Below, piece by piece: positions 1-64,000 of a DNA stretch of 64,000 nt (positions are counted from its first letter, which is position 1; the number at the start of each line of letters is the position of its first letter). The notes under the pieces are model-generated. The model did no database searches. It saw nothing but the letters and a program-made list of their open reading frames with translations, and was not told the origin of the DNA. The stretch lies in IMG/VR virus record IMGVR_UViG_3300029309_000019, positions 1-64,000 of that record, one strand, 5' to 3'. This stretch comes from an uncultured virus (IMG/VR IMGVR_UViG_3300029309_000019) (taxonomy: Duplodnaviria > Heunggongvirae > Uroviricota > Caudoviricetes). A program made the position numbers and the translations under genes.

Positions 1-295
1 CATCTGCACACTTGATGATAGTGAGATGTTGCTTACCATACCTTCTAGTGTACTCCTCACCCAAAGCCATCATGTGTAGCCAAAGCCACGTGTAGTGTTG
101 GGTACTCTCTCTAGTCCATATAGTAGAGGGGTGGTTGTAGTGCGCCTTTTTGTAAGGCACATGTTCCCCTCTACCATAGTGGTGGTGTGCAGTGCATAAC
201 ATCTGCGCACACTCTAGTATCATCTTGACTTTATGTTTGTCATAGAAGTATGATGCACACACCTCTGGGTCTTCGTGTAAATAAAATATGTTCAT
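1..295 (-). CDS. Pyrimidine-dimer DNA glycosylase/endonuclease V-like family protein (runs off the window edge)
   Basis: Not in the ORF track. Hand translation: MNIFYLHEDPEVCASYFYDKHKVKMILECAQMLCTAH...YKKAHYNHPSTIWTRES...LGEEYTRRYGKQH. The MNIF..D..DKH.VKM.LE.AQML.T and H.NHP..W motifs are typical of this phage family. Confidence 0.75.
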   Translation of the reverse strand, partial: MNIFYLHEDPEVCASYFYDKHKVKMILECAQMLCTAHHHYGRGEHVPYKKAHYNHPSTIWTRESTQHYTWLWLHMMALGEEYTRRYGKQHLTIIKCAD

Positions 296-296
296 G

Positions 297-689
297 TTAA
301 TATAATTCTAGTTTACTGATATGTTCTACATGTTCATACCAATCGCCTTGTTCTGAATGTATTGCGCCATCTTCTCCCATGCAAACCATAAATGTTTTAG
401 AGTTTTCTCCCTGTCCTATTCCTTCGTTTAATTCAGAATAGTCAGATATAATTCTGTTCACTGCACTAACATCACGGTAAACATCATTCCATTTTAGGTG
501 GTCTCCAATCCATACAATCCAGTATTCTGTATTCTTTACTTTCATTCCAGAATCACTATACTCGATATACTCGTATGTCTTCTCATACCACTTAAAGCTA
601 TCTGTTAAATCGTGTTCCTCTAGAACTTTATCTATTACTTCTCGGTGGTCTTTTCTGACACCGAATATAACTTGACTTCTGTATCCCAT
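297..689 (-). CDS. Hypothetical early protein (130 aa)
   Basis: ORF in the tightly packed leftward early cluster. The MGYRS.V start and W...LKW motif recur in phage proteins. Confidence 0.8.
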   Translation of the reverse strand: MGYRSQVIFGVRKDHREVIDKVLEEHDLTDSFKWYEKTYEYIEYSDSGMKVKNTEYWIVWIGDHLKWNDVYRDVSAVNRIISDYSELNEGIGQGENSKTFMVCMGEDGAIHSEQGDWYEHVEHISKLELY

Positions 690-692
690 TGT

Positions 693-1010
693 TTAAAATA
701 TTTCCATCTTGGTTAATAATTCTTTTGTGTATTTAGCTACAAGTTTTTCTTTGTAGTTTTTAGCTAGGTCTTTTTGGTACTTAAGCTCCATTGATGAAGG
801 AGAACTAGAGGTAAAGTATTTACCTCTGTTTGCGACTAAATCTTTACTATAATCGCTAAAGTCATTGATGTAGTATATACGATTAGTACCATTTTCACCT
901 AAGTAGTTAGCTATTTCCTCGTGTATGAGAAACATTTCTTGTGCTTTTTGTTCAATGTAAGCATCAGCTTTTAGTTGTAATTGCTTGTCAATCTCGTTAG
1001 TTGTTTTCAT
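693..1010 (-). CDS. Hypothetical early protein (105 aa)
   Basis: ORF track; A-rich leader before the ATG; co-oriented and closely spaced. Confidence 0.8.
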   Translation of the reverse strand: MKTTNEIDKQLQLKADAYIEQKAQEMFLIHEEIANYLGENGTNRIYYINDFSDYSKDLVANRGKYFTSSSPSSMELKYQKDLAKNYKEKLVAKYTKELLTKMEIF

Positions 1011-1028
1011 TGTTATATTGTTTTTAGT

Positions 1029-1337
1029 TTATTGTCCATCATCTTCGTATTCTCCTAGCGCTATGTACTCTTTTCTTAGTTGCTCTAGTTGTTCGGATAC
1101 CTTTTCTTTGTTACCCTTGAGTCCAAAGTATTTCTTTGTATCGTTAAACTTCCAATGTCTATGTGGTTTCATTCCTGCTATAAATAGCTTGACATCTCTG
1201 ATAGATACCACTAGGTTATAGAAACCCTTGTGCATAGGGTTGCCATTCATAGATAGTATCGTATCATCTGAACAATCTGCAATGTATCTAGAGTTTTGCA
1301 CTGCATCTGTGTATGTTAATATCTTTTCTGTGTACAT
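1029..1337 (-). CDS. Hypothetical early protein (102 aa)
   Basis: ORF track; contains GMKPHRHWKFNDTKKYFGLKG. Confidence 0.8.
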   Translation of the reverse strand: MYTEKILTYTDAVQNSRYIADCSDDTILSMNGNPMHKGFYNLVVSIRDVKLFIAGMKPHRHWKFNDTKKYFGLKGNKEKVSEQLEQLRKEYIALGEYEDDGQ

Positions 1338-1339
1338 AG

Positions 1340-1540
1340 TTACGCTGATTTAATTGTTGTTAATAGGTTATCAATTCTTTTCTCTCTCTCTTCCATAGGC
1401 AAAGTATCCCAATCTTGTGGCTTGATTATGCCGTGCGTTGCGAATACAATACGCTCTCTGTTAGCTAGTTTCTGTTCTCTAGTTTCGCTAGCCATATCTG
1501 ACATAGCCATAAACATTTTCATAAAGTTAATCTGTTCCAT
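1340..1540 (-). CDS. Hypothetical early protein (66 aa)
   Basis: ORF track; PQDWDTLPMEEREKRI motif; A-rich leader. Confidence 0.8.
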   Translation of the reverse strand: MEQINFMKMFMAMSDMASETREQKLANRERIVFATHGIIKPQDWDTLPMEEREKRIDNLLTTIKSA

Positions 1541-1566
1541 TTTAGTTTAGTTTTAGTTGTTTATAA

Positions 1567-1761
1567 TTAAAGAGGTCTTACCTCTAGTTGTATTCTTATG
1601 TATTCATTTCCATTCTCATCTGTATCTACATCTGCTAGTGAGCAGTTCCATTGTCGTATGATGACAGGCATACTATCTAGCCACCTTGTATCTTTCTCAT
1701 ACGCAGGTACTTCAAAGCTACATAAATCATTTCCGTTGTAATCTTCTATAACTATCTTCAT
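1567..1761 (-). CDS. Hypothetical early protein (64 aa)
   Basis: ORF track; ATGA overlap with the upstream gene. Confidence 0.75.
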   Translation of the reverse strand: MKIVIEDYNGNDLCSFEVPAYEKDTRWLDSMPVIIRQWNCSLADVDTDENGNEYIRIQLEVRPL

Positions 1762-1982
1762 AATTCCATTGCGTAATCCATTATTCTATCGTGCATTATA
1801 TCTGTATCAAAGAAGGCAAAATAGAAATCTGTTATATCTCTTCCATTAGCCAAGGCTTTGGTAATTGTTACGATAGTTTCTGATGGTTGCTCCCAAGTAG
1901 AAGGAGCGTAATAAAAGTCATACTCTATCTCTAGTATGTTATCGTTTATCTCTTCCGAGTATGTTCCTGTATGTGTTCTCAT
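1758..1982 (-). CDS. Hypothetical acidic early protein (74 aa)
   Basis: ORF track; coupled to its neighbours. Confidence 0.75.
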   Translation of the reverse strand: MRTHTGTYSEEINDNILEIEYDFYYAPSTWEQPSETIVTITKALANGRDITDFYFAFFDTDIMHDRIMDYAMEL

Positions 1983-1983
1983 G

Positions 1984-2250
1984 TCAGTCGTTGTATTGAT
2001 TGTAATAGTTAGTAAAATGTTCTACGATTGCTCTGCCTTCTCTAGTATGAAAGCCGTAGCTATGTGTGTACATACCATCTATGCTTTCGTTACCTAGTAC
2101 AAACCTCATCAGTGCATCAGCACTAGGTAGGTCGTCCCATAGGTAATCTAGTTCGTTACACGCTTCTGCTATCGCTTGTGTGTTGTGTCTAGGTTCTTCT
2201 CCTAGTTCTTTGATGTAGTCCTCTACATCATACTTTGTTAACTCGTTCAT
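1984..2250 (-). CDS. Hypothetical early protein (88 aa, start revised to MNELTKYDV)
   Basis: The track start at 2322 overlaps a separate 36-aa ORF. The ATG at 2250 follows the CTAGATATG junction seen at other early genes. Confidence 0.7.
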   Translation of the reverse strand: MNELTKYDVEDYIKELGEEPRHNTQAIAEACNELDYLWDDLPSADALMRFVLGNESIDGMYTHSYGFHTREGRAIVEHFTNYYNQYND

Positions 2251-2252
2251 AT

Positions 2253-2363
2253 CTAGTTGTTTATCAAGTTGAAAATTATCATTGTTATCATTACGAGAAA
2301 CCCTAGGTACATCACTGCGCACTCTAGGATTTCTATTCTTGCTCTCTTCTTACTCTTCTTCAT
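2253..2363 (-). CDS. Single-TM micropeptide (36 aa)
   Basis: Hand translation MKKSKKRARIEILECAVMYLGFLVMITMIIFNLINN*. Basic N-terminus plus hydrophobic helix; ATGA overlap with the upstream ORF. Confidence 0.65.
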   Translation of the reverse strand: MKKSKKRARIEILECAVMYLGFLVMITMIIFNLINN

Positions 2364-2596
2364 AATACATATTCTTTAAAGAATCTATCTACTATTACCA
2401 TAGCATTCATTCTAGCGTAATACTCTTGTTGCGTTAGAGTACCCGTTCTTTGTGGGCTAGGTAGTGCTATCTCCTTCTCAAGTAGTTGCTTTGTACTACC
2501 CTCTAGGTGTTCGTACTTTATGGTATACTCATCATATCCCATTAGTATTCTTCTAGTAATTGTCTCAATCAATTCATTCTTTTTATTCCAATCCAT
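2360..2596 (-). CDS. Hypothetical early protein (78 aa)
   Basis: ORF track; fills the operon without gaps. Confidence 0.75.
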   Translation of the reverse strand: MDWNKKNELIETITRRILMGYDEYTIKYEHLEGSTKQLLEKEIALPSPQRTGTLTQQEYYARMNAMVIVDRFFKEYVL

Positions 2597-2600
2597 AATT

Positions 2601-2684
2601 CTATTTATCTTGGTTAATATATCTTAATAAAAATACTACGAAGTAGTATATGATTAGGTAAACTGCTAGGTCTATCGGTGTCAT
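2601..2684 (-). CDS. Single-TM micropeptide (27 aa)
   Basis: Hand translation MTPIDLAVYLIIYYFVVFLLRYINQDK*; exactly fills the gap between two ORFs. Confidence 0.6.
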   Translation of the reverse strand: MTPIDLAVYLIIYYFVVFLLRYINQDK

Positions 2685-2687
2685 ATC

Positions 2688-3041
2688 TTAGAAATTTATC
2701 CATTCGGCACCTACCTTTACTACCTTTACTTCCTCTTCAGTATACATCACTTCTTCTTGGTGAAAGTTTTTCTTGATGTAGTTGCATAAGCTAGATAGTT
2801 TATCGGGCTTTACACCATCTGTGATTAGTGTTAGTCGGTAGCTATCTTCTTCTACCATTACCCAAGCGTTTGGATGGATTTTATTACCCGTATCAGGATG
2901 TTTCCACCCACCTTGTATCTTTTGTAGTGAGTAGCCACCGAAGGTATCGCATACTAATTCTAGTACATTCTCTAGATGTACTTGTTCTGCATTGTCTGTG
3001 TGTTTGCCACTTATGGCAAAATAAATTTCATATCTTATCAT
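2688..3041 (-). CDS. DUF3574-like / phage SAM-lyase-like ferredoxin-fold protein
   Basis: Pattern F.GGYS.....GGW.......E.S..L.......L...IK..F.QE.V resembles DUF3574 and phage SAM lyases. Confidence 0.5.
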   Translation of the reverse strand: MIRYEIYFAISGKHTDNAEQVHLENVLELVCDTFGGYSLQKIQGGWKHPDTGNKIHPNAWVMVEEDSYRLTLITDGVKPDKLSSLCNYIKKNFHQEEVMYTEEEVKVVKVGAEWINF

Positions 3042-3052
3042 ATCTAGTTTTT

Positions 3053-3355
3053 TTAGTGTACAACAATATTTACTTCGTACCAGTTATCGCTATCGTATTG
3101 TATCTTGAATGTTATGTCAAACCAATGGTGTTCTTTATCCCATTCACAAGAGTACTCCTCTATGTAGGAAAATTTACTTATGGCATCTATCTTTTGCATT
3201 AGTTCTGAGAATGTAAGAGTCTTCCTTCTACTTGACCATTGAAGTCGTATGTCTTTATTAATGGAGGTATGGAAGAAGTCATCTAGCGTTAGGCGTAGTT
3301 CATCTTGTAGCATTCCATCGAGGTGTACTAATTTGTTCAGTATTGTCGGTTTCAT
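3053..3355 (-). CDS. Hypothetical early protein (100 aa)
   Basis: ORF track; preceded by CTAGATATG. Confidence 0.75.
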   Translation of the reverse strand: MKPTILNKLVHLDGMLQDELRLTLDDFFHTSINKDIRLQWSSRRKTLTFSELMQKIDAISKFSYIEEYSCEWDKEHHWFDITFKIQYDSDNWYEVNIVVH

Positions 3356-3357
3356 AT

Positions 3358-3447
3358 CTAGTATTTTTTCTTGTTAATTACTCGGTAGGCATTAGCTTTT
3401 GCTCTAGCTACCTCTCTCTTTACTTTAATAGTTCTAAATGTACTCAT
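3358..3447 (-). CDS. Basic micropeptide (29 aa)
   Basis: Hand translation MSTFRTIKVKREVARAKANAYRVINKKKY*; A-rich leader; stop is 2 nt from the next ATG. Confidence 0.55.
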   Translation of the reverse strand: MSTFRTIKVKREVARAKANAYRVINKKKY

Positions 3448-3466
3448 GATATAATTTTTTTAAGTT

Positions 3467-3598
3467 TTATTTAACTAATGTTATTTTATTGTCCTCAAAT
3501 TCTCTATATAGTATATCTGCAACACGATAAACCATATCTAAATCGCTACCTACTATATCTATTGCTAAATTATAGCAATACTTTTCTAATTCATTCAT
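3467..3598 (-). CDS. Small protein (43 aa) directly downstream of the hammerhead cleavage site
   Basis: Hand translation MNELEKYCYNLAIDIVGSDLDMVYRVADILYREFEDNKITLVK*; Bacteroidota-style A-rich leader (AAAACTAATAAAACT ATG). Confidence 0.6.
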   Translation of the reverse strand: MNELEKYCYNLAIDIVGSDLDMVYRVADILYREFEDNKITLVK

Positions 3599-3613
3599 AG
3601 TTTTATTAGTTTT

Positions 3614-3710
3614 AAGTTACAGACTAGGGGAATGTTACCTGTGTAGCTCTTATGTCTACCATATTCGTTATCCCCTAGTTTCGACCTATTAGGTCTCATC
3701 AGTATAACTC
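3614..3710 (-). ncRNA. Hammerhead ribozyme (type I topology)
   Basis: Minus strand reads GAGUUAUA-CUGAUGA-GACCU aau AGGUC-GAAA-CUAGGGGA...UCCCCUAG-UC^-UGUAACUU. Invariant core is complete, stem I is 8 bp (two G.U), stem II 5 bp, stem III 8 bp plus A-U. GUC cleavage triplet, predicted cut between 3622 and 3621. It is intergenic and on the sense strand. Confidence 0.92.
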
Positions 3711-3922
3711 TAGCAAGACACTTCTGTCTTCTCTACGGCAAACCTAGAGATGCTATAAGCATAAGCTAGGGAGTACTTGTGTTCCTCGATAGCTTCTTCT
3801 AGTTCCATAGCTTCTTGAAACTCTGGGTTTACTCGGTAGTTGTTGATTACTCTCTTGTTAACACCTAGTTGAATAGCTTCGTTTACTAGGTCTAAGTCGA
3901 ATGATAATACTGCATTTGTCAT
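3710..3922 (-). CDS. First early protein (70 aa), between the tRNA-like element and the hammerhead
   Basis: ORF track; its TAG stop abuts hammerhead stem I. Confidence 0.75.
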   Translation of the reverse strand: MTNAVLSFDLDLVNEAIQLGVNKRVINNYRVNPEFQEAMELEEAIEEHKYSLAYAYSISRFAVEKTEVSC

Positions 3923-3943
3923 GATTGAAAAATTTAAAGTTAG

Positions 3944-4041
3944 TGGTGGACAAGGGTATCGCTCCCTTCGGATATGCTAGTACGACATCTCTAGTAGAGA
4001 CCTAGCAACGGACAAGTTATCCGTAGTCATTCTAGTCCACC
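3944..4041 (-). ncRNA. tRNA-like element (acceptor plus T-arm mimic, non-canonical body)
   Basis: 7-bp acceptor-like stem GGUGGAC/GUCCACC with discriminator A. A 5-bp arm AAGGG-AGCGAUA-CCCUU with a 7-nt T-loop-like loop sits directly next to it. Internal hairpins ACGGAUA/UGUCCGU and UGCUAG/CUAGCA. No encoded CCA and no normal anticodon arm. Confidence 0.6.
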
Positions 4042-4515
4042 TAGAATACCTAGTCGATTTTTGGAGTGCTACCTTTGGCTAACCTAGTAGGAGCGTAGTT
4101 TGTCTGACCTAGCAGAACACCTAGAGGATACCCTCTAGTTACTTGCTGACAAGTCGCTCGTTCCTAGTGATACGGCCATTGGCATTTCACACAATGTATC
4201 GTTAATCGAGAACGCATTCGTATTTCTATCTAGTGTAGGTGGTCAAACCTAGTGTTATCTAGTAATACTCAGACGCTAATCTACATGCTCTCTAGTCGTT
4301 ATCTAGCCGATTGTCTCTCAACCTCGAGTGGTAACCTAGTAGCTAGGAGGTGGCACTCTTGATATGGTTCTAGCATATCTCTAGAGGTGGCTAGGGGTAT
4401 CCCTAGGGGTAATCAAGGTCTTCTAGATAGGACAGGAGGTACACTTGATTAGCGTGTTTTCAGTATGTCAGGTGCTAGTGTTAGTAGCTTGTCGGTTGCT
4501 CGTTTGCTGTCGACA
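4042..4515 (-). ncRNA. Candidate large structured non-coding RNA / early leader
   Basis: No ORF of 60 aa or more; GC higher than flanks. Nested stems: ACGCUAAUC(4455-4447)/GAUUAGCGU(4281-4273), CUUGAU/AUCAAG, GAAUGC/GUAUUC, UCGAUU/AAUCGA, GAGCG/CGCUC, UUGUC/GACAA, CUAGAGG/CCUCUAG. G.U pairs favour the minus strand. Confidence 0.55.
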
Positions 4516-4518
4516 CCT

Positions 4519-4550
4519 CAAACACACAAAAACAAATCGTAATTACCAAA
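4519..4550 (-). promoter_or_regulatory. Possible early promoter (variant Bacteroidota -33/-7)
   Basis: TTTG-N20-TGTGTTTG. Spacing matches the other promoters, but TG replaces the consensus TA. Confidence 0.4.
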
Positions 4551-4932
4551 TTACTAGAGAAGAAAGGGGGGTACACAAAACGATTTGAGGGGGTGGCCTA
4601 GGTTAAACTTTGTAATATACTAGATGGGGTGTAGGGGTTAGCACACAACAAAACACTTGCGCAAACCATCAGAAACCTATCGAGAGCCACAGATAGTTCA
4701 CTAGAACGCACTAGATGGGGGCTAGAGAGGGGGGAGGGGGTGGCCACGGAGCGCACGAGTTACCACTAGAGAAAGATAACTAGCGCTGACTAGATAAGAC
4801 CCCACCCCGTTGGGACATTCGGTTTGGGTATTGTAATGTAGGTGTACACACGCATGCATAAACCCCCACCCCAGAACTGTGTGCGCCAATACAGCAAGAC
4901 ACCACATACAGTAGTTAGGTATATATAGGCAT

Positions 4933-4972
4933 AAAAAAAGGCTAACTCACTGTGTTATAGTCAGTTAACCTT
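4933..4972 (-). terminator. Intrinsic terminator of the basic-microprotein operon
   Basis: Minus strand AAGGTTAACT...AGTTAGCCTT followed by a T-run, downstream of the last leftward ORF (5051). Confidence 0.65.
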
Positions 4973-4987
4973 ATTATTTAGTATTAT

Positions 4988-5053
4988 TAGTGTAATGTGG
5001 TTACACTTGTAGTGTAATGAGAGTACGCTTGTAGTGTAATGTGGTTACACTTA
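4988..5053. repeat. 3 x 22-bp tandem repeat of imperfect palindromes
   Basis: TAGTGTAATGTGGTTACACTTG / TAGTGTAATGAGAGTACGCTTG / TAGTGTAATGTGGTTACACTTA; core AGTGTAA-N5-TTACACT. Confidence 0.9.
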
Positions 5054-5299
5054 TGACTTCTTAGAACGTACTTTAGCTTTCTTTGTGTTAGCAACGAATT
5101 GTTTACCCTTGCTACCGCCTGCTTTTTTCTTTCTGGCAGTCTTAGCACGCTCTGCTTTTGACAAGCTCCTTGCTTTTGATAATGGCAAACATCGGTCAGG
5201 ATTCTTTTTGTTCTTGCTTGTACCGCACTCACCTTTGATTGAGCCGTCTGTACCTATTCTAACCCACCTTTGTTTGAGCCATTTCTTTAATTCACCCAT
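5051..5299 (-). CDS. Basic small protein (82 aa), DUF5872-like region family
   Basis: LKKW.KQ.W...G...CG......RCLP..KA..LS..ER..T..KK motif, common in aquatic phages. Confidence 0.8.
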   Translation of the reverse strand: MGELKKWLKQRWVRIGTDGSIKGECGTSKNKKNPDRCLPLSKARSLSKAERAKTARKKKAGGSKGKQFVANTKKAKVRSKKS

Positions 5300-5427
5300 T
5301 ATTTTCTACCCTTTTTCTTTTTACCACCGTTTCTCTTTAGTGCTCTAAAGTCTGCAGCTGTTATCTTATTAAATGGTGGTGCTGCTTTTGCGATGCGCAT
5401 CTGCGCTGGTGTCATTTTTTTTGCCAT
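5299..5427 (-). CDS. Basic microprotein (42 aa)
   Basis: Hand translation MAKKMTPAQMRIAKAAPPFNKITAADFRALKRNGGKKKKGRK*; TAATG coupling to the next gene. Confidence 0.75.
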   Translation of the reverse strand: MAKKMTPAQMRIAKAAPPFNKITAADFRALKRNGGKKKKGRK

Positions 5428-5429
5428 AA

Positions 5430-5501
5430 TTATTTTCTACCTTTCATACCCTTACTAATTCTAGTAGAGGTTTTTTTCTTTTTAAGTTTCTTTTTCATCA
5501 T
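5430..5501 (-). CDS. Lys-rich micropeptide (23 aa)
   Basis: MMKKKLKKKKTSTRISKGMKGRK*; ATGA overlap with the upstream ORF. Confidence 0.55.
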   Translation of the reverse strand: MMKKKLKKKKTSTRISKGMKGRK

Positions 5502-5623
5502 TTCTTTTTCTTTTTAGGTGTCATTGATTTTAACATTTTGTCAATACGCACTGCTTGTGATTTATGCATTGCAGATGCTTTTCTTAACTCTCCTGCAATT
5601 TTTCTTAGTTTAGATTTGTCCAT
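5498..5623 (-). CDS. Basic microprotein (41 aa)
   Basis: MDKSKLRKIAGELRKASAMHKSQAVRIDKMLKSMTPKKKKK*; TAATG coupling. Confidence 0.75.
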   Translation of the reverse strand: MDKSKLRKIAGELRKASAMHKSQAVRIDKMLKSMTPKKKKK

Positions 5624-5781
5624 TACTTTTTCTTTCTTTTAGAGCCCTTTGCATAGTTTGGGTCTTTGCAATACTTAGAAGCTGCCAAATTTGCATATGC
5701 GCTTGGATACTTATCAAACGTACGCTTAGCCCATGCTATACCAGCAGGACAGATTTTATTTGATTTCTTTTTCTTTGCCAT
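5623..5781 (-). CDS. Basic microprotein (52 aa) with KYPSAYAN motif
   Basis: MAKKKKSNKICPAGIAWAKRTFDKYPSAYANLAASKYCKDPNYAKGSKRKKK*; TAATG coupling on both sides. Confidence 0.8.
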   Translation of the reverse strand: MAKKKKSNKICPAGIAWAKRTFDKYPSAYANLAASKYCKDPNYAKGSKRKKK

Positions 5782-5969
5782 TATTTTTTCTTTTTAGCTT
5801 TTGGCTTAGCCTTAGCTTTCGCTGTCTTAGATAATTCATTAAAGTGATACAGTCTTACACTAGTTGCTGTATGTGATTTGTTAGTATGTAAAGTACCATT
5901 AGGCATTTTATGCATATTACCTTTCCACTCTTTACCATTTCTAGTGTAATGTTTTACTCCTTTTCCCAT
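5781..5969 (-). CDS. Basic small protein (62 aa)
   Basis: HY...G....G..HKMPNG.LH....H...S..L.H..ELS motif. Confidence 0.8.
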   Translation of the reverse strand: MGKGVKHYTRNGKEWKGNMHKMPNGTLHTNKSHTATSVRLYHFNELSKTAKAKAKPKAKKKK

Positions 5970-5984
5970 GATTATTTTTTTTTA

Positions 5985-6284
5985 TTAATATTTACCTTTA
6001 CGTCCTTTCGGAGATGATTTCTTAGAACCTCCAGAACCAGCCCATAAATTTTTACAAGCCCAATATCTAGCAGATAATTTATTCTTGGCAGAACCACATC
6101 GGTGTCTTGCTTTGAAAGATTTACGTGCAGCAGCGGAATAATTATGCCCGTATCCAGTAGCTCCGTAGTGAATAATTTTTTCTTGGCCATTAGCACAAGC
6201 CTTAACAACTCTCTTCTTCTTAGGATTAGGAGAGCGTCTTGGCTTGTTGCAGGCCATTTTACTTTTGTCTAACTTCTTAGCCAC
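5985..6284 (-). CDS. Basic small protein (~99 aa; probable GTG start)
   Basis: C-terminal part of the 121-aa track ORF: KK..VKAC..G.EKIIH.G..GY....ARKSF.ARH.C......SARYWAC..LW. The exact start is uncertain. Confidence 0.75.
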   Translation of the reverse strand: MAKKLDKSKMACNKPRRSPNPKKKRVVKACANGQEKIIHYGATGYGHNYSAAARKSFKARHRCGSAKNKLSARYWACKNLWAGSGGSKKSSPKGRKGKY

Positions 6285-6474
6285 AACCACAGTCCCCTCC
6301 GCCAGGGTTAGTTTTTTTATTAAAAACTTGTTGGTTGCCATGCATAACATTAATGTTGCGCATCATGTTAGTAGGTCTCGGTCTGTTACCTTGACCCATT
6401 TCACCTGGGCTAACCTTTACCATTCTTGGAGACGAAACAGTTCTTTTAGGAAGATTTTTATTTACAAATCCCAT
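6277..6474 (-). CDS. Hypothetical small protein (65 aa)
   Basis: ORF track; ends GGGDCGCG; fits the operon. Confidence 0.6.
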   Translation of the reverse strand: MGFVNKNLPKRTVSSPRMVKVSPGEMGQGNRPRPTNMMRNINVMHGNQQVFNKKTNPGGGDCGCG

Positions 6475-6476
6475 AA

Positions 6477-6542
6477 CTATTTCTTTTTCTTTTTCTTCTT
6501 CATAGGCTTTGCTTTCTTACCCATTTTCTTTTTACCGTACAT
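6477..6542 (-). CDS. Lys-rich micropeptide (MYGKKKMGKKAKPM followed by a poly-Lys tail)
   Basis: C-terminal end of track ORF 6477-6674; the plausible ATG lies just after the stop of 6547-6792. Confidence 0.55.
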   Translation of the reverse strand: MYGKKKMGKKAKPMKKKKKKK

Positions 6543-6546
6543 AATT

Positions 6547-6792
6547 TTATTTTTTAGTAGTTCTACGTTTGGAACCTTTCTTTCTAGACTTTTCTCGTCT
6601 ACTACGATTCTTGCTAGCTTTTTCAAAACCAACAATCTTTCCGCCTCTATGAGAGGCATCAAGTCCATCGCCATTACCGTACGTTCCTTTCTTACGGTTA
6701 TATTTATTTAGAGCAGCTCTTCTTTTCTTTGCTCTATCTGAGGCTTGGAATTTTTTATATTCCTTTTTATAATCTCTTTTTTTTTGTGGCAT
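6547..6792 (-). CDS. Small HNH-like endonuclease-family protein (81 aa)
   Basis: RDYKKEY...R..RN/LN...GDG.D.SH..G......S.NR pattern of small phage HNH-type proteins. Confidence 0.6.
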   Translation of the reverse strand: MPQKKRDYKKEYKKFQASDRAKKRRAALNKYNRKKGTYGNGDGLDASHRGGKIVGFEKASKNRSRREKSRKKGSKRRTTKK

Positions 6793-8300
6793 TATATATT
6801 CAAGTATCTTGATTTTTTACCGTGGTATACACTATTAAATGAAAACCTACAGTCTCCACACGCTTTTAAAGCCTCTTCATGAGAATCATACCATCCTATA
6901 AATTTTTTGTTATCTATTCGTGCGATATTTTTATCAACTAAATAACTAGGCAATCCTTGTTCAATTCCAGAAAATGTTTTACTTACACCTTCTAAATGAG
7001 CTGTAGGCCAAGAACTTTTTTTAACTTTAGATTCAGACAAGGGGTATCCGCATGAAAAATCAGGCACTGTTTTTGATAATGTTTTCTCTATAAAATTTAT
7101 ATCTGTATCCAAGATTGATGACTTTTTACTAATACCTTTAATCCATGAATTTGGAACTAAAACCTCAAATACACCATTTACAAATCCTATAATATGTAAG
7201 GTTTCTCCAAATGTCAAATACTGAGTCTTTAATATATCTCTTCCATGATGAACTAATGTTTTACCATCTAAAGAATTAAAATTCATTATATGCTCATTGT
7301 CGCAATAATTGAAATAAGCACCGTTAGCAAAATTAGAATTGTTTACGGTAGATGATACAATTCCAGAGTTTATTTTTTTAAAGTCTCCATCTGTGTTTTT
7401 AAAAGATGCCTGACTAAATGTAAAAATATTTTTAGCTTGATTTCTTGATAAAGGCTGAGGAGTTCCATCATATACAGTTCCAGTACCAGTTATTAATCCC
7501 AACCTGTTAGATTGCTCTTTTAAATTTTTATGAGATTTTGTTGAAAAATCATAACTATATAAAGTTGTAGCATGCAAATTACAAAACTGTGTTTTTTCTC
7601 CAAATGTAGCTCCAGACTCTATGTTAGATGAATATCCTTCATTGGCAAACATTGCACCATATACTCTTTCATTAGGAGCACCTTTCCATCCTATGGAGTT
7701 CCAACCACTACCGTTATCATCATATATACCAGGTGCAGAACCATATTTTGGAACAGAATCAGGTGGTATACAATAATCTGGTGCAGGGGCAAATAATCTA
7801 GAGTGTATGTCTTTATCTCCAACTTTATTTCCCCAAAGAGGAGGAACAATAGTTGTATTATCATATATAAAGAATCCTGTTTTCCCAGGATTAGTTTGCA
7901 TAGTACCAGTTACAGTTTCAACTCCAGAAACATTTCTACCAACACCTTGCATTTCATGTCTATAATTAAAAGACTTTGTGTCTGGTACTCTTAAACCAAA
8001 ACCTTCTGGAAAATCTCTAGTTTCAACAAAACCAGGTATATCTTGTATATTAGGACATCTGCCTTCAGATAAACCAGCCCAATAGTCAGCTAGTACATCT
8101 TCAAATGTTTTGGCTCCAAAATCAGAAGTAAAAAGTTCAGACTCTAAATAAACATGAGGAAGAACAGTTTTTAATAAAAGCTGTAAAGCTTTACTATTCT
8201 TTTTAGAACATATATACCATTTTTTAGATAACCCTACACGAGGAAAACCTTGCTTGCCATTTGGTTTTAGGCCTGGGTTAAAATTTTTATTATTTGCCAT
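6792..8300 (-). CDS. Hypothetical protein (502 aa)
   Basis: Long ORF, first gene of the leftward operon; no family recognised. Confidence 0.85.
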   Translation of the reverse strand: MANNKNFNPGLKPNGKQGFPRVGLSKKWYICSKKNSKALQLLLKTVLPHVYLESELFTSDFGAKTFEDVLADYWAGLSEGRCPNIQDIPGFVETRDFPEGFGLRVPDTKSFNYRHEMQGVGRNVSGVETVTGTMQTNPGKTGFFIYDNTTIVPPLWGNKVGDKDIHSRLFAPAPDYCIPPDSVPKYGSAPGIYDDNGSGWNSIGWKGAPNERVYGAMFANEGYSSNIESGATFGEKTQFCNLHATTLYSYDFSTKSHKNLKEQSNRLGLITGTGTVYDGTPQPLSRNQAKNIFTFSQASFKNTDGDFKKINSGIVSSTVNNSNFANGAYFNYCDNEHIMNFNSLDGKTLVHHGRDILKTQYLTFGETLHIIGFVNGVFEVLVPNSWIKGISKKSSILDTDINFIEKTLSKTVPDFSCGYPLSESKVKKSSWPTAHLEGVSKTFSGIEQGLPSYLVDKNIARIDNKKFIGWYDSHEEALKACGDCRFSFNSVYHGKKSRYLNI

Positions 8301-8304
8301 AATA

Positions 8305-8336
8305 CAAATATACTAAAATAAATGGTTTCTAACAAA
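8305..8336 (-). promoter_or_regulatory. Bacteroidota primary-sigma promoter (leftward)
   Basis: TTTG-N20-TATATTTG, ending 4 nt before the ATG at 8300. Confidence 0.75.
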
Positions 8337-8345
8337 GATATAGCA

Positions 8346-8406
8346 TAGACATAATAGTCTATGTTGATAGACATTTTTGTCCTACAATAAAATAAATAAA
8401 AAAAAA
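8346..8406. repeat. Iteron-like pair GAC-N6-GTC (22-bp spacing) plus A-rich tract
   Basis: TAGACATAATAGTCTA and TAGACATTTTTGTCCTA, then ACAATAAAATAAATAAAAAAAA; matches the element at 60045-60104. Confidence 0.65.
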
Positions 8407-8438
8407 TTTGTTTTTAAGTGTAATAATTATTACATTTG
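8407..8438 (+). promoter_or_regulatory. Bacteroidota primary-sigma promoter (rightward)
   Basis: TTTG-N20-TACATTTG upstream of the ATG at 8454. Confidence 0.75.
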
Positions 8439-8453
8439 TAAAAATTTAATTTT

Positions 8454-8657
8454 ATGAAAACACCAAACGAAATCACAAACCCAAGTCTTATTGACATAAA
8501 CGACAAGCAAAGAAAACAAGAGCAAAAAGCAGTAAGAGTAACTGCTATGCAAATGGCTCTTCAAGTTACACCAGACCCACAAACTGTTTGTGTAATGGCT
8601 AATAATATTTATCAATTTTTAGAATATGGGACAGCAACAAAAAAAGCTACCGAGTAA
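8454..8657 (+). CDS. Hypothetical protein (67 aa)
   Basis: ORF track; first gene after the promoter. Confidence 0.75.
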   Translation: MKTPNEITNPSLIDINDKQRKQEQKAVRVTAMQMALQVTPDPQTVCVMANNIYQFLEYGTATKKATE

Positions 8658-8865
8658 TTGGAAAATGTTTTTAAACTTTGTAAAAGCTGTTTTTAAACAC
8701 GCTTCTACAGGTGCTAAAAAAGTAAGTAAAGGAGAGTATGCAGAAAGATTATCTACATGCTATACTTGTAAACATAGGATAGTAAATAGATGTGGAGCTT
8801 GCGGATGTTTTATAGAAACAAAAGCAGCTTGGAAAACATCTAGTTGTCCTCATAAGTATTGGTAA
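8626..8865 (+). CDS. DUF6171-like Cys-rich metal-binding protein
   Basis: Y.ERL..C..C......C..CGCF...K......CP...W motif. Confidence 0.7.
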   Translation: MGQQQKKLPSNWKMFLNFVKAVFKHASTGAKKVSKGEYAERLSTCYTCKHRIVNRCGACGCFIETKAAWKTSSCPHKYW

Positions 8866-9161
8866 TGAGCATTGAGCAAGAAATAGCAAACGCAATAGCT
8901 TTTTTAAACAGCTTATCAAAAGATTATAAAGACTTTGATTTTATATTTTCATTTAACTACAAAGATAAAGATTCAGAAAATAGAGGCGGAACTCTTATGA
9001 CTGAAATGGAAATAGAAATTTTTGAAAATGTTAGAGATGAACAATTAGATGTTTATGCTGACATCAAGCATGGTATAGACTTAAATGAGACTGTTGAAAG
9101 AGTCAAAAAAATATTGAATGAAAAAAATTCTGATAAAGACGGGGGAAAAAAGACTGACTGA
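8865..9161 (+). CDS. Hypothetical protein (~98 aa)
   Basis: ORF track; TAATG coupling suggests a start at 8865. Confidence 0.7.
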   Translation: MSIEQEIANAIAFLNSLSKDYKDFDFIFSFNYKDKDSENRGGTLMTEMEIEIFENVRDEQLDVYADIKHGIDLNETVERVKKILNEKNSDKDGGKKTD

Positions 9162-9567
9162 AAAAATGTCTCCCATCTATATGGAGAGTTTATTTGTTCA
9201 AAGATATGTTAGCGCAACAGACGTGATATTTAAAATTCACAGTCCATGTGCTATGCATTTATTAGAATGGATTCTTAATGAAATGAATGAATGGAATCTA
9301 TTTACAATGACAAGAGCAGATAAAAAAAGATTTGCCGTTGAGTGTGCAATAAAAGGCGGTAAAGATTATAGTGTATCATCTGTTGATAAAGGATTAAAAG
9401 CATTAAAAGACGCTGAAATAATAATATCAACTAATGAACATATAGACTCTGTAAAAACTAGAACGAGCACTTACTATGTAAACCCTCACTATTATTGGAA
9501 AAGCGCAAGCAAAGTTAAAAGAGAGGAGCTTGTAAGAGCAATGGAATCTGAGCGTTATGAAAGTTGA
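9118..9567 (+). CDS. RepL-like winged-helix DNA-binding protein
   Basis: S.SSV.KGLK.L....II...YYVNP.YYWK matches the RepL family C-terminal signature. Confidence 0.6.
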   Translation: MKKILIKTGEKRLTEKMSPIYMESLFVQRYVSATDVIFKIHSPCAMHLLEWILNEMNEWNLFTMTRADKKRFAVECAIKGGKDYSVSSVDKGLKALKDAEIIISTNEHIDSVKTRTSTYYVNPHYYWKSASKVKREELVRAMESERYES

Positions 9568-9769
9568 AGTAGATAATACGTCATATAAAGCTCAAGAAGT
9601 AAAAGAGCACCACTTAGAAATAGCTGCTCATATAAAAGCTTTATCATCTATGTTAAAAATAAAACATGATGAAGAAATAGTAAGTGTAGAGTTTCATAGT
9701 GAAGATACAATATATATAATTATAGATAATGGAATTAAACGGAATAATAAGAAAAATAACCCTGGGTGA
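9557..9769 (+). CDS. Hypothetical protein (70 aa)
   Basis: ORF track; overlapping coupled neighbours. Confidence 0.65.
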   Translation: MKVEVDNTSYKAQEVKEHHLEIAAHIKALSSMLKIKHDEEIVSVEFHSEDTIYIIIDNGIKRNNKKNNPG

Positions 9770-10010
9770 TATAAAAGAGGGTATAACATACAAAAAAGGA
9801 CAAAAAATGAGAGTCCCAAATTCAAACGCATATTTAGAAATAATAGATATTACTAGGGATGATGAGTATTTTAATTATTACAACAAAACAAGATTTAATG
9901 TTTTTGTAAAACCTAGTAATGAAGATTATACAAGGCTATGGAAATCTTTTATAGACACGCCTGTATCAATAGAGTATGATATTAAAATTGAAGATTATGA
10001 GACCTATTAG
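9729..10010 (+). CDS. Conserved phage protein (93 aa)
   Basis: IIRKI..G..K....Y..GQ...LWK.F...PVSIEYD motif; upstream of the co-chaperonin. Confidence 0.8.
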   Translation: MELNGIIRKITLGDIKEGITYKKGQKMRVPNSNAYLEIIDITRDDEYFNYYNKTRFNVFVKPSNEDYTRLWKSFIDTPVSIEYDIKIEDYETY

Positions 10011-10581
10011 AAATGTAGTATTTACAAAAAGAGAAAAAAAAGAAAATGATGAAATTAAAATTGGAGAAGAAACATTACGTGTTGACACGTCTTGGTCTCC
10101 AATGCATTGGGTGAATCAAAGGGCCGAAGTATATTCTGTACCAGAAGTTTTAGATTCTTGGATGAATACAGAAGTTGAAGTTCAACCAGGAGACTTTGTT
10201 TACACTCATCATTTTATAAATGACGCAAACAATGCTATAGAGTTTGAAGATTTAGAAATTGCATACATGCCTTATAACCAGCTATATGCTAGAGTAAGAG
10301 ACGGTGAGGTATATATGTTAAATGATTTTGTTTTAGTGGAGCCTGTAAGAGAAACTGAAGATGAAATAAAAACTGAATCTGGACTATATTTAAAAACCAA
10401 TACTGAAATAAAAAGAAACATAGGAATATTAAAATATGTAAATTCTAATACAAAACATATAGGGGCTAAAGTTGGCGATAAGGTTTGTTTTGAAAAAGAC
10501 GCTGATTATGAAATGGATATAGAGGGAGAAAAGTTGTTTAGAATGAAAAATAGTAACTTAATATATGTCATCGAAGAGTAA
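9997..10581 (+). CDS. groES: Tandem GroES/Cpn10-like co-chaperonin
   Basis: Two Cpn10-like units: MRPIRN...VQPGDFVY and LNDFVLVEP...KTESGLYL...KVGDKV.F......IEGEK..RM....LI.V. Confidence 0.75.
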   Translation: MRPIRNVVFTKREKKENDEIKIGEETLRVDTSWSPMHWVNQRAEVYSVPEVLDSWMNTEVEVQPGDFVYTHHFINDANNAIEFEDLEIAYMPYNQLYARVRDGEVYMLNDFVLVEPVRETEDEIKTESGLYLKTNTEIKRNIGILKYVNSNTKHIGAKVGDKVCFEKDADYEMDIEGEKLFRMKNSNLIYVIEE

Positions 10582-10867
10582 ACATGAGGATAAACTGCAG
10601 AAGTTAATTAATGCAGGTAAAGAAGCTTTTGAATTATTATTGGCAGAAGTAAAAAAACCACTAGACCCTGAGCTACAAGATGACAGGGCTAGAAATGCAA
10701 TGAAAGCTAAGAAAGAATGTTTTATGGATGCTAAAGAAATAATTACAGAAGTAGAAAAACTTGAAGCATATCTCAATGGAGAAGAGGCTCCCCCAGACAC
10801 GGAGGAATCAGAAGCTGCATTTAAAAAAGGGTATGCAGAAAAGTTTGCAAAAAAAAGAGGAGCATAG
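10565..10867 (+). CDS. Putative terminase small subunit / packaging-associated helical protein
   Basis: Helical 100-aa protein (D.RARNA..AKK....DA.EI), last + strand gene before TerL. Assignment is by position. Confidence 0.45.
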   Translation: MSSKSKHEDKLQKLINAGKEAFELLLAEVKKPLDPELQDDRARNAMKAKKECFMDAKEIITEVEKLEAYLNGEEAPPDTEESEAAFKKGYAEKFAKKRGA

Positions 10868-10877
10868 CTCCTCTTTT
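10853..10877. terminator. Bidirectional intrinsic terminator
   Basis: AAAAGAGGAGC-ATA-GCTCCTCTTTT between convergent genes. Confidence 0.85.
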
Positions 10878-10896
10878 AATTTATACACATAAATTA

Positions 10897-11982
10897 TTAT
10901 GTAGTAAGCGCTATTTCAGTTAAAGCACCAAGTTCAGCAGCAGTGTGGTTAACAACTAAATAGTCATCTCCACCTTTTCCTAATCCACGCTTAAGTTTGA
11001 TAACTGTATCGTTAGCCTGAACAGTACCCCAACCAAAAGTAGTTGTGGCAGCCATTTCATCAGCGCTAGCAATATTTTTAAGTCTAACTATAGCAGATGC
11101 ACTTTGGTCAGGGAAAGCAACAAGTTGTCCATTAACACATAAAGATAATGCATTTACTAAAGCACCCTTACTACCAACATGGTTAGTAAAAGATGTCATA
11201 AGACCATCTAAAGATGTTTCTACTTCTAATACATCAACAAATGGAGAGTCAAGTCCCGCAAAGTTTGTATTTGAAGCATCATACCATACAGCCCAGTCAT
11301 CAGCAGAAGCGATTGATGAGCCAGATGGAACAGCTAAACCTTCATAAGTTAAGATAACTCTATCCAAGTTAATCATTAAATTTACTTCAGATATAGTTGT
11401 AGCATCATATAAAACACCATTTTTTCTGTTTACCTCAACAGCTCTTAATTGACCAGAAGCTGAAGAGAATCCAAAACCGTCAGCAACGTTTACACATGGC
11501 TCAACAGTAATTATTTCAATAGGTGTTCCGCTTCCTAAGCTTGGGTCATGATAAAGAAGTTTACCTTGAACTCTTACTAAGTCTAAAGTTAAACCAGCTC
11601 CATTAGTAGTAATATCTTGATTAGTAGGAGTAGAAAAGTCAGCTTCTGAATCATGTAAAAACAAACCAGTTGCACCTGTTGCTCTAACTTTAAATATTTT
11701 ACCAGGAGTATAATCAGCTCCTGCAATATCAAAGTCTCCAACAGCGTCTCCAACTTTACCAATTCTTACATACTCACCACTAGTTATTCCATGTGCTGAA
11801 CCAGTAGTTACAGCATCAGTAGCAGCAGTAGCTGTAGTAACATCTATGCCAGTATCAGTTTCTTTGTTAGTACCGTAAATTATGTGCTCGGTACTTAGCA
11901 CCATTGGTTGTGATTCGGCTAATGTAGTACCGAACTCTTGATTTCCGTACCTTAACACATTGGCCACAATTAAATTTGCCAT
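10897..11982 (-). CDS. Acidic Gly/Ala/Thr-rich protein (361 aa), probable virion accessory protein
   Basis: Long ORF with structural-protein composition; AHGITSGEYVRI motif; opposite strand with its own promoter and terminator. Confidence 0.8.
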   Translation of the reverse strand: MANLIVANVLRYGNQEFGTTLAESQPMVLSTEHIIYGTNKETDTGIDVTTATAATDAVTTGSAHGITSGEYVRIGKVGDAVGDFDIAGADYTPGKIFKVRATGATGLFLHDSEADFSTPTNQDITTNGAGLTLDLVRVQGKLLYHDPSLGSGTPIEIITVEPCVNVADGFGFSSASGQLRAVEVNRKNGVLYDATTISEVNLMINLDRVILTYEGLAVPSGSSIASADDWAVWYDASNTNFAGLDSPFVDVLEVETSLDGLMTSFTNHVGSKGALVNALSLCVNGQLVAFPDQSASAIVRLKNIASADEMAATTTFGWGTVQANDTVIKLKRGLGKGGDDYLVVNHTAAELGALTEIALTT

Positions 11983-12012
11983 TTTTTTTAGTATTGGTTA
12001 ATAAATAGATAA

Positions 12013-12044
12013 GTTGCAAATATACAATAAATTTTGTATTTTTG
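12013..12044. promoter_or_regulatory. Overlapping divergent promoters
   Basis: Minus strand TATATTTG (12024-12017) toward 11982; plus strand GTTG-N20-TATTTTTG (12013-12044) toward TerL. Confidence 0.6.
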
Positions 12045-12071
12045 CTAGTTGACAAGTAATTATTATTAGAT

Positions 12072-14087
12072 TTGAGCAAAACAATCTGGCTTAACGCTTC
12101 CAGTAAGGGAAAGGACATTAATATATCTGGCATTAGCATAGGTATACCAAAAAAACCTACGTCAGGCATTGGAGGAATAAAAAAATCTAAAAAAAATCAA
12201 AAGTGGACTAGAACCCCATTACCTGACAACTGGGATGTCTTAGAATCTAGCAAGAAAGAAAAATTTATAGAGCAAGAGTTTACAAGAAGAAGAGATGGCT
12301 ATTGGTTCATGAATAATGGTGAGCCTACATACATTACTGGAGCTCATTATTATTATTTAAACTGGTGCAAGATTGATATAGGTTATCCAGATTATAGAGA
12401 TAGAGACAGAAGATTCTTTTTGTTTTGGGATGCATGCGTAAAAGATGATGACTCATATGGTATGGTAATGGTAAAACATAGACGAGAAGGAGCTTCTTGG
12501 AAAGGCGCATCTTTAGCTTTAAACATGATAACATCAAACTATAACTCTCACGGTGGTCTTTTATCTAAAACAGGTGCTGATGCTAAGGATTTATTTTTTA
12601 AAGTTGTAGATATGTTTAGAGGTCTACCAGATTTTTTCCAACCAATAATTGATGGTACAGATAATCCAAAATCAGTTTTATCTTTTAAAAAGCCAGGAGA
12701 AAGAATTACAAAGAAAAATCAAGGAGTACAAAAATCTGAAGCTTTAAACTCTAGAATAGACTGGAGAAATACAAAAAATAACTCATATGACTCTGCTAAA
12801 TTAAAATACTTTATGTCAGATGAGGCAGGTAAGTGGGAGGAAGCAGATGTTTGGAAAAACTGGCAAATTGTAAAACCATGTTTATCTTTAGGTAGGAAGG
12901 TTGTAGGTAAATGTTTTATGCCTTCTACAGTAAATGAAATGTCAAAGTCTGGAGGAGAAAACTTTAAACGCATATGGGATATGTCTAATCCTGAAGATAG
13001 AGATTCTACAGGTAAAACTCGCTCTGGATTATATAGATATTTTACTCCAGTGTACGATGGACTAGAAGGTTTTATAGATGAGTATGGCATTTCACAAATA
13101 GATGATGCTAAAGAGTACATGGACAGTATACGAGATGGGTTAAAAGATGATACAAACGCTTTAGCTGAGCAAAAAAGACAGTATCCATACAATCCAGATG
13201 AAGCATTTAGACATGATGCAAAAAAATGTTTATTTGATGCCGAAAGAATATATCAACAATTAGAATATAACGAAGTTGCAGGCTCAAAATTAGTAACACC
13301 TGGTAATTTTATGTGGAGAAATGGTGTAAAAGACACTGAAGTGTTATGGTATCCAGATTTTCATGGCAAATGGACTATAACTTGGGTTCCAAACAACCCA
13401 AATTCTAAATCAGACAGAAAAAAGAATCATCCTGGCAACAGTCAAAGCATAGTAGCTGGATGTGACCCTTATGACCACAGCACTACAACCGATGGTAGAC
13501 GTTCAGATGCTGCAGCTTATGTATTTAGAAAGTATAATCCTGCAGAACAAGACGCAACACATTGTTTTGTAGCTGAATATTTAAATAGACCTCCTAAAGT
13601 TGAGGTTTTTTATGAGGATATACTAATGATGTGTGTTTTTTACGGATGCCAAATACTAGTAGAAAACAACAAAGTAGGTTTAATAAATTATTTTAGAATG
13701 AGAGGCTATGAAAATTATTTAATGAATAGACCAGAAACAACTCATACTAAATATAGTCAAAATCAAACAACTCCAGGAATACCCACTTCAGGAGCTGTGG
13801 TGATTAATGCAATAGCAGATTCAATACAAGCTTACATATATGATAATGTAGGATTTAATCATTCTACAGGACAAGTGGGTAATTGTTATTTTGATAAATT
13901 ACTAAAAGATTGGTTAGAATTTGAAATAGATAACAGAACAAAATATGATGCCTCTATGGCTTCTGGTATAGCTCTTCTTGCAGCACAAAAATTTGTAAGA
14001 CCTGAACCTAAAAAAAGAGAATACATACCATTTATAAGAAAGTATAATATAAAAGGAAAAAAATCTAAATTATTAAGAAATGTCTAA
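12072..14087 (+). CDS. terL: Terminase large subunit
   Basis: YITG.HY.YLNW, Walker-A-like KHRREGAS, Walker-B FMSDEAGKW, nuclease AGCDPYD and YD..MA..IA; TTG start. Confidence 0.93.
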   Translation: MSKTIWLNASSKGKDINISGISIGIPKKPTSGIGGIKKSKKNQKWTRTPLPDNWDVLESSKKEKFIEQEFTRRRDGYWFMNNGEPTYITGAHYYYLNWCKIDIGYPDYRDRDRRFFLFWDACVKDDDSYGMVMVKHRREGASWKGASLALNMITSNYNSHGGLLSKTGADAKDLFFKVVDMFRGLPDFFQPIIDGTDNPKSVLSFKKPGERITKKNQGVQKSEALNSRIDWRNTKNNSYDSAKLKYFMSDEAGKWEEADVWKNWQIVKPCLSLGRKVVGKCFMPSTVNEMSKSGGENFKRIWDMSNPEDRDSTGKTRSGLYRYFTPVYDGLEGFIDEYGISQIDDAKEYMDSIRDGLKDDTNALAEQKRQYPYNPDEAFRHDAKKCLFDAERIYQQLEYNEVAGSKLVTPGNFMWRNGVKDTEVLWYPDFHGKWTITWVPNNPNSKSDRKKNHPGNSQSIVAGCDPYDHSTTTDGRRSDAAAYVFRKYNPAEQDATHCFVAEYLNRPPKVEVFYEDILMMCVFYGCQILVENNKVGLINYFRMRGYENYLMNRPETTHTKYSQNQTTPGIPTSGAVVINAIADSIQAYIYDNVGFNHSTGQVGNCYFDKLLKDWLEFEIDNRTKYDASMASGIALLAAQKFVRPEPKKREYIPFIRKYNIKGKKSKLLRNV

Positions 14088-16371
14088 TAAAAAACAAAGC
14101 AATTACGGATACCCTAGTCCTTTTGCTTCAGATGAAACAAAATTAAATAAGCAATATGGATTGACTTATTTTTCAAGAATGTATAGAGAGTGGGCTGGAA
14201 AAGATTCTGTTATTCTTCATCAAAAAAGAAGAAGACTTACAGAGCAAAGAGCTTATGCTGAAGGACTTCAATCTACTACTAAGTATAAAGATTTAATGAA
14301 CAAAAGCGGAGATGATTCTTATCTTAATTTAGATTGGAGCATAGTACCTATAGTGCCTAAGTTTGTAGATATTATAGTAGGAAGCATGACTAATCAAGAT
14401 TATAAAGTTTCTTGTACAGCAATAGACCCTATATCTACTCAAAAAAGAAAAGATGATAAGTTAGACCTTCTAGTTCAAATGATGACTAAAGATTTTACAG
14501 AAGAGCTTTCTGATATAACTGGTTTACCATTAGGTCCTCAAGAAGATGTGCCAGAAACTAAAGAAGAATTAGAGCTTTTTATGGAGCTTAATTATAAGCA
14601 GGCTACTGAAATAGCTATGGAACAAGGTATAGATTTAGCTTTTACATTAAATGATTTTAAGGAAATATCTAGAAGAATTATTAGGGATTTAGTTGTTGTT
14701 GGTACTGCCGCATGTAAAACATTTTTAAATCATGATGGTATAAATATAAGATATGTAGACCCAGAGTATTTAGTAACATCGTATTCAAGTCGACCAGATT
14801 ATAAAGATATTGTTCATGCTGGAGAAATAATAAAAGTCTCATTGCTTGATTTAAAAAGAATGGCTGGAGATGAATTCACAGAAGATGAATATAGACAGAT
14901 AGCAGAAGCTTATTTAGGAAGGAATAACAATCCTTCTAAACTTAGTAAGGCTTCATACTATGTTGATGGAATGGAAATGTATGACTATGATAAATATCTT
15001 ATAGATATTATGGACGCAGAATTTAAGTCTATATCAGATATTCATTTCGAGAAAAAACAAACACAGTATGGTACAAGCACTGTAAATAAAAAGAAAAAAG
15101 GGTATAAGCCACCTAAAAATTCTAAATTTAAAAGACAGCAAATAAAGCCTGAGTTTGAAGTTTGGTATACTGGTAAATATATTATAGGAACAGATTATAT
15201 ATTTGACTATGGTGTAAAACAAAATATGTTAAGACCAAAAAGTAATTTAACACGTTCTATGTGTGCATATAATGTTTATACACCACACATGTATAACATG
15301 AATAACAAATCTTTAGTTGAAAGAATGATGCCTTTTGCAGACCAAATTCAGCTTATACATCTAAAAATGCAACAACTTATAGCCAAAACAAGACCAAAAG
15401 GTATGGCTATAGAGTTAGGCTCTATAGAAGGTGTTACAAAAGGTGATGGCAATACTTTTACTCCTTTAGAAATACAGGATGTTTATGAACAAACTGGTAA
15501 CCTTTATTTTAGAACGTTAGATGATGGTGGTACTGCTACAGGTAGCCCTAGACCAGTTCAAGAACTTTCAGGTGGTATTGGTGGCGCTTTGCAAGAGTTA
15601 ATACTTTCATACAGGTATAATGTTGAAAGACTTAGAGAAGTCACTGGTATTAATGAAGTAAGAGAGGGTTCTGCTCCAAACAAAGAATCTTTAGTAGGTG
15701 TTCAAAAAATGGCTTTACTAGCTTCTAATAATGCAACTAGATTTATAAACGATGCGTATGTTAATATAATGGAAAGAACTGCGTTTTCATCATCTTTAGC
15801 TTTACAAGATTTAGTTCAATACAAAGGCCCTTACACTGGTTATATTGATGCTTTAGGTGAAACAACTTTAAAAGTAGTAGATATAGGTAAAGATATTACA
15901 TTGCATGATTTTGGCATAAAAGTACAAGCTTTACCAGATGAAGAAGAAAAAGCTATGTTAGAGCAAAATATTCAACAGTCTTTAGCTCAAAAAGAATTAA
16001 GACTTGAAGATGCTATAATGGTTAGAAATATAAATAATATAAAACTTGCCAATCAGTTATTAATTTTAAGGAGAAAAAAGTACGCTCAAGAGCAATCAGA
16101 AAAAGCTCAAAGAGAAATGCAAATGAACTCTCAGGTTCAACAAGAATCTGCTATGGCTGCAGCTCAATCACAAGCTCAAATAGAGCAAATGAAACAACAA
16201 GCTGAAGCACAAAAATTAGAAATAGAGTATAGGTTGAAAGAAGAGTTTGCTCAAGCTGAGCACCAAAGAAAAATAGAAGAAATAAAATTGCAAGGTGATA
16301 TTAAAACTGAACATATAGAAACTGCATCAAGTGATATAGATTCAGATTTAACAAGAATTAGGAAAAGATAA
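14080..16371 (+). CDS. Portal protein
   Basis: Directly after TerL; LNLDW..VPI.PKFVDI and REVTGINE.R.G motifs; Gln-rich coiled-coil C-terminus. Confidence 0.88.
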   Translation: MSNKKQSNYGYPSPFASDETKLNKQYGLTYFSRMYREWAGKDSVILHQKRRRLTEQRAYAEGLQSTTKYKDLMNKSGDDSYLNLDWSIVPIVPKFVDIIVGSMTNQDYKVSCTAIDPISTQKRKDDKLDLLVQMMTKDFTEELSDITGLPLGPQEDVPETKEELELFMELNYKQATEIAMEQGIDLAFTLNDFKEISRRIIRDLVVVGTAACKTFLNHDGINIRYVDPEYLVTSYSSRPDYKDIVHAGEIIKVSLLDLKRMAGDEFTEDEYRQIAEAYLGRNNNPSKLSKASYYVDGMEMYDYDKYLIDIMDAEFKSISDIHFEKKQTQYGTSTVNKKKKGYKPPKNSKFKRQQIKPEFEVWYTGKYIIGTDYIFDYGVKQNMLRPKSNLTRSMCAYNVYTPHMYNMNNKSLVERMMPFADQIQLIHLKMQQLIAKTRPKGMAIELGSIEGVTKGDGNTFTPLEIQDVYEQTGNLYFRTLDDGGTATGSPRPVQELSGGIGGALQELILSYRYNVERLREVTGINEVREGSAPNKESLVGVQKMALLASNNATRFINDAYVNIMERTAFSSSLALQDLVQYKGPYTGYIDALGETTLKVVDIGKDITLHDFGIKVQALPDEEEKAMLEQNIQQSLAQKELRLEDAIMVRNINNIKLANQLLILRRKKYAQEQSEKAQREMQMNSQVQQESAMAAAQSQAQIEQMKQQAEAQKLEIEYRLKEEFAQAEHQRKIEEIKLQGDIKTEHIETASSDIDSDLTRIRKR

Positions 16372-16381
16372 TTTTTTTTAA

Positions 16382-16389
16382 TACATTTG
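16382..16389 (+). promoter_or_regulatory. -7 promoter element upstream of the scaffold gene
   Basis: TACATTTG in the intergenic gap; no clear -33 element. Confidence 0.5.
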
Positions 16390-16415
16390 CAATTAGGTTT
16401 AATTTAATTTAAGAT

Positions 16416-17534
16416 ATGGAAAATAAAGACATTGCAGCATCTTTAGGATACAAGCTGGCTAATTCAGAAGAAAAAACAGAAGAAAAAGTTAGTGAAGTAA
16501 AAGAAGAGGCTGTCGAGGAAAAAAAAGAAACTCCTTCTGCTGAGGAGACGAAAGAACCAGCAGAAAGTTCTTTAGATATTAAAGAAGAGGATAATACTTC
16601 TACAGAAGAAACTACTGAAGAGGTTGTATCACAGGATTTTGATACCATGTTAAGCGAAAGGTTTGAGGGTAAATATAAATCTATTGAGGAACTGAAAGAT
16701 GCATTGGAAGCTAAGCCTGAGACTAAGGAAGAGCAAAAGTATGAAGACGAAAGGTTAAATACTTTACTTGAATTTATGAATAAGGGTGGACGTATGGAAG
16801 ATTTTCTTTCAACTCAACTCACTAACTATGATGAAATGTCTGATGTAGACCTAATTAAAGCTGAATTAAAAGCTTTAGATAGTGATTTAACAGATGAAGA
16901 CATTAATTTATTATTTAGTGATAGATACAAACTTGACGAAGAAGAATTTGAAGAAGACCAAATAAAGTTGTCCAAGCTTAAGTTAAGACGTGATGCAAAA
17001 GAAGCTAAGCGTAAACTTGTTGAAGAGCAAAAAAAGTATTTAGTGCCTGAACAAAAAGAGGAAGTGAAGCAAGAAGCTCCAAAAGAGGAGCCTAAAGTGG
17101 AAGATGAAATGCTATCAAAACAGGAACTGGAAAAAAGAAACCAGCAATGGATTCAAACAGTTAATGAAGCAACCTCTAAATCAGAGCCTATCAAGTTTAA
17201 CTTAAATGATAATGGCCAATCATTTGACTACACAGTTAATGAAGAGTCTATGTCAAAGGTTAAGGTAGATATGTCTGATTTATCAAAGTTCTGGAATAGA
17301 TACATAAAAGAAGATGGAACTAATGATATTGAAAAGCTTAAAAAAGATTTTATAATACTAAATAATTATGAAAACATTTTGAAAGCAGCTTATTCACAGT
17401 TTCGTTCAGATGGAAGAGAAGATGTTTTAAAAGACATTAAAAATCCATCATTTGACCCATCTTCAAAAAGTACCGCTGAAAATAAAAAATCTTTATATTC
17501 ACAAATTTATGATGCTTGGAGTAAAGGAAATTAA
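16416..17534 (+). CDS. Putative scaffold protein
   Basis: Very acidic, helical, lies between portal and MCP. Confidence 0.75.
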   Translation: MENKDIAASLGYKLANSEEKTEEKVSEVKEEAVEEKKETPSAEETKEPAESSLDIKEEDNTSTEETTEEVVSQDFDTMLSERFEGKYKSIEELKDALEAKPETKEEQKYEDERLNTLLEFMNKGGRMEDFLSTQLTNYDEMSDVDLIKAELKALDSDLTDEDINLLFSDRYKLDEEEFEEDQIKLSKLKLRRDAKEAKRKLVEEQKKYLVPEQKEEVKQEAPKEEPKVEDEMLSKQELEKRNQQWIQTVNEATSKSEPIKFNLNDNGQSFDYTVNEESMSKVKVDMSDLSKFWNRYIKEDGTNDIEKLKKDFIILNNYENILKAAYSQFRSDGREDVLKDIKNPSFDPSSKSTAENKKSLYSQIYDAWSKGN

Positions 17535-17556
17535 TAATATTTTAAATTTATAAAAA

Positions 17557-19044
17557 ATGCCAACATTTACAGGTGGTGGTATACCTAGCGCATTGCAGGT
17601 AGCCACACTACAAAACTATGTATCTTCAACAAACTTCCACGCTGGTTTGTCTATTCACGAGCCAGACGTATCTGAAGACTTTGTTAAAAGATATGGAAAT
17701 CAAGGTATCACTGGATTCCTTGATATGATTAGCGCAAAAGCGCCAGTCGCACAAAAAGAGTACTATCACTATGAAGAGGACTTTATTCACCAGAACGTAA
17801 CAGTTACTGCTGAAAACACTGGTTTAGCTTCAACTGATGGACGAGAGTATGCTTTAAATGTCGCTTCTGATGAAGTTATTGGAGCTATTGATGGCGGTGA
17901 TAACGCTGCTGACGTATCTTGCCCATTACGTATTGGTAATATTGTACAAAATCACTATGGCGAAACAGGTGTTGTTGTTGCTATCTTTGGTGGTAAGTAC
18001 GGTAACGCTGGTACATTTATGGACGGATATGCTACTGGTGTAACTGGTGGTACGGCTGCTGCTAACGACCAAATCGTGTTCCACGTATTAAGCTATGACG
18101 GTACAATCATGACTGCTCCAGCTAACGGTGACACTCTTATCATTATTGGTATGGAGTTTGCTGAAGCTACAGGACAGCCAAGTGGATTGACTCCTCAAGT
18201 TATCGAGTACAAAAATAACACAATGATTATGAAAGAATCATACCGTGTTTCTGGTTCTGAAGCTACAAACAAAATTTGGTTTGAGGTTGAAGACGAGTCA
18301 ACAGGTCAGCGTGGTTATTTATGGTACCTAAAAGGTGAAGGAGATACTTACAAAAGATTTATGGATTATTGTGAAATGCAAATGTTATTGGGTAACCAAG
18401 CTGATGCAGCCGCAGAAATTTCAACTTCTACAAATCTTAAAGGTAGCGAAGGTCTTATTCCTTTTATCCGTAACAACGGTAACACTCATAACTACAACCA
18501 ACTAGGCGGTTTCAACTTAGGTGACTTTGATGCTATGATTCGTACATTAGACAGATTTAGAGGTTCTCGTGAGAACACTATTTTTGCTGGTATTGATTTA
18601 TCATTAGCTATTGATGATGCTGTTGCAGCTATGTTTGCAGGTGGTGGTATTTCTTACGGTGCTTTCAACGGTGCTGAAGAAATCGCTGTAGCAATGGGCT
18701 TCAAATCATTCATGAGAGGTGGATATGTATTCCACAAGAAAACTTATGAAGCGCTTTCTCACTTCCCAATGTTGGGTGCTGCTAATTTTGAGTATCCAGG
18801 AATGGGTATTGTAATCCCAGGTGATAATGGAAAAGACGCTCGTACAGGTGATAACATTCCTTCTTTACGTATTCGATACAAAGAAGCTGGAGGTTATTCT
18901 CGTGAGATGGAGCACTGGTTAACTGGTTCTGCTGGTTTAGAGCAAGCTACATCAGAGGTTGACGAATTACGTTGCCACTATAGAACTGAAAGAGGATTTG
19001 AAGGATTCGCTCCTAACAGATTCTTCTTGATAGAAAGAGTATAA
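17557..19044 (+). CDS. Major capsid protein
   Basis: Position after scaffold, highly expressed codon style, GYLWYLKG..D...RF..Y.EM and G.EGL motifs, followed by a terminator. Confidence 0.88.
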   Translation: MPTFTGGGIPSALQVATLQNYVSSTNFHAGLSIHEPDVSEDFVKRYGNQGITGFLDMISAKAPVAQKEYYHYEEDFIHQNVTVTAENTGLASTDGREYALNVASDEVIGAIDGGDNAADVSCPLRIGNIVQNHYGETGVVVAIFGGKYGNAGTFMDGYATGVTGGTAAANDQIVFHVLSYDGTIMTAPANGDTLIIIGMEFAEATGQPSGLTPQVIEYKNNTMIMKESYRVSGSEATNKIWFEVEDESTGQRGYLWYLKGEGDTYKRFMDYCEMQMLLGNQADAAAEISTSTNLKGSEGLIPFIRNNGNTHNYNQLGGFNLGDFDAMIRTLDRFRGSRENTIFAGIDLSLAIDDAVAAMFAGGGISYGAFNGAEEIAVAMGFKSFMRGGYVFHKKTYEALSHFPMLGAANFEYPGMGIVIPGDNGKDARTGDNIPSLRIRYKEAGGYSREMEHWLTGSAGLEQATSEVDELRCHYRTERGFEGFAPNRFFLIERV

Positions 19045-19059
19045 TTACTCAATATATTT

Positions 19060-19088
19060 GGAGGGGGTTTATCCCCCCTCCTTTTTTT
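19060..19088 (+). terminator. Intrinsic terminator after MCP
   Basis: GGAGGGGG-TTTATC-CCCCCTCC-TTTTTTT. Confidence 0.85.
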
Positions 19089-19109
19089 ATTTAATTTAAT
19101 TTTAGAAAG

Positions 19110-19967
19110 ATGAAAAGAACAAGAAAGCCTAATACTTACAGGCTAACAAGCGTAAGTAAATCGTCCTCGTATGCAGGACAAAGAAATACAGTAACATACC
19201 GTGTTCCATCAATAGATGAAATATACGACCCTGAAACTAATAAAAATAGACTTATTAGATATGTTGCTGGAGAATCATCCATATTTGCTGATGAGCAAAC
19301 AACTGAAAAGCCTTTACTACAAGATATTGTTTTTCAAGGAGGCGTTCTTAGTGTCAGGCCTGAATCTGCAACATTAATAACTTATTTAGAAACATGCAAT
19401 TATAATCAAGATAACCCTAATAGAAGAAGTGGTAAAAAAATGTTATTCTATAAGGTTGATATTGAGTCAAATGCTGAAGAAAGAGTTTATGATGAAGAGA
19501 CATCAATCCATGCATCATATATGGCATCTACTATGGACCCTCAAAAACTTGTAGGATATGCAAGAGCTATAGGTATTAATATAGATAGAAGTATGTATGA
19601 GATAAAGTGGGATATGATTAATTATGCTAAAACTGACCCTCAGTCATTTATAGAGGGTATGGATGACCCTAAAACAGAAAGAATGCAAGTTATTATGGAT
19701 GCTGAAGAATCAAACATAATAACATTTTCTGGCAGAAGAAATGAAGTTAACTGGATTTTAGGAAGCACAAAGCCTACTATTATTCATACACCAGTAGGTG
19801 TAGATAAGCGTCAGTTCTTTGTTGACTGGACATTTGAAAATGAAGGAGAGGTTGTTTATCAAGAGTTGCTAAGAAAACTTGGAGTTCTTGACAGTGATGA
19901 AGAACCAGAAGATGAAGCTTTAGCAATATCTAAACCCAAAGCTAAAAGCAAAGCAAAAAAGAAGTAA
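19110..19967 (+). CDS. Conserved virion-module protein (285 aa)
   Basis: R.IRY...E.SIF.DEQ...I.F..G.L.V motif; position right after MCP, as in crAss-like modules. Confidence 0.8.
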   Translation: MKRTRKPNTYRLTSVSKSSSYAGQRNTVTYRVPSIDEIYDPETNKNRLIRYVAGESSIFADEQTTEKPLLQDIVFQGGVLSVRPESATLITYLETCNYNQDNPNRRSGKKMLFYKVDIESNAEERVYDEETSIHASYMASTMDPQKLVGYARAIGINIDRSMYEIKWDMINYAKTDPQSFIEGMDDPKTERMQVIMDAEESNIITFSGRRNEVNWILGSTKPTIIHTPVGVDKRQFFVDWTFENEGEVVYQELLRKLGVLDSDEEPEDEALAISKPKAKSKAKKK

Positions 19968-19985
19968 TTATAACTTCACATGATT

Positions 19986-20011
19986 AAAGGGCGGCCATTG
20001 GTCGCCTTTTT
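19986..20011 (+). terminator. Intrinsic terminator
   Basis: AAAGGGCGGCC-ATT-GGTCGCCTTTTT. Confidence 0.8.
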
Positions 20012-20012
20012 A

Positions 20013-20044
20013 TTTGAATGTAATCACTATATTTAGTATATTTG
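20013..20044 (+). promoter_or_regulatory. Bacteroidota primary-sigma promoter
   Basis: TTTG-N20-TATATTTG upstream of the ATG at 20064. Confidence 0.8.
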
Positions 20045-20063
20045 TATTTGATATTTATTATAG

Positions 20064-20969
20064 ATGGCTGTTAACAACGGATTAGATATACAATTTTATG
20101 ATGACCCTGTTTTTCAGGAGCAAGTTGGTTTGTTTATTAAAATGACAAACTCTACTGCTAGTGTGGCTATAACATTACCTAATGGTAATATATACACTCA
20201 GCCAGAAACAACAGATGCTTATATAGCTGTAAATATACCTGAAATTACCTTAGAAACAGGTATGCCTACTGGTATTTATACATTTTCTGTAACAGATGTT
20301 GATGGTGACACAAGTATAACAAAATTTAACTATACTGGCATCACAGTACCAACATTTAATGTTACTACTGATGTAAATTGTGTTCTATCAGAGCTTGTTG
20401 TTCAAGAAAGTACAAATTTTCAAATAACATACAGCGGTACAGATATTAATGCAACATTTGTAAATCCTTTATTGTTTGCGGTATTACATCAAAGCGGTGA
20501 TAATATAAATTGTGGTTCTACTAAATTTGAAATTGAAGACCCAATAGCTACAGATGAAACTCAAACAATAAGTCCTATATGTATAGGGGCTTATAATATT
20601 CTTGTTGACACTTATGATGCATTTTATCCTATACAAATAGAAACAGAAACAGGCTCTACTATTACAACTGCAACTGACATACAATTATATATAGGTTTAA
20701 ATACAAATATAAATCAAGTTATAGTTGATTGTAATGCTAAACTTTGTTCTTTTCTTTGTTGTATAAAGTCATTATATAAAAAATATAATCAATTTATTGA
20801 GGAGGGAAATAAAGAGCTTGTAGATGAGTTTTATGATAAATTAATGAGAGTAATGCAGATAACAAGATTAGCCAAAAGAGCATTGTTATGTGGAAAAAGT
20901 TCTGATTTTGAATCATACTCAATGCAGATAGGAGAAATAACTGAATGTATGGATTGTTTAAATTGTTAA
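20064..20969 (+). CDS. Structural protein with Cys-rich C-terminal domain (301 aa)
   Basis: Beta-rich N-terminus; C-terminus C..LCCIKSLYKKY...EITECMDCLNC. Confidence 0.8.
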   Translation: MAVNNGLDIQFYDDPVFQEQVGLFIKMTNSTASVAITLPNGNIYTQPETTDAYIAVNIPEITLETGMPTGIYTFSVTDVDGDTSITKFNYTGITVPTFNVTTDVNCVLSELVVQESTNFQITYSGTDINATFVNPLLFAVLHQSGDNINCGSTKFEIEDPIATDETQTISPICIGAYNILVDTYDAFYPIQIETETGSTITTATDIQLYIGLNTNINQVIVDCNAKLCSFLCCIKSLYKKYNQFIEEGNKELVDEFYDKLMRVMQITRLAKRALLCGKSSDFESYSMQIGEITECMDCLNC

Positions 20970-20972
20970 TGT

Positions 20973-21272
20973 ATGCCTAATTTATTAAGTGTAGACTGTG
21001 GATTATATGACTGTGTTCATTCTTTTTATCAAAAGTATCTTAATGTTAGAGGTACAAATAGTTTTAAAGAATCAAAATATTATGCAGAAATGATTCATGT
21101 TAATATCTTACTAGAGCTAATTGACTTAACAGTTGATTGCATGGGAGACTCTCAAGTAGATGAAGATGATGCAGATATGGTTGCAGATTTAGACACATAC
21201 ATTTCAAAAATAGAAGAAATAACTGGATGTGAACCTTGTTGTGATGAAGGAGATACTTCATCTGATGGTTAA
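20973..21272 (+). CDS. Stand-alone Cys-rich domain protein (99 aa)
   Basis: C.LYDC...FYQKY...IEEITGCEPCC; paralogous to the C-termini of both neighbours. Confidence 0.8.
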   Translation: MPNLLSVDCGLYDCVHSFYQKYLNVRGTNSFKESKYYAEMIHVNILLELIDLTVDCMGDSQVDEDDADMVADLDTYISKIEEITGCEPCCDEGDTSSDG

Positions 21273-21281
21273 TAATTAATT

Positions 21282-22904
21282 ATGGGATACGGTTTAAAAA
21301 TAGAAATTCAAGGCGCTAATAATTATGTAGGCCCATTTCAAGTTCCACTTCTTGGAACTGAAGTTGATTCTATAACTTATACTGCAAAAGTTACAAAGAC
21401 TACTGATGATACAGATAGTGCGGCTCAACAAACAACTTTTGCTGATATGCCTATTTACTTAAAGCCTGTTTACGGAACTGATTATATAGCTTTTGATTTG
21501 CGAAATAATCCTCAAAATACTTTTGATGCTTTTGGAGTTGGTAATCATGCTGGACTAGGAGATGCTTTTTATAACGTTATAAATTTATCTGACGGACAAT
21601 CTTTTGTAACTATAAGTGGAGAAAACTACATTGAAGTTGCTAAGCATAGTGACTATCCAGGAATATTAGGCGCTGTACACAATGAAGACCCCGCTAATAG
21701 CAAGTTTGATATTTTAAGCGTTTCTAGTAATAATGTAGGTGTTGCAGACATTATAGGGGCACAAGCTTGGACTAATGCCGTATATATGCAAGTTTTTATA
21801 GGTGAGGTTTTAGATGAAGTTACATACTCTAGCACCAATCATTTAGGTGATTTTTTAATGGCTAATAGAGCTTATAATTGGACAAATGCACAAGGAGATG
21901 TGTTAATAGATTGTATTCAAGATACATGCACTTGGGACAGACCTTCTCTGTTAAATGCAGATATAAGTGGATTTGCGTTTCCAAATTTTGTTCAACAATC
22001 ATTAGATGCTGGATTAGACATTATGTCGTATAGAAACACTCAGTACAACCCTTCTGGAGGTTTTGATGATGATATAGGTTATAGTTTGGGTAACAATACT
22101 TCGAGTTTCTTTTCCTACGAAAGATACAACACTACTTTTCCTTCATTAGAAAATGCTGGGGGAGAAATATTGCTTCAAAATGAAATTACTGTTACACCTC
22201 CAGGAGGAAGCCCTCCAGAAGTAATAGCTGGCATAATAATACCTGATGACGGTGTTTCTAATTTATTTGCCAGCCCATTAGCTGATGGAGTTTGGACAAG
22301 TAATTTATCAAGAGAACAACCTATTTCATATAACCCTGGAAGCCAAGCAGCTGGGTCTGGTTATAGTGGTGCTGCTTTTTTTCTACCAAATGAATTAATT
22401 ATTGATAGTGTTGGAGATAATGCAGCAGCTGCCTTAAATGTAAATGGTGTGCAGTTCAATATGGACCCAGTAATAGACAACAATGAGCTTTATAATTTAT
22501 ATGATGGAAATTATTTTGATGAAATAAGTTATGTAAACAATGCAATAGACTACGATATAATGAATATTGGTCTTTTAGGAAAAAATGAAACCTTTGAAAT
22601 AAATTGTGAAATAGAGGGGACTGTTTTAACTTATGAAGCACCACTAGTAGCTGGGACTGTTTTTGGTGATATTGTTTGCGAACTTTTATGTTGCTTAAAA
22701 AAATTAGAAAGTAGATACCAAAGTAATAGATTAATAAATCCAAGAATTGCAGCTATAGATAAAAGAAAGCTAGATGAAGCAATGGTATTGGTTGGCCTTT
22801 TTGAATGGGCTATAAAATGTAATGCAAAAGAAGAAAAAATAAATAAATATTATAAAAATATCTTAAGCGTAACTGGATGCACTGATTGCGCTGGATGCGA
22901 TTAA
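21282..22904 (+). CDS. Structural protein with Cys-rich C-terminal domain (540 aa)
   Basis: C-terminus CELLCCLKKLESRY...ILSVTGCTDCAGCD. Confidence 0.8.
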   Translation: MGYGLKIEIQGANNYVGPFQVPLLGTEVDSITYTAKVTKTTDDTDSAAQQTTFADMPIYLKPVYGTDYIAFDLRNNPQNTFDAFGVGNHAGLGDAFYNVINLSDGQSFVTISGENYIEVAKHSDYPGILGAVHNEDPANSKFDILSVSSNNVGVADIIGAQAWTNAVYMQVFIGEVLDEVTYSSTNHLGDFLMANRAYNWTNAQGDVLIDCIQDTCTWDRPSLLNADISGFAFPNFVQQSLDAGLDIMSYRNTQYNPSGGFDDDIGYSLGNNTSSFFSYERYNTTFPSLENAGGEILLQNEITVTPPGGSPPEVIAGIIIPDDGVSNLFASPLADGVWTSNLSREQPISYNPGSQAAGSGYSGAAFFLPNELIIDSVGDNAAAALNVNGVQFNMDPVIDNNELYNLYDGNYFDEISYVNNAIDYDIMNIGLLGKNETFEINCEIEGTVLTYEAPLVAGTVFGDIVCELLCCLKKLESRYQSNRLINPRIAAIDKRKLDEAMVLVGLFEWAIKCNAKEEKINKYYKNILSVTGCTDCAGCD

Positions 22905-22914
22905 AAATAAAATT

Positions 22915-23577
22915 ATGGCACAAGTAGTAACACCATTTAATAATGCACAAGGTCAACATGTAAAAGTTGAGCCTGGAAACGGAACGACTGTTTCTGTAAC
23001 TGGCACTGGAACTTTAAGCAATCCTTTTGTTTATAAAGTATCAATTCCTCAGAGTACAACCAAGGGGGTAGCGGCTAATACACAATCTTTTGCTAGAAAC
23101 TCAAAACTAATAGGAGAATTAAGAGCTAAAATTGAAAACTTACAAAAAGTTTCACATAGACAGGCTGCTGAAAAGTATTGTTTTTATGTAGACCTATCTG
23201 TTTCTGGAACAAGTCACACATTAACTCAGACTGAAATAGAATCAGTTACAAACCGTAGTCTTACTGGATACAAAACTCCTACAATAGCTTCTGCTGATAC
23301 TGCTGTTGGCGTAAACAATAAGTATGATGTAAGTGCTTTTATGACTAACAGTCACACTTCATATAGCGTTAATGCATATGTAAAAAATAGAACAGATACA
23401 ACTAATTACCAAAGAGAACTTAACCAATATGATGTTGAGTGCTTTGCTCAAGCATCTGGTAGTTTTAGCTTTAGAATTATAGGAGACCAAGATGGTCTAA
23501 GAGGGATACCATTAGCAAATAATCAACTAGATGGTTTATCTTTAAGAATATATATAGAAATTGAAGGAACAAGATAA
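22915..23577 (+). CDS. Putative tail fibre/appendage protein (220 aa)
   Basis: V.VTGTGT..NPFV motif, short coiled coil, beta-rich C-terminus. Confidence 0.65.
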   Translation: MAQVVTPFNNAQGQHVKVEPGNGTTVSVTGTGTLSNPFVYKVSIPQSTTKGVAANTQSFARNSKLIGELRAKIENLQKVSHRQAAEKYCFYVDLSVSGTSHTLTQTEIESVTNRSLTGYKTPTIASADTAVGVNNKYDVSAFMTNSHTSYSVNAYVKNRTDTTNYQRELNQYDVECFAQASGSFSFRIIGDQDGLRGIPLANNQLDGLSLRIYIEIEGTR

Positions 23578-23589
23578 TAATTATAAAAA

Positions 23590-25137
23590 ATGGCAATTAA
23601 TTTAGAAACAGATTTAGGAAGCGGCACAGGCTTATTGTACATTACTACAACTAGCGGAGCAGCAGGTTCGTCAACTGGTATAGTTACGAACTTAACAAAC
23701 GACACTCAAGGCTTGTTGGCTCTTATGCATCATGCTAATACAAATGACAAGCTTGTCGATACAGATGCTATAGCAGACATTGCTCAGCAATATAGATTCA
23801 AATACTGGGTTTATAATAATGCTGGAGCTGTAGAAGGTACAGTGCATGCGTCAGCTACTGAAATAACAAGATTTGTAACAAATTTTAGAACTGTAGGTAG
23901 AAATACTGCTAATATAACAATCGCTGATAACGTTTTAAAGTTTGAAAGAACAGGTCCTATAACAACAGTTTTAATACCAACTATAACTGAATCGGTATCG
24001 TTCATGCAAGATGTTTTGTCTACTGATGCTACTGATGATGTTTCTCAAGAAGGTGATATTGTTATTTTAAGATTAGCAAACGATAACACAGGTACTGTTA
24101 CAGTAACTCCTACGGTATTAGTTAACAAGTCATATACTAGTGCTAACGCAATATTTTTAAAGACACAAAGGTCTTTTAAATTAAATAGCCTTAGTGATGT
24201 CTTAGCTTTTCAAAAACATAATGGTGGATGGAGAGAACTGTTTAGAAGTAATGCAAGAGAGCGTATCTTTAAAGATTTGAGAGATGATGGCATACCAGTT
24301 TCTGAAGGTGGAGTAAAGGATGTAGAAATGACTACTGGAGGCACATTAGATGATTTAGTCTCTGGAACTGATTCTGGTGTTATTAATATAACAGGTACAA
24401 AAACTTTGGCATCCGCTTTTAATTTACCTTTATCTACAGCAGCTTCTAATGGAGATGTATTTGAAATATGGTATAGGGCTAATACCACTACTAATGTGGC
24501 TGGCGGAAATAAAGTTACTATAGGGGGTGTAGACCTTACAGATGAAGAAGCTTTAAATGGTTTAACAAAACCTATACTTCTTAGAGCTTATTATTTAGGA
24601 GCTACAGCTGCTTGGAAGGTTACTAAACTATTAAACTCTGATGAGACAGAAAGAGCTTTAGGAAACCCTACGGCTGACGGTCAGGTTCTAGCGTCTACAA
24701 CTGCAGGTGTTAGAAGTTGGGTTGATGCTCCTAATGGAGTAAAGATTGCTACTGCAACTTATGACTTTGCTGTTAATGGAGGTACTGCAGACACTACTTT
24801 TACGGTAGGAAGAGAACTTATACCTGCTGGTGCAATTATATTATTAGACCAGTGCATTATAGAGATGGAAACAGCTCTCACGGTTAGTTCTGGAACTCCA
24901 ACTATAGCGGTTGGTTATTCAGGAGGAGCGGCTGATGTGGACGCTATAAGTGATGAAAAAAACTTTGATAATGCTCCATTTAATAGCGCAACAGCTGTTA
25001 CTAGAACAACTCCTGCTGGGAGCGGTACAGTTATTAAAGTTAGCGCTACAGCTAAGACAAATATTACAGTAACAACAGCTAATAGTGTTGCTCTAACAGC
25101 TGGTAAATTTCATATACACGTACCTTATATTGCATAA
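23590..25137 (+). CDS. Putative tail fibre/appendage protein (515 aa)
   Basis: Thr/Gly/Ala-rich; LGNP.ADGQVL.ST.AG.RSW fibre linker motif. Confidence 0.7.
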   Translation: MAINLETDLGSGTGLLYITTTSGAAGSSTGIVTNLTNDTQGLLALMHHANTNDKLVDTDAIADIAQQYRFKYWVYNNAGAVEGTVHASATEITRFVTNFRTVGRNTANITIADNVLKFERTGPITTVLIPTITESVSFMQDVLSTDATDDVSQEGDIVILRLANDNTGTVTVTPTVLVNKSYTSANAIFLKTQRSFKLNSLSDVLAFQKHNGGWRELFRSNARERIFKDLRDDGIPVSEGGVKDVEMTTGGTLDDLVSGTDSGVINITGTKTLASAFNLPLSTAASNGDVFEIWYRANTTTNVAGGNKVTIGGVDLTDEEALNGLTKPILLRAYYLGATAAWKVTKLLNSDETERALGNPTADGQVLASTTAGVRSWVDAPNGVKIATATYDFAVNGGTADTTFTVGRELIPAGAIILLDQCIIEMETALTVSSGTPTIAVGYSGGAADVDAISDEKNFDNAPFNSATAVTRTTPAGSGTVIKVSATAKTNITVTTANSVALTAGKFHIHVPYIA

Positions 25138-25139
25138 TT

Positions 25140-25838
25140 ATGCCTATCAATGTTAATGAGTTATATCAATTTGTGCAGTTTGTTGCTAACAAGGAACAAA
25201 GCGGGTTTATAAAACCTGACGAGTTTAATTTAGCTGCAGATAGAGCTCAAATGCAGTTCTTTATGGAAAGATACAATAATCCTGCTGATTATCAGCCAGG
25301 AAGACCTGTTCCCAGAGTTGCATTTCAACAATCACAAAAAGTGTCTGATGACCTGAGAGTTTTTATGACTTCAGAAAACATTATAAGCCCTCAGTCAATA
25401 AATGGTTTAGCAAGCGAATATGTTCATCTTGTTTCGCTAAGAACTGCTGCTGGCGACCATGTTAAGCTTTTGGATGATAGTGAAGTTGGTCACATTGTCA
25501 ATAGTGCACTTACTCCTCCTACTGCATTTCAGCCAATAGCATATATAGTTGGAGATAATATTAACCTATTAGGTGTAGGTAATGCTGTTTTAACTTATCT
25601 TAGAAGACCAGTAAAACCTGAGTGGAATTATTTTACTGATGCAGATGGAAATCCTATAGATGATGTTGGAAACGTAATAACGTATCCATTTCATGACGCT
25701 GCCACTAGCATTGATTTAGAGTTTCCAGATGAAACATTTAATGAGATAGCAATAAGAATATTAAGTTTTGTAGGAATTAATCTTAGAGAGAATCAGCTTA
25801 GTCAATATACAGAATTGAAAAAGCAACAAGGAATATAA
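25140..25838 (+). CDS. Tail ring / tubular adaptor protein (P22 gp4-like)
   Basis: ANKEQ.G.I.P.EFN..A..AQ and YLRRP..P.W motifs of crAss-like ring proteins. Confidence 0.7.
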   Translation: MPINVNELYQFVQFVANKEQSGFIKPDEFNLAADRAQMQFFMERYNNPADYQPGRPVPRVAFQQSQKVSDDLRVFMTSENIISPQSINGLASEYVHLVSLRTAAGDHVKLLDDSEVGHIVNSALTPPTAFQPIAYIVGDNINLLGVGNAVLTYLRRPVKPEWNYFTDADGNPIDDVGNVITYPFHDAATSIDLEFPDETFNEIAIRILSFVGINLRENQLSQYTELKKQQGI

Positions 25839-25841
25839 CAA

Positions 25842-26486
25842 ATGCCAACAACTAAAAGAATATTAGCAGAGCAGTGTATGAGAATACTTAGTGGCGGTTA
25901 TGTTACTAAGGACACTGAGTTTGACATAAGAGAGATAATGCTTGCTGTAGAGCAGTCTAGAGATAAACTTGTGAAGCAAGAGATTATGAGCACATCTTTC
26001 TCTAATACTTCTGCTTATGTAGATACTAGTGGCGTTATAGGTAGCTTTTTATCCGTATATGATAATGTGGCTATAAATTTTGATGCAAACAAAGATTTAA
26101 GATATATTGATTTACCAGCTATGCCGTTAGCTTTGCCTGATGACAAAGGAGTTTATCATGTTAGTTATCAGAGAGACCAAAGAGCTTCTTTTGTTAGAAT
26201 GCCTAACGGTTCTATTGGTTTGTATGGTAACATGCCTTCATCTAGACTTTTAGGAAAAGAGGGGTACTGGGTAGAGCAAGACAGAGTTTATTTTAATGAA
26301 AACGTAAATCCTGATTTAGGAAATGTTTTATTAAAATTAGTTGTTGTAGCAAAAGATATACTTCCTAATGCTCCATTCCCTATGCCTGGAGAGCTAGAGT
26401 CTGAAGTTGTTAGAGATGTTGTACAATTATATACCGTGATGAGAAACGCTCTTCACGATGAAGAAAATGATGATATAGATAGATAA
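25842..26486 (+). CDS. Tail ring protein 2
   Basis: Size, position and FPMP.E...V...V C-terminal pattern. Confidence 0.6.
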   Translation: MPTTKRILAEQCMRILSGGYVTKDTEFDIREIMLAVEQSRDKLVKQEIMSTSFSNTSAYVDTSGVIGSFLSVYDNVAINFDANKDLRYIDLPAMPLALPDDKGVYHVSYQRDQRASFVRMPNGSIGLYGNMPSSRLLGKEGYWVEQDRVYFNENVNPDLGNVLLKLVVVAKDILPNAPFPMPGELESEVVRDVVQLYTVMRNALHDEENDDIDR

Positions 26487-27247
26487 TGAATAATTACGTA
26501 TCAGTAGAAGAAGTTATAAAAAGCCTTTTAATACAACAAGGCGAGTATACGGAGCATAAGTATATGCAGTACTTAGATATTGCTTTACGTGGCCTTAAAG
26601 AGCTTGCTTTTGATGTAACTCAAGAAGTAAAAGCAAAAACACTACCTGTAAATGAAAATTTAACTGTTGATTTGCCAACTGACTATGTAGACTATGTTCG
26701 TATAGGTGTTTGTAATAACGGTGTTATTAGAGACCTATCAAAGTACCTAGGTAGTTGTTTGTCAAGAGCTACAGATGAATGTGGTGCTCCTATAGCTAAA
26801 TCATCAGGAAGTGACACTAGAGACTTAGACAACATAGAAGATATATACTGGTTTTCTAACTACAGAGGTGGTGAGAATATGGGTAGAATATATGGTGTTG
26901 GTGGTGGACAAAGTGACTTTGGATATTACAGAATAGACACAGAAAGAAATCAAATATCATTAGCTTCTCCTTTTGCAGGAGGTTCTATATATTTAGAGTA
27001 TATTGGTGACGGCAGTGGTGATAATGGTCAGTATGATATTCATGTTCACGCTGAAGAAGCTCTAAGGGCTTATATATGGTGGAAGAGCATACAAAGAAAA
27101 AGAATGATACCAATGAATGAAAAGGAAATGGCTAGAAGAGATTGGTATAATGAAAAAAGATTAGCAATAGCAAGATTTAGCAACTTTACAAAACAAGAAG
27201 CGTTACAACAAGCTAGAAAAAACTTCAAGCTAACGCCTAAATTTTAA
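26486..27247 (+). CDS. Tail ring protein 3
   Basis: A.RGL.EL.FD...K......LP.DYVDYVRI and LEYI.DG...H..AEEAL.AYI motifs. Confidence 0.7.
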   Translation: MNNYVSVEEVIKSLLIQQGEYTEHKYMQYLDIALRGLKELAFDVTQEVKAKTLPVNENLTVDLPTDYVDYVRIGVCNNGVIRDLSKYLGSCLSRATDECGAPIAKSSGSDTRDLDNIEDIYWFSNYRGGENMGRIYGVGGGQSDFGYYRIDTERNQISLASPFAGGSIYLEYIGDGSGDNGQYDIHVHAEEALRAYIWWKSIQRKRMIPMNEKEMARRDWYNEKRLAIARFSNFTKQEALQQARKNFKLTPKF

Positions 27248-27249
27248 GG

Positions 27250-30200
27250 ATGGGAGTTATAGATAAAAGAAATTTTTTAGGTGGTTTAAACAGAGACACC
27301 GAGCAAAGGCTAGTATCCCAAGGAGACTATAGGCATGCATTAAATGTACGTTCAGCTGAAAGTGAGGGAGATGATGTCGGTGCAATAGAAAACATAAAAG
27401 GTTTTGAGCACATTATTAATGATATAGCAGGAGGTGGTAGTTTAGATTTTGAGTGTATAGGAAGCTACCAAGACAAAACCATGGATAGAATCATATACTT
27501 TGTATGTGATATTAGTGGCTCTGGAAGACATAGAATATATGAGTATAGCTTAAAATCTAATGCTATTAATATTTTAGTAGAGTCTCCGTTTCTAAATTTT
27601 CAAACATCGCACTTTATTACGGGCATAAGAGTTGTTGGTCATAGAGAGCCATTTGCTCCTGAAGGTATATTATACTGGACAGACCATATAAACCCTCCTA
27701 GAAAATTAAATATATCAAGTGCTAAACTTGCTAATGGAAGTGGTTTTATTACAGCTACAGGTTATATAGCTCCTCTTACTAACTTTGTATTTAGTAATCC
27801 AGACAGCAACTTACAAGCATATACAGAGATAGATGAAAATTCATTTGATGAATACTATAATCTGATAAAAAAACCACCGACTTCTAAACCAGACATATAT
27901 TTAGACACAGACCCAGAATATAAAGACAATAAAATATATGGAAAAGTAATACAATTTGCTTATAGATATATTTACTCAGATAATGAGGTGTCTGCTTTTT
28001 CTCCTCATAGTTTAATTACAAAAGCTTATAACTATGACCCTAGTTTAAATTTTGATGGTGGTTTGCTTCAAAAGTTTAATAGAGTTAACATACTTGTTAA
28101 CACTGGCCCTTCTGATGTTAAAAGCATTCAGATAGCATCTAAGATACTTTCTCAAGACGAGGGAGATGGTTTTACATCTCAAGAGGGTTGGGCTTTAGTT
28201 GCTGATATAAGCACGTCAAAAGAAAATTTACCACCAAACTCTTCTTATACATATCAATTTTACAACAATGAAGCTACAGAAATACTAGCTGCTTCTCAAA
28301 TAGCAAAACTTTTTGACGATGTTCCTTTGAAAGCTAAAGCACTAGATGTTATTGATGGAGGTCGATTAGTTCTTGGTAACATAACCAACGGATACAATGT
28401 AAATGTGGTTCCTGATGTAAATATAGGACACTTGTATAGTGATGCAAATCTTCCTGATGGTGCAGACTTTCAAGATAATGCTAATGTTTCTATATCTTAT
28501 GATTTAACTTCAAGTTGGCATAATCAAGCCAGACAGTTTGTTCATAAAATAATATTTACATTTGATGATGTAGATGGAGAGCAAGCTGTGGTAGACTTGC
28601 ATGCAAGCGGAACGGTAAATCATGATTGGGGTTCATCATCTGGATGTTGGTTTCAAGGATGTAATAATTGTAATAATTCTTATAGCGCTAGTTATGACTA
28701 TGATATAGAGTATGCTCAAAATTATGCAGGCTTAGACAATCAGGGTGTAACAGGAGCTCAGATGGCTTTAGATTTTTTTAACAACTTTGCTCTTTCAACT
28801 GTTTCTAATATATTACCCAATATAAATAACATAAGAGGAGACGCAGCTAACTTTTGTGGTTCAGGTATTCCTATATATACTGATTTTGGAAATGGTGGTA
28901 ATAGTGGAGACTATTCTATTTCTTTTGATGGAAATGGAGGTATAGACGCTTTAAATAATGCTCCTTTAGCTCAAGGTATAATTGATGACTATACAGAAAT
29001 AGATTTTAATGGTTATTTTGTAGACAATTTTATAAATGTTCCTGGTAGTGATAGCCCTGTATGGCTTTCAATGCCTTCTTCTAATGTTGTAGTTGTAAAT
29101 ATTCATTCATGGGTATACGGACCTGCTGATTGTTGTGATTTTGATGGAGCTCCTTCATTAAGTAGAGTTGTTGAAAATCAAGATTTTAATATTACTGGAT
29201 ATTACGATTTTTTAAACGCTGAAGGTGAAAACTCTATATTTCAGTCTGGATTTAAAACAGGAGCTACACATAATTTAGGTATAGTATATTATGATAAGTT
29301 TAATAGGTCTAGTGCCGTTATGTCGGCTCAAGATAATTCTTTTGATGTTTATATACCTTCTTGGGCTGAAAGAGATATAAATCCAGGACAAGCAAACTTT
29401 TCTTCTTTTTTAACTTGGGAAATAAATCACCTTCCTCCAGAGTGGGCTACTCATTATCAATGGGTATATGCTGGTAATGATTTAATGGACAATTTTGTTC
29501 AGTGCTCTACTCTTGGTATATATGAAGCACTACAGTTTTTTACTGAAAACTCACATCCTCTAAACGGAAAATATCTAATAGATGTTTCTGAGCTATATAG
29601 ATTTGAGTTAGAAAAAGAAAGCCCAAATTTTGGGTGGAATTTTGAAAAAGGAGACAGAGTAAGATTTTTATTAGAAGAAGATGTTGATGGGCAGGTAGGT
29701 TCTTCATTTCAAAATGATACTAATCCAGGCATAATGTTAGAGTTCCAGGTTCTTGGAATTACAGGACAAGGAGAGTATAAAGATATATTTGATGATGATG
29801 TTCATCAAAATAGAGCTTCTAACAGTACAGATATAGGTAATTTTTATCCTGATGCTGGAGACCAATTACATTTAGCAGAGCAAATTACAGAATTAGATGG
29901 TTCTACTACTACAGTTAATAGATTTAAAAAACATAGTAGATTTTTAGTTGTAGAAAGTCAATGGTTAGACTTAAATGTTGCTGAAGTTAGCTCAGGAGTT
30001 AAATATGGCTTTCAAGGTCAAGCTCCATATAAAATGGGTTCTTATATAGAAGTTTATAGACCGAAAGTAAGAAGAGATAAAGAAGATGTATTTTATTATG
30101 AATTTGGCCATAGATATGGTATTTATGATATTGGTGGAGTAAAATATCATGAAGGTCAATTTAGTAATCAAGATGATTTAGGAGGTTTAGCAACTGGTGA

Positions 30201-33200
30201 GTTTAGAAATGGAGATGTTTATTTAAGACATAGAAGTCCAAATAGAAGTGAACTTAAGGCTACATTTGTAGAAGATTACAACCTATCAGATTATTTTGAC
30301 TCTAATTTTTGGGATAAGGGTAGGCCTAATAGAATAAATGAACAAGAAAGACAGGTAGACAGGTTTGCTACTATTTATTATTCAGAGCCTTTTATACCTA
30401 ATACCAACATAAATGGCCTTTCAACATTTAATAGCTCTGGTCTTGTAGATTTGCCGTATGAAGAATACAATAGAGGGTATGGAACAATACAAAAGTTATT
30501 TGCAAAAAACGAATCTTTAATAATATTTCAAGAAGACAAAGTCTCTAGAGCTGTTGTAGAAAGAAATATACTATTCAATGCAGATGGCTCTGGTCAATTA
30601 TCTTCTAGTAATAGAGTTTTATCTCAAGCAATACCTTACAATGGTGAGTATGGTATAAGTCTTCATCCAGAGTCTTTTGCAGAGTATGCTGGCAGAATAT
30701 ATTTCTTTGATTTAGACAGAGGAGCTGTTTTAAGATTATCAAACGATGGATTAACCCCTATATCTGATAATTTTATGAGAGATTATTTTGGTGATAAATC
30801 TCAAAATATAAAAATATATGACGATACAATAAAGATACATGGTGTTTATGATGTTAAAAAAGATGAGTATATTGTATCATTTGGAGGAATATATAGATTA
30901 ACTCCAGTAAATTTATGCGAGATTAGCTCATTAGGTAATTGGACTGCTCAAGAAACTGTTTACACAAGCATCTTAGATGAAGATGGTAATCCAAGTTTAG
31001 ATGAAGATGGTAACCCTATTTTTGGTAATGTTACACAAGATATTATTTATGGACTAGGAGATGTAGTAAGTTATGAAGATGTTTTTTACACTCAAACATG
31101 TCCAGATGGAGCTACAGTAAATCCTCCTACAGAGGACGAATGCTGGTCTGAATGTACCCCATCTATAGGCTGCACTGATATTGATGCTGTAAATTTTGAA
31201 CCATTGGCTATGGTTAATGATGGTAGTTGTGTATATCCATGTTTAGATATAGATATTGATGAGATAGATTTAGTAGTCGAATCAGGTTCATTAGTTGTAT
31301 CTTCTGAAACTGTATCGTATGTAAATAATGAGTATATATCAAATGCTGATGGCGGATTTTCTTTATCTATAATTGGTTCAGACGTTATGTCTGTTTTAAT
31401 TTTAAATCAATCAGGAGATATTGTTTTCTTAGACCTTAACAGTAATGGTGTAATTAATTTACCAGACTTAAATTCTGGTGTTTACACTGTTAATTTTATA
31501 GGAAATGACATATTAGAAACTGACGATTTAGTAGAGGGTATGCCGTTAAATGAAGATGGATTAACCTTATATGAAGAGTATACAGAACTTTTAGAAGCGG
31601 GAGACTATGATGAATATACAGAAGCTTTAGAGATAGCCGATAGAATGTATAACTATTTATTCTACTGTGGTATATCTATAGATGTTGAAGTTCCTTTAGT
31701 TGGTTGTACTGACCCTGCTGCTTTTAACTATGTTCCTGATTCTAGCCTTGATGATGGAGGATGTATATATGAAGTTAATGGATGTCCTGACCCTAATGCT
31801 TTAAATTACTACTGTGATGAAAATCCTGATTTATGTAATTTTTATGATGTTAATGCTCCAGGATGGGAAATAACAGACGATGGCTCTTGCTTGTTTCCTG
31901 TTCCAGGATGTACTTTTGAAGAGGCTGAAAACTATAATCCAAATGCAACTGAAGATGATGGGTCTTGTACTTTTTGTAACACCTTAGAAATATCATTAGA
32001 TTATTCTACAGATGCAACAGCTTATAATTCTACTGATGGAACTTTAGCTGTTTCAGCTAGTGGTGGTACTGGCCCTTATACCTTTTTTATAACTACTGGT
32101 GAAGCTGGTGTAGATGGTGTTTTTTCAAATTTACCAGCTGGAGATTATGAAGTTGTAGTTCAAGATTCAGCAACAGTACCTTGCCAAACATCTCTTGTTG
32201 TTACGATAGACCAACCTGAGCCTACTTCAGGATGTACAGACAACACAGCGTTAAATTATAACTCAGAAGCGCTAGTAGATGATGGGACATGTTTATTTTG
32301 CCCTGCAGATTTTGGATTTGATATAACAGTAACACAACCAATCGTGATAGGTGGTACTGGTGGTTATACTCTTCAAATTCCATTAGACACATCTTATGGT
32401 ACGACAGAGCAACAAACCTTTACTATTACTCTAGCACATGAAGGAGCAACAATTACAAGTTCTACTCAAAATGAGGCTGGTTTTGCTATATCTTCATCAA
32501 CTTTAGCTCCTGGTAATTACGAATATACATTTACAATAGATACAATAGATGTTACAGGCACACCTTCTATACTTAATGGTTGCTCCGAAACATTTAGTTT
32601 TATTATAAATGATTTTAGTTGTGTATCTGATAATCGTCCTACTTTATTTGATGTCATAGATTATGGAGCATCAGGTATTATACTGCCAATAAATACAGCT
32701 CAAATAGAGTGGAGTTTTGGCCCTTTTAATTATATAAATAATCCAAATATAGAGACAACAACAACCTATTCCCAAAATGCTTGTTTGAACAATGGATTTT
32801 TCTCTATTACTGTAGACACAGCAGAAGCTTTTGGAGATTTAGGAAACACAGATGAATTTTGGAATCAATCTGAAATTAGTTTTACATCTGGTGGTAATGA
32901 GAATGTAATTTATTCAATTTACCCATCAGACAGTACTTTATCTGATGAAAGCGGATTTGGTTATAGTTATGATACAGAAAATACAATTAATATCAATCTT
33001 GTTGATACAGTAGTGGATGGTGTTGCTAAAACTACCATAAATGTAACAAACATTCCTGTTGGCACTTTTGATTTGTTTTGGTTTATTTATGATGGCGACT
33101 CTAACCTTCAATGTGGTGAAAAAATAGAAAATATATCTTTTACTTGCAGTGGTTGTACAGATGATGGAAATCAGCCTACAGGCCTTTTATATAGCGTTTA

Positions 33201-34770
33201 TAATCCGTTAGGTATATCTATTCCAGCAGCCAACTACAACCCTAATGCTGTTGAAGACGATGGCTCTTGCCAATACGTTGTTAATGGTTGTACTGACGAA
33301 GAAAACATTCATTATGGTCAAAATTGCTCCTATATGTATTGGAGCATAGGTCAAGGTGAAAATGATGGAGCAATAGCTTGGAATATAGCAACAAATCCTA
33401 CTACAGGTGGATTATTTATAGACATGCCTAATGTAACTTTAGAGGATACTCCAGGTTGCCCTTGCTTAGTTGGAGGATGTACAGACCCTGAATCTGACAC
33501 CTATAATCCAGATGCCGACTACCTAGTTGCAGCAGATTGTGAATATTACGGATGTATGGAAGAAAATGCTTTGAACTATGATGCACAGCATACTTCTGAC
33601 CCTAATGATGAATGTCTTTTTTGTTCAGACGCTTCTACAATAAATGCTTCTGTAGATATAGATTACCTAGATAATGCTGAAGGAACCGCTCATGTTAATA
33701 TAACAGTTCAATCCGATACGTATCCATATACAGTACAATTCTATCATTCAGGCATGGAAGGTAATAATCAGTACTCTATACAATACACTGTGAATACTAA
33801 CTATGAAACAACTATACAGCTTACTGAAGATATGGGGCCAGTGCCACCTATAGAAGGTATAGGGCCTCTTATATACATTAATTATGCAGGAATTTTTGCA
33901 AACTGTCCTGTTAATATAGATTTAGACTCCAATGGAACATCTGAAGGGTTGGATTATAATGTTATAGAAGTTTTCCTTACACCAAAAATATGTCCTAGTC
34001 AAGATACTGATTTAGAGATATATAAAATTACACATCCATATATATATTTTGGTCACCCTTTAAATGGTAGTTATGCTTTTAAAACTCATAATAATGTTGG
34101 TACAGCTGCTGTTATTAAGTTTGATTTACTTGGGGCTACAGGAGACAATTATAGTCTAAATAGCTGGTGGAATAATGATGATAATTATTTACCTTATCCT
34201 AAATTAAAAAGAATTGAATTTTATGTTTTAGAAGGGCCTGTAGCGTTAAATAAATCTACCAATAATGAAGGATTAACAGATGGCAATACTTTAACTGGTT
34301 TCCCATCATTTAGCCCAGACCTTTATGGTTCAGACCCAGACATTGTTTTTGGTGGTGAAAATTATTTAGCCGACAATTCTGAAGGGTCAGGTATGCTTAG
34401 AATGATTGTGCCTTCTAAAGCTAATTCTGATGTAGATAATCCTGTTGGAATTTTAAAAGTAACTTATATTATAGAAGAAGAAGAGGGTGGAGACGAAATA
34501 GCTTGCAAGTTTTGGTACAAATTTTGGAATAGCGCTAGAAAAACTGGAACACGAACCTATACAGGTACGTATGGTTATTCCGTAGAACGTGAAGCTATTA
34601 CAGACCCTGTAATTCAAATGGAAACAGATATAGGTTCAGAATTTGGAGGTGGAGGTTTACCCCCTGTATTTACTGTAGCAAACGAATGGTTTACTGATAA
34701 TTTTTCAGAAATATCTTTAGGCAATGTTGTCGAAGAAAATCTTAATGCACTCTTAGATGAAATAGAATAA
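27250..34770 (+). CDS. Tail muzzle/stabilisation protein (P22 gp10-like N-terminal ~1210 aa) fused to a repeat-rich adhesin-like extension
   Basis: F.GG.N.D...R......YR.ALN, LYWTD..NPPRK.N, QFAYRY.Y.D.E.SAFSP, FDDVP.KA, RL..GN, GIVYYD..NRS, YGTIQKL, YGIS..PESFA, GAVLRLS.DGLTPIS; then about nine GCTD..A.NY...A..DDG.C repeats. Confidence 0.8.
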   Translation: MGVIDKRNFLGGLNRDTEQRLVSQGDYRHALNVRSAESEGDDVGAIENIKGFEHIINDIAGGGSLDFECIGSYQDKTMDRIIYFVCDISGSGRHRIYEYSLKSNAINILVESPFLNFQTSHFITGIRVVGHREPFAPEGILYWTDHINPPRKLNISSAKLANGSGFITATGYIAPLTNFVFSNPDSNLQAYTEIDENSFDEYYNLIKKPPTSKPDIYLDTDPEYKDNKIYGKVIQFAYRYIYSDNEVSAFSPHSLITKAYNYDPSLNFDGGLLQKFNRVNILVNTGPSDVKSIQIASKILSQDEGDGFTSQEGWALVADISTSKENLPPNSSYTYQFYNNEATEILAASQIAKLFDDVPLKAKALDVIDGGRLVLGNITNGYNVNVVPDVNIGHLYSDANLPDGADFQDNANVSISYDLTSSWHNQARQFVHKIIFTFDDVDGEQAVVDLHASGTVNHDWGSSSGCWFQGCNNCNNSYSASYDYDIEYAQNYAGLDNQGVTGAQMALDFFNNFALSTVSNILPNINNIRGDAANFCGSGIPIYTDFGNGGNSGDYSISFDGNGGIDALNNAPLAQGIIDDYTEIDFNGYFVDNFINVPGSDSPVWLSMPSSNVVVVNIHSWVYGPADCCDFDGAPSLSRVVENQDFNITGYYDFLNAEGENSIFQSGFKTGATHNLGIVYYDKFNRSSAVMSAQDNSFDVYIPSWAERDINPGQANFSSFLTWEINHLPPEWATHYQWVYAGNDLMDNFVQCSTLGIYEALQFFTENSHPLNGKYLIDVSELYRFELEKESPNFGWNFEKGDRVRFLLEEDVDGQVGSSFQNDTNPGIMLEFQVLGITGQGEYKDIFDDDVHQNRASNSTDIGNFYPDAGDQLHLAEQITELDGSTTTVNRFKKHSRFLVVESQWLDLNVAEVSSGVKYGFQGQAPYKMGSYIEVYRPKVRRDKEDVFYYEFGHRYGIYDIGGVKYHEGQFSNQDDLGGLATGEFRNGDVYLRHRSPNRSELKATFVEDYNLSDYFDSNFWDKGRPNRINEQERQVDRFATIYYSEPFIPNTNINGLSTFNSSGLVDLPYEEYNRGYGTIQKLFAKNESLIIFQEDKVSRAVVERNILFNADGSGQLSSSNRVLSQAIPYNGEYGISLHPESFAEYAGRIYFFDLDRGAVLRLSNDGLTPISDNFMRDYFGDKSQNIKIYDDTIKIHGVYDVKKDEYIVSFGGIYRLTPVNLCEISSLGNWTAQETVYTSILDEDGNPSLDEDGNPIFGNVTQDIIYGLGDVVSYEDVFYTQTCPDGATVNPPTEDECWSECTPSIGCTDIDAVNFEPLAMVNDGSCVYPCLDIDIDEIDLVVESGSLVVSSETVSYVNNEYISNADGGFSLSIIGSDVMSVLILNQSGDIVFLDLNSNGVINLPDLNSGVYTVNFIGNDILETDDLVEGMPLNEDGLTLYEEYTELLEAGDYDEYTEALEIADRMYNYLFYCGISIDVEVPLVGCTDPAAFNYVPDSSLDDGGCIYEVNGCPDPNALNYYCDENPDLCNFYDVNAPGWEITDDGSCLFPVPGCTFEEAENYNPNATEDDGSCTFCNTLEISLDYSTDATAYNSTDGTLAVSASGGTGPYTFFITTGEAGVDGVFSNLPAGDYEVVVQDSATVPCQTSLVVTIDQPEPTSGCTDNTALNYNSEALVDDGTCLFCPADFGFDITVTQPIVIGGTGGYTLQIPLDTSYGTTEQQTFTITLAHEGATITSSTQNEAGFAISSSTLAPGNYEYTFTIDTIDVTGTPSILNGCSETFSFIINDFSCVSDNRPTLFDVIDYGASGIILPINTAQIEWSFGPFNYINNPNIETTTTYSQNACLNNGFFSITVDTAEAFGDLGNTDEFWNQSEISFTSGGNENVIYSIYPSDSTLSDESGFGYSYDTENTININLVDTVVDGVAKTTINVTNIPVGTFDLFWFIYDGDSNLQCGEKIENISFTCSGCTDDGNQPTGLLYSVYNPLGISIPAANYNPNAVEDDGSCQYVVNGCTDEENIHYGQNCSYMYWSIGQGENDGAIAWNIATNPTTGGLFIDMPNVTLEDTPGCPCLVGGCTDPESDTYNPDADYLVAADCEYYGCMEENALNYDAQHTSDPNDECLFCSDASTINASVDIDYLDNAEGTAHVNITVQSDTYPYTVQFYHSGMEGNNQYSIQYTVNTNYETTIQLTEDMGPVPPIEGIGPLIYINYAGIFANCPVNIDLDSNGTSEGLDYNVIEVFLTPKICPSQDTDLEIYKITHPYIYFGHPLNGSYAFKTHNNVGTAAVIKFDLLGATGDNYSLNSWWNNDDNYLPYPKLKRIEFYVLEGPVALNKSTNNEGLTDGNTLTGFPSFSPDLYGSDPDIVFGGENYLADNSEGSGMLRMIVPSKANSDVDNPVGILKVTYIIEEEEGGDEIACKFWYKFWNSARKTGTRTYTGTYGYSVEREAITDPVIQMETDIGSEFGGGGLPPVFTVANEWFTDNFSEISLGNVVEENLNALLDEIE

Positions 34771-34773
34771 AAT

Positions 34774-35688
34774 ATGTCAAATTTTAGATTAAAAAAAGAA
34801 AGCGAAAATAAAAAAGATGGTATATGTTTGTGCGTATATGAAAATAAAAAAACATCTAAAGAAATAATTTATAGGCAAGACGGGCTATGTCCATGTCCAG
34901 AAATATATCCTGAATTTGATAATAAAAATTCAGAATCTATATCTAGCTCATTTTTAAAAGTTTCTCAAATAAAACAGTATATAAAAAGTTTTCTTATTGG
35001 ATTTAGCGCTGCGGTAGAGTTTGAGTTTGATAAGATTAAAGAAGACGTAACAAAGAAGGGAAAAGGTTTTGTTTCTGTATTTAGAAAAGACGTAGATAAT
35101 TTAATTATAAAAAGAGAAAAGAATGTAGAATCAATATCTATAACTACTAGAGGCAAAATAGATTCTTTTTACAAGAACAAAAAATTAAGAATAAAATTTT
35201 TAAAAGAAGTTACTAAAAATCAAATTAAAAGAAGTGTAGAGTCTGCAACTGAAGAAGTTGTAGAAGCCACTAAAGTACAACAAAAACAAGAAAAAAGGGT
35301 TGTTAGAAGGTCTAGAAAAAACCCTACTGCTAAATTAAAAAGGATTAATAGAGACATAAAAAAAGCTATAGAAACTCCTGTTGCAGTTGCTGTACAAGAA
35401 TCTGTTGTTCAACAACCTCAAGCAGTAACACCAACAAGACCTTCTGTTAGTAGACCTTCAAGAACTACAACTGTTAAAGGACAAACAGGTCCTAGAGGTA
35501 GAGACCCTAGAGTTGCTGAAAAATTAAAATTTGCAATCAATGAAACAATGAAAAAATTATCAGAGGCTAGAACAAAAGAAGAGTATGAAGACTTAAATCG
35601 GTCTTTTGAATTTTTAAAACAAGAATTATTTATAGAATCAGGTTCAAAACCACGCTCAACACCAGGAGGATTTAGGAGTGGTTATTAA
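34774..35688 (+). CDS. Hypothetical basic protein (304 aa)
   Basis: ORF track; N-terminal CLC/CPC, low-complexity basic C-terminus. Confidence 0.7.
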   Translation: MSNFRLKKESENKKDGICLCVYENKKTSKEIIYRQDGLCPCPEIYPEFDNKNSESISSSFLKVSQIKQYIKSFLIGFSAAVEFEFDKIKEDVTKKGKGFVSVFRKDVDNLIIKREKNVESISITTRGKIDSFYKNKKLRIKFLKEVTKNQIKRSVESATEEVVEATKVQQKQEKRVVRRSRKNPTAKLKRINRDIKKAIETPVAVAVQESVVQQPQAVTPTRPSVSRPSRTTTVKGQTGPRGRDPRVAEKLKFAINETMKKLSEARTKEEYEDLNRSFEFLKQELFIESGSKPRSTPGGFRSGY

Positions 35689-35699
35689 AAATATTAGTT

Positions 35700-36341
35700 A
35701 TGCCCATAGAATTATCAGAAGACCAAAATATTGTATTTGTAGATGGTGAATTTTATATAAGAGATTATATATTGCCGCCAGAGACAGTAGCTTTTCATGA
35801 AAAAACAAATAGATGGACAACATTTTATTCTTTTTTCCCAGAAGCTTTTTGTCAAATTGGATTAGAAGTAGCTTCATTTTTGAGAGGCGAACTATTTATA
35901 CATGATAGAGATGAATTAAACTACAATAGATTTGCAGCTGAAAATCCTTTGGGTCAGCCAGTTTTTTATTATTACCCATCTGAGGTTACTGTAATAAGTA
36001 ATGCTAGCCCTTCTGAAAACAAGATATATCAATCATTATCAGAGGAATCTAGCGATATATGGGAGGTAGAATACATGGAAACTGAAAATGGTCAGATAAC
36101 AAGAATACCTGAAAATGCCTTTACAAAAGGAGCTATTTATTCTTTTCAACCAGGACACGGAACAAAAGAAAATGTACATTATGCCAACATCCCTATGGAT
36201 GAAAATAGTCCAGGAGGAATAGTTAACGGTAGTAGAATGAGAGATTATTCTTTGATAACTAAATTTAGTTATTTTAAAAATAAACTTACAAAACTTTTTG
36301 CCGTAAACTTTAACGTAACAAAGTCTTATAGAAACGATTAA
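35700..36341 (+). CDS. Separated C-terminal part of the tail muzzle protein (213 aa)
   Basis: T.AF.E..NRWTTFYSF.PE...F..G.L..H, N..PS..K....LS.E, KE...YA.I, G..MR....LFAV motifs that I recall as the contiguous C-terminus of this family. Confidence 0.65.
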   Translation: MPIELSEDQNIVFVDGEFYIRDYILPPETVAFHEKTNRWTTFYSFFPEAFCQIGLEVASFLRGELFIHDRDELNYNRFAAENPLGQPVFYYYPSEVTVISNASPSENKIYQSLSEESSDIWEVEYMETENGQITRIPENAFTKGAIYSFQPGHGTKENVHYANIPMDENSPGGIVNGSRMRDYSLITKFSYFKNKLTKLFAVNFNVTKSYRND

Positions 36342-36373
36342 TTTGTTTCACAGACTTAATTTCATTATATTTG
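36342..36373 (+). promoter_or_regulatory. Bacteroidota primary-sigma promoter
   Basis: TTTG-N20-TATATTTG upstream of the ATG at 36393. Confidence 0.8.
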
Positions 36374-36392
36374 TAATTATTTAAGATAGCAG

Positions 36393-37286
36393 ATGGACCC
36401 ACTAACATTAATGACTATAGGCCAGGCTGGTTTCGGATTATACCAGACGATAAAAGGCGCAAGAGACGCAAAAAACAACGAGAGACCAGAGTATCGTACC
36501 CCTCAAGCAATGATAGATGCTATGGATACGGCAGAAAGAATGTCTTTAAGAGGGTTAAATGAACAAACTGTACAAAACTTTCAACAAGGCTTAGCCGATA
36601 CAAGAGCGGCTTCTTTTCAAGGTTTATCAAGTAGAAAAGCTGGTGTAGGTGCTGTAGCTGGTGTAGCTCAAAGGGAGATTGCTGGTCAACAGCAATTAGC
36701 TGCTATGGATGCTGAGCAAAGAATGAAAAACATTCAGTCTTTACAGCAAATGAGGGCTGCTATGGCTCAGTATGAAGATAAGGAGTTTGAATTAAATCAA
36801 ATGCAACCTTTTCAAGATAGAGCAGCAGCAGCGTCTGCTTTGCAAGGAGCTGGATTACAAAATGTTATGGGTGCAGCTCAATCTTTTGCTAAGATGGAGA
36901 TGTCTGGGTATAACCAGCAGCAAAGAGATATTAGAAGCATGAAGCGTGATTTAAAAGGTCAATTTAAAGCGCAAGCAGATTCAATGGAAGGAAGTCCTAA
37001 TTTTAGAAATATTGAAGTAGGTGGTAAAACTTTTAGAGATACGTTTCAAGAACAAAGAGCTGAAATGAATAGAAATTTTTACCAAGGATTAAATAATCCT
37101 GGTAACTTAATGGACAACTCTAGTAACAATAACTCATTTTTTTCAACTGACTCAAGTATTCAAAACGCTTTGAATAATAGTACATTCAACAATTTACCTG
37201 AAAATGTTCAAAGAATGTTAACTGACAAAGGAATAGATTTTAATGACCCTAACGTAAAAGCTCTTTTAGAGGGGATTTATAAGTAA
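36393..37286 (+). CDS. Internal virion / ejection (cargo) protein 1
   Basis: MDPLT....G..G.GL start, Gln/Ala-rich helices, Gly/Ala membrane-like segments; directly after the tail genes. Confidence 0.7.
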   Translation: MDPLTLMTIGQAGFGLYQTIKGARDAKNNERPEYRTPQAMIDAMDTAERMSLRGLNEQTVQNFQQGLADTRAASFQGLSSRKAGVGAVAGVAQREIAGQQQLAAMDAEQRMKNIQSLQQMRAAMAQYEDKEFELNQMQPFQDRAAAASALQGAGLQNVMGAAQSFAKMEMSGYNQQQRDIRSMKRDLKGQFKAQADSMEGSPNFRNIEVGGKTFRDTFQEQRAEMNRNFYQGLNNPGNLMDNSSNNNSFFSTDSSIQNALNNSTFNNLPENVQRMLTDKGIDFNDPNVKALLEGIYK

Positions 37287-37298
37287 ATATAAATAAAA

Positions 37299-38687
37299 AT
37301 GGCAGACGCTAAATCACAAGTATATTTAGGAAGAGAAGGCTCTGGATTAGCTCAGGTGTTTGATACATCTGGTTTAGTTGATTTTGAGCTTCAAATGAGA
37401 GATAGAAAGAAAAAGGAGTTTCAAGATAGAGAAAAAAGATTTAAAGAATCTTTAGTTGATATTGAAACATCAAAACTTTGGAGCAGAGACCTACCTCAAT
37501 TTAATGACAAATATAATCAGTACTTAGACTTTGTAAAAACAAATTCTGATGCATTGCAAACTCCTTCTAAAAATACAGATGTTTATCTTCAAAAAAGAAG
37601 ATTAGAGCAAGAATTAAAACAGTTTGCTAGTAGTTCAGCATCTTCTCAAGAATTTTACAACGGTGCTCAAACGTTAATGTTTAAGAATCCTGATAAATTT
37701 AAAGAAATATATGGTAAAGATGGCATGTCTCAATTTGATAAGTTTTCTAAAACAGCAGGAGACTTTGACAATGACTATCAAAGATTCTTTACTCCAGAAA
37801 CACAAGGTTTAGCTAGTCAGTTTAAAAATATAGTTGGTTCTGTTCCTAAAACTGGAATGGTTACTACAGAGCAGACAGGTGCAAGTGGTAGAATATTTAG
37901 AACCACGTCAGGAGGAAGTCAAAGTAGAGAAGACGTAGAATCTGCTACAAGACAAACTTATAGAACAGACCCTGCTTTTAAAAGAAGTATAGATTCTGAC
38001 TTTGAGCAAAACAATGGAACGTTTGACGGTGTTCAGTTTGAAACTGCTGAAGATTATGCTGCTGCTATGTCAGCTGGATATATTGCTGAAGGTAGCTTCA
38101 GTAGAACATCAGTTGGTGCTGGTGGAGGATTAGAGATTAATTTTGGAGGCGGTGGTAAAAGAACTGTTGATGCTATTGATAGCAGTGCACAACCTAACAA
38201 GGTAATGGGTGTTGGAGACGACAAATACGAATATACAGCTTATCAACAACAGTCTATACCTAAAGGAGAATTTAACATACAGTCTGGAGCTGATGTTCGT
38301 AAGTTTGATGGTTCAGTGGTTTCTGGAAGAGCTGACGTTATAAATCTAAAAAATGGTGTTGCTCAGATTGCCTTAATAAAACCTGATGGTTCGATAGCCT
38401 CACAGCAAGAAGAAGATGACTTTAGAGCTGGATTACCTACAGCTAAAGGATATACCTATCAGGCTATGCTTTTAGCAGAAACTAGTGCCACTATAGACAA
38501 AGTAACAGATTTACAAATATCTGATTCAGAAGGTATATATGTTCCTCTAGACCAGGTTGAATCAAGTGTAGCTGGAGCATCCAAGTATGTGGAAGGAGCT
38601 TCAGAAATGACCAGATATTATCAAAAGCTTTGGAATGAAAAACAAGAGCAACCTAAAAAGACAGATGCATTTGGAAACCCAATATAA
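37299..38687 (+). CDS. Internal virion / ejection (cargo) protein 2
   Basis: Middle member of the small-medium-huge triplet typical of podovirus ejectosomes. Confidence 0.65.
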   Translation: MADAKSQVYLGREGSGLAQVFDTSGLVDFELQMRDRKKKEFQDREKRFKESLVDIETSKLWSRDLPQFNDKYNQYLDFVKTNSDALQTPSKNTDVYLQKRRLEQELKQFASSSASSQEFYNGAQTLMFKNPDKFKEIYGKDGMSQFDKFSKTAGDFDNDYQRFFTPETQGLASQFKNIVGSVPKTGMVTTEQTGASGRIFRTTSGGSQSREDVESATRQTYRTDPAFKRSIDSDFEQNNGTFDGVQFETAEDYAAAMSAGYIAEGSFSRTSVGAGGGLEINFGGGGKRTVDAIDSSAQPNKVMGVGDDKYEYTAYQQQSIPKGEFNIQSGADVRKFDGSVVSGRADVINLKNGVAQIALIKPDGSIASQQEEDDFRAGLPTAKGYTYQAMLLAETSATIDKVTDLQISDSEGIYVPLDQVESSVAGASKYVEGASEMTRYYQKLWNEKQEQPKKTDAFGNPI

Positions 38688-38693
38688 CAAACA

Positions 38694-41600
38694 ATGGAGG
38701 ATAAATTAGAACTACTTTATAATAGTTATATAGAGAACGGATTGTTAAGTTCACAAACAACACTTGAACAATTTTCTCAAGCAGACTCATCTATACAAGA
38801 AAAATTGTATCAGTCTGGTTTAGATGCTAATATAATTAGCAATCAAACAGATTTTTCAGTTTTTTCATCTGCATTTGGTAAAAAAAAAGACGATTCTGGA
38901 GCAGACTCAGAGACGCAGTCAGAAGTATCATCTGCGGATGTTCAAGAGCCTGAAACAATTTTTACACCACCTACTGAACCTACTGACAGATTTTTCAATA
39001 TTCAACAAGACCAAGAATTTCTTGAAAACAGACAAGAAACTGAAAGGATTATAGCTGAGAAAAAAGAAGATGCTTTAAATAAAATGAAGGAGTATCTTAC
39101 GAGTGATGAAAGAGGTGTAGAGCTGTCAGAATTAGATTACAGAGCTAGAAAACTTCAGAACGAACAAGTAGGTCAAAATACAGGATTAGAACCAACAACA
39201 AACCCCTCTACATTATCAACTTTAGACTTTTTAAATGACCTAGGAGGAAGAAAAGAACAAAAGGTAAGATTAGCAGAAGACTTTCAGGAACAATTTGGTC
39301 TTAGTAGAAAAGCTGCGTTAGACCTTTTTGATGAAGCTTACGATTATGCTCATGTTACAAAAACAAATGAGCTAGGTAATAGATTAGCATCAGAATCTAA
39401 TCCTGAAAATAAAGATGCTGCAGTAACAAGTATAGCTAATAGTGAAGCTAGAAATGTTCTTAAAAACTCTATTTTATTTAGTGACAAAGATGTAGAATTA
39501 TTAGACGTTACATTAAGATTAAACTCTGCTATAGAAAAAGGAGAAGACAAATCTATAATAGATAACTTAAAACAAACTAGAGCTAAGTTACTAGAGGGTA
39601 GAGATACTGATGATTTTTATAAGTTTGAATCAGGAGACTTTGAAGACCCAGAAAAGTACAAGCTTTATCAGGCAGTAATACAAGAAGAAGAAAATTTAAA
39701 ACAGCAATACGACAAATCAGGAACTCCAAAAGACTTCATGAAGAGAGCTTATAATGAGGCAGCTTTAAACTTCTATTCTTTAAAACAACAAGGCAAAAGG
39801 TATCAGCAAGAGTTATCTGAAGCTAGAAGACTTGATACTCAGGTCATAGGAGGAGGAGACAAGGCTAAAGATGTAGAGAAAAAAATAAAGGCTCTTAATG
39901 AAAAAACATACGTAGCAGAATCTAAAATGCTTGCTGCAGCTAGATTGTATGGTCTAAATGAAGACCCAGAAACATTAAAAGAAAACTTTAGATACCATAC
40001 AGACGCTGGGTTAAAAGCATTTACTAGCGGCATGAAAGGAGTGCAATCTCCTACTGTTATGGATTCTAGAAATTTTGTTACTAGTATTTTAGATGAGGCT
40101 GGCATAAAGTATGATAGTGATGTAGAGCAGGCTCTTAAGCAAACTCTTGGAGAGCAAGCTAGTCAACAGGCTGGTGGATTAAGCTCTATGCTTGTTCAAT
40201 TTGCACTTATAGATAAGACTTTGAATGTAGCAAAAGTTCCTAACCTTATACGAGGTCTTCAAGCTACAAAAAATCCTATAGTTAAATCTATGGGTTATGG
40301 ACTTAGATACTATGTAGAAGGAGAAAAGTTTCAAGCTGTTGGAGGTGACTTTTTAGGTGGTGCAGGTTTTGCAGCCTCTCAAGATGGATTAAATAAATTA
40401 GCTGATTTAGTTATTAAAAACCCTCGTGCTAAAGCCATATTTAAAGCTTTTAATTTAGGCCCTTCTTTTGTTGTAGCATCAGAAGTATCTGAAGTAATAC
40501 ATGCGGCAGAAAAAGGTTTATTTGAAGAAGGTTCTTTCAAAAGATTTGAAGAAGACATAAAGGAGTCTTACGGAGACATAGATGAAGTATCTACTAGAGT
40601 CTTACTTTCAATGGGTATGGGTTATGGTCTTGGTGGCAAAAAAATTATTAAAGACATGCGATATGGCATGTATTGGAGAAGCCCAGAAAAACTAAGACAT
40701 ACTGCAGAGGACTTAAGAAGTAAAAACAAGAATGAAAAGGGTGAGGTAAGAGAGGATGTAGAAGCTGCTGCCAAAGAACTAGAGTGGCATGCTACAGAAA
40801 TAGAAAACTATAGAAAAACAAAAGAAACTAAACAAGAAGAGTTTGAAGATATTGTCACTAAAAACGATAAATCAGAAAGCACTCTAGAAGGACAAAACGT
40901 AAAACCTACTGCAGAAAAGATAGAGGCTGAGCGCTCTGATTTAGACATAATGGAGTCTAAGATAAAAGAAGAGGTAGCTAAGAAAGAAACGAAAACTCCT
41001 GAAGTAAAACCAGAAGTAAAAGAGGTAGCAGAAACTATAGAATTGGGTGGTAGGCTTATTGATAAATCTGCATATCAAGATATTGCAGTAAGACGAGAAG
41101 CTGAATTAAATAAATTAAAGGAAGATGGAAAGGCAGACTATAGTAATGTAACTAGAGTTAATAAAAAATATGATGCAGAAATAGATGCTTTACCTACTGT
41201 AAAACAAAAATCTAAAACAGAGACCACTGAAACAGCCCCTGAAACAGTTGTTGAAACAGCACCAAAAAGATATGACTTATCTTATGGTGGAAAAGAGTAT
41301 AAGGTAGAGTTTAAGGAAGGTTCTGAAAAGTTTGACATATTTACACCTGAAGGAACAAAGCTTACATCTACAGAAGCTAGACCTATTAAGACGGCTATAT
41401 CTAGACAAGGCAAAGCTAAAGAAACTACACAGCAGTTTGAAGCTGCAAAAGCTGACTTTTTTAAAGAAGCAAAAACAAAAGAGGACATTACTAGAGAAAA
41501 GATAGAGGCTGACAGACAAGAGCAAATAAGAAAGACTCAAGAGCGTGTAGAAACAAAAACAGAAGTAGAGCCTAGACGAGAACTTGAAGATATAATTAAT

Positions 41601-44600
41601 CCTGGCAAAAAAGAAAAAACAACCTCAGAGATTGATAAAATTATAGATACATATAAAAAAGGAACTGAAACTGGAGAGCCTGTATATGTAAGAGATGTTT
41701 TTAATAGACTTAATGAAAAGTTTGATATAGTAGGTACTGGCAAAGCTAAACAGGCTCAAGACGCTCTAAGAAGAGAGCTAAACCCATACTCTAGAGAAAA
41801 GCTTGAAAAAGATGTAAAAGAAAAGTTTAAAGCTACTGAAAAAGAGTCAGATGCTATAATGAAGATAGTTGATGGTCAGGCTGGTTGGTGGAAAAAACAA
41901 ACAGGTAGAAACGAGTCAGAGTTCTTTGAGTTAGTACAAGATGTTACAACAGCAAAAGGTAGACAGGGTAGAGCTAGTGTAACACTACAAGAAAATGGTA
42001 AAAGACTTATAAAAGCTTTTGAAAAGGCTGATGTGTCTTCTATATCACATGAGTTACACCACCTTATAGAGCCATACATACCATCCTCAACTAAAAAGGT
42101 TATTGCAGAGTGGGCTGGTCAAAAAGGATACAAAGAGGGAGACGCTTGGACTCCACAGACACGTGAGATGTCCGCCAATGCTTGGGAAAGGTATTTAGCC
42201 TCTAGAGGGGAAACATTGCCTGAGAACGCTCCTAAAGACCTTAGACAGGCTTTTGATGTTATAAAAGAGGCTTTTACAAATATATATGGCAATGTAAGAG
42301 AATCTTTACAAAAAGTAGGAGTTGTTGAGCCTGGAAAGAAAACTACAGAAGTAGAAGCGGCAGAACTAACTCCAGAGATTATAGAGATATTTGACCAGAT
42401 GGCAGGCATAGACAATGTGCCTGGTCGTAGAAAATTATCTACCAATAAGCTATCGTTTAAAGAAAAGGCTGAACGGTCTGTTATGGAGGCTGGGGCCAAG
42501 AAAACACCGATAGGTGTTACTACTTCTGACGGTAGATATATAGGTGAGATTACTAAAGTAACAACACCAAGAGCTAGAGGTAAAAGTGACAAGACAGTAT
42601 TTACAATAGAAGGTGCTGACGGTCAAACTATTAGCAAGACTACACGTAAAGAAGCTGCTGATGCTCTAGTAAAAATGGATAACGCTAACACTTCTAGGAT
42701 AGAGTCTAGCGTAGAAGCTCCTGCTAAACAATATAAATTTAAGTATAATCCTAACTCAGCAAAGTCAGACAAACTTAAATCTGTTAACGAGGCTATAACA
42801 GCTTTAGAAACAAAGAAGTTAGACTTTAAGAAAGTAGAGGAAGCTATTAAAGATATTGATGGAGCTGATTATAAACAGAAGCCTTTGTTTGCTAAGTTTA
42901 TTGAGGCTAATGTTAAAAGGAATGCTGCTGAAAAACAAAAACTACAAGATGCTGAAAAGATTGAAGCTGAGATACAATTTGGTATGGAAGCGAAAGAAGC
43001 CAACAAGCAGTTTGAAAAAGACTTAGAAAAGTTTGATGGTACAATAGAGTCTGCACCTGAAGGTACTAAGGTTGTTGAATCATTCCAGCCAGAAGCTAGT
43101 TTTACGCAGCCAGAAAGAGCTAAAACTCCTGTCAAAACAAAATATAATAAAGATGTTGTAGAGCGTGTTCAAAACACTATGGAGTATCTTGATATAAAAA
43201 CTCCAGAAAGAAAAACACAACTCAAAAGAGAAGCTATCAAATCAATGGTTGAAAGACTAAAAGAGATTGGTACAAAAGCAACAGATGCTGAACTTAAAAA
43301 AATTGCAACAGATATATATAAGTTTACTAAATCAAATGTAGAAAAATTATATGAAGTTAAAACTGGTGTAAGCGAACAAGTGTTAAAAGCTATAACAAGA
43401 GGTGCCGCTAAGAATGAGCCGTGGGTAGGTAGAACAGAAGCTCTTAAAAAAGATTCAGATAAACTTATACGCTCTACTGCAGAGATGCTTGCTTTTAAAA
43501 TGACTGACGCTCAATATAAGAGGTTTTTAAAAGGTGAGGAAATAAAGAAGACAAAAGGTAATGTTTCTTCAGTTGGTACAGCTAGAGATAGAATTACATT
43601 GAAGGAAACAATAGAGTTCATTGAGGCAGAGATAATGGCTGATAGAGCTGTATTTGGAGCTATGTCTGGTGTAGAGGGAATATTTGATGCTAGAGGTGTT
43701 GGTAAAAAAATATATGCATCAATTACAGACGGTCAGTATTTATCACATGAGGCATCTGGTATAATATTTAAATGGAACAAAGCTACTCCAATGGCTGTTG
43801 TTCCTCATCACCATGTTGGAGCTACAGGTAATTTTATGGATATGCACATGAGTGTACAGGGTAAAATAAAAGATATAGCTTATGGTGATAGAAAAATGTC
43901 TTATGATGTTCACAATGGTGTAGCGTATCAAAACAACTATAGAGTAACAAATGGTAAGGGTGCTAGTGTACAAAGAACTCACATGCACATGATTGGCATG
44001 AAGAATATGTTTGAAACAGGTAGAAGTAAAACTGTTTGGAAAAAAGCATATGAAAATGGTGGTGTAGAAGGTGTTACTAAGATGATGGAGCAAATGATGG
44101 TAGAGTCTATGGTGGGCGGTGGTACACAAGGAACTGCCTCTGCATTCTTTGGTAAGAAAGCTGGATATAACTCTGTAGTTGCTAGAAATGGCAATAGAAC
44201 AGAAGCTATGATTACAGACCCTCACCCATCATATATAAAAAGTGTAGAAATAAAAGTGGGCGGTAAAAATGCCGAAGCTGAGGTTGCTAGACTAGAAAAG
44301 TTTGTTCACGAATACTTTGAAGCTAGTGGACTACGAACACCAAAAATTACATATGTAACCAAGTCATCTGAAAGAACTATATCTCCTAGAAGAGCTGAGA
44401 TAGAAGCCTTATCAGAAAGACAATATGAAATATTTCAGCCAGAATCTAAAAGAAAAGAAACTGTAGAAAACATAGAAAAACAAATACCAGGAGCATACGA
44501 GTATATTAAGACTTTAATAAGTCAAAAAAATATGATGGGTAGCTATGAAACTATTGCAAGAGCTAGAAGAGTTATACCTGAAAAACTATTAACAGACACT

Positions 44601-47600
44601 CAGTTAGAGTTTTTACATAGAAGCGGTATGGTTGAGCTTGGTATGGCTAAAAACTACAAAGAAGCTACTCAAAAAGATATAGGTCAAGAAGTAGTTGACT
44701 TTACTCAACAAGCAGAAGTAGTTATTACAAGAAAGCAAACTAAAGTGATGGAGGATAAGCTACGTGCTTACAGAGATGGTTTAAGAAGAGGTGGTATAAA
44801 TACTAGAAAACTTACAAGAGATTATAAAAGAGAGATAGAGAAGTTTATCAAAGAAGACCTTGGGATACCTCAGTCAATACTTACTAGGTCAGAAGTCAAA
44901 AGAATGACTAAGAAGATGTTTGAGGTTACAAGCCCAGAGCAAGCTCATAGAGCGTTAACAGAGATTGTAGCTATTGCAGAAAAAGCTAAAAACAGAGAAC
45001 TTCTTACACAGTTAGAAACTCTAGGTAAAAAAGGACTAAAGGTTACAAAGCAAGGCTCTATTAGAAAGGGTAAGGCAACTGCGGAAGCTCAAGCTACATT
45101 TGATAAAATGAACGAGATGATGAGGTCAGAGATGACTAAAGAGCAGGCTCAAGATAGAATGTCCGAACTTGTTGATAAAATAGAAACATTAGAACCTGGC
45201 ACAAAAGAGTATAAAGATGTGGCTAACGAAATAGAAATGCTAGGATTTGTTGGTTACAAATCTCAATCTAATCAGCAGCTGCAAGACTTACAGGCTAAAA
45301 TGAAAAGAGTTGTTGAGGATGGCAGAACTGAAAGACAACACAAAGACGCTGAAAGAAGTGCTGAGAAAGAAGCTAGAGTAGAAGAGTTTTTGAAGATTCT
45401 AACCAAAGGAGATGGAGTTGCTGTTACTACAGAGGGTAAATTAGATGCGTCTCGTATAGGTAGAACAATAGAGCAAATAAGTAATCTAGAAAACTGGATG
45501 TTAGGATGGGACGCTTTGATTGACAAAGTTTCTAAGTTTGACAAGTCTTCTGGTATGTATGAATCTGCGTTAAGTAAGTTTACTGAAAACGTACACATCT
45601 CTGAGTTTAAAGAAAACGCAAAACAAGAGCAGTATATGTCTGAGGTAGAAGTTGCACTTCAAGATATTTATAAAACATCAGGTAGAGCTCTTAATAGAAT
45701 ACTAAGACAAAACACAAAGGTTCAAGAAATAGGAACTTTTGAATTTGCAGATGGAACAACAAGAAGAGTAGTTGCTAGTCAAAATCAAGCCTATAAAAAA
45801 GTTATGGAGTGGAGAAATCCTGATGCCAAAGAAAAATTAGAGCAAAACAACGGATACACTCAAGAAGTTATAGATGCTATGGAAGCATTTTTAAAACCAG
45901 AAGTAAAGCAGTGGATGGAATGGCAGTTAGGTACTTTTTATCCTAAGACGGGTCAAGAAGGGTTAAAACAGGCTGCTGAAAGGTATGGAGTTATGCCAGA
46001 GCTTCAAACAAATTACTCTCCTTTAGTATTAAAGACAGCTGTTAGAAAAACAGGAGCTGAACTAACTCCTGAAGGAACCGTGGCCTACACAACTACAGGG
46101 ACTACTAAGTCTTTTATGAAACAAAGAACAAAGCATAAGCAAGAGGTGGACATGGTTGATGGTGACGCTATATTAATGAAACATATTACAGACATGGCTC
46201 ACTACACTTCTTGGGAAGGAACTGTAAGAGATTTGAGGTCTGTTTTTTATGATGGTAGAGTTAGACGTGCTATACAAGAAAATCACGGTGGTCAGATACT
46301 AGGTAAGATAAACGACTATATAGACACATTTGCTGCTGGTAGAAACTTAAAAGCTCAAACCATAAGCGCTATAGAAAATGCTAGAGCAAGATTCGTTCAA
46401 GCTTCTATTGGATTAAACCCAGTAGTATTTGTTAAGCAGTTAACATCTATACCTGCGTATGTTGCTGATGTTGGTGTTAAAAAGTTTATAGATGGATTTA
46501 CTGATGTATTGAATCCTACAAAAACAAAAGAGATATTTGACATACTTATGGAATCAGACTTTATGAAAGCCAGATATAAAAAAGGTTTTGATAGAGACAT
46601 GATGATTGCCATGAAGGAAATGAAGTTGAAGCCTAAAGATGGAATTACTTTAACAGATGTATCATTTGCTTTGACTAAGCTAGGGGATAAAATGGCAATT
46701 GTTGCTGGTGGATGGTCTGTATATAAATCAGCTAAGGCTGAAGCTATAGCTAAAGGTAAAAGCGAGGCAGAGGCTCATAAGATAGCTTTAAACAGATTTT
46801 CTAAAGCTAGTAAAAGAGCTCAGCAGGCTGGTGGTATAGCTGACCTTTCTATGTTCCAACAAGGTGGTACATTTGCAAGATTAATGACAATGTTTAAGAC
46901 TGCTCCAAACCAGTATTTTAGATTATGGGGTGGTTCAATTAGGTCTTTAGCGTACGGTAGAGGTAATAAGAAAAAAGCATTAAGAACATTTGCCCTTACT
47001 CAATTTGCGTTACCTATGTTTTTCCAAGCGGCTGCAAATGGATTTAATATATATGACGAAGACGCAGATTTAGAGTCAACATTTGATTATCTAGACCCAA
47101 GAAACTTAAGTAAAGAACAAAAAAGAGCAGCAGGACTTGGTGTATTTAACGGTGTATTTCTTGCTGGTGATATAATAGATAATCTATCAAGACACGTATA
47201 TTTAGGTCAAAGCTTTGATTATGGCACAACACCTTTACAGTCTACTGTTAAAGAAATGAAAAGAGTTATTGACTTTGCTGAAAAGTTAGATTACGAAAAC
47301 ATGAGCGCTGAAGAAATATCTGAAGCCATAGATTTAACGTTAAATGTTGTTGGTAAAGCAACTGGTGTGCCATATCAACCAGCTAGAAGAACATATGAAG
47401 GAGCTAAGGCATATATAGATGGTAAAACTGATGATGAAAGAAGATTGTTAGGTTGGTCTACATTTATGCTGGGTACTAGCGAAGAGAAGGAGTATGCCGA
47501 TAAAATAATTAGTGAAGGCATATTGACCAAGAAAGAAGCTATGGAATCTTACAAACAGAAGTTTGAGATAGGTGGTAGTAGAGACGATAAGAAAGCTTTA

Positions 47601-48263
47601 CAGGACTTTGAAAAGTATTATGATGCTTACTTAGCTTTTGGAGAAGAAGTTGATGGAGAGTTTGTTTTTAAGGATAGAGAAGCTATGTTCTTTTTAGATA
47701 AGTATACGCCTACCGAAAGAAAAGTAGCAAAACTTAGAGATTTACAAAAAGAGATGCCTGCTGATGAGTTTAGAAGTTTTTATCAAAAACTAGATAATAA
47801 CAAACTTTTGTCTAATGATTTAAAGAAATCGTTCAGAAACAAAAAAGGTGTTGTTGAAGATAAGTCTGCTCTTGAAAACATGGAGTATGTGTATGACGAT
47901 TTAATTTTTGGCAAGGGTGATGTTACACCTGAAAACTTTAATTCTAAATTAAAAAAATCTTTTGAGACAGCATTAAAAAATGAATCTAATCCGTTCAAAA
48001 AGAAACAGATAGCTAGCAGATATAAATCATTAATTAAGAAGGCTGCCATACTAAAAGCTGTGGGAGAAAGACCTGCATATTTCTATGATGCTCTGAGCCT
48101 TGAAGAAAACTCACAGACTAGACTTGAGATATTCAAGGAGGCTAGACAACAGCTTTCATCAGAAGAATATAAAGCTTTGTATTTTAATCTAGCAAAAGCT
48201 AAGTTCTTTAAAGACATAGAATTTGCTAGGGGTCAGAAGAATATACACTTAGGTGTTGATTAA
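38694..48263 (+). CDS. Giant internal virion (cargo) polyvalent protein, 3189 aa
   Basis: Helical; zincin-like AD.SS..HELHH...E..A.AWERYL at about 41960-42290; ART-like GYNSVV....E....P...IKS at about 44160-44250. Confidence 0.75.
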   Translation: MEDKLELLYNSYIENGLLSSQTTLEQFSQADSSIQEKLYQSGLDANIISNQTDFSVFSSAFGKKKDDSGADSETQSEVSSADVQEPETIFTPPTEPTDRFFNIQQDQEFLENRQETERIIAEKKEDALNKMKEYLTSDERGVELSELDYRARKLQNEQVGQNTGLEPTTNPSTLSTLDFLNDLGGRKEQKVRLAEDFQEQFGLSRKAALDLFDEAYDYAHVTKTNELGNRLASESNPENKDAAVTSIANSEARNVLKNSILFSDKDVELLDVTLRLNSAIEKGEDKSIIDNLKQTRAKLLEGRDTDDFYKFESGDFEDPEKYKLYQAVIQEEENLKQQYDKSGTPKDFMKRAYNEAALNFYSLKQQGKRYQQELSEARRLDTQVIGGGDKAKDVEKKIKALNEKTYVAESKMLAAARLYGLNEDPETLKENFRYHTDAGLKAFTSGMKGVQSPTVMDSRNFVTSILDEAGIKYDSDVEQALKQTLGEQASQQAGGLSSMLVQFALIDKTLNVAKVPNLIRGLQATKNPIVKSMGYGLRYYVEGEKFQAVGGDFLGGAGFAASQDGLNKLADLVIKNPRAKAIFKAFNLGPSFVVASEVSEVIHAAEKGLFEEGSFKRFEEDIKESYGDIDEVSTRVLLSMGMGYGLGGKKIIKDMRYGMYWRSPEKLRHTAEDLRSKNKNEKGEVREDVEAAAKELEWHATEIENYRKTKETKQEEFEDIVTKNDKSESTLEGQNVKPTAEKIEAERSDLDIMESKIKEEVAKKETKTPEVKPEVKEVAETIELGGRLIDKSAYQDIAVRREAELNKLKEDGKADYSNVTRVNKKYDAEIDALPTVKQKSKTETTETAPETVVETAPKRYDLSYGGKEYKVEFKEGSEKFDIFTPEGTKLTSTEARPIKTAISRQGKAKETTQQFEAAKADFFKEAKTKEDITREKIEADRQEQIRKTQERVETKTEVEPRRELEDIINPGKKEKTTSEIDKIIDTYKKGTETGEPVYVRDVFNRLNEKFDIVGTGKAKQAQDALRRELNPYSREKLEKDVKEKFKATEKESDAIMKIVDGQAGWWKKQTGRNESEFFELVQDVTTAKGRQGRASVTLQENGKRLIKAFEKADVSSISHELHHLIEPYIPSSTKKVIAEWAGQKGYKEGDAWTPQTREMSANAWERYLASRGETLPENAPKDLRQAFDVIKEAFTNIYGNVRESLQKVGVVEPGKKTTEVEAAELTPEIIEIFDQMAGIDNVPGRRKLSTNKLSFKEKAERSVMEAGAKKTPIGVTTSDGRYIGEITKVTTPRARGKSDKTVFTIEGADGQTISKTTRKEAADALVKMDNANTSRIESSVEAPAKQYKFKYNPNSAKSDKLKSVNEAITALETKKLDFKKVEEAIKDIDGADYKQKPLFAKFIEANVKRNAAEKQKLQDAEKIEAEIQFGMEAKEANKQFEKDLEKFDGTIESAPEGTKVVESFQPEASFTQPERAKTPVKTKYNKDVVERVQNTMEYLDIKTPERKTQLKREAIKSMVERLKEIGTKATDAELKKIATDIYKFTKSNVEKLYEVKTGVSEQVLKAITRGAAKNEPWVGRTEALKKDSDKLIRSTAEMLAFKMTDAQYKRFLKGEEIKKTKGNVSSVGTARDRITLKETIEFIEAEIMADRAVFGAMSGVEGIFDARGVGKKIYASITDGQYLSHEASGIIFKWNKATPMAVVPHHHVGATGNFMDMHMSVQGKIKDIAYGDRKMSYDVHNGVAYQNNYRVTNGKGASVQRTHMHMIGMKNMFETGRSKTVWKKAYENGGVEGVTKMMEQMMVESMVGGGTQGTASAFFGKKAGYNSVVARNGNRTEAMITDPHPSYIKSVEIKVGGKNAEAEVARLEKFVHEYFEASGLRTPKITYVTKSSERTISPRRAEIEALSERQYEIFQPESKRKETVENIEKQIPGAYEYIKTLISQKNMMGSYETIARARRVIPEKLLTDTQLEFLHRSGMVELGMAKNYKEATQKDIGQEVVDFTQQAEVVITRKQTKVMEDKLRAYRDGLRRGGINTRKLTRDYKREIEKFIKEDLGIPQSILTRSEVKRMTKKMFEVTSPEQAHRALTEIVAIAEKAKNRELLTQLETLGKKGLKVTKQGSIRKGKATAEAQATFDKMNEMMRSEMTKEQAQDRMSELVDKIETLEPGTKEYKDVANEIEMLGFVGYKSQSNQQLQDLQAKMKRVVEDGRTERQHKDAERSAEKEARVEEFLKILTKGDGVAVTTEGKLDASRIGRTIEQISNLENWMLGWDALIDKVSKFDKSSGMYESALSKFTENVHISEFKENAKQEQYMSEVEVALQDIYKTSGRALNRILRQNTKVQEIGTFEFADGTTRRVVASQNQAYKKVMEWRNPDAKEKLEQNNGYTQEVIDAMEAFLKPEVKQWMEWQLGTFYPKTGQEGLKQAAERYGVMPELQTNYSPLVLKTAVRKTGAELTPEGTVAYTTTGTTKSFMKQRTKHKQEVDMVDGDAILMKHITDMAHYTSWEGTVRDLRSVFYDGRVRRAIQENHGGQILGKINDYIDTFAAGRNLKAQTISAIENARARFVQASIGLNPVVFVKQLTSIPAYVADVGVKKFIDGFTDVLNPTKTKEIFDILMESDFMKARYKKGFDRDMMIAMKEMKLKPKDGITLTDVSFALTKLGDKMAIVAGGWSVYKSAKAEAIAKGKSEAEAHKIALNRFSKASKRAQQAGGIADLSMFQQGGTFARLMTMFKTAPNQYFRLWGGSIRSLAYGRGNKKKALRTFALTQFALPMFFQAAANGFNIYDEDADLESTFDYLDPRNLSKEQKRAAGLGVFNGVFLAGDIIDNLSRHVYLGQSFDYGTTPLQSTVKEMKRVIDFAEKLDYENMSAEEISEAIDLTLNVVGKATGVPYQPARRTYEGAKAYIDGKTDDERRLLGWSTFMLGTSEEKEYADKIISEGILTKKEAMESYKQKFEIGGSRDDKKALQDFEKYYDAYLAFGEEVDGEFVFKDREAMFFLDKYTPTERKVAKLRDLQKEMPADEFRSFYQKLDNNKLLSNDLKKSFRNKKGVVEDKSALENMEYVYDDLIFGKGDVTPENFNSKLKKSFETALKNESNPFKKKQIASRYKSLIKKAAILKAVGERPAYFYDALSLEENSQTRLEIFKEARQQLSSEEYKALYFNLAKAKFFKDIEFARGQKNIHLGVD

Positions 48264-48286
48264 AATCATTAAAATTCGTATATTTG
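48255..48286 (+). promoter_or_regulatory. Bacteroidota primary-sigma promoter
   Basis: GTTG-N20-TATATTTG upstream of the ATG at 48305. Confidence 0.7.
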
Positions 48287-48304
48287 TAACTTAAATTAAA
48301 AAAA

Positions 48305-49042
48305 ATGAATAAAAAATTTGATTTATCATTAGGACTTGGAGGCCCAACTCTACTAATGTCAGATGGAGATAGAGCTACTGGAATAAACGGTTATGCTCTT
48401 CAAGCGTTGGAAGATTGTGTGTTTAGTGAAATTGTACTAGACCAAACTACTACAATTCCTTTAGAAAAAAAATTAACTATTACAAAGATAACTAATGCTA
48501 GTAATGAGTTTGAATTATCAGCTGATGATATAGCATTACTATCTGTTGGTGATAAGATATATTACAATCATGGTGGAGTTGACCTTCCTGAAGGAACAGT
48601 TCAAGATGGTGAAGGACGAGCAACAGAATTAAAAGATAAAAGTATATATTTTGTAGCGTCTATTGATACTGCAACTAACGAAATAACTATTGAAGAAAGC
48701 GTAGGCATTGGAGCTATCACGTTAGATGATGATGGTACTTTGTACGGATTAGATACGTATTTTGCTAGAATACCTGAGCCTTATCAAAAAAACAATCCTC
48801 ATGGAGAGTTTTCAAGAAATGCTAGTGGTGCTAATGATAGAACTCACCACATTGTTGGAGCTACAGACGGTCGTATATTTACCACATATGATGATGGAGG
48901 TGTTCAGGTAAATATGTTTGACACAACTGGTGGAGCTAATGTTGGAGACGTAACAATACCAAGAGGTATGACTGTATATCTTCCTATTACAAGTATTTTA
49001 TTAACCACAGGAGCATGTATAGTTTATACTAAAGGTATGTAA
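48305..49042 (+). CDS. Putative structural protein (245 aa)
   Basis: Beta-rich; C-terminal TIP.GMT.Y....SI.L.TG..I.Y motif. Confidence 0.75.
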   Translation: MNKKFDLSLGLGGPTLLMSDGDRATGINGYALQALEDCVFSEIVLDQTTTIPLEKKLTITKITNASNEFELSADDIALLSVGDKIYYNHGGVDLPEGTVQDGEGRATELKDKSIYFVASIDTATNEITIEESVGIGAITLDDDGTLYGLDTYFARIPEPYQKNNPHGEFSRNASGANDRTHHIVGATDGRIFTTYDDGGVQVNMFDTTGGANVGDVTIPRGMTVYLPITSILLTTGACIVYTKGM

Positions 49043-49044
49043 TT

Positions 49045-49296
49045 ATGGCTGGAAGTTTAGGTTTAGGAACAAATTTATTACATCAGACTCATCTTGAGTA
49101 TACAACTATTTCTGGATATTTATGGGAGTTGTCGGGTACTGACCTGATGCCTTTTCCTACTGGCTCTGTAACTGATTATAATTTAGCTTGGGATTTAGAT
49201 GGCACTGATTATATGCCTCAATCATCTTTGAGTTTTTCTGGCACTGAAGGTAACTGGGAAGAAGTAAGTGGAGAACTAGCTCCAATAGAAGTATAA
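49045..49296 (+). CDS. Small structural protein with W(E/D)L.GTD.MP repeats (83 aa)
   Basis: LGLG..L start; three W..xG.(D/E)..P units. Confidence 0.75.
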   Translation: MAGSLGLGTNLLHQTHLEYTTISGYLWELSGTDLMPFPTGSVTDYNLAWDLDGTDYMPQSSLSFSGTEGNWEEVSGELAPIEV

Positions 49297-49315
49297 TAAA
49301 TAAAAATAAAATAAA

Positions 49316-50191
49316 ATGGCAACACCAAATATAGTACCAAGAGCAAATAACGAAGGAGAATTAGGTACAACTAGTAAAGCTTGGGCTAAAAGCACCGTTG
49401 GAACATCTGCGCAAGTAGGAACTAACGCAGCTCAAAATTTAGTTTTACAGGCAGGTAGAATTACATTTACTCCATCTACTGGTGATACTGTAACTTTAGC
49501 AGCTGCAACTAACGGAGCTTTAAGTATAGCTACAGATGATGCAGCAGCAGATAATGCCGACTTAGATTTACTTATTGATGGTAACATAACTTATAATTCT
49601 TCTTCTGGAGTTCATGAGTTTAAACACGCTTCAACTACTTTAGGAGCTATAAAAGGTAATTTTTCTCAGTTTAATACAATAGAATATGTTAGAGTTTTAG
49701 GATATACATCAGGAACAGCTAGTACAAATGTATTCGGGCCAGACATTTCTCAGGGCTCAACTTCTCACATATGGGCAGACTCTCTTTTTGCTGATGGGGG
49801 TGCGGTACAAGTATCATCACCCGATAAAGCTATACAAGCAGCTCAGTTAGTTGCTGGTAGAGGTGGATATATAAATAATATACATGGCTGGATTTCTGGT
49901 ACTAACGGTAAAACAGCTACTTTTAGAGTATTCAAAGCTACGCCTACTGATGATGGTGCAGGAACTTTAGCTATGACAGAGCTCGGTCAAGCTAACGGTG
50001 TAGATGTAGCCTTAGACGGAACAGGTGAGTCTACTAGAGTAGATTATAACTCTGTAGCAAGTTCTGACCTTGGCAGTACGGCTACGTTTTCTGCTAACGA
50101 CTTAATAGTTGTGGGTCTTCAAAGTGACAGCGCTGGAATGGTTTCCAGATTTGCTTTAACTATGGAGGTTGTATACACAGAAATAATCTAA
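49316..50191 (+). CDS. Tail fibre / receptor-binding protein (291 aa)
   Basis: MAT.NIVPRA.NEG.LGT..K.W fibre N-terminus; beta-sandwich-like C-terminus. Confidence 0.65.
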   Translation: MATPNIVPRANNEGELGTTSKAWAKSTVGTSAQVGTNAAQNLVLQAGRITFTPSTGDTVTLAAATNGALSIATDDAAADNADLDLLIDGNITYNSSSGVHEFKHASTTLGAIKGNFSQFNTIEYVRVLGYTSGTASTNVFGPDISQGSTSHIWADSLFADGGAVQVSSPDKAIQAAQLVAGRGGYINNIHGWISGTNGKTATFRVFKATPTDDGAGTLAMTELGQANGVDVALDGTGESTRVDYNSVASSDLGSTATFSANDLIVVGLQSDSAGMVSRFALTMEVVYTEII

Positions 50192-50198
50192 TAGTAGC

Positions 50199-51233
50199 AT
50201 GAAAAAAATAGCTTACTTATTATTATTTTTTTTGTTATCGCTATCTGCGACAGCACAGTTTAAGAAAGCTATAAAATTTTCTACATTCTATGTGGCTGCT
50301 AATGGGGGTACATCTTTATCAGATAGAGAGGTGTACTCTGTTAATAGTAGCACACTATTATACGACACAATTATTACACCATACGATTACTCATTAGCTA
50401 TGGGTATACGTAAAATACAGAGGTTTCAATATGAACCTCAACTACCATTTAAAGATGGTACAGAATCCTCTTTTTCTGATGCGGCTAACATAGGCAGAAA
50501 TCCTTTTGAGTATTTATTTCAAATAGAATATAAAAGACAAGAGGGGATAGAATACTTAGACCAACATCATTTTATAAGATACATTAGACCAAAATGGTTT
50601 ACAAAAGCTGAGTATATTAAAGATGGTTTTGCAGACATAGAATACTTTGAAGGCACACATAGACTAAGATTGAATGGTAGCAAAAAGTTATCATTCAATA
50701 TAGGTGCTGTGCAAAGGCTAGCAGAACCATATGGCTATGACCCGCTAGAAGAGTGGACAATGACTACTGGTGATATACACTATACACAGCTAGCTATTGA
50801 AGAAGGATATAGTATAGATGTGTATGAATCTGAATATAGAGCGCCAAGCGGTGCTATTGTAGCAACTAGTTCTGAAGTATGGAATGAAGTTGTTATGCCA
50901 CAAGTATTAGAAGACTATGTGTCTAATAAAAGAGGACAGTTAGCTAATCAGTGGCAACACTCACTAGTTATAGGATTTGATTTCTATCACTACAAGAAAA
51001 ACTTTTGGTTACACTCCTGGGGTAACCTAATGCCTTATCACTATGATGATGATAGTGAATACTCTTATCATAATTTTAATGACGAAGAACAATGGTATGA
51101 TTACTCAGGTGGTATTATATTTGGATTGAAAGCAACTAAAAGTTTGGGTTGTTTTATAGAAGGAAAATACAATAAGTACTGGAATAAAGAATGGTACGGA
51201 TTTAAATTAGGAATTAACTACGTTATACTTTAA
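50199..51233 (+). CDS. Secreted outer-membrane beta-barrel-like protein (344 aa)
   Basis: Sec signal ending ...SATAQ (Bacteroidota Q+1 pattern); aromatic amphipathic strands; terminal FKLGINYVIL. Confidence 0.65.
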   Translation: MKKIAYLLLFFLLSLSATAQFKKAIKFSTFYVAANGGTSLSDREVYSVNSSTLLYDTIITPYDYSLAMGIRKIQRFQYEPQLPFKDGTESSFSDAANIGRNPFEYLFQIEYKRQEGIEYLDQHHFIRYIRPKWFTKAEYIKDGFADIEYFEGTHRLRLNGSKKLSFNIGAVQRLAEPYGYDPLEEWTMTTGDIHYTQLAIEEGYSIDVYESEYRAPSGAIVATSSEVWNEVVMPQVLEDYVSNKRGQLANQWQHSLVIGFDFYHYKKNFWLHSWGNLMPYHYDDDSEYSYHNFNDEEQWYDYSGGIIFGLKATKSLGCFIEGKYNKYWNKEWYGFKLGINYVIL

Positions 51234-51236
51234 AAG

Positions 51237-51323
51237 ATGAAAAAAATTTGTAACTTAATTAAAATGTTAACTTTTGGAAAAGTGTGTTTAGGACACTGCT
51301 GTTCTAGTAACTGTGAGAGATAA
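51237..51323 (+). CDS. Cys-rich micropeptide (28 aa)
   Basis: MKKICNLIKMLTFGKVCLGHCCSSNCER*; fills the gap, TAATG-coupled to the next gene. Confidence 0.6.
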   Translation: MKKICNLIKMLTFGKVCLGHCCSSNCER

Positions 51324-51601
51324 TGGCAACTGAGATAAGCAAAGAAACAAAACTAAAATTAAGTTTAGAAACTATAATAGCTATAGGTTTTGTGTTAGTA
51401 ACAATGACTGGTATGTGGTTTACATTGAAAGCTGAAATACAAGAGGCAAAAGAATTACCTGAGCCACCACCAGCAGAAGTTACACGAATGGAGTTTGATA
51501 TGAAAGACCAGCTTGTGCGTCAAACAATAATGACTACACAAGAGGATGTGAAAGAAATCAAGGAGACACTAGAAAAAATAGAACGAAAGATTTATCAATA
51601 A
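51323..51601 (+). CDS. Single-TM plus coiled-coil protein (92 aa)
   Basis: TM helix, Pro linker, C-terminal coiled coil. Confidence 0.8.
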   Translation: MATEISKETKLKLSLETIIAIGFVLVTMTGMWFTLKAEIQEAKELPEPPPAEVTRMEFDMKDQLVRQTIMTTQEDVKEIKETLEKIERKIYQ

Positions 51602-51939
51602 TGTGGAAATACTTTGGAACCTATTTATTAGTATTATTTTTCTTGGCTCTCTCGCATATTGCTTCATGTCAGGTGACAGCGATTCATTTTAACGCTGGCT
51701 TTAACGCTCATAATGATGTTGAGTGGTTTGATGAGTTAGTGGATTGTGAAAAAGAAAGCAAGACCATTGATGGTAATGACAATCAAAAAAAGTACACGAT
51801 AGCAGTTGTACCTACTATAATTGTGTTTGATGAAGGAGAAGAGGTGAAAAGATTTCAAGCAGACCTAAGTTTTAAAATGGTAGCTACTGAAAAAGATGTG
51901 CAGGATTATATTGATGAATTAATAATGAGTAAATTTTAA
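51601..51939 (+). CDS. Secreted thioredoxin-fold protein lacking CxxC (112 aa)
   Basis: Signal peptide; ..HFNA.FN and KY.I..VPTIIVF..GEEV.RF, the cis-Pro thioredoxin pattern. Confidence 0.65.
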   Translation: MWKYFGTYLLVLFFLALSHIASCQVTAIHFNAGFNAHNDVEWFDELVDCEKESKTIDGNDNQKKYTIAVVPTIIVFDEGEEVKRFQADLSFKMVATEKDVQDYIDELIMSKF

Positions 51940-53795
51940 TGAACAACTTTACTAAATTTTTATACGCTTTTATAATATTTATAGTATTTACTATTTCTAT
52001 TTCTTTTGGACAATGCCCTCCAAGTACATGGAGTTTAAATGTAACTATAAATCCTGACCAGTATCCAGAAGAGACATCATTTTATGTTTTGAACTTAGGT
52101 GGTGACACTATTTTTCAAGGGGGCCCTTTTGAAAATATAGTAGATTATCAACCTCAATATATTAGCTCCTGTGTACCAATAGATAGTTTTATATTAGTTT
52201 TAAAAGATGAATATGGTGATGGTATGGCTGGTAGTTTATGGGGCGGTAATGATGGCTCTGTATACATAGAACAATGTGGCGATACAATTTGGCAACTAGA
52301 CACACCAGACTTTGGTTATGAAATATACGATACAATATATACTTCTGGATGCCCTCCTCCCGCACCAATATATGGTTGCATGGATGAAAACTTTTTAGAG
52401 TTTTTACCAGTGGCAACAGTTGATACTGGTATGTGTGTTACACCAAAACTATTTGGTTGCACTGATTCACTAGCTTTTAACTACGATTCTACAGCTAATA
52501 TAGATGAATATATAGATAGCTGTGCACATGAACTAGAATTAACCGACCTAGCTGGAAATGGTTGGGCTGGTTCTACACTGAAATTATATCAAGCAACAAA
52601 CATAGTACCTCCGTTTAATTATGAAGATATTGGTACATACACATTAATAGATGGTTTTGATACGACTTTCTTTATAAACCTAGCAGCAGATTATCCTGTC
52701 AAAGCAGTATTTGAAATTACACAACAATCAGACTTCACAGCAGTACAATGTGGATTTAGCTTGTACTCTGAAGATTATGTAGCTATAGATATAGAAGGTG
52801 GATTTGTAAATCCTATACCACCATTCTTGCCAATCATGGCAGAACCATACTGTGGTAACACTTGTATAGAAAGAACATATGGCTGTATAGACAGCTTAGC
52901 AGTAAATTATAACGACACAGTAAATACAGATGATGAAACTTGCTATTATAATCCAGGGTGTACTAATCCAATTTATTTGGAGTACAATGCGCTTTATGAC
53001 TACGATGATGGTTCGTGTGCTACGTTGGTTGCATACGGATGCATGGACTCAACTGCATTTAATTACGACCCTTTGGCTAACGTGGAGCTACCTGGCTCTT
53101 GTATTGCTGTCGTAGAGGGCTGTATGGACGATGGTGCATTTAATTACAATATAAACGCTAATGTTGATGACGGAAGCTGTATACCTCTTATATTTGGCTG
53201 TATAGAGCCGTCTGCATTTAATTACTGTGATACATGTAATACAGACAATGGTAGCTGTATAGACGTTGTAAATGGCTGTATGGACAGTTTAGCACTAAAC
53301 TACAATCCTTTAGCAAATGTAGATAATGGTTCTTGTATATTACCATTGGCGGGCTGCACTGATGTAACTGCAGTTAATTATAATGTTAATGCTAACATAC
53401 CTGACAGTAGCTGTTACTATGAGTCTGGTTGTTATGCTACAGTACCGTATTACATTCCTAATGCTTGTTTTGAATGGGTTATAGATATAGACCCTTATTG
53501 TTGTGATGACAGTTGGGATAACACATGTTATGACTTATATAATTATTGCCAAGATGGATGGTCGGGGCCAGTAAGCGTTGACATGTATAAGAGAACTAAA
53601 TATATACCTTATCCAAACCCAACAAGAGACTACGTAAACTTTACTGAATTAGTAGATGTATTGGTTATAGATAATTTAGGTAAGAACCATAAGTTATATA
53701 AGAATACTAAAAGAATAAAATTAGATAAAGGAATAAACTATATAAAAGTTTCAAACAATAAATTAAGTTTTACTACTATAATAATTGTACAGTAG
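51939..53795 (+). CDS. Secreted Cys-repeat protein with T9SS type-A-like C-terminal sorting domain (618 aa)
   Basis: Signal peptide ending SFGQ; D.YP.E.S and D.YGDG motifs; nine GC.D..A.NY repeats; terminal PYPNPTRDYVNF...D.LG...L.KG...IKV...IIVQ. Confidence 0.7.
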   Translation: MNNFTKFLYAFIIFIVFTISISFGQCPPSTWSLNVTINPDQYPEETSFYVLNLGGDTIFQGGPFENIVDYQPQYISSCVPIDSFILVLKDEYGDGMAGSLWGGNDGSVYIEQCGDTIWQLDTPDFGYEIYDTIYTSGCPPPAPIYGCMDENFLEFLPVATVDTGMCVTPKLFGCTDSLAFNYDSTANIDEYIDSCAHELELTDLAGNGWAGSTLKLYQATNIVPPFNYEDIGTYTLIDGFDTTFFINLAADYPVKAVFEITQQSDFTAVQCGFSLYSEDYVAIDIEGGFVNPIPPFLPIMAEPYCGNTCIERTYGCIDSLAVNYNDTVNTDDETCYYNPGCTNPIYLEYNALYDYDDGSCATLVAYGCMDSTAFNYDPLANVELPGSCIAVVEGCMDDGAFNYNINANVDDGSCIPLIFGCIEPSAFNYCDTCNTDNGSCIDVVNGCMDSLALNYNPLANVDNGSCILPLAGCTDVTAVNYNVNANIPDSSCYYESGCYATVPYYIPNACFEWVIDIDPYCCDDSWDNTCYDLYNYCQDGWSGPVSVDMYKRTKYIPYPNPTRDYVNFTELVDVLVIDNLGKNHKLYKNTKRIKLDKGINYIKVSNNKLSFTTIIIVQ

Positions 53796-53798
53796 AAG

Positions 53799-54122
53799 AT
53801 GAGTAAAAGTAAATACTATTATGATTACACAAGAAATATGAGTAACGAACAAATACAAAAAATTTGCACAGAAGAATGTGATTGTGTGGAAAATAAAAAT
53901 AAATTAATTGACATATTCAAAGATGACAATAATTATAATGAAAAATCTATTGTAGGATTTATAGCATTTGCTATCATGATTTTTGTTATATTTGTAGATG
54001 TGATTACTGGTTTCTTTGGAAAGGACTTAGTTATAAAAGAATTTGTATATAATTCATTTGTGGTTATAGTTTTAGGTTCTTTTGGAATCAGTGGAGTAGA
54101 AAAAATATTTAATAAAAAATAA
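53799..54122 (+). CDS. Putative holin (2 TM)
   Basis: NEKSIVGF plus TM1, TM2 ending LGSFGI..VEK, basic C-terminus; near the lysin. Confidence 0.6.
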   Translation: MSKSKYYYDYTRNMSNEQIQKICTEECDCVENKNKLIDIFKDDNNYNEKSIVGFIAFAIMIFVIFVDVITGFFGKDLVIKEFVYNSFVVIVLGSFGISGVEKIFNKK

Positions 54123-54123
54123 A

Positions 54124-54531
54124 ATGGCAAAATTAAATGTATCTTTGACATTAACTTCTACAGATATACTACCTGGAGAATTAAGCTTTACAGAGACAGA
54201 TGAAATCACTGTTACTGGTGTAACTAGTGGATTTGGTACTACTGATGCTCCTGTATCAGGTGGTTCAATAACTCACATAAACTCTGTATCTTTTGCTGGT
54301 ACGAATAAGAAAGCTTATATTTATCTAAAGCATACAGGATTAAAAGGAGATGGTACTACAACCTCAACTGACAACTTAAATGTTTATGATGATGATGATA
54401 AAGCTATCGCTATCTTAGCTCCAGGTGAGTTTTTGTTTTTACCAGTTCAGGATAATAATGACGTTGCTGTTCGTTCAGCTAGTGGTTCTAACACTATTCA
54501 GGTAGAGTTCTTTTTTGTTGAAGCAGACTAA
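54124..54531 (+). CDS. Small beta-sandwich structural-like protein (135 aa)
   Basis: Y.YLKHTG, LAPGEF.FLP and EFFFVEA motifs; paralog of the next gene. Confidence 0.8.
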   Translation: MAKLNVSLTLTSTDILPGELSFTETDEITVTGVTSGFGTTDAPVSGGSITHINSVSFAGTNKKAYIYLKHTGLKGDGTTTSTDNLNVYDDDDKAIAILAPGEFLFLPVQDNNDVAVRSASGSNTIQVEFFFVEAD

Positions 54532-54544
54532 TTAAAATAATAAA

Positions 54545-54985
54545 ATGGCAAAATTTTCGGTAAATTTATCAATAAGAAGCACAGAGCTTTTTTCTAATCA
54601 AGATGTTGTTATATCTGAAAGCGACACTCTTACTGCTGGTGGAGACGTTGTTGGATATGGTAAACTTGTTGTACCTTCTGGTAATGCGCATGGCTCAGCA
54701 ATACCAGTAAACGTTGCAGATAGTTTTTCAGCTAAATCTTACGTATATCTAAAACACACAGGATTTGATGGTGATGGCTCTACAGCTACATCTCTTAATA
54801 TTCTTGTATTCAATAGCGCTAGTACAAAAATTCAGTTTGCTACATTAGCTCCAGGTGAGTTCATGATTCTTCCTTATATAGGAGGTGGAGACTTTACAGA
54901 CATCAATGTTTGTACATCTGACGCTTCTGGTTCAGCTACTACTGACCAAGCAACACTTGAGTACTTCTTTGTAGAAGCAGCGTAG
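54545..54985 (+). CDS. Small beta-sandwich structural-like protein (146 aa)
   Basis: YVYLKHTG, LAPGEFMILP, EYFFVEA. Confidence 0.8.
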   Translation: MAKFSVNLSIRSTELFSNQDVVISESDTLTAGGDVVGYGKLVVPSGNAHGSAIPVNVADSFSAKSYVYLKHTGFDGDGSTATSLNILVFNSASTKIQFATLAPGEFMILPYIGGGDFTDINVCTSDASGSATTDQATLEYFFVEAA

Positions 54986-54986
54986 T

Positions 54987-55457
54987 ATGGAGCTTGAGGT
55001 ATTAAGATTTAGCTCTCAGTCAGATTGTACTAACGGTTTACTTTTTGAAGTAACAGATTTAGGTAAAAGATTTTTGTGCTATACTTTGGAGGATGAACAT
55101 AGAGCTTCCAAGGTTAAGGGAGAGACAAGAATACCAGAAGGTAGATATGAAATCAAACTTCGTAAGGAAGGTGGTTTTCATTCTCGTTACGAGAAAAAAT
55201 ATGCAGGAATGCATAAAGGTATGTTACATGTTCAGGATGTTCCAGGGTTTGAATGGATACTAATCCACACAGGTAACACTGATGAACATACCGCAGGATG
55301 TTTGCTTGTTGCTGATACACAACAAAATAACATCATTGTAAAAGATGGATTTATTGGTCAATCAGTAAATGCATACAAAAGAATATATCCTCCTATAGCT
55401 GAGGCTATAGAAAATAATGAGGATGTCTATATAACGTATATAGACTACGATTTGTAA
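54987..55457 (+). CDS. DUF5675-family protein, probable endolysin
   Basis: T.G.L....CYTLE....GET.IP.G.Y...DVPGF..ILIH.GN....T.GCLLV...S..AY signature. Confidence 0.8.
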   Translation: MELEVLRFSSQSDCTNGLLFEVTDLGKRFLCYTLEDEHRASKVKGETRIPEGRYEIKLRKEGGFHSRYEKKYAGMHKGMLHVQDVPGFEWILIHTGNTDEHTAGCLLVADTQQNNIIVKDGFIGQSVNAYKRIYPPIAEAIENNEDVYITYIDYDL

Positions 55458-55508
55458 GATAACTTTCCTCCGTGTTATTCAACATGGTTTGTTTTGTTGT
55501 TTGATGAG

Positions 55509-55540
55509 GGAGCCTCGTTTTGCGGGGCTTCTTTTTTTTT
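55509..55540 (+). terminator. Intrinsic terminator
   Basis: GGAGCCTCG-loop-CGGGGCTTC followed by a long T run. Confidence 0.8.
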
Positions 55541-55549
55541 GTATATTTG
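55519..55549 (+). promoter_or_regulatory. Bacteroidota primary-sigma promoter overlapping the terminator
   Basis: TTTG-N19-TATATTTG upstream of the ATG at 55575. Confidence 0.65.
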
Positions 55550-55574
55550 CATTGAACAACAAATTTAATTCAAG

Positions 55575-56315
55575 ATGAAAGAGTACGGAAAAAGAATCCG
55601 ATTATCCCCTGAAGAAGTACAATTAGTTGAAAATCATAGACTTACAAAAAACGTAGGTATAATTGGAGACACACATGAACCCTTCTGTCATCCAAGGTAC
55701 AGAGATTTTTGTTACGAAGTTTTTAACAGGTTTGCCTGTGGAACTATAGTTCACATAGGAGATGAGGTAGATAATTCTGCTCTGTCATACCATGAGAAGA
55801 TGGCTGAGATGCCTAACGCAGAGAGCGAAGCAGAAAAAGCTCAGAGAGCTATGGAGAGATGGTATGCAACCTTTCCAGATGTTATGGTATGTGTGGGAAA
55901 TCATTCAGCTTTACCTTTTCGCCAGGCTACCACAGCAGGAATACCTAAAAGATTTATGAAGTCTTACGAGGAGATATGGAATGCTCCTAAAGGATGGAAG
56001 TGGGAAATGGAATGGGAGATAGATAATGTTTTATATACTCATGGTACAGGTTCTGCTGGACAAAATGGAGCTAGAAATAGAGCTATAGCTAACAGACAAT
56101 CCACTGTTATAGGACATCTACACTCTTTTGGAGGTGTATCTTACATGGCATCTAGAAATGATATTATATTCGGCCTCAATGTTGGATGCGGAATATCTGT
56201 AGACCATATGGCCTTTTCATATGGTAAGGTGTTTCCAAAGAAACCAACGTTAGGATGTGGTGTTGTTCTAGATGAAGGAAGGACGGCTATATTTATACCT
56301 ATGAATTTAGGAACA
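55575..56315 (+). CDS. Calcineurin-like metallophosphoesterase (stop hidden in the N gap)
   Basis: IGDTHEP, HIGDEVD, GNH, YTHG and GHLH motifs. Confidence 0.85.
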
Positions 56316-56325
56316 NNNNNNNNNN
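56316..56325. other. Assembly gap (10 N)
   Basis: Run of ten n characters. Confidence 0.99.
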
Positions 56326-56942
56326 TGGAAGTGAATAAATACATTAACATAATTATATTTATTATATTTATAAGTCTAGGTGCTTATGGATATACTGAGT
56401 TGATGTCCTGGAAAAGCAAGTATGATAGTGTTCTGAAGATTGTTGAAGGTAAAGATGAGGCTATAAGAATGAATGAAAACGTTCTAAATGATTTGAAAAG
56501 TCAGAACAAAGAACTAAAAATAAAACTGAATGAGTTTAAGAATGTTGAATCTGTCACAAAGGTTGTTACTAAAACTGTCATTGATACGGTGGTTGTTGAG
56601 TACGACAATAGTATCGTTGTTGGTAATGATGGTACTTTTGTTGGCAATGTTGATATTGACTCCACATTTTACAATCTTAGCTGTACGTTCAATGAAAAGA
56701 GTTTTACATTAAATTCATTATCAATACCAAACACTCAGACTATAATAGTCGGTGATAAAAAAATAAGAGGATGGACTGGTATAACAACAGGCACAGAGTT
56801 TTCCGTGATAGTAGACAACACAAATCCCTACATTCAGAACGTGAATGTTCAAAACTATACAATAAAGAAAGAAAAGAAGTGGTTCCAAACGCAGGGATTC
56901 GCTGTCGGAGTCGGTATTCTAGGCGGACTCTTATTAGATTAA
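56325..56942 (+). CDS. TM-anchored coiled-coil protein, spanin-like
   Basis: Sequence after the gap reads (A)TG GAA GTG AAT; N-terminal TM, coiled coil, N.NPY and terminal KKWF....F.VGVG.LGG. Confidence 0.6.
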   Translation, partial: XEVNKYINIIIFIIFISLGAYGYTELMSWKSKYDSVLKIVEGKDEAIRMNENVLNDLKSQNKELKIKLNEFKNVESVTKVVTKTVIDTVVVEYDNSIVVGNDGTFVGNVDIDSTFYNLSCTFNEKSFTLNSLSIPNTQTIIVGDKKIRGWTGITTGTEFSVIVDNTNPYIQNVNVQNYTIKKEKKWFQTQGFAVGVGILGGLLLD

Positions 56943-57134
56943 TTAATCTACTAACCCCTTGAGGTCTTCATCTTCTGATTCGTCACTCTTATCAAGAGAG
57001 AACTGTACTTTAGGTGGGGTATCAAATTTAATCCATTCGTAGCATTCATTGTATAATAAATCAATCAATGCTTCTTTTTTTAGATTGTTAGGCAAACCTT
57101 TTTCTTTTATTTCAACTGTAATTGAAGCTTTCAT
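56943..57134 (-). CDS. Hypothetical protein (63 aa)
   Basis: Last gene of the leftward replication operon, tail to tail with 56942. Confidence 0.7.
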   Translation of the reverse strand: MKASITVEIKEKGLPNNLKKEALIDLLYNECYEWIKFDTPPKVQFSLDKSDESEDEDLKGLVD

Positions 57135-57509
57135 TTATAAAACTTTTATTATTACTCCTGGGTTTTCTTTGTCGTATTCGTACTCCTCTAATATAGGAAT
57201 TATATTGTCACAATTATCATCCTCTAACCAATTATTTTTAACCATAAGGTCTTGAACAGTCTGTAAAGGATTAACGTAATCAAACTTTCTCCTAGAGCCT
57301 CTAATAAATTTAAAGGAAACCTTGTAAGGTTTTTTCTTGTCTGCTATCATTTTTTGGAAATACTCAACATTGTCAGCGTAACATTGTTTAGTTTCTTTGA
57401 TGTAATTCATTGTAGTTTTTGAATGAATTAACATTTTACCTGTCCATCTTTTTGAGTTTTTACTTGATGGTACATTGCCAGGTATGAATATCCATTTTTT
57501 ATATGGCAT
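57135..57509 (-). CDS. RusA-like Holliday junction resolvase
   Basis: IPG.VPSSKN, RR.FD..N......D.......EDDN and D..NP...I pattern. Confidence 0.7.
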   Translation of the reverse strand: MPYKKWIFIPGNVPSSKNSKRWTGKMLIHSKTTMNYIKETKQCYADNVEYFQKMIADKKKPYKVSFKFIRGSRRKFDYVNPLQTVQDLMVKNNWLEDDNCDNIIPILEEYEYDKENPGVIIKVL

Positions 57510-57768
57510 CTATCATTGCTTTTTTGATATTAGAAATATCCATGCATACCTCATATTCTTCTGTCTCTGTAAAATACTCAATAACCTTATCAAGTTTTTG
57601 AGGTTCACTTATTATCTCCTCTATATTTACTTTTAGATTCTTGATATACAGTTCTTGTTCAAATGTAAGTTTAGACTGCATGACATTTCTTTTCTCTTCT
57701 GGATTAAAAGTATCCATCAGTTCATCATACACTCCGATTAAAATAGCTCTTTTGGTTGAATCATTCAT
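57499..57768 (-). CDS. Hypothetical protein with UVR-like C-terminal helix pair (89 aa)
   Basis: L...IEYF..TEEYE.C..I motif. Confidence 0.7.
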   Translation of the reverse strand: MNDSTKRAILIGVYDELMDTFNPEEKRNVMQSKLTFEQELYIKNLKVNIEEIISEPQKLDKVIEYFTETEEYEVCMDISNIKKAMIDAI

Positions 57769-58261
57769 TGATTTTATGTTTAGTTATTGTGTCTACAAAA
57801 AAGTGTTCTTTATATTTATTTCTTTTAAGAAGAATCATTTTGCTCTGATTATTATCTCCTCCATAAATTGTTTTAATCTTACCGTCTGCATACTCTTTTT
57901 TTATCAGAGATTTTAGCTCATCTACCTTTATCATCCAAAGATTGTTAATACTCAAATGATAATAGTAATATACAAAAACATCTGCTTCTGTGCAAGATAT
58001 TCCACTAGGTTTTTTTTTACATTCTATTTCTATGGCCATATTACCACTATCGAAGGACTCTTTACAGTATTCATCTGTCTTGACTTCAAAAAACACTTGG
58101 GTTGAAGTTTTCGGACTTGTTCCATATATGTCATATTCTTTGAAGTATCCTTCTGTTTGTTTGATGTCTCTGTATCCATTACATAATAGATACAACATAA
58201 TTAATGACTCTCCTTTCTCTCCCAAGGTTTTATCTCTAGTAAAGTCTATATTCTTTTTCAT
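57761..58261 (-). CDS. PD-(D/E)xK nuclease-like protein
   Basis: G..GE, YD, FEVKTD, GN..IE, PSGI..T.AD...Y motifs. Confidence 0.7.
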   Translation of the reverse strand: MKKNIDFTRDKTLGEKGESLIMLYLLCNGYRDIKQTEGYFKEYDIYGTSPKTSTQVFFEVKTDEYCKESFDSGNMAIEIECKKKPSGISCTEADVFVYYYYHLSINNLWMIKVDELKSLIKKEYADGKIKTIYGGDNNQSKMILLKRNKYKEHFFVDTITKHKINE

Positions 58262-60009
58262 ATAAAGAAGTCTTTATTCTTTTGATAAATTTCATTATCC
58301 TCCTGTTCATTCTCTTCTGTAAATCTACCGTTCTGTAGATTGTATTTAAAGTCAGCAGAACCTATATTACCTATGTGCCTAAATTTAACCTTCTGTATAT
58401 ATGCTGTGGTTGTTTTATTCATCATATTTCTATAAACTGTAATACCATTATCAACTTGATTATAAAAGTTTGCTGAGCCAGCTATATCGTACAGTGTTGG
58501 TATGTCATAAGAACCATCAGGTCCTTTCATCATCTTTCTAGGATGAGCCACAAGAAATATATGTATGTCGTACTTCTGCTTAAATATAGTAAGCTTAGTA
58601 AGAAACTCATTGACATAATTAGTCTCACTTGTTGAGCCATCTATCTTATGTGATATTTTGTTGTATGGGTCTATGATGAGAGCGTTGATTCCGTACCTCA
58701 TGATTAAAGACTTTGCGGATTTTAAAATGTCATCAATCGTAAAAGTATCATTTTCCGTGTCAGGTCTTATCCAAAAGTAATGGTCGTTTATAAATTCTTT
58801 TGCTTCACTAAGCTCGGTTCTATCCATTCTAGAACAAAGGTATCTAGTCTTTTGCTTTGTGTAAAGTTCTGTTCTTGTCAAGAATCTTTCACCAAAAGAT
58901 TTACCTATATACTTTTCTGCCAGGGAAGAGAAATGTAATTGAACTGGAAAGTGCTCAGGTGAAAACACTCCGAACTTCCATCCATGTTGGGCAGATAATC
59001 TCATACATAAATGCTCCAAAAAATGTGACTTACCATGTGTAGGTACACCTGTAATCACAGTCAGTTGTGATGTAACAAAAGTAAAAAGCCTATCAAATTT
59101 TTCATGACCAACCTTTAATCCGCTTTGTAATCCGTTATCATACAACCTATCAATATCATTTTCCAAACCCTTGACAGTAAGTATTCCTTCAATAGGATAT
59201 GGCTCAGCATTACTTATACACTCATCTATTTCTATCTGACCATGCTTCATTAAAACATCATTAGCATCTTTACAGTCATCAGGAAATATAACACGTAAGC
59301 ATCTGTCTCTTCCAAGTCTACGAGATAACTCTTGTTCAAGAACAACACCTTTCTCATCATTATCTACAGCTATGAATATTTTATCTAGGTCTTCAAAATA
59401 CTCAATAGAGTTTTCTAGAAAGTCCATCTTCTTGTCTGATGCACCATTAGGCACCGATATACAATTAGGGTATCCAGCTACTTCAAAAGCTAGCTTATCT
59501 ATTTCTCCCTCTACAATGATGCATGTGTTGTGGTCCTTAATATCATCTATACCATAGAATGTTGGTTCACCATTTTTAAACATTTTGAAGTTCTTCTTGC
59601 CGTCCCTATACTTGACATTTACTATCTCTCCTTCTTTGAAATAATTGAAGTTGATAGCATTTCTTTCTCCTCCTACTTGAGGAAAGTATTCAGAACTTTC
59701 AGTGACTTTGTTTCTTATTAAGACTTTTTGAGATATGCCTCTATCCTTAAACCATTTAACCATGTTGTCTGACAACTCTGTATTGTTTGTCCAAACTGGT
59801 TTTTCATATATTTTTGTCTTAGTATAACCTTTGTTTATACTGCCACTCCAACCACAATTATGACAATTCCAAACCCCTTCGTCTATGTTAACAGACAGGC
59901 ATGGCTCATTCTTTTTCTTTCTTGTGTGTGAGCATTTTGGACATTTAACTTTAGTTTGTCCACTGCTTTTCTTAATAATTATACCATGTTTATTAAATCC
60001 CTCCATCAT
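58258..60009 (-). CDS. T7 gp4/Twinkle-like DNA primase-helicase
   Basis: Zn finger CPKC...CHNC, TOPRIM IVEGEID and DND..G/KDAN, Walker A TGVPTHGKS, IIDPYN, LVAHP, DIAGSA.F. Confidence 0.92.
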   Translation of the reverse strand: MMEGFNKHGIIIKKSSGQTKVKCPKCSHTRKKKNEPCLSVNIDEGVWNCHNCGWSGSINKGYTKTKIYEKPVWTNNTELSDNMVKWFKDRGISQKVLIRNKVTESSEYFPQVGGERNAINFNYFKEGEIVNVKYRDGKKNFKMFKNGEPTFYGIDDIKDHNTCIIVEGEIDKLAFEVAGYPNCISVPNGASDKKMDFLENSIEYFEDLDKIFIAVDNDEKGVVLEQELSRRLGRDRCLRVIFPDDCKDANDVLMKHGQIEIDECISNAEPYPIEGILTVKGLENDIDRLYDNGLQSGLKVGHEKFDRLFTFVTSQLTVITGVPTHGKSHFLEHLCMRLSAQHGWKFGVFSPEHFPVQLHFSSLAEKYIGKSFGERFLTRTELYTKQKTRYLCSRMDRTELSEAKEFINDHYFWIRPDTENDTFTIDDILKSAKSLIMRYGINALIIDPYNKISHKIDGSTSETNYVNEFLTKLTIFKQKYDIHIFLVAHPRKMMKGPDGSYDIPTLYDIAGSANFYNQVDNGITVYRNMMNKTTTAYIQKVKFRHIGNIGSADFKYNLQNGRFTEENEQEDNEIYQKNKDFFI

Positions 60010-60377
60010 ACATATATTTTTTCTCCATCTACTTCTATAAAACCTTTTTTATTTATCTTATTATGTGAGACCTTTTTGTCCTTGTACTTGGACATTTTTG
60101 TCCCACCTTCAATTAGTACCAAAGGTTTAATAAATCTTTTAGAGTTGTTTTTGTTTTGAATCTCTATATAACAATAATCCTCTAGTTGTTTGATTGCTCT
60201 TGATATAGTTTTACTTGAACAACCATAAACTTTTGAGAAGTATGTATTACCAGCATAACACCCTGAAGATGATGATAGTGATATAATATCACCATAAATC
60301 AATCTTGATAAAGGAGTTAGTCTATTGTCTTTTTTAACTTCGTTAGGTATGCGTATGTATCCTTTAAAGTTCTCCAC
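60006..60377 (-). CDS. Phage replication-initiator-like HTH protein (123 aa)
   Basis: IP..V..D..L....LIYG.I.SL....GC.A.N.YF......S..TISR.I..L...YI motif; iteron-like repeats in its 3' part. Confidence 0.75.
   Translation of the reverse strand: MENFKGYIRIPNEVKKDNRLTPLSRLIYGDIISLSSSSGCYAGNTYFSKVYGCSSKTISRAIKQLEDYCYIEIQNKNNSKRFIKPLVLIEGGTKMSKYKDKKVSHNKINKKGFIEVDGEKIYV
60045..60104. repeat. Iteron-like pair GAC-N6-GTC (22-bp spacing) plus AT-rich tract; candidate origin
   Basis: Minus strand GGGACAAAAATGTCC-AAGTACAA-GGACAAAAAGGTCTC-ACATAATAAGATAAATAAAAAA. Confidence 0.65.
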
Positions 60378-60693
60378 CGCCCCAAGTATGATTTGTACTA
60401 TTAACTACTTCATCTTGCCAAGCTGTTTTATTTTTATGCATGGCAACTTTAAGTAATATCAAGTAACCAATAATATCCTTAACGGTGTCTTCTGTCTCAT
60501 CATTGATACCTTTGTTTTTGACCCTCATAAGTTTATCATCTAATCTAGCGCATAAACTTTCTACGGCATTACCTTTTGAAAAAATGTTGCATGGGTTAGT
60601 TGCACTATCTCCATAAGCTCTATTCTTTTCTATTAGCAAATCAATTACTTCATTACCAATCTTCTGTATTAGTTCCTCTGTATTCATAGTCAT
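60364..60693 (-). CDS. DUF1599 / nucleotide-modification-associated domain 1 protein
   Basis: KN..YGDS....R..DK..R......DE..EDT..D.IGY motif. Confidence 0.75.
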   Translation of the reverse strand: MTMNTEELIQKIGNEVIDLLIEKNRAYGDSATNPCNIFSKGNAVESLCARLDDKLMRVKNKGINDETEDTVKDIIGYLILLKVAMHKNKTAWQDEVVNSTNHTWGGGEL

Positions 60694-60856
60694 ATGTTTG
60701 TGTTGTATACCTTCGGCTATGCATTAATTCCAAAGCTCTATCTTGGCTAGCTCTATGAACCCAACCAGTAATAAGATAAAATGAAATATCTTCAGTTATA
60801 ACTTTAGGTATAATAATTTTATCCTTTGGTATTCTATGTTTTATTTTTTTTATCAT
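60653..60856 (-). CDS. Hypothetical protein (67 aa)
   Basis: ORF track; fits the operon. Confidence 0.6.
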   Translation of the reverse strand: MIKKIKHRIPKDKIIIPKVITEDISFYLITGWVHRASQDRALELMHSRRYTTQTYDYEYRGTNTEDW

Positions 60857-60871
60857 AACGAAAAGTTAAAG

Positions 60872-60892
60872 CGAGGGGCTTTAAGCCCCCCG
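60872..60892 (-). terminator. GC hairpin after the SSB-like gene (weak terminator or stabiliser)
   Basis: CGGGGGGCT-TAA-AGCCCCTCG followed by an interrupted T tract. Confidence 0.5.
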
Positions 60893-60916
60893 ATTAACAA
60901 AATGAAAAATTAGTGA

Positions 60917-61192
60917 CTAGAAAGGTAGGTCGTTGTCTTCCTCCTCAACCACAGCCTGTTCAGCTTGTGCTTGTGGTTTGAATGTATCTACCTTTACATA
61001 GTGCGTCTTTCCGTAGTCATCAGCTCCACCCTTTTTCTTTGCTACAACTAGCTTGATATACTTCTCACCATTGTATTCAAAGATGTGCTCTGATGCCTCC
61101 TTTGTTAGTTTACTTAAATTTACAGAGAACTCAACAAGGTCTCCGTTGAACTTTTCAGTTCCATTTCCTACATAAATTTTTTGTTCTGACAT
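60917..61192 (-). CDS. ssDNA-binding-protein-like (91 aa)
   Basis: Beta-rich; D.YGKTH...VDT..P; acidic tail ending DNDLPF. Confidence 0.7.
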   Translation of the reverse strand: MSEQKIYVGNGTEKFNGDLVEFSVNLSKLTKEASEHIFEYNGEKYIKLVVAKKKGGADDYGKTHYVKVDTFKPQAQAEQAVVEEEDNDLPF

Positions 61193-61194
61193 AA

Positions 61195-61494
61195 TTAGTT
61201 TTTTAATTGGTTATAAATTTCATTAGTTAATCTTCTGGATTTACCAGAAATCCTGTAAAGTCTGGATTTATCTTTTTCCCTTTGTCTGACTATCTTCAAG
61301 TAACCTTCTGATAGAAGTCTTTGAAGTGAATGTATTATACTAGTCCTAGAAGCAGGGAAGTGTTTAAAGAGATTGCTCTGAGAAAAATAGTCAAGTCCTG
61401 AGCCAAACAATAATAGTTCGACATCAATTCTTTTTAACGACTTCTCTCGACAAACCCTGTTCAAACACTTTCTGTAAAACATTAAGTTCATCAA
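61195..61494 (-). CDS. MarR-like winged-helix protein
   Basis: S.....L.RL...GYL...R......LY.IS.K pattern. Confidence 0.65.
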   Translation of the reverse strand: MMNLMFYRKCLNRVCREKSLKRIDVELLLFGSGLDYFSQSNLFKHFPASRTSIIHSLQRLLSEGYLKIVRQREKDKSRLYRISGKSRRLTNEIYNQLKN

Positions 61495-61930
61495 TAGTTT
61501 TTTTATTAGTTTCTTTTAATGATTTGTTTTCTTCCATCAACAGTTGTAACCTGTTAGATAGGAATTGATTCCTATAATATACCCTATCCATAAGACATCT
61601 GAGCTTTTCCTCTTGCATCTTTTTTCTAGGTACTATAATAGCTTTACATTCTCTCAATTTTCTCTTATATGTTGTATCGTATTTCAACAAGTCTATGTGA
61701 GTCTTTTGATAATATACAACAGATGAGTGGTCTCTACATATTGTATTAGCAATCTCTGTTAGATTATGGTAGGTAGCTTCTCTGGCTATATTTGAAAATA
61801 TAACTCTTGCTTCTACCAAATCTCTTGTTCTGACCTTACTCATTACATCTGTTTCTTTTAAATGTAAAACCATACAGACATCTTTTAGTATTCCGCTTAG
61901 TGTGTTATCCATAATTATATTGTTTCCCAA
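61424..61930 (-). CDS. DnaA C-terminal (domain IV)-like DNA-binding protein with coiled coil
   Basis: SK.R.R.LV.AR.I.........L.EIA....RDHSSV.Y signature. Confidence 0.8.
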   Translation of the reverse strand: MGNNIIMDNTLSGILKDVCMVLHLKETDVMSKVRTRDLVEARVIFSNIAREATYHNLTEIANTICRDHSSVVYYQKTHIDLLKYDTTYKRKLRECKAIIVPRKKMQEEKLRCLMDRVYYRNQFLSNRLQLLMEENKSLKETNKKTIDELNVLQKVFEQGLSREVVKKN

Positions 61931-62694
61931 TAACAGTATTCATCGGGGTTAAATTCTTGTGCAATAAATCTTGCATGATATTCTTTCATAAGTTCATCTA
62001 TCTCTTCTCTACCTTTTTGTACTGTCTCAGGAGACAAGGTGTATACCCCCATGTTGTATGGAAACTTTTTCTCTATTGCAACTATTGTAAATTTGTGTAA
62101 ACCAAATCCATCAAGATAGTAGGCGGCCTGCCTATGATAGCCGTACTTGTAAACACTTCTTTCAAACTCTCTTGGTGAAGCATTTGATGTTGTTTTTAAA
62201 TCCACCATAACGCCTTTGTCAAAGCTCACAATGTCAGCTTTACCTTTACACCAAAGATTATTAGCATTCCATATGTTTACTACTTCTGTTTGAGTATGGT
62301 CTAAATCTAACATCATAGCCTCGCACGCCATGGGATTTGAGTTTATCCTAGCATACATGCTTTCAAGAGTATGCATTTCGTCCTGAGTAAGTATTAGCTT
62401 GCCATCATTCTCTGCTTGAAACACATCCCATGCTTTACCTACTTTTCTTTTGCCATCAAACACAGCAACCATGTTCATCTTCTCAGGTTCAAGCACAGCC
62501 ATGTGGAAGGCTTTACCAAAGTTTAATGCTTGTGTTGATGAGTCTAGTTCCCCTTGCATGTATGCATGTAACTCCAGTGGGCTTTTGTTTAGTTTGCTCA
62601 GCATAGAGTTTGTAACATACTCATTATCAGCATAATACAATTCATCATCGTGTAGTCTGATGATTTCCTCTTCAATATCTCTTTGTGTTAGCAT
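61915..62694 (-). CDS. RecE/exonuclease VIII-like PD-(D/E)xK exonuclease (DUF3799-like)
   Basis: S.L...SP, FG.A.H..VLEP, CKGKAD, DLKTT, Y.Y..QAAYY, AIEK..PY motifs. Confidence 0.85.
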   Translation of the reverse strand: MLTQRDIEEEIIRLHDDELYYADNEYVTNSMLSKLNKSPLELHAYMQGELDSSTQALNFGKAFHMAVLEPEKMNMVAVFDGKRKVGKAWDVFQAENDGKLILTQDEMHTLESMYARINSNPMACEAMMLDLDHTQTEVVNIWNANNLWCKGKADIVSFDKGVMVDLKTTSNASPREFERSVYKYGYHRQAAYYLDGFGLHKFTIVAIEKKFPYNMGVYTLSPETVQKGREEIDELMKEYHARFIAQEFNPDEYCYWETI

Positions 62695-63281
62695 TACTTA
62701 AGTGCTTTAGTTAGTTTATCTTTTTGTGCTTTAGTCATATCGTAAGCAGACAATCTTCCTTTGACTACATCTTTCTTACCCTCGTCTATTGCTTTCATCA
62801 TAGCATCCATGACTTCTTTAGTCATCTTCTTCTTAGCGGATGGATTCTTACTTGTGAACTCCTCTTTGACTTGTGCTACATACTTGTTGTCATCCCACAT
62901 GCCTAGGAATACATCAGCAGAAAATCCTAGCTTGGACAATCCTTTTGTAAGCGCATCCGTAGATACCTTCTTAAAACAGTCATCATCTAGCTTACCAGAC
63001 TTGTTGTGTGTTGCAATAGATGAGTTAATGGCAAATGAGTTTTTCTTTTCTTCATTCATCCACCAAAATGTAGCTTGGTATCCTAGTAAGCCATCTGTGT
63101 ACATGTGGAAATGCTCATCTCTTACACCCCATCCTTCACCGCATGCACCGAACTGCTCGGTAGCACACATAATCTGATATTGAGCATTTATACTTGTAAA
63201 CTTTCTTCCGAAGTTAACTTCCTTCGTGTACTTGGGGTTTGTCTTTTCGACACTCTTCCAAATCTTCATGTTCTCTTTCAT
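62694..63281 (-). CDS. Single-strand annealing protein (Rad52/Sak-like); start revised to MKENMKIW
   Basis: W..V..T.P.YTK....T.I.......ATE.FG..G.GWG...D..KK..TDALTK.LS.LGF.ADVFLG..DD; adjacent to the exonuclease. Confidence 0.65.
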   Translation of the reverse strand: MKENMKIWKSVEKTNPKYTKEVNFGRKFTSINAQYQIMCATEQFGACGEGWGVRDEHFHMYTDGLLGYQATFWWMNEEKKNSFAINSSIATHNKSGKLDDDCFKKVSTDALTKGLSKLGFSADVFLGMWDDNKYVAQVKEEFTSKNPSAKKKMTKEVMDAMMKAIDEGKKDVVKGRLSAYDMTKAQKDKLTKALK

Positions 63282-63288
63282 TTTATAT

Positions 63289-63510
63289 TTATTTATTATT
63301 AATAATTTTGCTATCTGATAAAAGTTCATCCATAAATACATTGCTTAAATCAGAGCATTTATGCGATAATAGATGCATGTTATCAGTAGATAAAGCTAGT
63401 CCAATAGTGGATACAATAATACCCATATCACTAGCTTCAGGAGAATTACTATCTTGCAATAGCTTGACTATCTCCAAAAGTCGCTTGTGTATCTCATTGT
63501 TTGATGTCAT
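63289..63510 (-). CDS. Hypothetical protein (73 aa)
   Basis: ORF track; follows a -7 element. Confidence 0.7.
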   Translation of the reverse strand: MTSNNEIHKRLLEIVKLLQDSNSPEASDMGIIVSTIGLALSTDNMHLLSHKCSDLSNVFMDELLSDSKIINNK

Positions 63511-63529
63511 ATTTTTGTTGTTTGGTTGG

Positions 63530-63537
63530 CAAATATA
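63530..63537 (-). promoter_or_regulatory. -7 promoter element for the replication operon
   Basis: TATATTTG in the intergenic gap; no clear -33 element. Confidence 0.55.
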
Positions 63538-63548
63538 TATATTTTTTT

Positions 63549-63824
63549 TTAATTATTCCTATTGTTTTCGTAAAACATTTCTATCTCTCTGTCAATAGAT
63601 TCTTGTATGTTATCTATGTTGATAATCATTATTGTCATTCCTTTTCCTATAAAGAAATCTCCATGTTTACAACTGCCTTGTAGGTCTAATTCAAAGTCTG
63701 TTATCAACTCATCCTCGTTCCAAGTTCCAGTATAATTAAGTTCGCTTTCTGCCTCATATACCTTGTACATAATGGCATCTTGAAATGGTTTTTTGTTCTT
63801 TGATTGTAGCGCTATATATCTCAT
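63549..63824 (-). CDS. Hypothetical protein (91 aa)
   Basis: ORF track. Confidence 0.7.
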   Translation of the reverse strand: MRYIALQSKNKKPFQDAIMYKVYEAESELNYTGTWNEDELITDFELDLQGSCKHGDFFIGKGMTIMIINIDNIQESIDREIEMFYENNRNN

Positions 63825-64000
63825 TTAGTATTCTTTTATTTGATTCATCAGTCCACTCATATCTAGTCCCGCCTTCCATATGTGCATGTAGTTGCTATGT
63901 AATTTAGGATATTCTTCCATGTGCATTACTACCTCTACTAAATACCTCTTGCATTCTGATACAAGTTCCTTGTGTCTCTCGCATGTTAACTCTAGTTTTT
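63825..64000 (-). CDS. Hypothetical protein, 5' end outside the window
   Basis: Open frame ...KLELTCERHKELVSECKRYLVEVVMHMEEYPKLHSNYMHIWKAGLDMSGLMNQIKEY*, stop abutting the next ATG. Confidence 0.6.
   Translation of the reverse strand, partial: KLELTCERHKELVSECKRYLVEVVMHMEEYPKLHSNYMHIWKAGLDMSGLMNQIKEY

Follow-up and report, generated by a model that had tools for sequence, protein, structure and literature searches.

Organization of the locus

The stretch of DNA analysed here (64,000 nt of an uncultured virus, IMG/VR record IMGVR_UViG_3300029309_000019; hereafter the window) includes a locus where a single small gene is flanked by RNA elements, and the question it raises is how the head of this phage transcription unit is divided into separate RNAs. 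Read 5' to 3' on the minus strand, the locus consists of a promoter-like site, a leader free of ORFs, a tRNA-like element, an ORF for a 70-aa protein (ORF70), a hammerhead ribozyme and the next ORF. A preliminary description had proposed the five elements that precede the next ORF in this order, and all of them were found in place on the minus strand.

A blastn search of GenBank phages with positions 3300-5300 returned no match. None of the 4227 families in Rfam 15 matched anywhere in the window at the gathering score; at E values up to 10, the segment 3300-5000 yielded just four hits, two of them weak ones to hammerhead models and two at chance level, and at E values up to 5, positions 1-3400 gave snoRNA-type noise only. 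A Pfam scan of 41 ORFs identified no gene for RNA repair or RNA-end healing, the sole candidate being a weak metallophosphoesterase match.

Promoter-like site and upstream region

The promoter-like site (4519..4550, minus strand) was read from the sequence as TTTG at 4550-4547, a spacer of 20 nt and TGTGTTTG at 4526-4519. The housekeeping promoter consensus of Bacteroidota includes TTTG at -33 and TAnnTTTG at -7 (Bacteroides), spaced by 19-21 nt; as compared with this consensus, the -7 box of the site, with its 20-nt spacing, has G in place of A. The relaxed motif TTTG-N18-22-TRTRTTTG was found six times in the window versus 0.66 expected, a count of six being reached in 0 of 100 shuffles, and four of the five other sites lie on the coding strand directly upstream of long ORFs (8300, 20064, 36393 and 55575). 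A strict form of the motif occurs nine times versus 2.97 expected in the window, and the site at 4519-4550 is not among these. In L082, a close relative with a 93% identical TerL, the site is identical bar one spacer base. Furthermore, the end of one RNA-library contig (run X15), which matches the window at 100% identity, lies at 4512, 7 nt downstream of the motif. The site resembles the Bacteroidota-type motif that is over-represented in this genome, and transcription may start from it at about 4514-4512. The preliminary description would have this be the first phage transcript; the genes upstream have a host-type promoter of their own, at 8336-8305.

The region preceding the promoter (4553..4935, minus strand) is about 90% identical to that of L082 and includes six TCTAGT words (minus strand), as well as G-runs and complementary C-runs. 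An ORF at 4907-4722 is open in both phages, but a count by eye gave three non-synonymous changes to one synonymous change, and hence it was rejected as a gene and the region was taken as non-coding.

The hammerhead ribozyme

The hammerhead (3615..3709, minus strand) is of type I, and its assignment is based on the core, the helices and the fold. Stem I (3709-3703 with 3621-3615) begins one base past the stop codon of ORF70 (3712-3710) and is followed by the core CUGAUGA (3702-3696), which occupies the conserved positions C3-U4-G5-A6-N7-G8-A9. Stem II (3695-3691 with 3687-3683) and stem III (3679-3671 with 3631-3623) were read from the sequence; between them lies GAA (G12-A13-A14, 3682-3680), and a 39-nt insertion (3670-3632) closes stem III. 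The A15.1-U16.1 pair corresponds to A3679-U3623, the cleavage triplet GUC (G3624-U3623-C3622) fits the NUH rule, and C17 is at position 3622. The minimum-energy fold is the hammerhead three-way junction, in which stem I is the open helix and the other two are closed (z = -3.87). The hammerhead is thus real by its anatomy, and its intact core predicts self-cleavage between C3622 and U3621.

Both the CUGAUGA core and the GAA are unchanged in L082. Across the whole element, pairing is preserved in 41 of 42 pair cells, and the changes comprise one compensatory pair, two one-sided changes and a paired 2-nt insertion, although with two sequences such statistics are no better than those of shuffles (247 of 500 as good). 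An identical core and stem II were found in nine other phage contigs, each time at a gene boundary. When type I hammerheads were parsed from 12 sources, 22 of 25 had an ORF start within 100 nt of the cut, and in these the distance from the cut to the ORF is 8-39 nt (median 23.5). In the window, the next ORF (3598-3467, minus strand) has its ATG at 3598, 23 nt past the predicted cut, and self-cleavage would leave the downstream RNA with an A/U-rich 23-nt leader (3599..3621, minus strand), as read from the sequence. A second CTGATGA...CGAAA string, at 2112-2085, is located inside an ORF, its stem II is unpaired and it has no Rfam support; it was rejected as a chance occurrence, though only 0.08 were expected.

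The element resembles RAGATH-1 (RF03152) in that a small hairpin precedes a type I hammerhead, the full model (1-77) aligning to 3730-3618. The hairpin in question, AAGACA-GAAG-UGUCUU (3715..3730, minus strand), lies within the end of ORF70, was recovered by folding, aligns with the 5' hairpin of RAGATH-1 and has a stem unchanged in L082. Unlike RAGATH-1, as compared by the Rfam model, the window hammerhead has a long insertion and scores 23.9 bits versus a gathering score of 56.3; the corresponding values for RF00008 are 23.0 and 48.5, and RF00163 was absent from the hammerhead matches in 3300-5000 at E values up to 10. The scores are below threshold likely because of the 39-nt insertion that closes stem III. 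Sub-threshold matches of the RAGATH-1 type also occur in three further sequences (L086, L090 and L091) and in the Flavobacterium phage elemoE.

ORF70

The ORF enclosed between the two RNA elements (3710..3922, minus strand) encodes an orphan protein of 70 aa. As judged by the codon changes relative to L082, 13 synonymous and 5 non-synonymous among 71 codons, ORF70 appears to be a real gene. Its protein falls into seven protein clusters, all at least 80% identical. It belongs to no Pfam family, and a PHROG search gave a weak match to a small terminase subunit (E = 8e-4). The AlphaFold model built from the single sequence has a pLDDT of 56.5, which is too poor for the model to be used in a structure search.

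The tRNA-like element at the first junction

The segment between the leader and ORF70 (3945..4041, minus strand) adopts a tRNA-like cloverleaf as its minimum-energy fold (z = -2.81), which is a four-way junction. It is composed of an acceptor stem of 7 bp (4041-4035 with 3951-3945), arm 1 (4024-4020 with 4012-4008), arm 2 (4007-4002 with 3980-3975, with an inner stem 4001-3996 with 3992-3987) and, adjoining the acceptor, a T arm (3968-3964 with 3956-3952) with the 7-nt loop AGCGAUA, all as predicted by folding.

A tRNA has a T loop with the consensus UUCRANY, a D arm, U33 in the anticodon loop and a 3' CCA. In the element, the T loop AGCGAUA departs from this consensus, 10 unpaired nt take the place of the D arm, the loop of arm 1 (UAACUUG) has A at the U33 position, and the tail is ACUAAC with no CCA. 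As for tRNA searches, ARAGORN found 0 tRNA genes in the window and 0 in 10 related loci, and the Rfam tRNA model gave no match in 3300-5000 at E values up to 10. A covariance model of the element recovered only its two training sequences from 90 sources (896 kb), and a sequence pattern derived from the element likewise found L082 as the only relative.

In the comparison with this one relative, all 46 pair cells are kept and eight pairs are changed on both sides, which is equalled by 1 of 500 shuffles. Six of the eight double changes sit in a single helix of CTAG palindromes, where a register shift could mimic compensation. Compensatory changes are also present in the T arm and in arm 1, both of which are devoid of CTAG. 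The acceptor and T stems keep 12 of 12 pairs, and a single one of these, in the T stem, shows a compensatory change. An acceptor stem stacked on a T arm is the part of a tRNA that RNase P and RNase Z read, and by this analogy the element may be a cleavage signal for these enzymes. The ATG of ORF70 lies 21 nt past the predicted 3' end of the element, a spacing like that found after hammerheads.

The leader and its representation in RNA libraries

The leader (4042..4514, minus strand; ~470 nt) is a candidate stable non-coding RNA, as judged by the lack of an ORF and by contigs from RNA libraries. No minus-strand ORF of at least 40 aa is present between 3923 and 4597. Reading TAG as a sense codon (TAG=Q) was tried and rejected, as it gave just scattered short frames in 3900-4950 and none across the leader; under table 11 the late genes read through intact, the longest ORF having 3189 aa.

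Metatranscriptome contigs from four runs of four studies were mapped on a 3-kb segment (2600-5600), and contigs were recovered in 4/4 runs. Seven of the eight contig pieces fall inside 4053-4512 (depths 2.7-9.9), the sole piece elsewhere being at 5298-5441 (depth 2.2). These data are assembled contigs, which carry neither strand nor termini, and an RNA library can contain DNA. Cover is absent over ORF70, over the hammerhead (3600-3730) and over the upstream region 4553-4935, and this absence was not counted either way. The concentration of the pieces within 4053-4512 makes a stable leader RNA likely, strand and ends aside, and supports the view that the freed leader accumulates. The stable non-coding RNA proposed in the preliminary description thus gains support from four studies.

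The same description had envisaged a large structured RNA, and as a conserved structure this did not hold. The predicted fold of the 575-nt segment 4514-3940 is more stable than those of shuffled sequences (z = -2.88, equalled by 0 of 100), but this z-score is inflated because CTAG words, of which the leader has 19, are self-complementary. In L082, an unrelated ORF-free sequence stands in place of the leader body (about 4488-4050), and only the first ~25 nt, with a 5' hairpin at 4514-4491, and the tRNA-like end are conserved between the two leaders. That the body cannot be aligned with that of so close a relative argues against one conserved large structure. Variants among the RNA contigs, when placed on the predicted fold, include nine substitutions, three of them at paired bases (one keeps a G-U pair and two break the pair), and 1-nt deletions at 4133 and 4127 on opposite strands of a single hairpin stem, which are too few to test the structure.

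Rfam 15 (4227 families) gave no match to 4042-4514 at the gathering score; at E values up to 10, one chance-level match was found on the plus strand (RF01889 lincRNA-p21_1, 4406-4606, 16.6 bits versus a gathering score of 75, E = 3.9). The L082 leader had no Rfam match over its span. A 25-mer from the leader was found in 0 other viral contigs and in 0 of about 186,000 prokaryote genomes (GTDB species genomes); it occurs in one Tara metagenome contig, whose aligned stretch is identical to the window and hence not independent. A 26-mer at the predicted transcription start identified L082 as the only relative.

Related phages and known systems

Ribozymes occupy the corresponding junction in other phages. 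In L090, a type II hammerhead follows a leader of ~290 nt at the junction with the first gene, where the window phage has the tRNA-like element. Flavobacterium phage vB_FspP_elemoE_6-9C (NC_055854.1), cultured on Flavobacterium sp. BAL314 and with a TerL 36% identical, has a host-type promoter, where the window phage has its promoter-like site, and as in the window phage there follow an ORF-free leader (~180 nt), an RNA element at the first junction and then a gene. Its junction element is a ribozyme, unlike the tRNA-like element of the window phage: a type III hammerhead that ends 14 nt before gp59 (Rfam RF00008, 36.3 bits, E = 3e-5). A second hammerhead is located before gp66. The elemoE record annotates small opposite-strand ORFs (gp65 and gp56-58) over its RNA elements, and a literature search found no paper linking them. 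The hammerheads at the leader/first-gene junction of L090 and elemoE support the view that the tRNA-like element is the equivalent of a ribozyme.

The early multi-gene RNA of T7 is cut between genes into stable units by host RNase III at double-stranded sites; in the window phage, a self-cleaving RNA and a tRNA mimic would stand in place of RNase III. MALAT1 is a long non-coding RNA whose 3' end is made by RNase P at a following tRNA-like structure, mascRNA. That system is eukaryotic and nuclear, whereas the phage element would in addition set the 5' end of a protein-coding message.

Every part of the module belongs to a known kind, and the claim that the combination had not been described could not be upheld in view of hammerheads at phage genes, the HF1/HF2 case and the t-elements. 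The punctuation of phage operons by hammerheads was described in 2011. Clustered and intergenic hammerheads of phages and prophages, located at gene boundaries, were proposed to cut long transcripts into messages of single-gene or operon length (Perreault et al. 2011, PMC3088659). The same paper reports that in haloviruses HF1 and HF2 an early multi-gene transcript has a hammerhead 13 nt ahead of its first gene, with a mapped 5' end within 3 nt of the hammerhead cut (PMC3088659). As compared with these phage hammerheads, the window phage has a single one, with a 39-nt insertion that closes stem III, a tRNA-like element at its first junction and a ~470-nt leader that appears on its own in RNA libraries. 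The t-elements of plant mitochondria are described as non-decoding tRNA-like structures at 5' or 3' message ends, regarded as recognition signals for RNase P, RNase Z or both (Forner et al. 2007, PMC1920247). Unlike these, the element reported here is from a phage rather than an organelle, has no sequence relation to them and is known from a predicted fold. What is new here is that metatranscriptomes single out the leader RNA, and that its body is exchanged in so close a relative as L082.

Proposed mechanism and alternative explanations

On balance, a transcription unit probably begins at this locus, in a marine phage with a Bacteroidota (flavobacteria-type) host. In that unit the leader would be freed at the tRNA-like element and a hammerhead cut would follow ORF70; we hold this reading with somewhat better than even confidence. 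Host RNA polymerase would start at about 4514-4512 from the host-type promoter and transcribe, as the first ~470 nt, a non-coding and strongly self-complementary leader. The tRNA-shaped cloverleaf would then be recognised by the tRNA-trimming enzymes of the host, with RNase P cutting at 4042/4041 and an RNase Z-type activity after A3944, so releasing the leader and giving the ORF70 message its own 21-nt leader. Past ORF70, the type I hammerhead would cut itself at 3622/3621, its catalysis being expected from the intact core. The folded ribozyme, bearing a 2',3'-cyclic phosphate, would consequently form the end of the ORF70 message, and the downstream multi-gene message would have a 5'-OH and begin with a leader of 23 nt. 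Once freed, the ~470-nt leader would accumulate, either as a dispensable structured spacer or as a trans-acting RNA. The cut sites proposed earlier agree with this scheme, 3622/3621 by the anatomy of the hammerhead and 4042/4041 and about 3944/3943 as predicted by the tRNA-like fold.

The leader could instead be a 5' untranslated spacer that acts only in cis, maybe in stabilisation or anti-termination, with a tRNA-like fold that protects or insulates and is left uncut and an RNA signal that reflects slow decay of a structured 5' end. The free exchange of the leader body between phages with 93% identical TerL is expected if its sequence is irrelevant, conservation is limited to the 5' hairpin in the first ~25 nt and the tRNA-like end, and no contig covers the tRNA-like element or ends at 4042. 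However, at the equivalent junction of L090 and elemoE a self-cleaving ribozyme cuts the leader off, in 4/4 runs the RNA contigs reach no further than 4053 and none enters ORF70, and the 21-nt spacing from the tRNA-like end to the ATG is like that of ribozyme-left leaders; we consider this explanation unlikely. That part of the module is a product of chance appears highly improbable. Under such an explanation the fold is a by-product of CTAG palindromes, the contigs derive from contaminating DNA or another organism and only the hammerhead is functional. CTAG is self-complementary and 17 of 24 CUAG words are placed in predicted helices, the z-scores are modest (-2.8 to -2.9), a single relative was available and the contigs are without strand or termini. 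Yet the compensatory changes extend to the CTAG-free T arm and arm 1, and contaminating DNA would not favour one and the same 460-nt part of the 3-kb segment in 4/4 runs from four studies. Nor was another source found for the leader 25-mer, which is absent from the roughly 186,000 prokaryote genomes and has no independent occurrence among viral contigs or in Tara.

The distribution of CTAG bears on a further explanation, in which the region is mainly a DNA element, either a replication origin or an array of sites for a phage protein that binds CTAG-core words, and the RNA features are secondary. The orientation of the words flips at the promoter, with six TCTAGT upstream and 11 ACTAGA or ACTAGG in the opposite direction downstream; the 380 nt upstream are conserved though non-coding, and the G-runs and C-runs there could form cruciforms. 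On the other hand, L082 keeps the upstream words but has one CTAG in its 314-nt leader, and therefore the downstream array is not needed. CTAG occurs at 11 per kb in the early transcription unit versus about 3 elsewhere in both phages, and this enrichment extends over roughly 4-5 kb of the early coding region, where it shapes codon use (CTA accounts for about half of the Leu codons of the early unit in both), which exceeds what a local binding array explains. Moreover, the leader is the part found in RNA libraries. A primarily DNA-level role is thus quite unlikely.

As to the role of the leader once released, it is possible, though unlikely, that it is a trans-acting phage RNA in a swappable slot that extends from the 5' hairpin to the tRNA-like release signal. 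In this view ACUAG(A/G), which marks the early transcription unit throughout in both phages, would be the target of a factor that binds or cuts RNA at this motif, and the leader would serve as decoy or competitor of that factor. A parallel for such a factor is RegB of T4, which reads GGAG. A slot that holds unrelated non-coding RNAs in near-identical phages can be likened to anti-defence loci.

Implications

The purpose of hammerheads in phages and bacteria has been a standing question since the 2011 catalogue, and the locus in the window offers a compact case: a single transcript carries a self-cleaving RNA, a tRNA mimic and a leader RNA that would be released, and environmental RNA data already pick out the leader. 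Because this layout recurs in elemoE, which grows on Flavobacterium sp. BAL314, the idea is open to bench experiments. If tRNA mimics and ribozymes are interchangeable at such junctions, there would be no fewer than two ways for phages to make messages whose leader is 20-25 nt long and whose end chemistry is defined. Should the leader act in trans, the abundant RNAs of marine phages would gain a new class.

Genome and kinship of the phage

The source record (64,677 nt) is classed by CheckV as linear and 100% complete, and marine metagenome runs contain DNA near-identical to the window. It encodes TerL, a portal protein, a primase-helicase, exonucleases and two giant ORFs (27250-34770, 2506 aa; 38694-48263, 3189 aa) with almost no family matches. 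ORF 9976-10581 (201 aa) carries a Cpn10 (GroES-like) domain, and ORF 55575-56942 (455 aa) weakly matches a metallophosphoesterase. The nearest TerL proteins from cultured phages are those of the Flavobacterium phages vB_FspP_elemo (36%) and of Cellulophaga phages (29-33%), and the likeness to TerL of crAss-type phages is only distant. Contig IMGVR_UViG_3300030116_003984 (TerL 93% identical), referred to here as the relative, was the only one found in IMG/VR with the region described below. GATC, CCGG and CGCG do not occur in the window (~154, 21 and 15 expected from the trinucleotide content) or in 38 kb of the relative (1-19000 and 36000-55027), which looks like avoidance of restriction sites.

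Layout of the candidate early module

The preliminary description placed a promoter, an ORF-free region, a tRNA-like element, a short ORF and a hammerhead in this order on one strand, and the minus-strand reading bore this out. A hairpin followed by a run of seven U (~4972-4934, minus strand), kept in the relative, probably terminates transcription of the upstream genes; its match to the Bacteroidetes FopS sRNA model is weak (21.4 bits, E = 2.2). It is separated by ~380 non-coding nucleotides from the promoter-like site, which consists of TTTG (4550-4547), 20 nt and TGTGTTTG (4526-4519). According to the ORF scan, the sequence is then ORF-free as far as 3923, and is followed by ORF70 (3922-3710), the hammerhead (3709-3615) and the next ORF, starting at 3598.

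The pattern TTTG-N18-22-TRTRTTTG, which we take to represent the Bacteroidota-type promoter consensus, occurs six times in the window versus 0.66 expected, and four of the five other sites lie on the coding strand immediately 5' of long ORFs. Judged by this enrichment and placement, the phage appears to rely on host-type promoters. The conserved non-coding block 4553-4935 (minus strand) includes six TCTAGT words. GGGGTGGGG-type runs and GGCCACCCCC runs complementary to them each occur twice in it, and long-range pairing between them is possible. The block may act at the DNA level, as a regulatory element or in an origin-like role. Two early ORFs, starting at 3041 and 3355, have the start context AAAAAA(U)ACUAGAU-AUG, and CUAGAUA without AUG is found three times in the leader RNA.

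Replacement of the leader and its presence in RNA libraries

Comparison with the relative revealed alternating conserved and replaced segments. The stretch 4935-4490 is ~90% identical and covers the promoter together with the initial ~25 nt of the transcript. From ~4488 to 4050 the two phages cannot be aligned (~440 nt in the window, ~290 nt in the relative), and this body of the leader has no ORF in any of the six frames in either phage. The segment 4048-3615, with the tRNA-like element, ORF70 and the hammerhead, is kept, and the ORFs 3' of the hammerhead differ again. ORF70 shows 13 synonymous and 5 non-synonymous differences among 71 codons, and is therefore a real gene. Its protein is an orphan (seven clusters, all at least 80% identical) for which no Pfam family was found.

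Parts of 3400-5000 are present in 20 public runs, six of which are RNA libraries. Contigs of four RNA runs from four studies were aligned to 2600-5600, and all four runs gave matches, with seven of the eight pieces falling within 4053-4512. These include 4201-4512 in X15 (100% identical, depth 9.9), 4181-4332 and 4328-4470 in X16, 4173-4474 in X17, and 4053-4258 and 4242-4454 in X19; the eighth piece, from X15, lies outside the leader at 5298-5441 (depth 2.2). No RNA contig was seen on 4553-4935 in the same alignments. The RNA-covered stretch coincides with the leader, between the predicted start and position 4041, where the tRNA-like element begins; the X15 piece stops 7 nt past the -7 box, at 4512.

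DNA carry-over would be an alternative source of these contigs, but all four libraries point to one common 460-nt stretch, which argues against it. Nor does shared conservation explain the signal, since conservation in this region is lowest in the leader. The data support a stable leader RNA without proving it, as the contigs carry no strand, true ends or level. As to the role of such an RNA, a passive structured spacer and a trans-acting RNA are given about equal weight.

The tRNA-like element

RNAfold predicts a four-way junction (z = -2.81). Its acceptor stem (4041-4035 with 3951-3945) has 7 bp, and the T arm adjoining the acceptor has 5 bp and a 7-nt loop. Of the other two arms, one also has 5 bp and a 7-nt loop, and the second is long and two-part, its 3' internal loop being conserved. 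In the comparison with the relative, every one of the 46 pair cells is a standard pair, and eight pairs are altered on both sides; only one of 500 shuffles matched this pairing, and when the structure was shifted by 1-3 columns only 37-50% of the cells paired. One helix of CTAG palindromes accounts for six of these eight pairs, which may in part reflect a register shift; the other two belong to arm 1 and the T stem. In the relative, the long arm has an inner stem of different sequence with its pairing retained.

The element failed every test of tRNA identity (ARAGORN, Rfam), lacks a D arm, U33 and CCA, and has an unusual T loop. Its covariance model found no further match in 896 kb of related loci. 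The 3' end is located 21 nt from the ATG of ORF70, and AACUU(U)AAA is common to both short leaders, after the tRNA-like element and after the hammerhead cut.

The hammerhead ribozyme

The core of the hammerhead is formed by CUGAUGA (3702-3696) and GAA (3682-3680) on the minus strand, with stems I, II and III of 6-7, 5 and 9 bp, respectively; an insertion of 39 nt (3670-3632) closes stem III. The cleavage triplet GUC predicts a cut at 3622/3621. RNAfold reproduced exactly the hammerhead junction (z = -3.87). The Rfam models RAGATH-1, aligned over its whole length including the small hairpin 3730-3715, and Hammerhead_3 scored 23.9 and 23.0 bits, respectively, both below threshold. In the comparison with the relative, pairing persists in 41 of 42 cells: one pair is compensatory, two changes affect one side, and stem III is lengthened by a paired insertion of 2 nt. 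For only two sequences, this conservation is no better than that of shuffles (247 of 500 do as well). A second CTGATGA...CGAAA (2085-2112, minus strand) inside ORF 2322-1984 has an unpaired stem II and no Rfam support, and is probably a chance occurrence.

Ribozymes in a similar layout in other phages

A pattern derived from the hammerhead core and stem II matched 10 stretches in IMG/VR, nine of them in other contigs, and each lies between the stop codon of one ORF and the ATG of the next. The core pattern occurs 9, 5, 8, 3 and 2 times per whole contig versus 0-2 for the reversed control, with the matches mostly clustered on one strand, and Rfam gave 16 hammerhead-family matches in the hammerhead-bearing loci, all sub-threshold. 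The distance from the cut to the ORF start is 8-39 nt in 22 of 25 parsed type I hammerheads from 12 sources (median 23.5), and 23 nt in the window.

In the phage locus L090, a leader of ~290 nt that lacks ORFs begins after a perfect TTTG-N21-TATATTTG promoter, and a type II hammerhead comes next, directly before the first ORF. In the cultured Flavobacterium phage vB_FspP_elemoE_6-9C (elemoE), the leader behind a promoter of that kind measures ~180 nt and is followed by a type III hammerhead (36.3 bits, E = 3e-5), which ends 14 nt 5' of gp59; a second hammerhead lies 5' of gp66. Processing elements therefore recur where the leader meets the first gene: a tRNA mimic in the window phage and its relative, and a ribozyme in L090 and elemoE.

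The elemoE hammerheads (NC_055854.1, 18097-18153 and ~16305-16385) are absent from the annotation, and small opposite-strand ORFs (gp65, gp56-58) are annotated over the hammerheads and leader. The early operon of L090 includes two pistol ribozymes (4280-4359 and 4737-4782; 40.7 and 40.6 bits, above the threshold of 34.5), a well-formed type II hammerhead (1680-1750) and at least five type I hammerheads. Arrays of four and nine hammerheads were found in the contigs of L091 (1125-4519) and L083 (4454-8690), a few kb or less from the contig end; in the former this is the genome end, because the contig is bounded by direct terminal repeats.

A CTAG-rich domain behind the leader

The 500 nt of 4001-4500 contain 22 CTAG words; counts per 500 nt are 4-11 over 1-4000 and average 1.7 over 12001-64000. 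The early ORFs have 11.4 CTAG per kb versus 2.9-3.8 elsewhere, with enrichment in both possible codon phases, and CTA makes up 52% of their Leu codons versus 13% in late genes. ACTAGA outnumbers TCTAGT by 22 to 1 on the transcribed strand of 1-4512, and the orientation of the CTAG words reverses 5' of the promoter. Helices of the predicted fold contain 17 of 24 CUAG words. The domain rich in CTAG and CTA is likewise present in the relative (~5.5 kb, 41000-46500; CTA 48% versus 21%) despite different early ORFs, and the relative's leader has a single CTAG. In both phages this domain (~5 kb, window 1-4800) coincides with the transcription unit behind the leader. The hammerhead-bearing loci L083, L089, L091 and L092 have few CTAG words at most, with none in 5 kb of L091.

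Proposed processing and relation to known systems

The end chemistry of hammerhead cleavage is established. The anatomy of all elements, their conservation pattern and the occurrence of leader sequence in RNA libraries are observed. In the proposed scheme, transcription would start at ~4514-4512, RNase P and RNase Z-type enzymes would cut at the tRNA mimic, and the hammerhead would cleave itself at 3622/3621, giving the cleaved RNAs hammerhead-type ends; the products may be stabilised.

Hammerheads between phage genes and tRNA-like signals at mRNA ends are already known. In Perreault et al. 2011 (PMC3088659), multiple hammerheads are described as flanking genes in prophages, processing of long phage transcripts to single-gene or operon-length messages is proposed, and in HF1/HF2 a hammerhead with a mapped 5' end lies 13 nt 5' of the first early gene. 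A 2019 review (PMC6765202) calls the purpose of hammerheads still undefined, and a study of plant mitochondria (PMC1920247) regards t-elements, tRNA-like structures at the ends of mRNAs, as signals for RNase P/Z. A literature search, which covered few subscription journals, returned no paper linking hammerheads to flavobacterial phages and no description of a tRNA mimic punctuating a phage operon. What is new is the RNA-library support for a free leader, its cassette-like replacement between phages, and a cultured model.

Follow-up and report, generated by a model that had tools for sequence, protein, structure and literature searches.

A predicted type I hammerhead ribozyme between small genes of a marine phage, with a changing downstream gene and relatives in other phage genomes

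We observed that a marine phage genome carries an intact type I hammerhead ribozyme on its minus strand, at positions 3710-3614 of the window (the whole stretch of 64,000 nucleotides that was analysed). The first-pass annotation had reported an intact intergenic hammerhead on this coding strand, and our reading of the core and the three stems, the folding and a covariance model all agreed with it. Judged by its sequence, the element is very likely to be an active ribozyme. With moderate confidence, we propose that its job would be the constitutive punctuation of a polycistronic phage mRNA, as proposed by Perreault 2011.

Results

Genome and gene neighbourhood

The genome is a single virus record of 64,677 bases whose ends overlap by 19 bases. 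The plus strand carries the terminase, portal and virion genes, and the capsid protein just reaches the cut-off of Pfam Crass_capsid. The terminase matched 120 phage records (all below 60% identity), among them 68 Flavobacterium phages and 15 Cellulophaga phages, and the phage DNA occurs in marine metagenomes. Since the best terminase matches are to phages of Flavobacteriia and the DNA is marine, we infer that the host is a member of the Flavobacteriia. No tRNA or tmRNA was found in the window. The two largest ORFs had no match to solved structures, and a virion RNA polymerase is thus unsupported.

Small genes form a run on the minus strand that crosses the ends of the record towards exonuclease and primase/helicase genes; the ribozyme sits after the first ORF of this run, which encodes 70 aa. 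The label of an 'early' operon, given by the first-pass annotation, would follow from this gene layout. The 70-aa ORF had no Pfam match; a weak PHROG match to the terminase small subunit (E 8e-4) was not trusted.

Several other features were seen in the window. The non-coding stretch 3930-4520, upstream of the 70-aa ORF, was matched by five RNA-library contigs from three studies, all within 4053-4512, while none of the five covered the neighbouring ORFs; 4053-4512 is possibly an abundant non-coding RNA. The 3930-4520 stretch is CTAG-rich, had no Rfam match at the gathering threshold, folded on the minus strand with a z of -1.79, and in pattern scans matched only the contig of locus L131 (a relative described below). 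It occurs as two sequence types (window/L214 and L131/L213), and both partners differ in 13 of the 46 consensus pairs, a count from a comparison of only these two types. On the minus strand, a hairpin followed by a U run at 4936-4974 is kept in L131 with changed stem letters, and probably terminates the upstream minus-strand gene block. Very lysine-rich small ORFs (5051-6792, minus strand) are colinear in L131, several matching PHROGs of unknown function; directly after the last of them, at 4988-5052, are three tandem 22-nt copies, each a small hairpin, which are also found in L131. The small-gene run also contains two short perfect hairpins (807-827 and 1571-1585) that share AGAGGT/ACCTCT arms.

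Architecture and fold of the ribozyme

The features of the locus are as follows.

3922-3710, minus strand: upstream ORF, 70 aa, conserved (80-96% in four distinct relatives)
3710-3614, minus strand: type I hammerhead from sequence reading; core perfect, stems of 8, 5 and 9 bp
3710-3703, minus strand: stem I 5' strand, 8 bp with 3621-3614 (sequence and fold)
3702-3696, minus strand: core C3-A9 (CUGAUGA), invariant in 4/4 aligned orthologs
3695-3683, minus strand: stem II hairpin, 3695-3691 with 3687-3683
3682-3679, minus strand: core G12-A13-A14-A15.1 (GAAA), from sequence reading and ortholog alignment
3679-3671 with 3631-3623, minus strand: stem III, 9 bp, pair probabilities 0.84-1.0
3670-3632, minus strand: stem III insert, 39 nt, with a weak GUAG (3659-3656)/CUAC (3646-3643) hairpin; not conserved
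3624-3622, minus strand: GUC triplet G16.2-U16.1-C17, from the sequence (GUC also in 75 of the 83 family members described below)
3622/3621, minus strand: predicted cleavage, C17/U1.1, from the hammerhead consensus
3621-3614, minus strand: stem I 3' strand, the first 8 nt of the downstream product, with U1.7 at 3615
3621-3599, minus strand: A-rich leader, 23 nt, from the predicted cut to the ATG at 3598
3598-3467, minus strand: first downstream ORF, 43 aa, of no family; the gene in this slot differs among relatives

All the nucleotides that a hammerhead core requires were present (C3-U4-G5-A6-N7-G8-A9, G12-A13-A14, A15.1-U16.1 and H17), and in both the MFE and the centroid fold the three helices met at the core as exactly the three-way junction. 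The topology is that of type I, stem I being open-ended while loops close stems II and III; stem II can be drawn with 5 bp and an AAU loop or with 4 bp and a 5-nt loop. Stem I begins at 3710, which is also the final base of the UAG stop that closes the 70-aa ORF. The cut was placed at 3622/3621 from the hammerhead consensus (cleavage after H17). This predicted site and the A-rich leader, both already given in the first-pass annotation, held up.

The MFE on the minus strand was -28.4 kcal/mol (z -3.19), and 0 of 200 shuffles were as good. As the plus strand folded nearly as well (-27.1 kcal/mol, z -3.41), the strand is fixed by the core letters and not by folding. The element has two G.U pairs, both in stem I; such pairs had been proposed to decide the strand, which they do not. 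Stem I is weak on its own (-5.1 kcal/mol). Its probability was 0.6-1.0 in contexts of 103-301 nt (0.4 for the outermost pair in the longest of these), and dropped to 0.09 in a 531-nt equilibrium fold. The small GUAG/CUAC hairpin was part of the MFE, as originally described, but taken alone (-3.2 kcal/mol, 25 of 200 shuffles as good) it was at chance level, and it was absent from three relatives. The weight earlier placed on the stem III insert thus found no support, that part being hypervariable among relatives.

The fold analysis revealed no conserved pseudoknot in the element. The best pairing of loop II with a flank had 5 bp (-2.9 kcal/mol), took a stem base and was not conserved. U1.7 and a loop-terminal A were present in 4/4 orthologs, with U1.7 able to pair with A2.7, but only 25 of 83 family members had U1.7; the two nucleotides resemble a Hoogsteen contact described in a passage of PMC11875169. 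Overall, the pairing and family checks identified in the element none of the stem I/stem II tertiary contacts that fast cleavage needs.

The leader at 3621-3599 had no Shine-Dalgarno motif. It carries adenines at -3, -6, -12 and -13, the positions that the relevant part of PMC6847099 reports as translation determinants for Flavobacterium johnsoniae, and in the fold the downstream product was without a strong 5' hairpin. A 9-nt direct repeat lies on either side of the 43-aa gene, its copies starting at 3618, inside the 3' strand of stem I, and at 3466.

Detection and comparison with Rfam families

The type I descriptor gave one match in 64 kb on both strands. In a Markov-3 simulation of 150 windows (300 strands), stems of at least 8/5/8 were found on 0 strands, and stems of at least 5/4/5 on 1. 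Trained on 45 other phage hammerheads, with this element left out, a covariance model scored the element at 48 bits (E 1e-11), with the next match at 11.8 bits; it found no second hammerhead in the window or the full genome. A chance origin of the element is excluded.

An Infernal search with the Rfam hammerhead models, which had been suggested as a check, did not recover the element at the gathering threshold (0 matches in the window). Below threshold, Hammerhead_3 scored 23.0 bits (gathering 48.5) and RAGATH-1-hammerhead (RF03152) 23.9 bits (gathering 56.3), while RF00163 was not among the Rfam matches up to E 10 in 3300-5000; the element thus stayed under the gathering score for RF00163, RF00008 and RF03152 alike. 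The same was seen in the phage family described below, where relatives with short stems scored 27-30 bits against the RF00163 gathering score of 34, and none of 16 family loci run against Rfam reached a gathering score. As the family falls below the Rfam thresholds, it is missed by standard annotation.

In its structure, the element is like RF00163 Hammerhead_1 (clan CL00010), with stem I open, stems II and III closed and all core nucleotides present; its stem I is without the internal loop of Schistosoma-type hammerheads. It shares type I topology and similar core-proximal letters with RAGATH-1-hammerhead; however, stem II of that model is a single base pair and a 5' hairpin is present, whereas stem II of the window has 4-5 bp. 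When the element was compared with cultured phages by BLAST, only short chance matches came back. The core plus stem II had one exact match, at locus L001, with quite different neighbouring ORFs. There, a type I hammerhead with the window's stem II and a 94-nt stem III arm (about 2300-3000, minus strand) lies inside a long non-coding stretch.

Conservation of the ribozyme at a changing gene slot

Relatives of the locus were fetched through the upstream 70-aa protein, so that the sample was not biased towards the RNA. Six loci were fetched, of which L212 (identical to the window here) and L216 (42% match, too distant) were not counted; four distinct relatives were left, L131, L213, L214 and L215. 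L133, L218 and L219 are the same contig as L131 and not independent. The core and all three stems were kept in L131, L213 and L214 (3/4 distinct relatives), so that the core substitutions which might have spoken against the ribozyme occurred in none of the three distinct relatives that carry it. The fourth and more distant one, L215 (upstream protein 80% identical), has no ribozyme. Two distant relatives had no match, and among 80 loci of terminase relatives a hammerhead was found only in L133, most of these loci being uninformative as they stop short upstream.

The stem I wobble U2.2.G1.2 of the window was a C-G pair in L131, L213 and L214, and stem II pairing was kept in the orthologs, with one A-U changed to G.U in L131. 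The stem III arm was 57, 71, 29 and 41 nt long across the window and the three relatives that keep the element, with pairwise identities of 35-56%; among the same four, the core half was 87-97% and the upstream 202 nt 90-96% identical. Stem III nevertheless paired for 8-9 bp or more in each of the four orthologs. It would appear that only the pairing of stem III matters, and not its sequence.

The first downstream gene was different in all four (window, L131, L213 and L214). The first gene of L214 is the second gene of the window, and the first gene of L131 is a homolog of the window's third (36% identity). Gene content also varied further downstream, and in L215, so this turnover is not confined to the slot. 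The leader was 21-25 nt long across the orthologs, even though the first gene differs in each. The last base of the upstream stop codon was the first base of stem I in L131, L213 and L214 too.

A family of phage hammerheads

We assembled a family from pattern scans of viral contigs and the type I descriptor. Of the 132 sequences scanned, 91 held a total of 83 distinct type I hammerheads, the window's among them; the other 41 had no descriptor match and were excluded from family counts. Because the pattern fixes the core and the filter demands pairing, the 99% pairing in the family is partly circular. The alignment and model took 45 of the 83 members (those with a short stem III), and 12 of 15 pairs changed on both sides, which again is partly circular since members were chosen for pairing. 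The stem III arm had a median of 24 nt and reached at least 57 nt in 5 of 83.

The first ATG lay 15-45 nt after the predicted cut in 62/83 members (39/53 after clustering), against 16% at random positions. An upstream stop ended within -15 to +5 of C3 in 62/83 (58/83 by a second method), against 5% at random, its offset being spread from -12 to +3 and not fixed. These positional nulls were drawn mostly from coding DNA, and they show tight intergenic packing, not function. Among the 64 leaders of up to 45 nt, 30 had a Shine-Dalgarno-like motif and 34 had none; in a set of 32 leaders without the motif, 26 had A at -3, 25 had it at -12 and 27 at -13.

At least 15 loci held 2-5 hammerheads between successive genes. 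Arrays of this size were seen in L051, L033, L052, L062, L041, L015 and L070; in the last four, a near-identical unit of ribozyme plus leader precedes different genes, as expected if genes were shuffled by recombination at the repeats. L047 has three type I copies and, at 1932-1985 on the minus strand, a type III hammerhead (47.8 bits) among them.

Hammerheads in cultured Elemoviruses

Flavobacterium phage elemoE_6-9C (NC_055854, our locus L217) carries one type I hammerhead at 16300-16365 on the minus strand (family model, 54 bits). It lies in a minus-strand small-gene run, 28 nt (an A-rich leader) before gp66. The copy is unannotated, and a hypothetical ORF on the opposite (plus) strand, gp65, which is probably spurious, overlies it. 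A 21-codon ORF, read by eye, ends so that the last base of its stop is the first base of stem I. The Elemovirus copy thus fits the same family model as the window's and is likewise a single copy with an A-rich leader in a minus-strand small-gene run; in contrast, its stem III is short and its neighbouring genes are different, and orthology is unsupported.

The stretch was found in 68 Elemovirus records at 95% identity or more, and four were aligned. Two fully compensated stem II pairs differ between elemoA/elemoC and elemoE, and the only core base that varied was the free N7; both observations support selection on the fold. ElemoF combines half of each stem II version, which gives two broken pairs (if the record is right), and so would apparently be a cultured phage with a damaged copy.

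Discussion

That hammerheads lie between phage genes, as the first-pass annotation stated, is already in print together with the idea of mRNA processing. In the parts of Perreault 2011 (PMC3088659) that bear on phages, hammerheads flank variable phage genes and mRNA processing is proposed; clustered prophage hammerheads are shown to cleave in vitro and in E. coli, a halovirus transcript has its 5' end within 3 nt of a hammerhead cut, and in the halovirus a start codon follows HHphage at a distance of 13 nt. Like these elements, ours is intergenic, on the coding strand, with a canonical core, and beside small non-conserved genes of inconstant identity. Unlike them, it is a single copy and not a cluster flanking genes, it showed no pseudoknot in the fold analysis, it has an unusually long stem III, and it belongs to a marine Flavobacteriia-type phage with a leader that has no Shine-Dalgarno motif. 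Passages in two reviews (PMC6155905, PMC6765202) repeat the processing proposal and call the role of bacterial and phage hammerheads open. Our literature search, which left most subscription journals outside, returned nothing specific on these hammerheads in phages of Flavobacterium or of the sea, although such sequences may be listed in the alignment supplement of PMC3088659, and no paper on an overlap of hammerhead and stop codon.

In the mechanism that we propose, a minus-strand transcript would start upstream of the 70-aa ORF and run through the small-gene cluster. Folding and comparison show the three-way junction just after the stop codon, and with its intact core the RNA would cut itself after GUC, at 3622/3621, without a host nuclease. 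Hammerhead cleavage leaves a 2',3'-cyclic phosphate upstream and a 5'-OH downstream; the upstream piece would end in the stem III hairpin with this phosphate, and the downstream piece would begin with the 5'-OH. Stem I, at -5.1 kcal/mol, would then dissociate to free a fixed and unstructured 23-nt leader with the adenines used by Flavobacterium ribosomes. The downstream genes would gain a 5' end of their own, and their translation and half-life would be uncoupled from the upstream RNA. The processing of T7 early mRNA by host RNase III is an analogy for this last step.

We favour punctuation because the core is perfect, the fold is dominant, and pairing is kept while stem III is replaced; because leader length is constant despite a changing first gene, and arrays stand between successive genes; and because of the stem II compensation in Elemoviruses and the cleavage of clustered prophage hammerheads described in Perreault 2011. 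The want of an identified tertiary contact, the stem I probability of 0.09 in the 531-nt fold and the patchy distribution (L215, the two distant relatives, elemoF) count against it. The RNA contigs, from three of six listed libraries, reveal neither strand nor ends; none lies over the ribozyme, which is uninformative, as a DNA run was also without cover at 3624-3777.

The position of the stop codon raises the question of whether translation gates the cut. A ribosome terminating at the upstream UAG would cover the core together with the 5' half of stem I, and cleavage would then occur mainly while the upstream ORF is untranslated. The stop's last base is the first base of stem I in the window, three orthologs and elemoE, and the stop falls close to C3 in most of the family (62/83 within the -15 to +5 interval, against the 5% at random). 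However, compact genomes would give such overlap for any intergenic element, the offset is spread and not fixed, and a ribosome sits on a stop only briefly; we regard this switch as unlikely.

Self-cleavage of glmS destabilises its RNA, and by analogy the cut could lower expression, with the downstream genes detached from a stable 5' region and exposed to decay. The downstream product, being without a strong 5' hairpin, would be compatible with such a fate, and differing stabilities are mentioned in a passage of PMC6765202. Yet the leader has all four positive Flavobacterium translation determinants, and arrays with a ribozyme before each successive gene fit processing better than destruction, which makes a lowering of expression quite doubtful.

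The sequence TAnnTTTG at 3746-3739 is a candidate Bacteroidota -7 element, and the ribozyme could then trim the 5' end of a short transcript from an internal host-type promoter. The motif occurs in the window, L131, L213 and L214, and is absent from L215, which is without the ribozyme. There is, however, no -33 element at the expected spacing; the motif lies inside a conserved ORF, occurs 112 times in the window (90.6 by chance) and stands ahead of no more than 9 of 82 family members, with several near-duplicates among the nine, compared with a 4% background. We consider a trimming role very improbable.

We also think it very improbable that the ribozyme was selected to form the 3' end of the upstream RNA (non-coding stretch 4512-3930 plus the 70-aa ORF), with the leader incidental. 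All five RNA-library contigs, from the three studies, do fall upstream of the ribozyme, and stem III still pairs as its sequence is exchanged; but neither the strand nor the ends of an RNA can be read from these contigs, which may be DNA and stop short of the ribozyme, and a leader of conserved length speaks for a downstream role. That the element is a slow or inactive relic, or a fold that arose by chance, is scarcely credible: the lack of an identified tertiary contact, the patchy distribution and the broken stem II of elemoF might speak for it, but chance is excluded by the simulations and the covariance model and the pairing survives wholesale replacement of stem III in three orthologs.

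Beyond punctuation, we raise a tentative idea, to be held with little confidence, that the ribozyme would be a natural genetic insulator marking a plug-in gene slot, possibly gated by the stop codon, with stem III perhaps tuning the fate of the upstream RNA. A fixed distance from cut to start would make the expression of the next gene independent of the upstream context, and so gene swapping would become possible. The idea stems from the four relatives with four different first genes and from one indel junction at the end of stem I.

Phage hammerheads of this arrangement have been known since 2011, and such ribozymes are common in phage contigs. What this element adds is a clean comparative series, in which core and leader length are fixed while stem III is freely replaced and the downstream gene changes. 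The Elemovirus copies, among which elemoF would be a natural stem II-mismatch variant, are in cultured phages with a known environmental host, and make a role in vivo testable.
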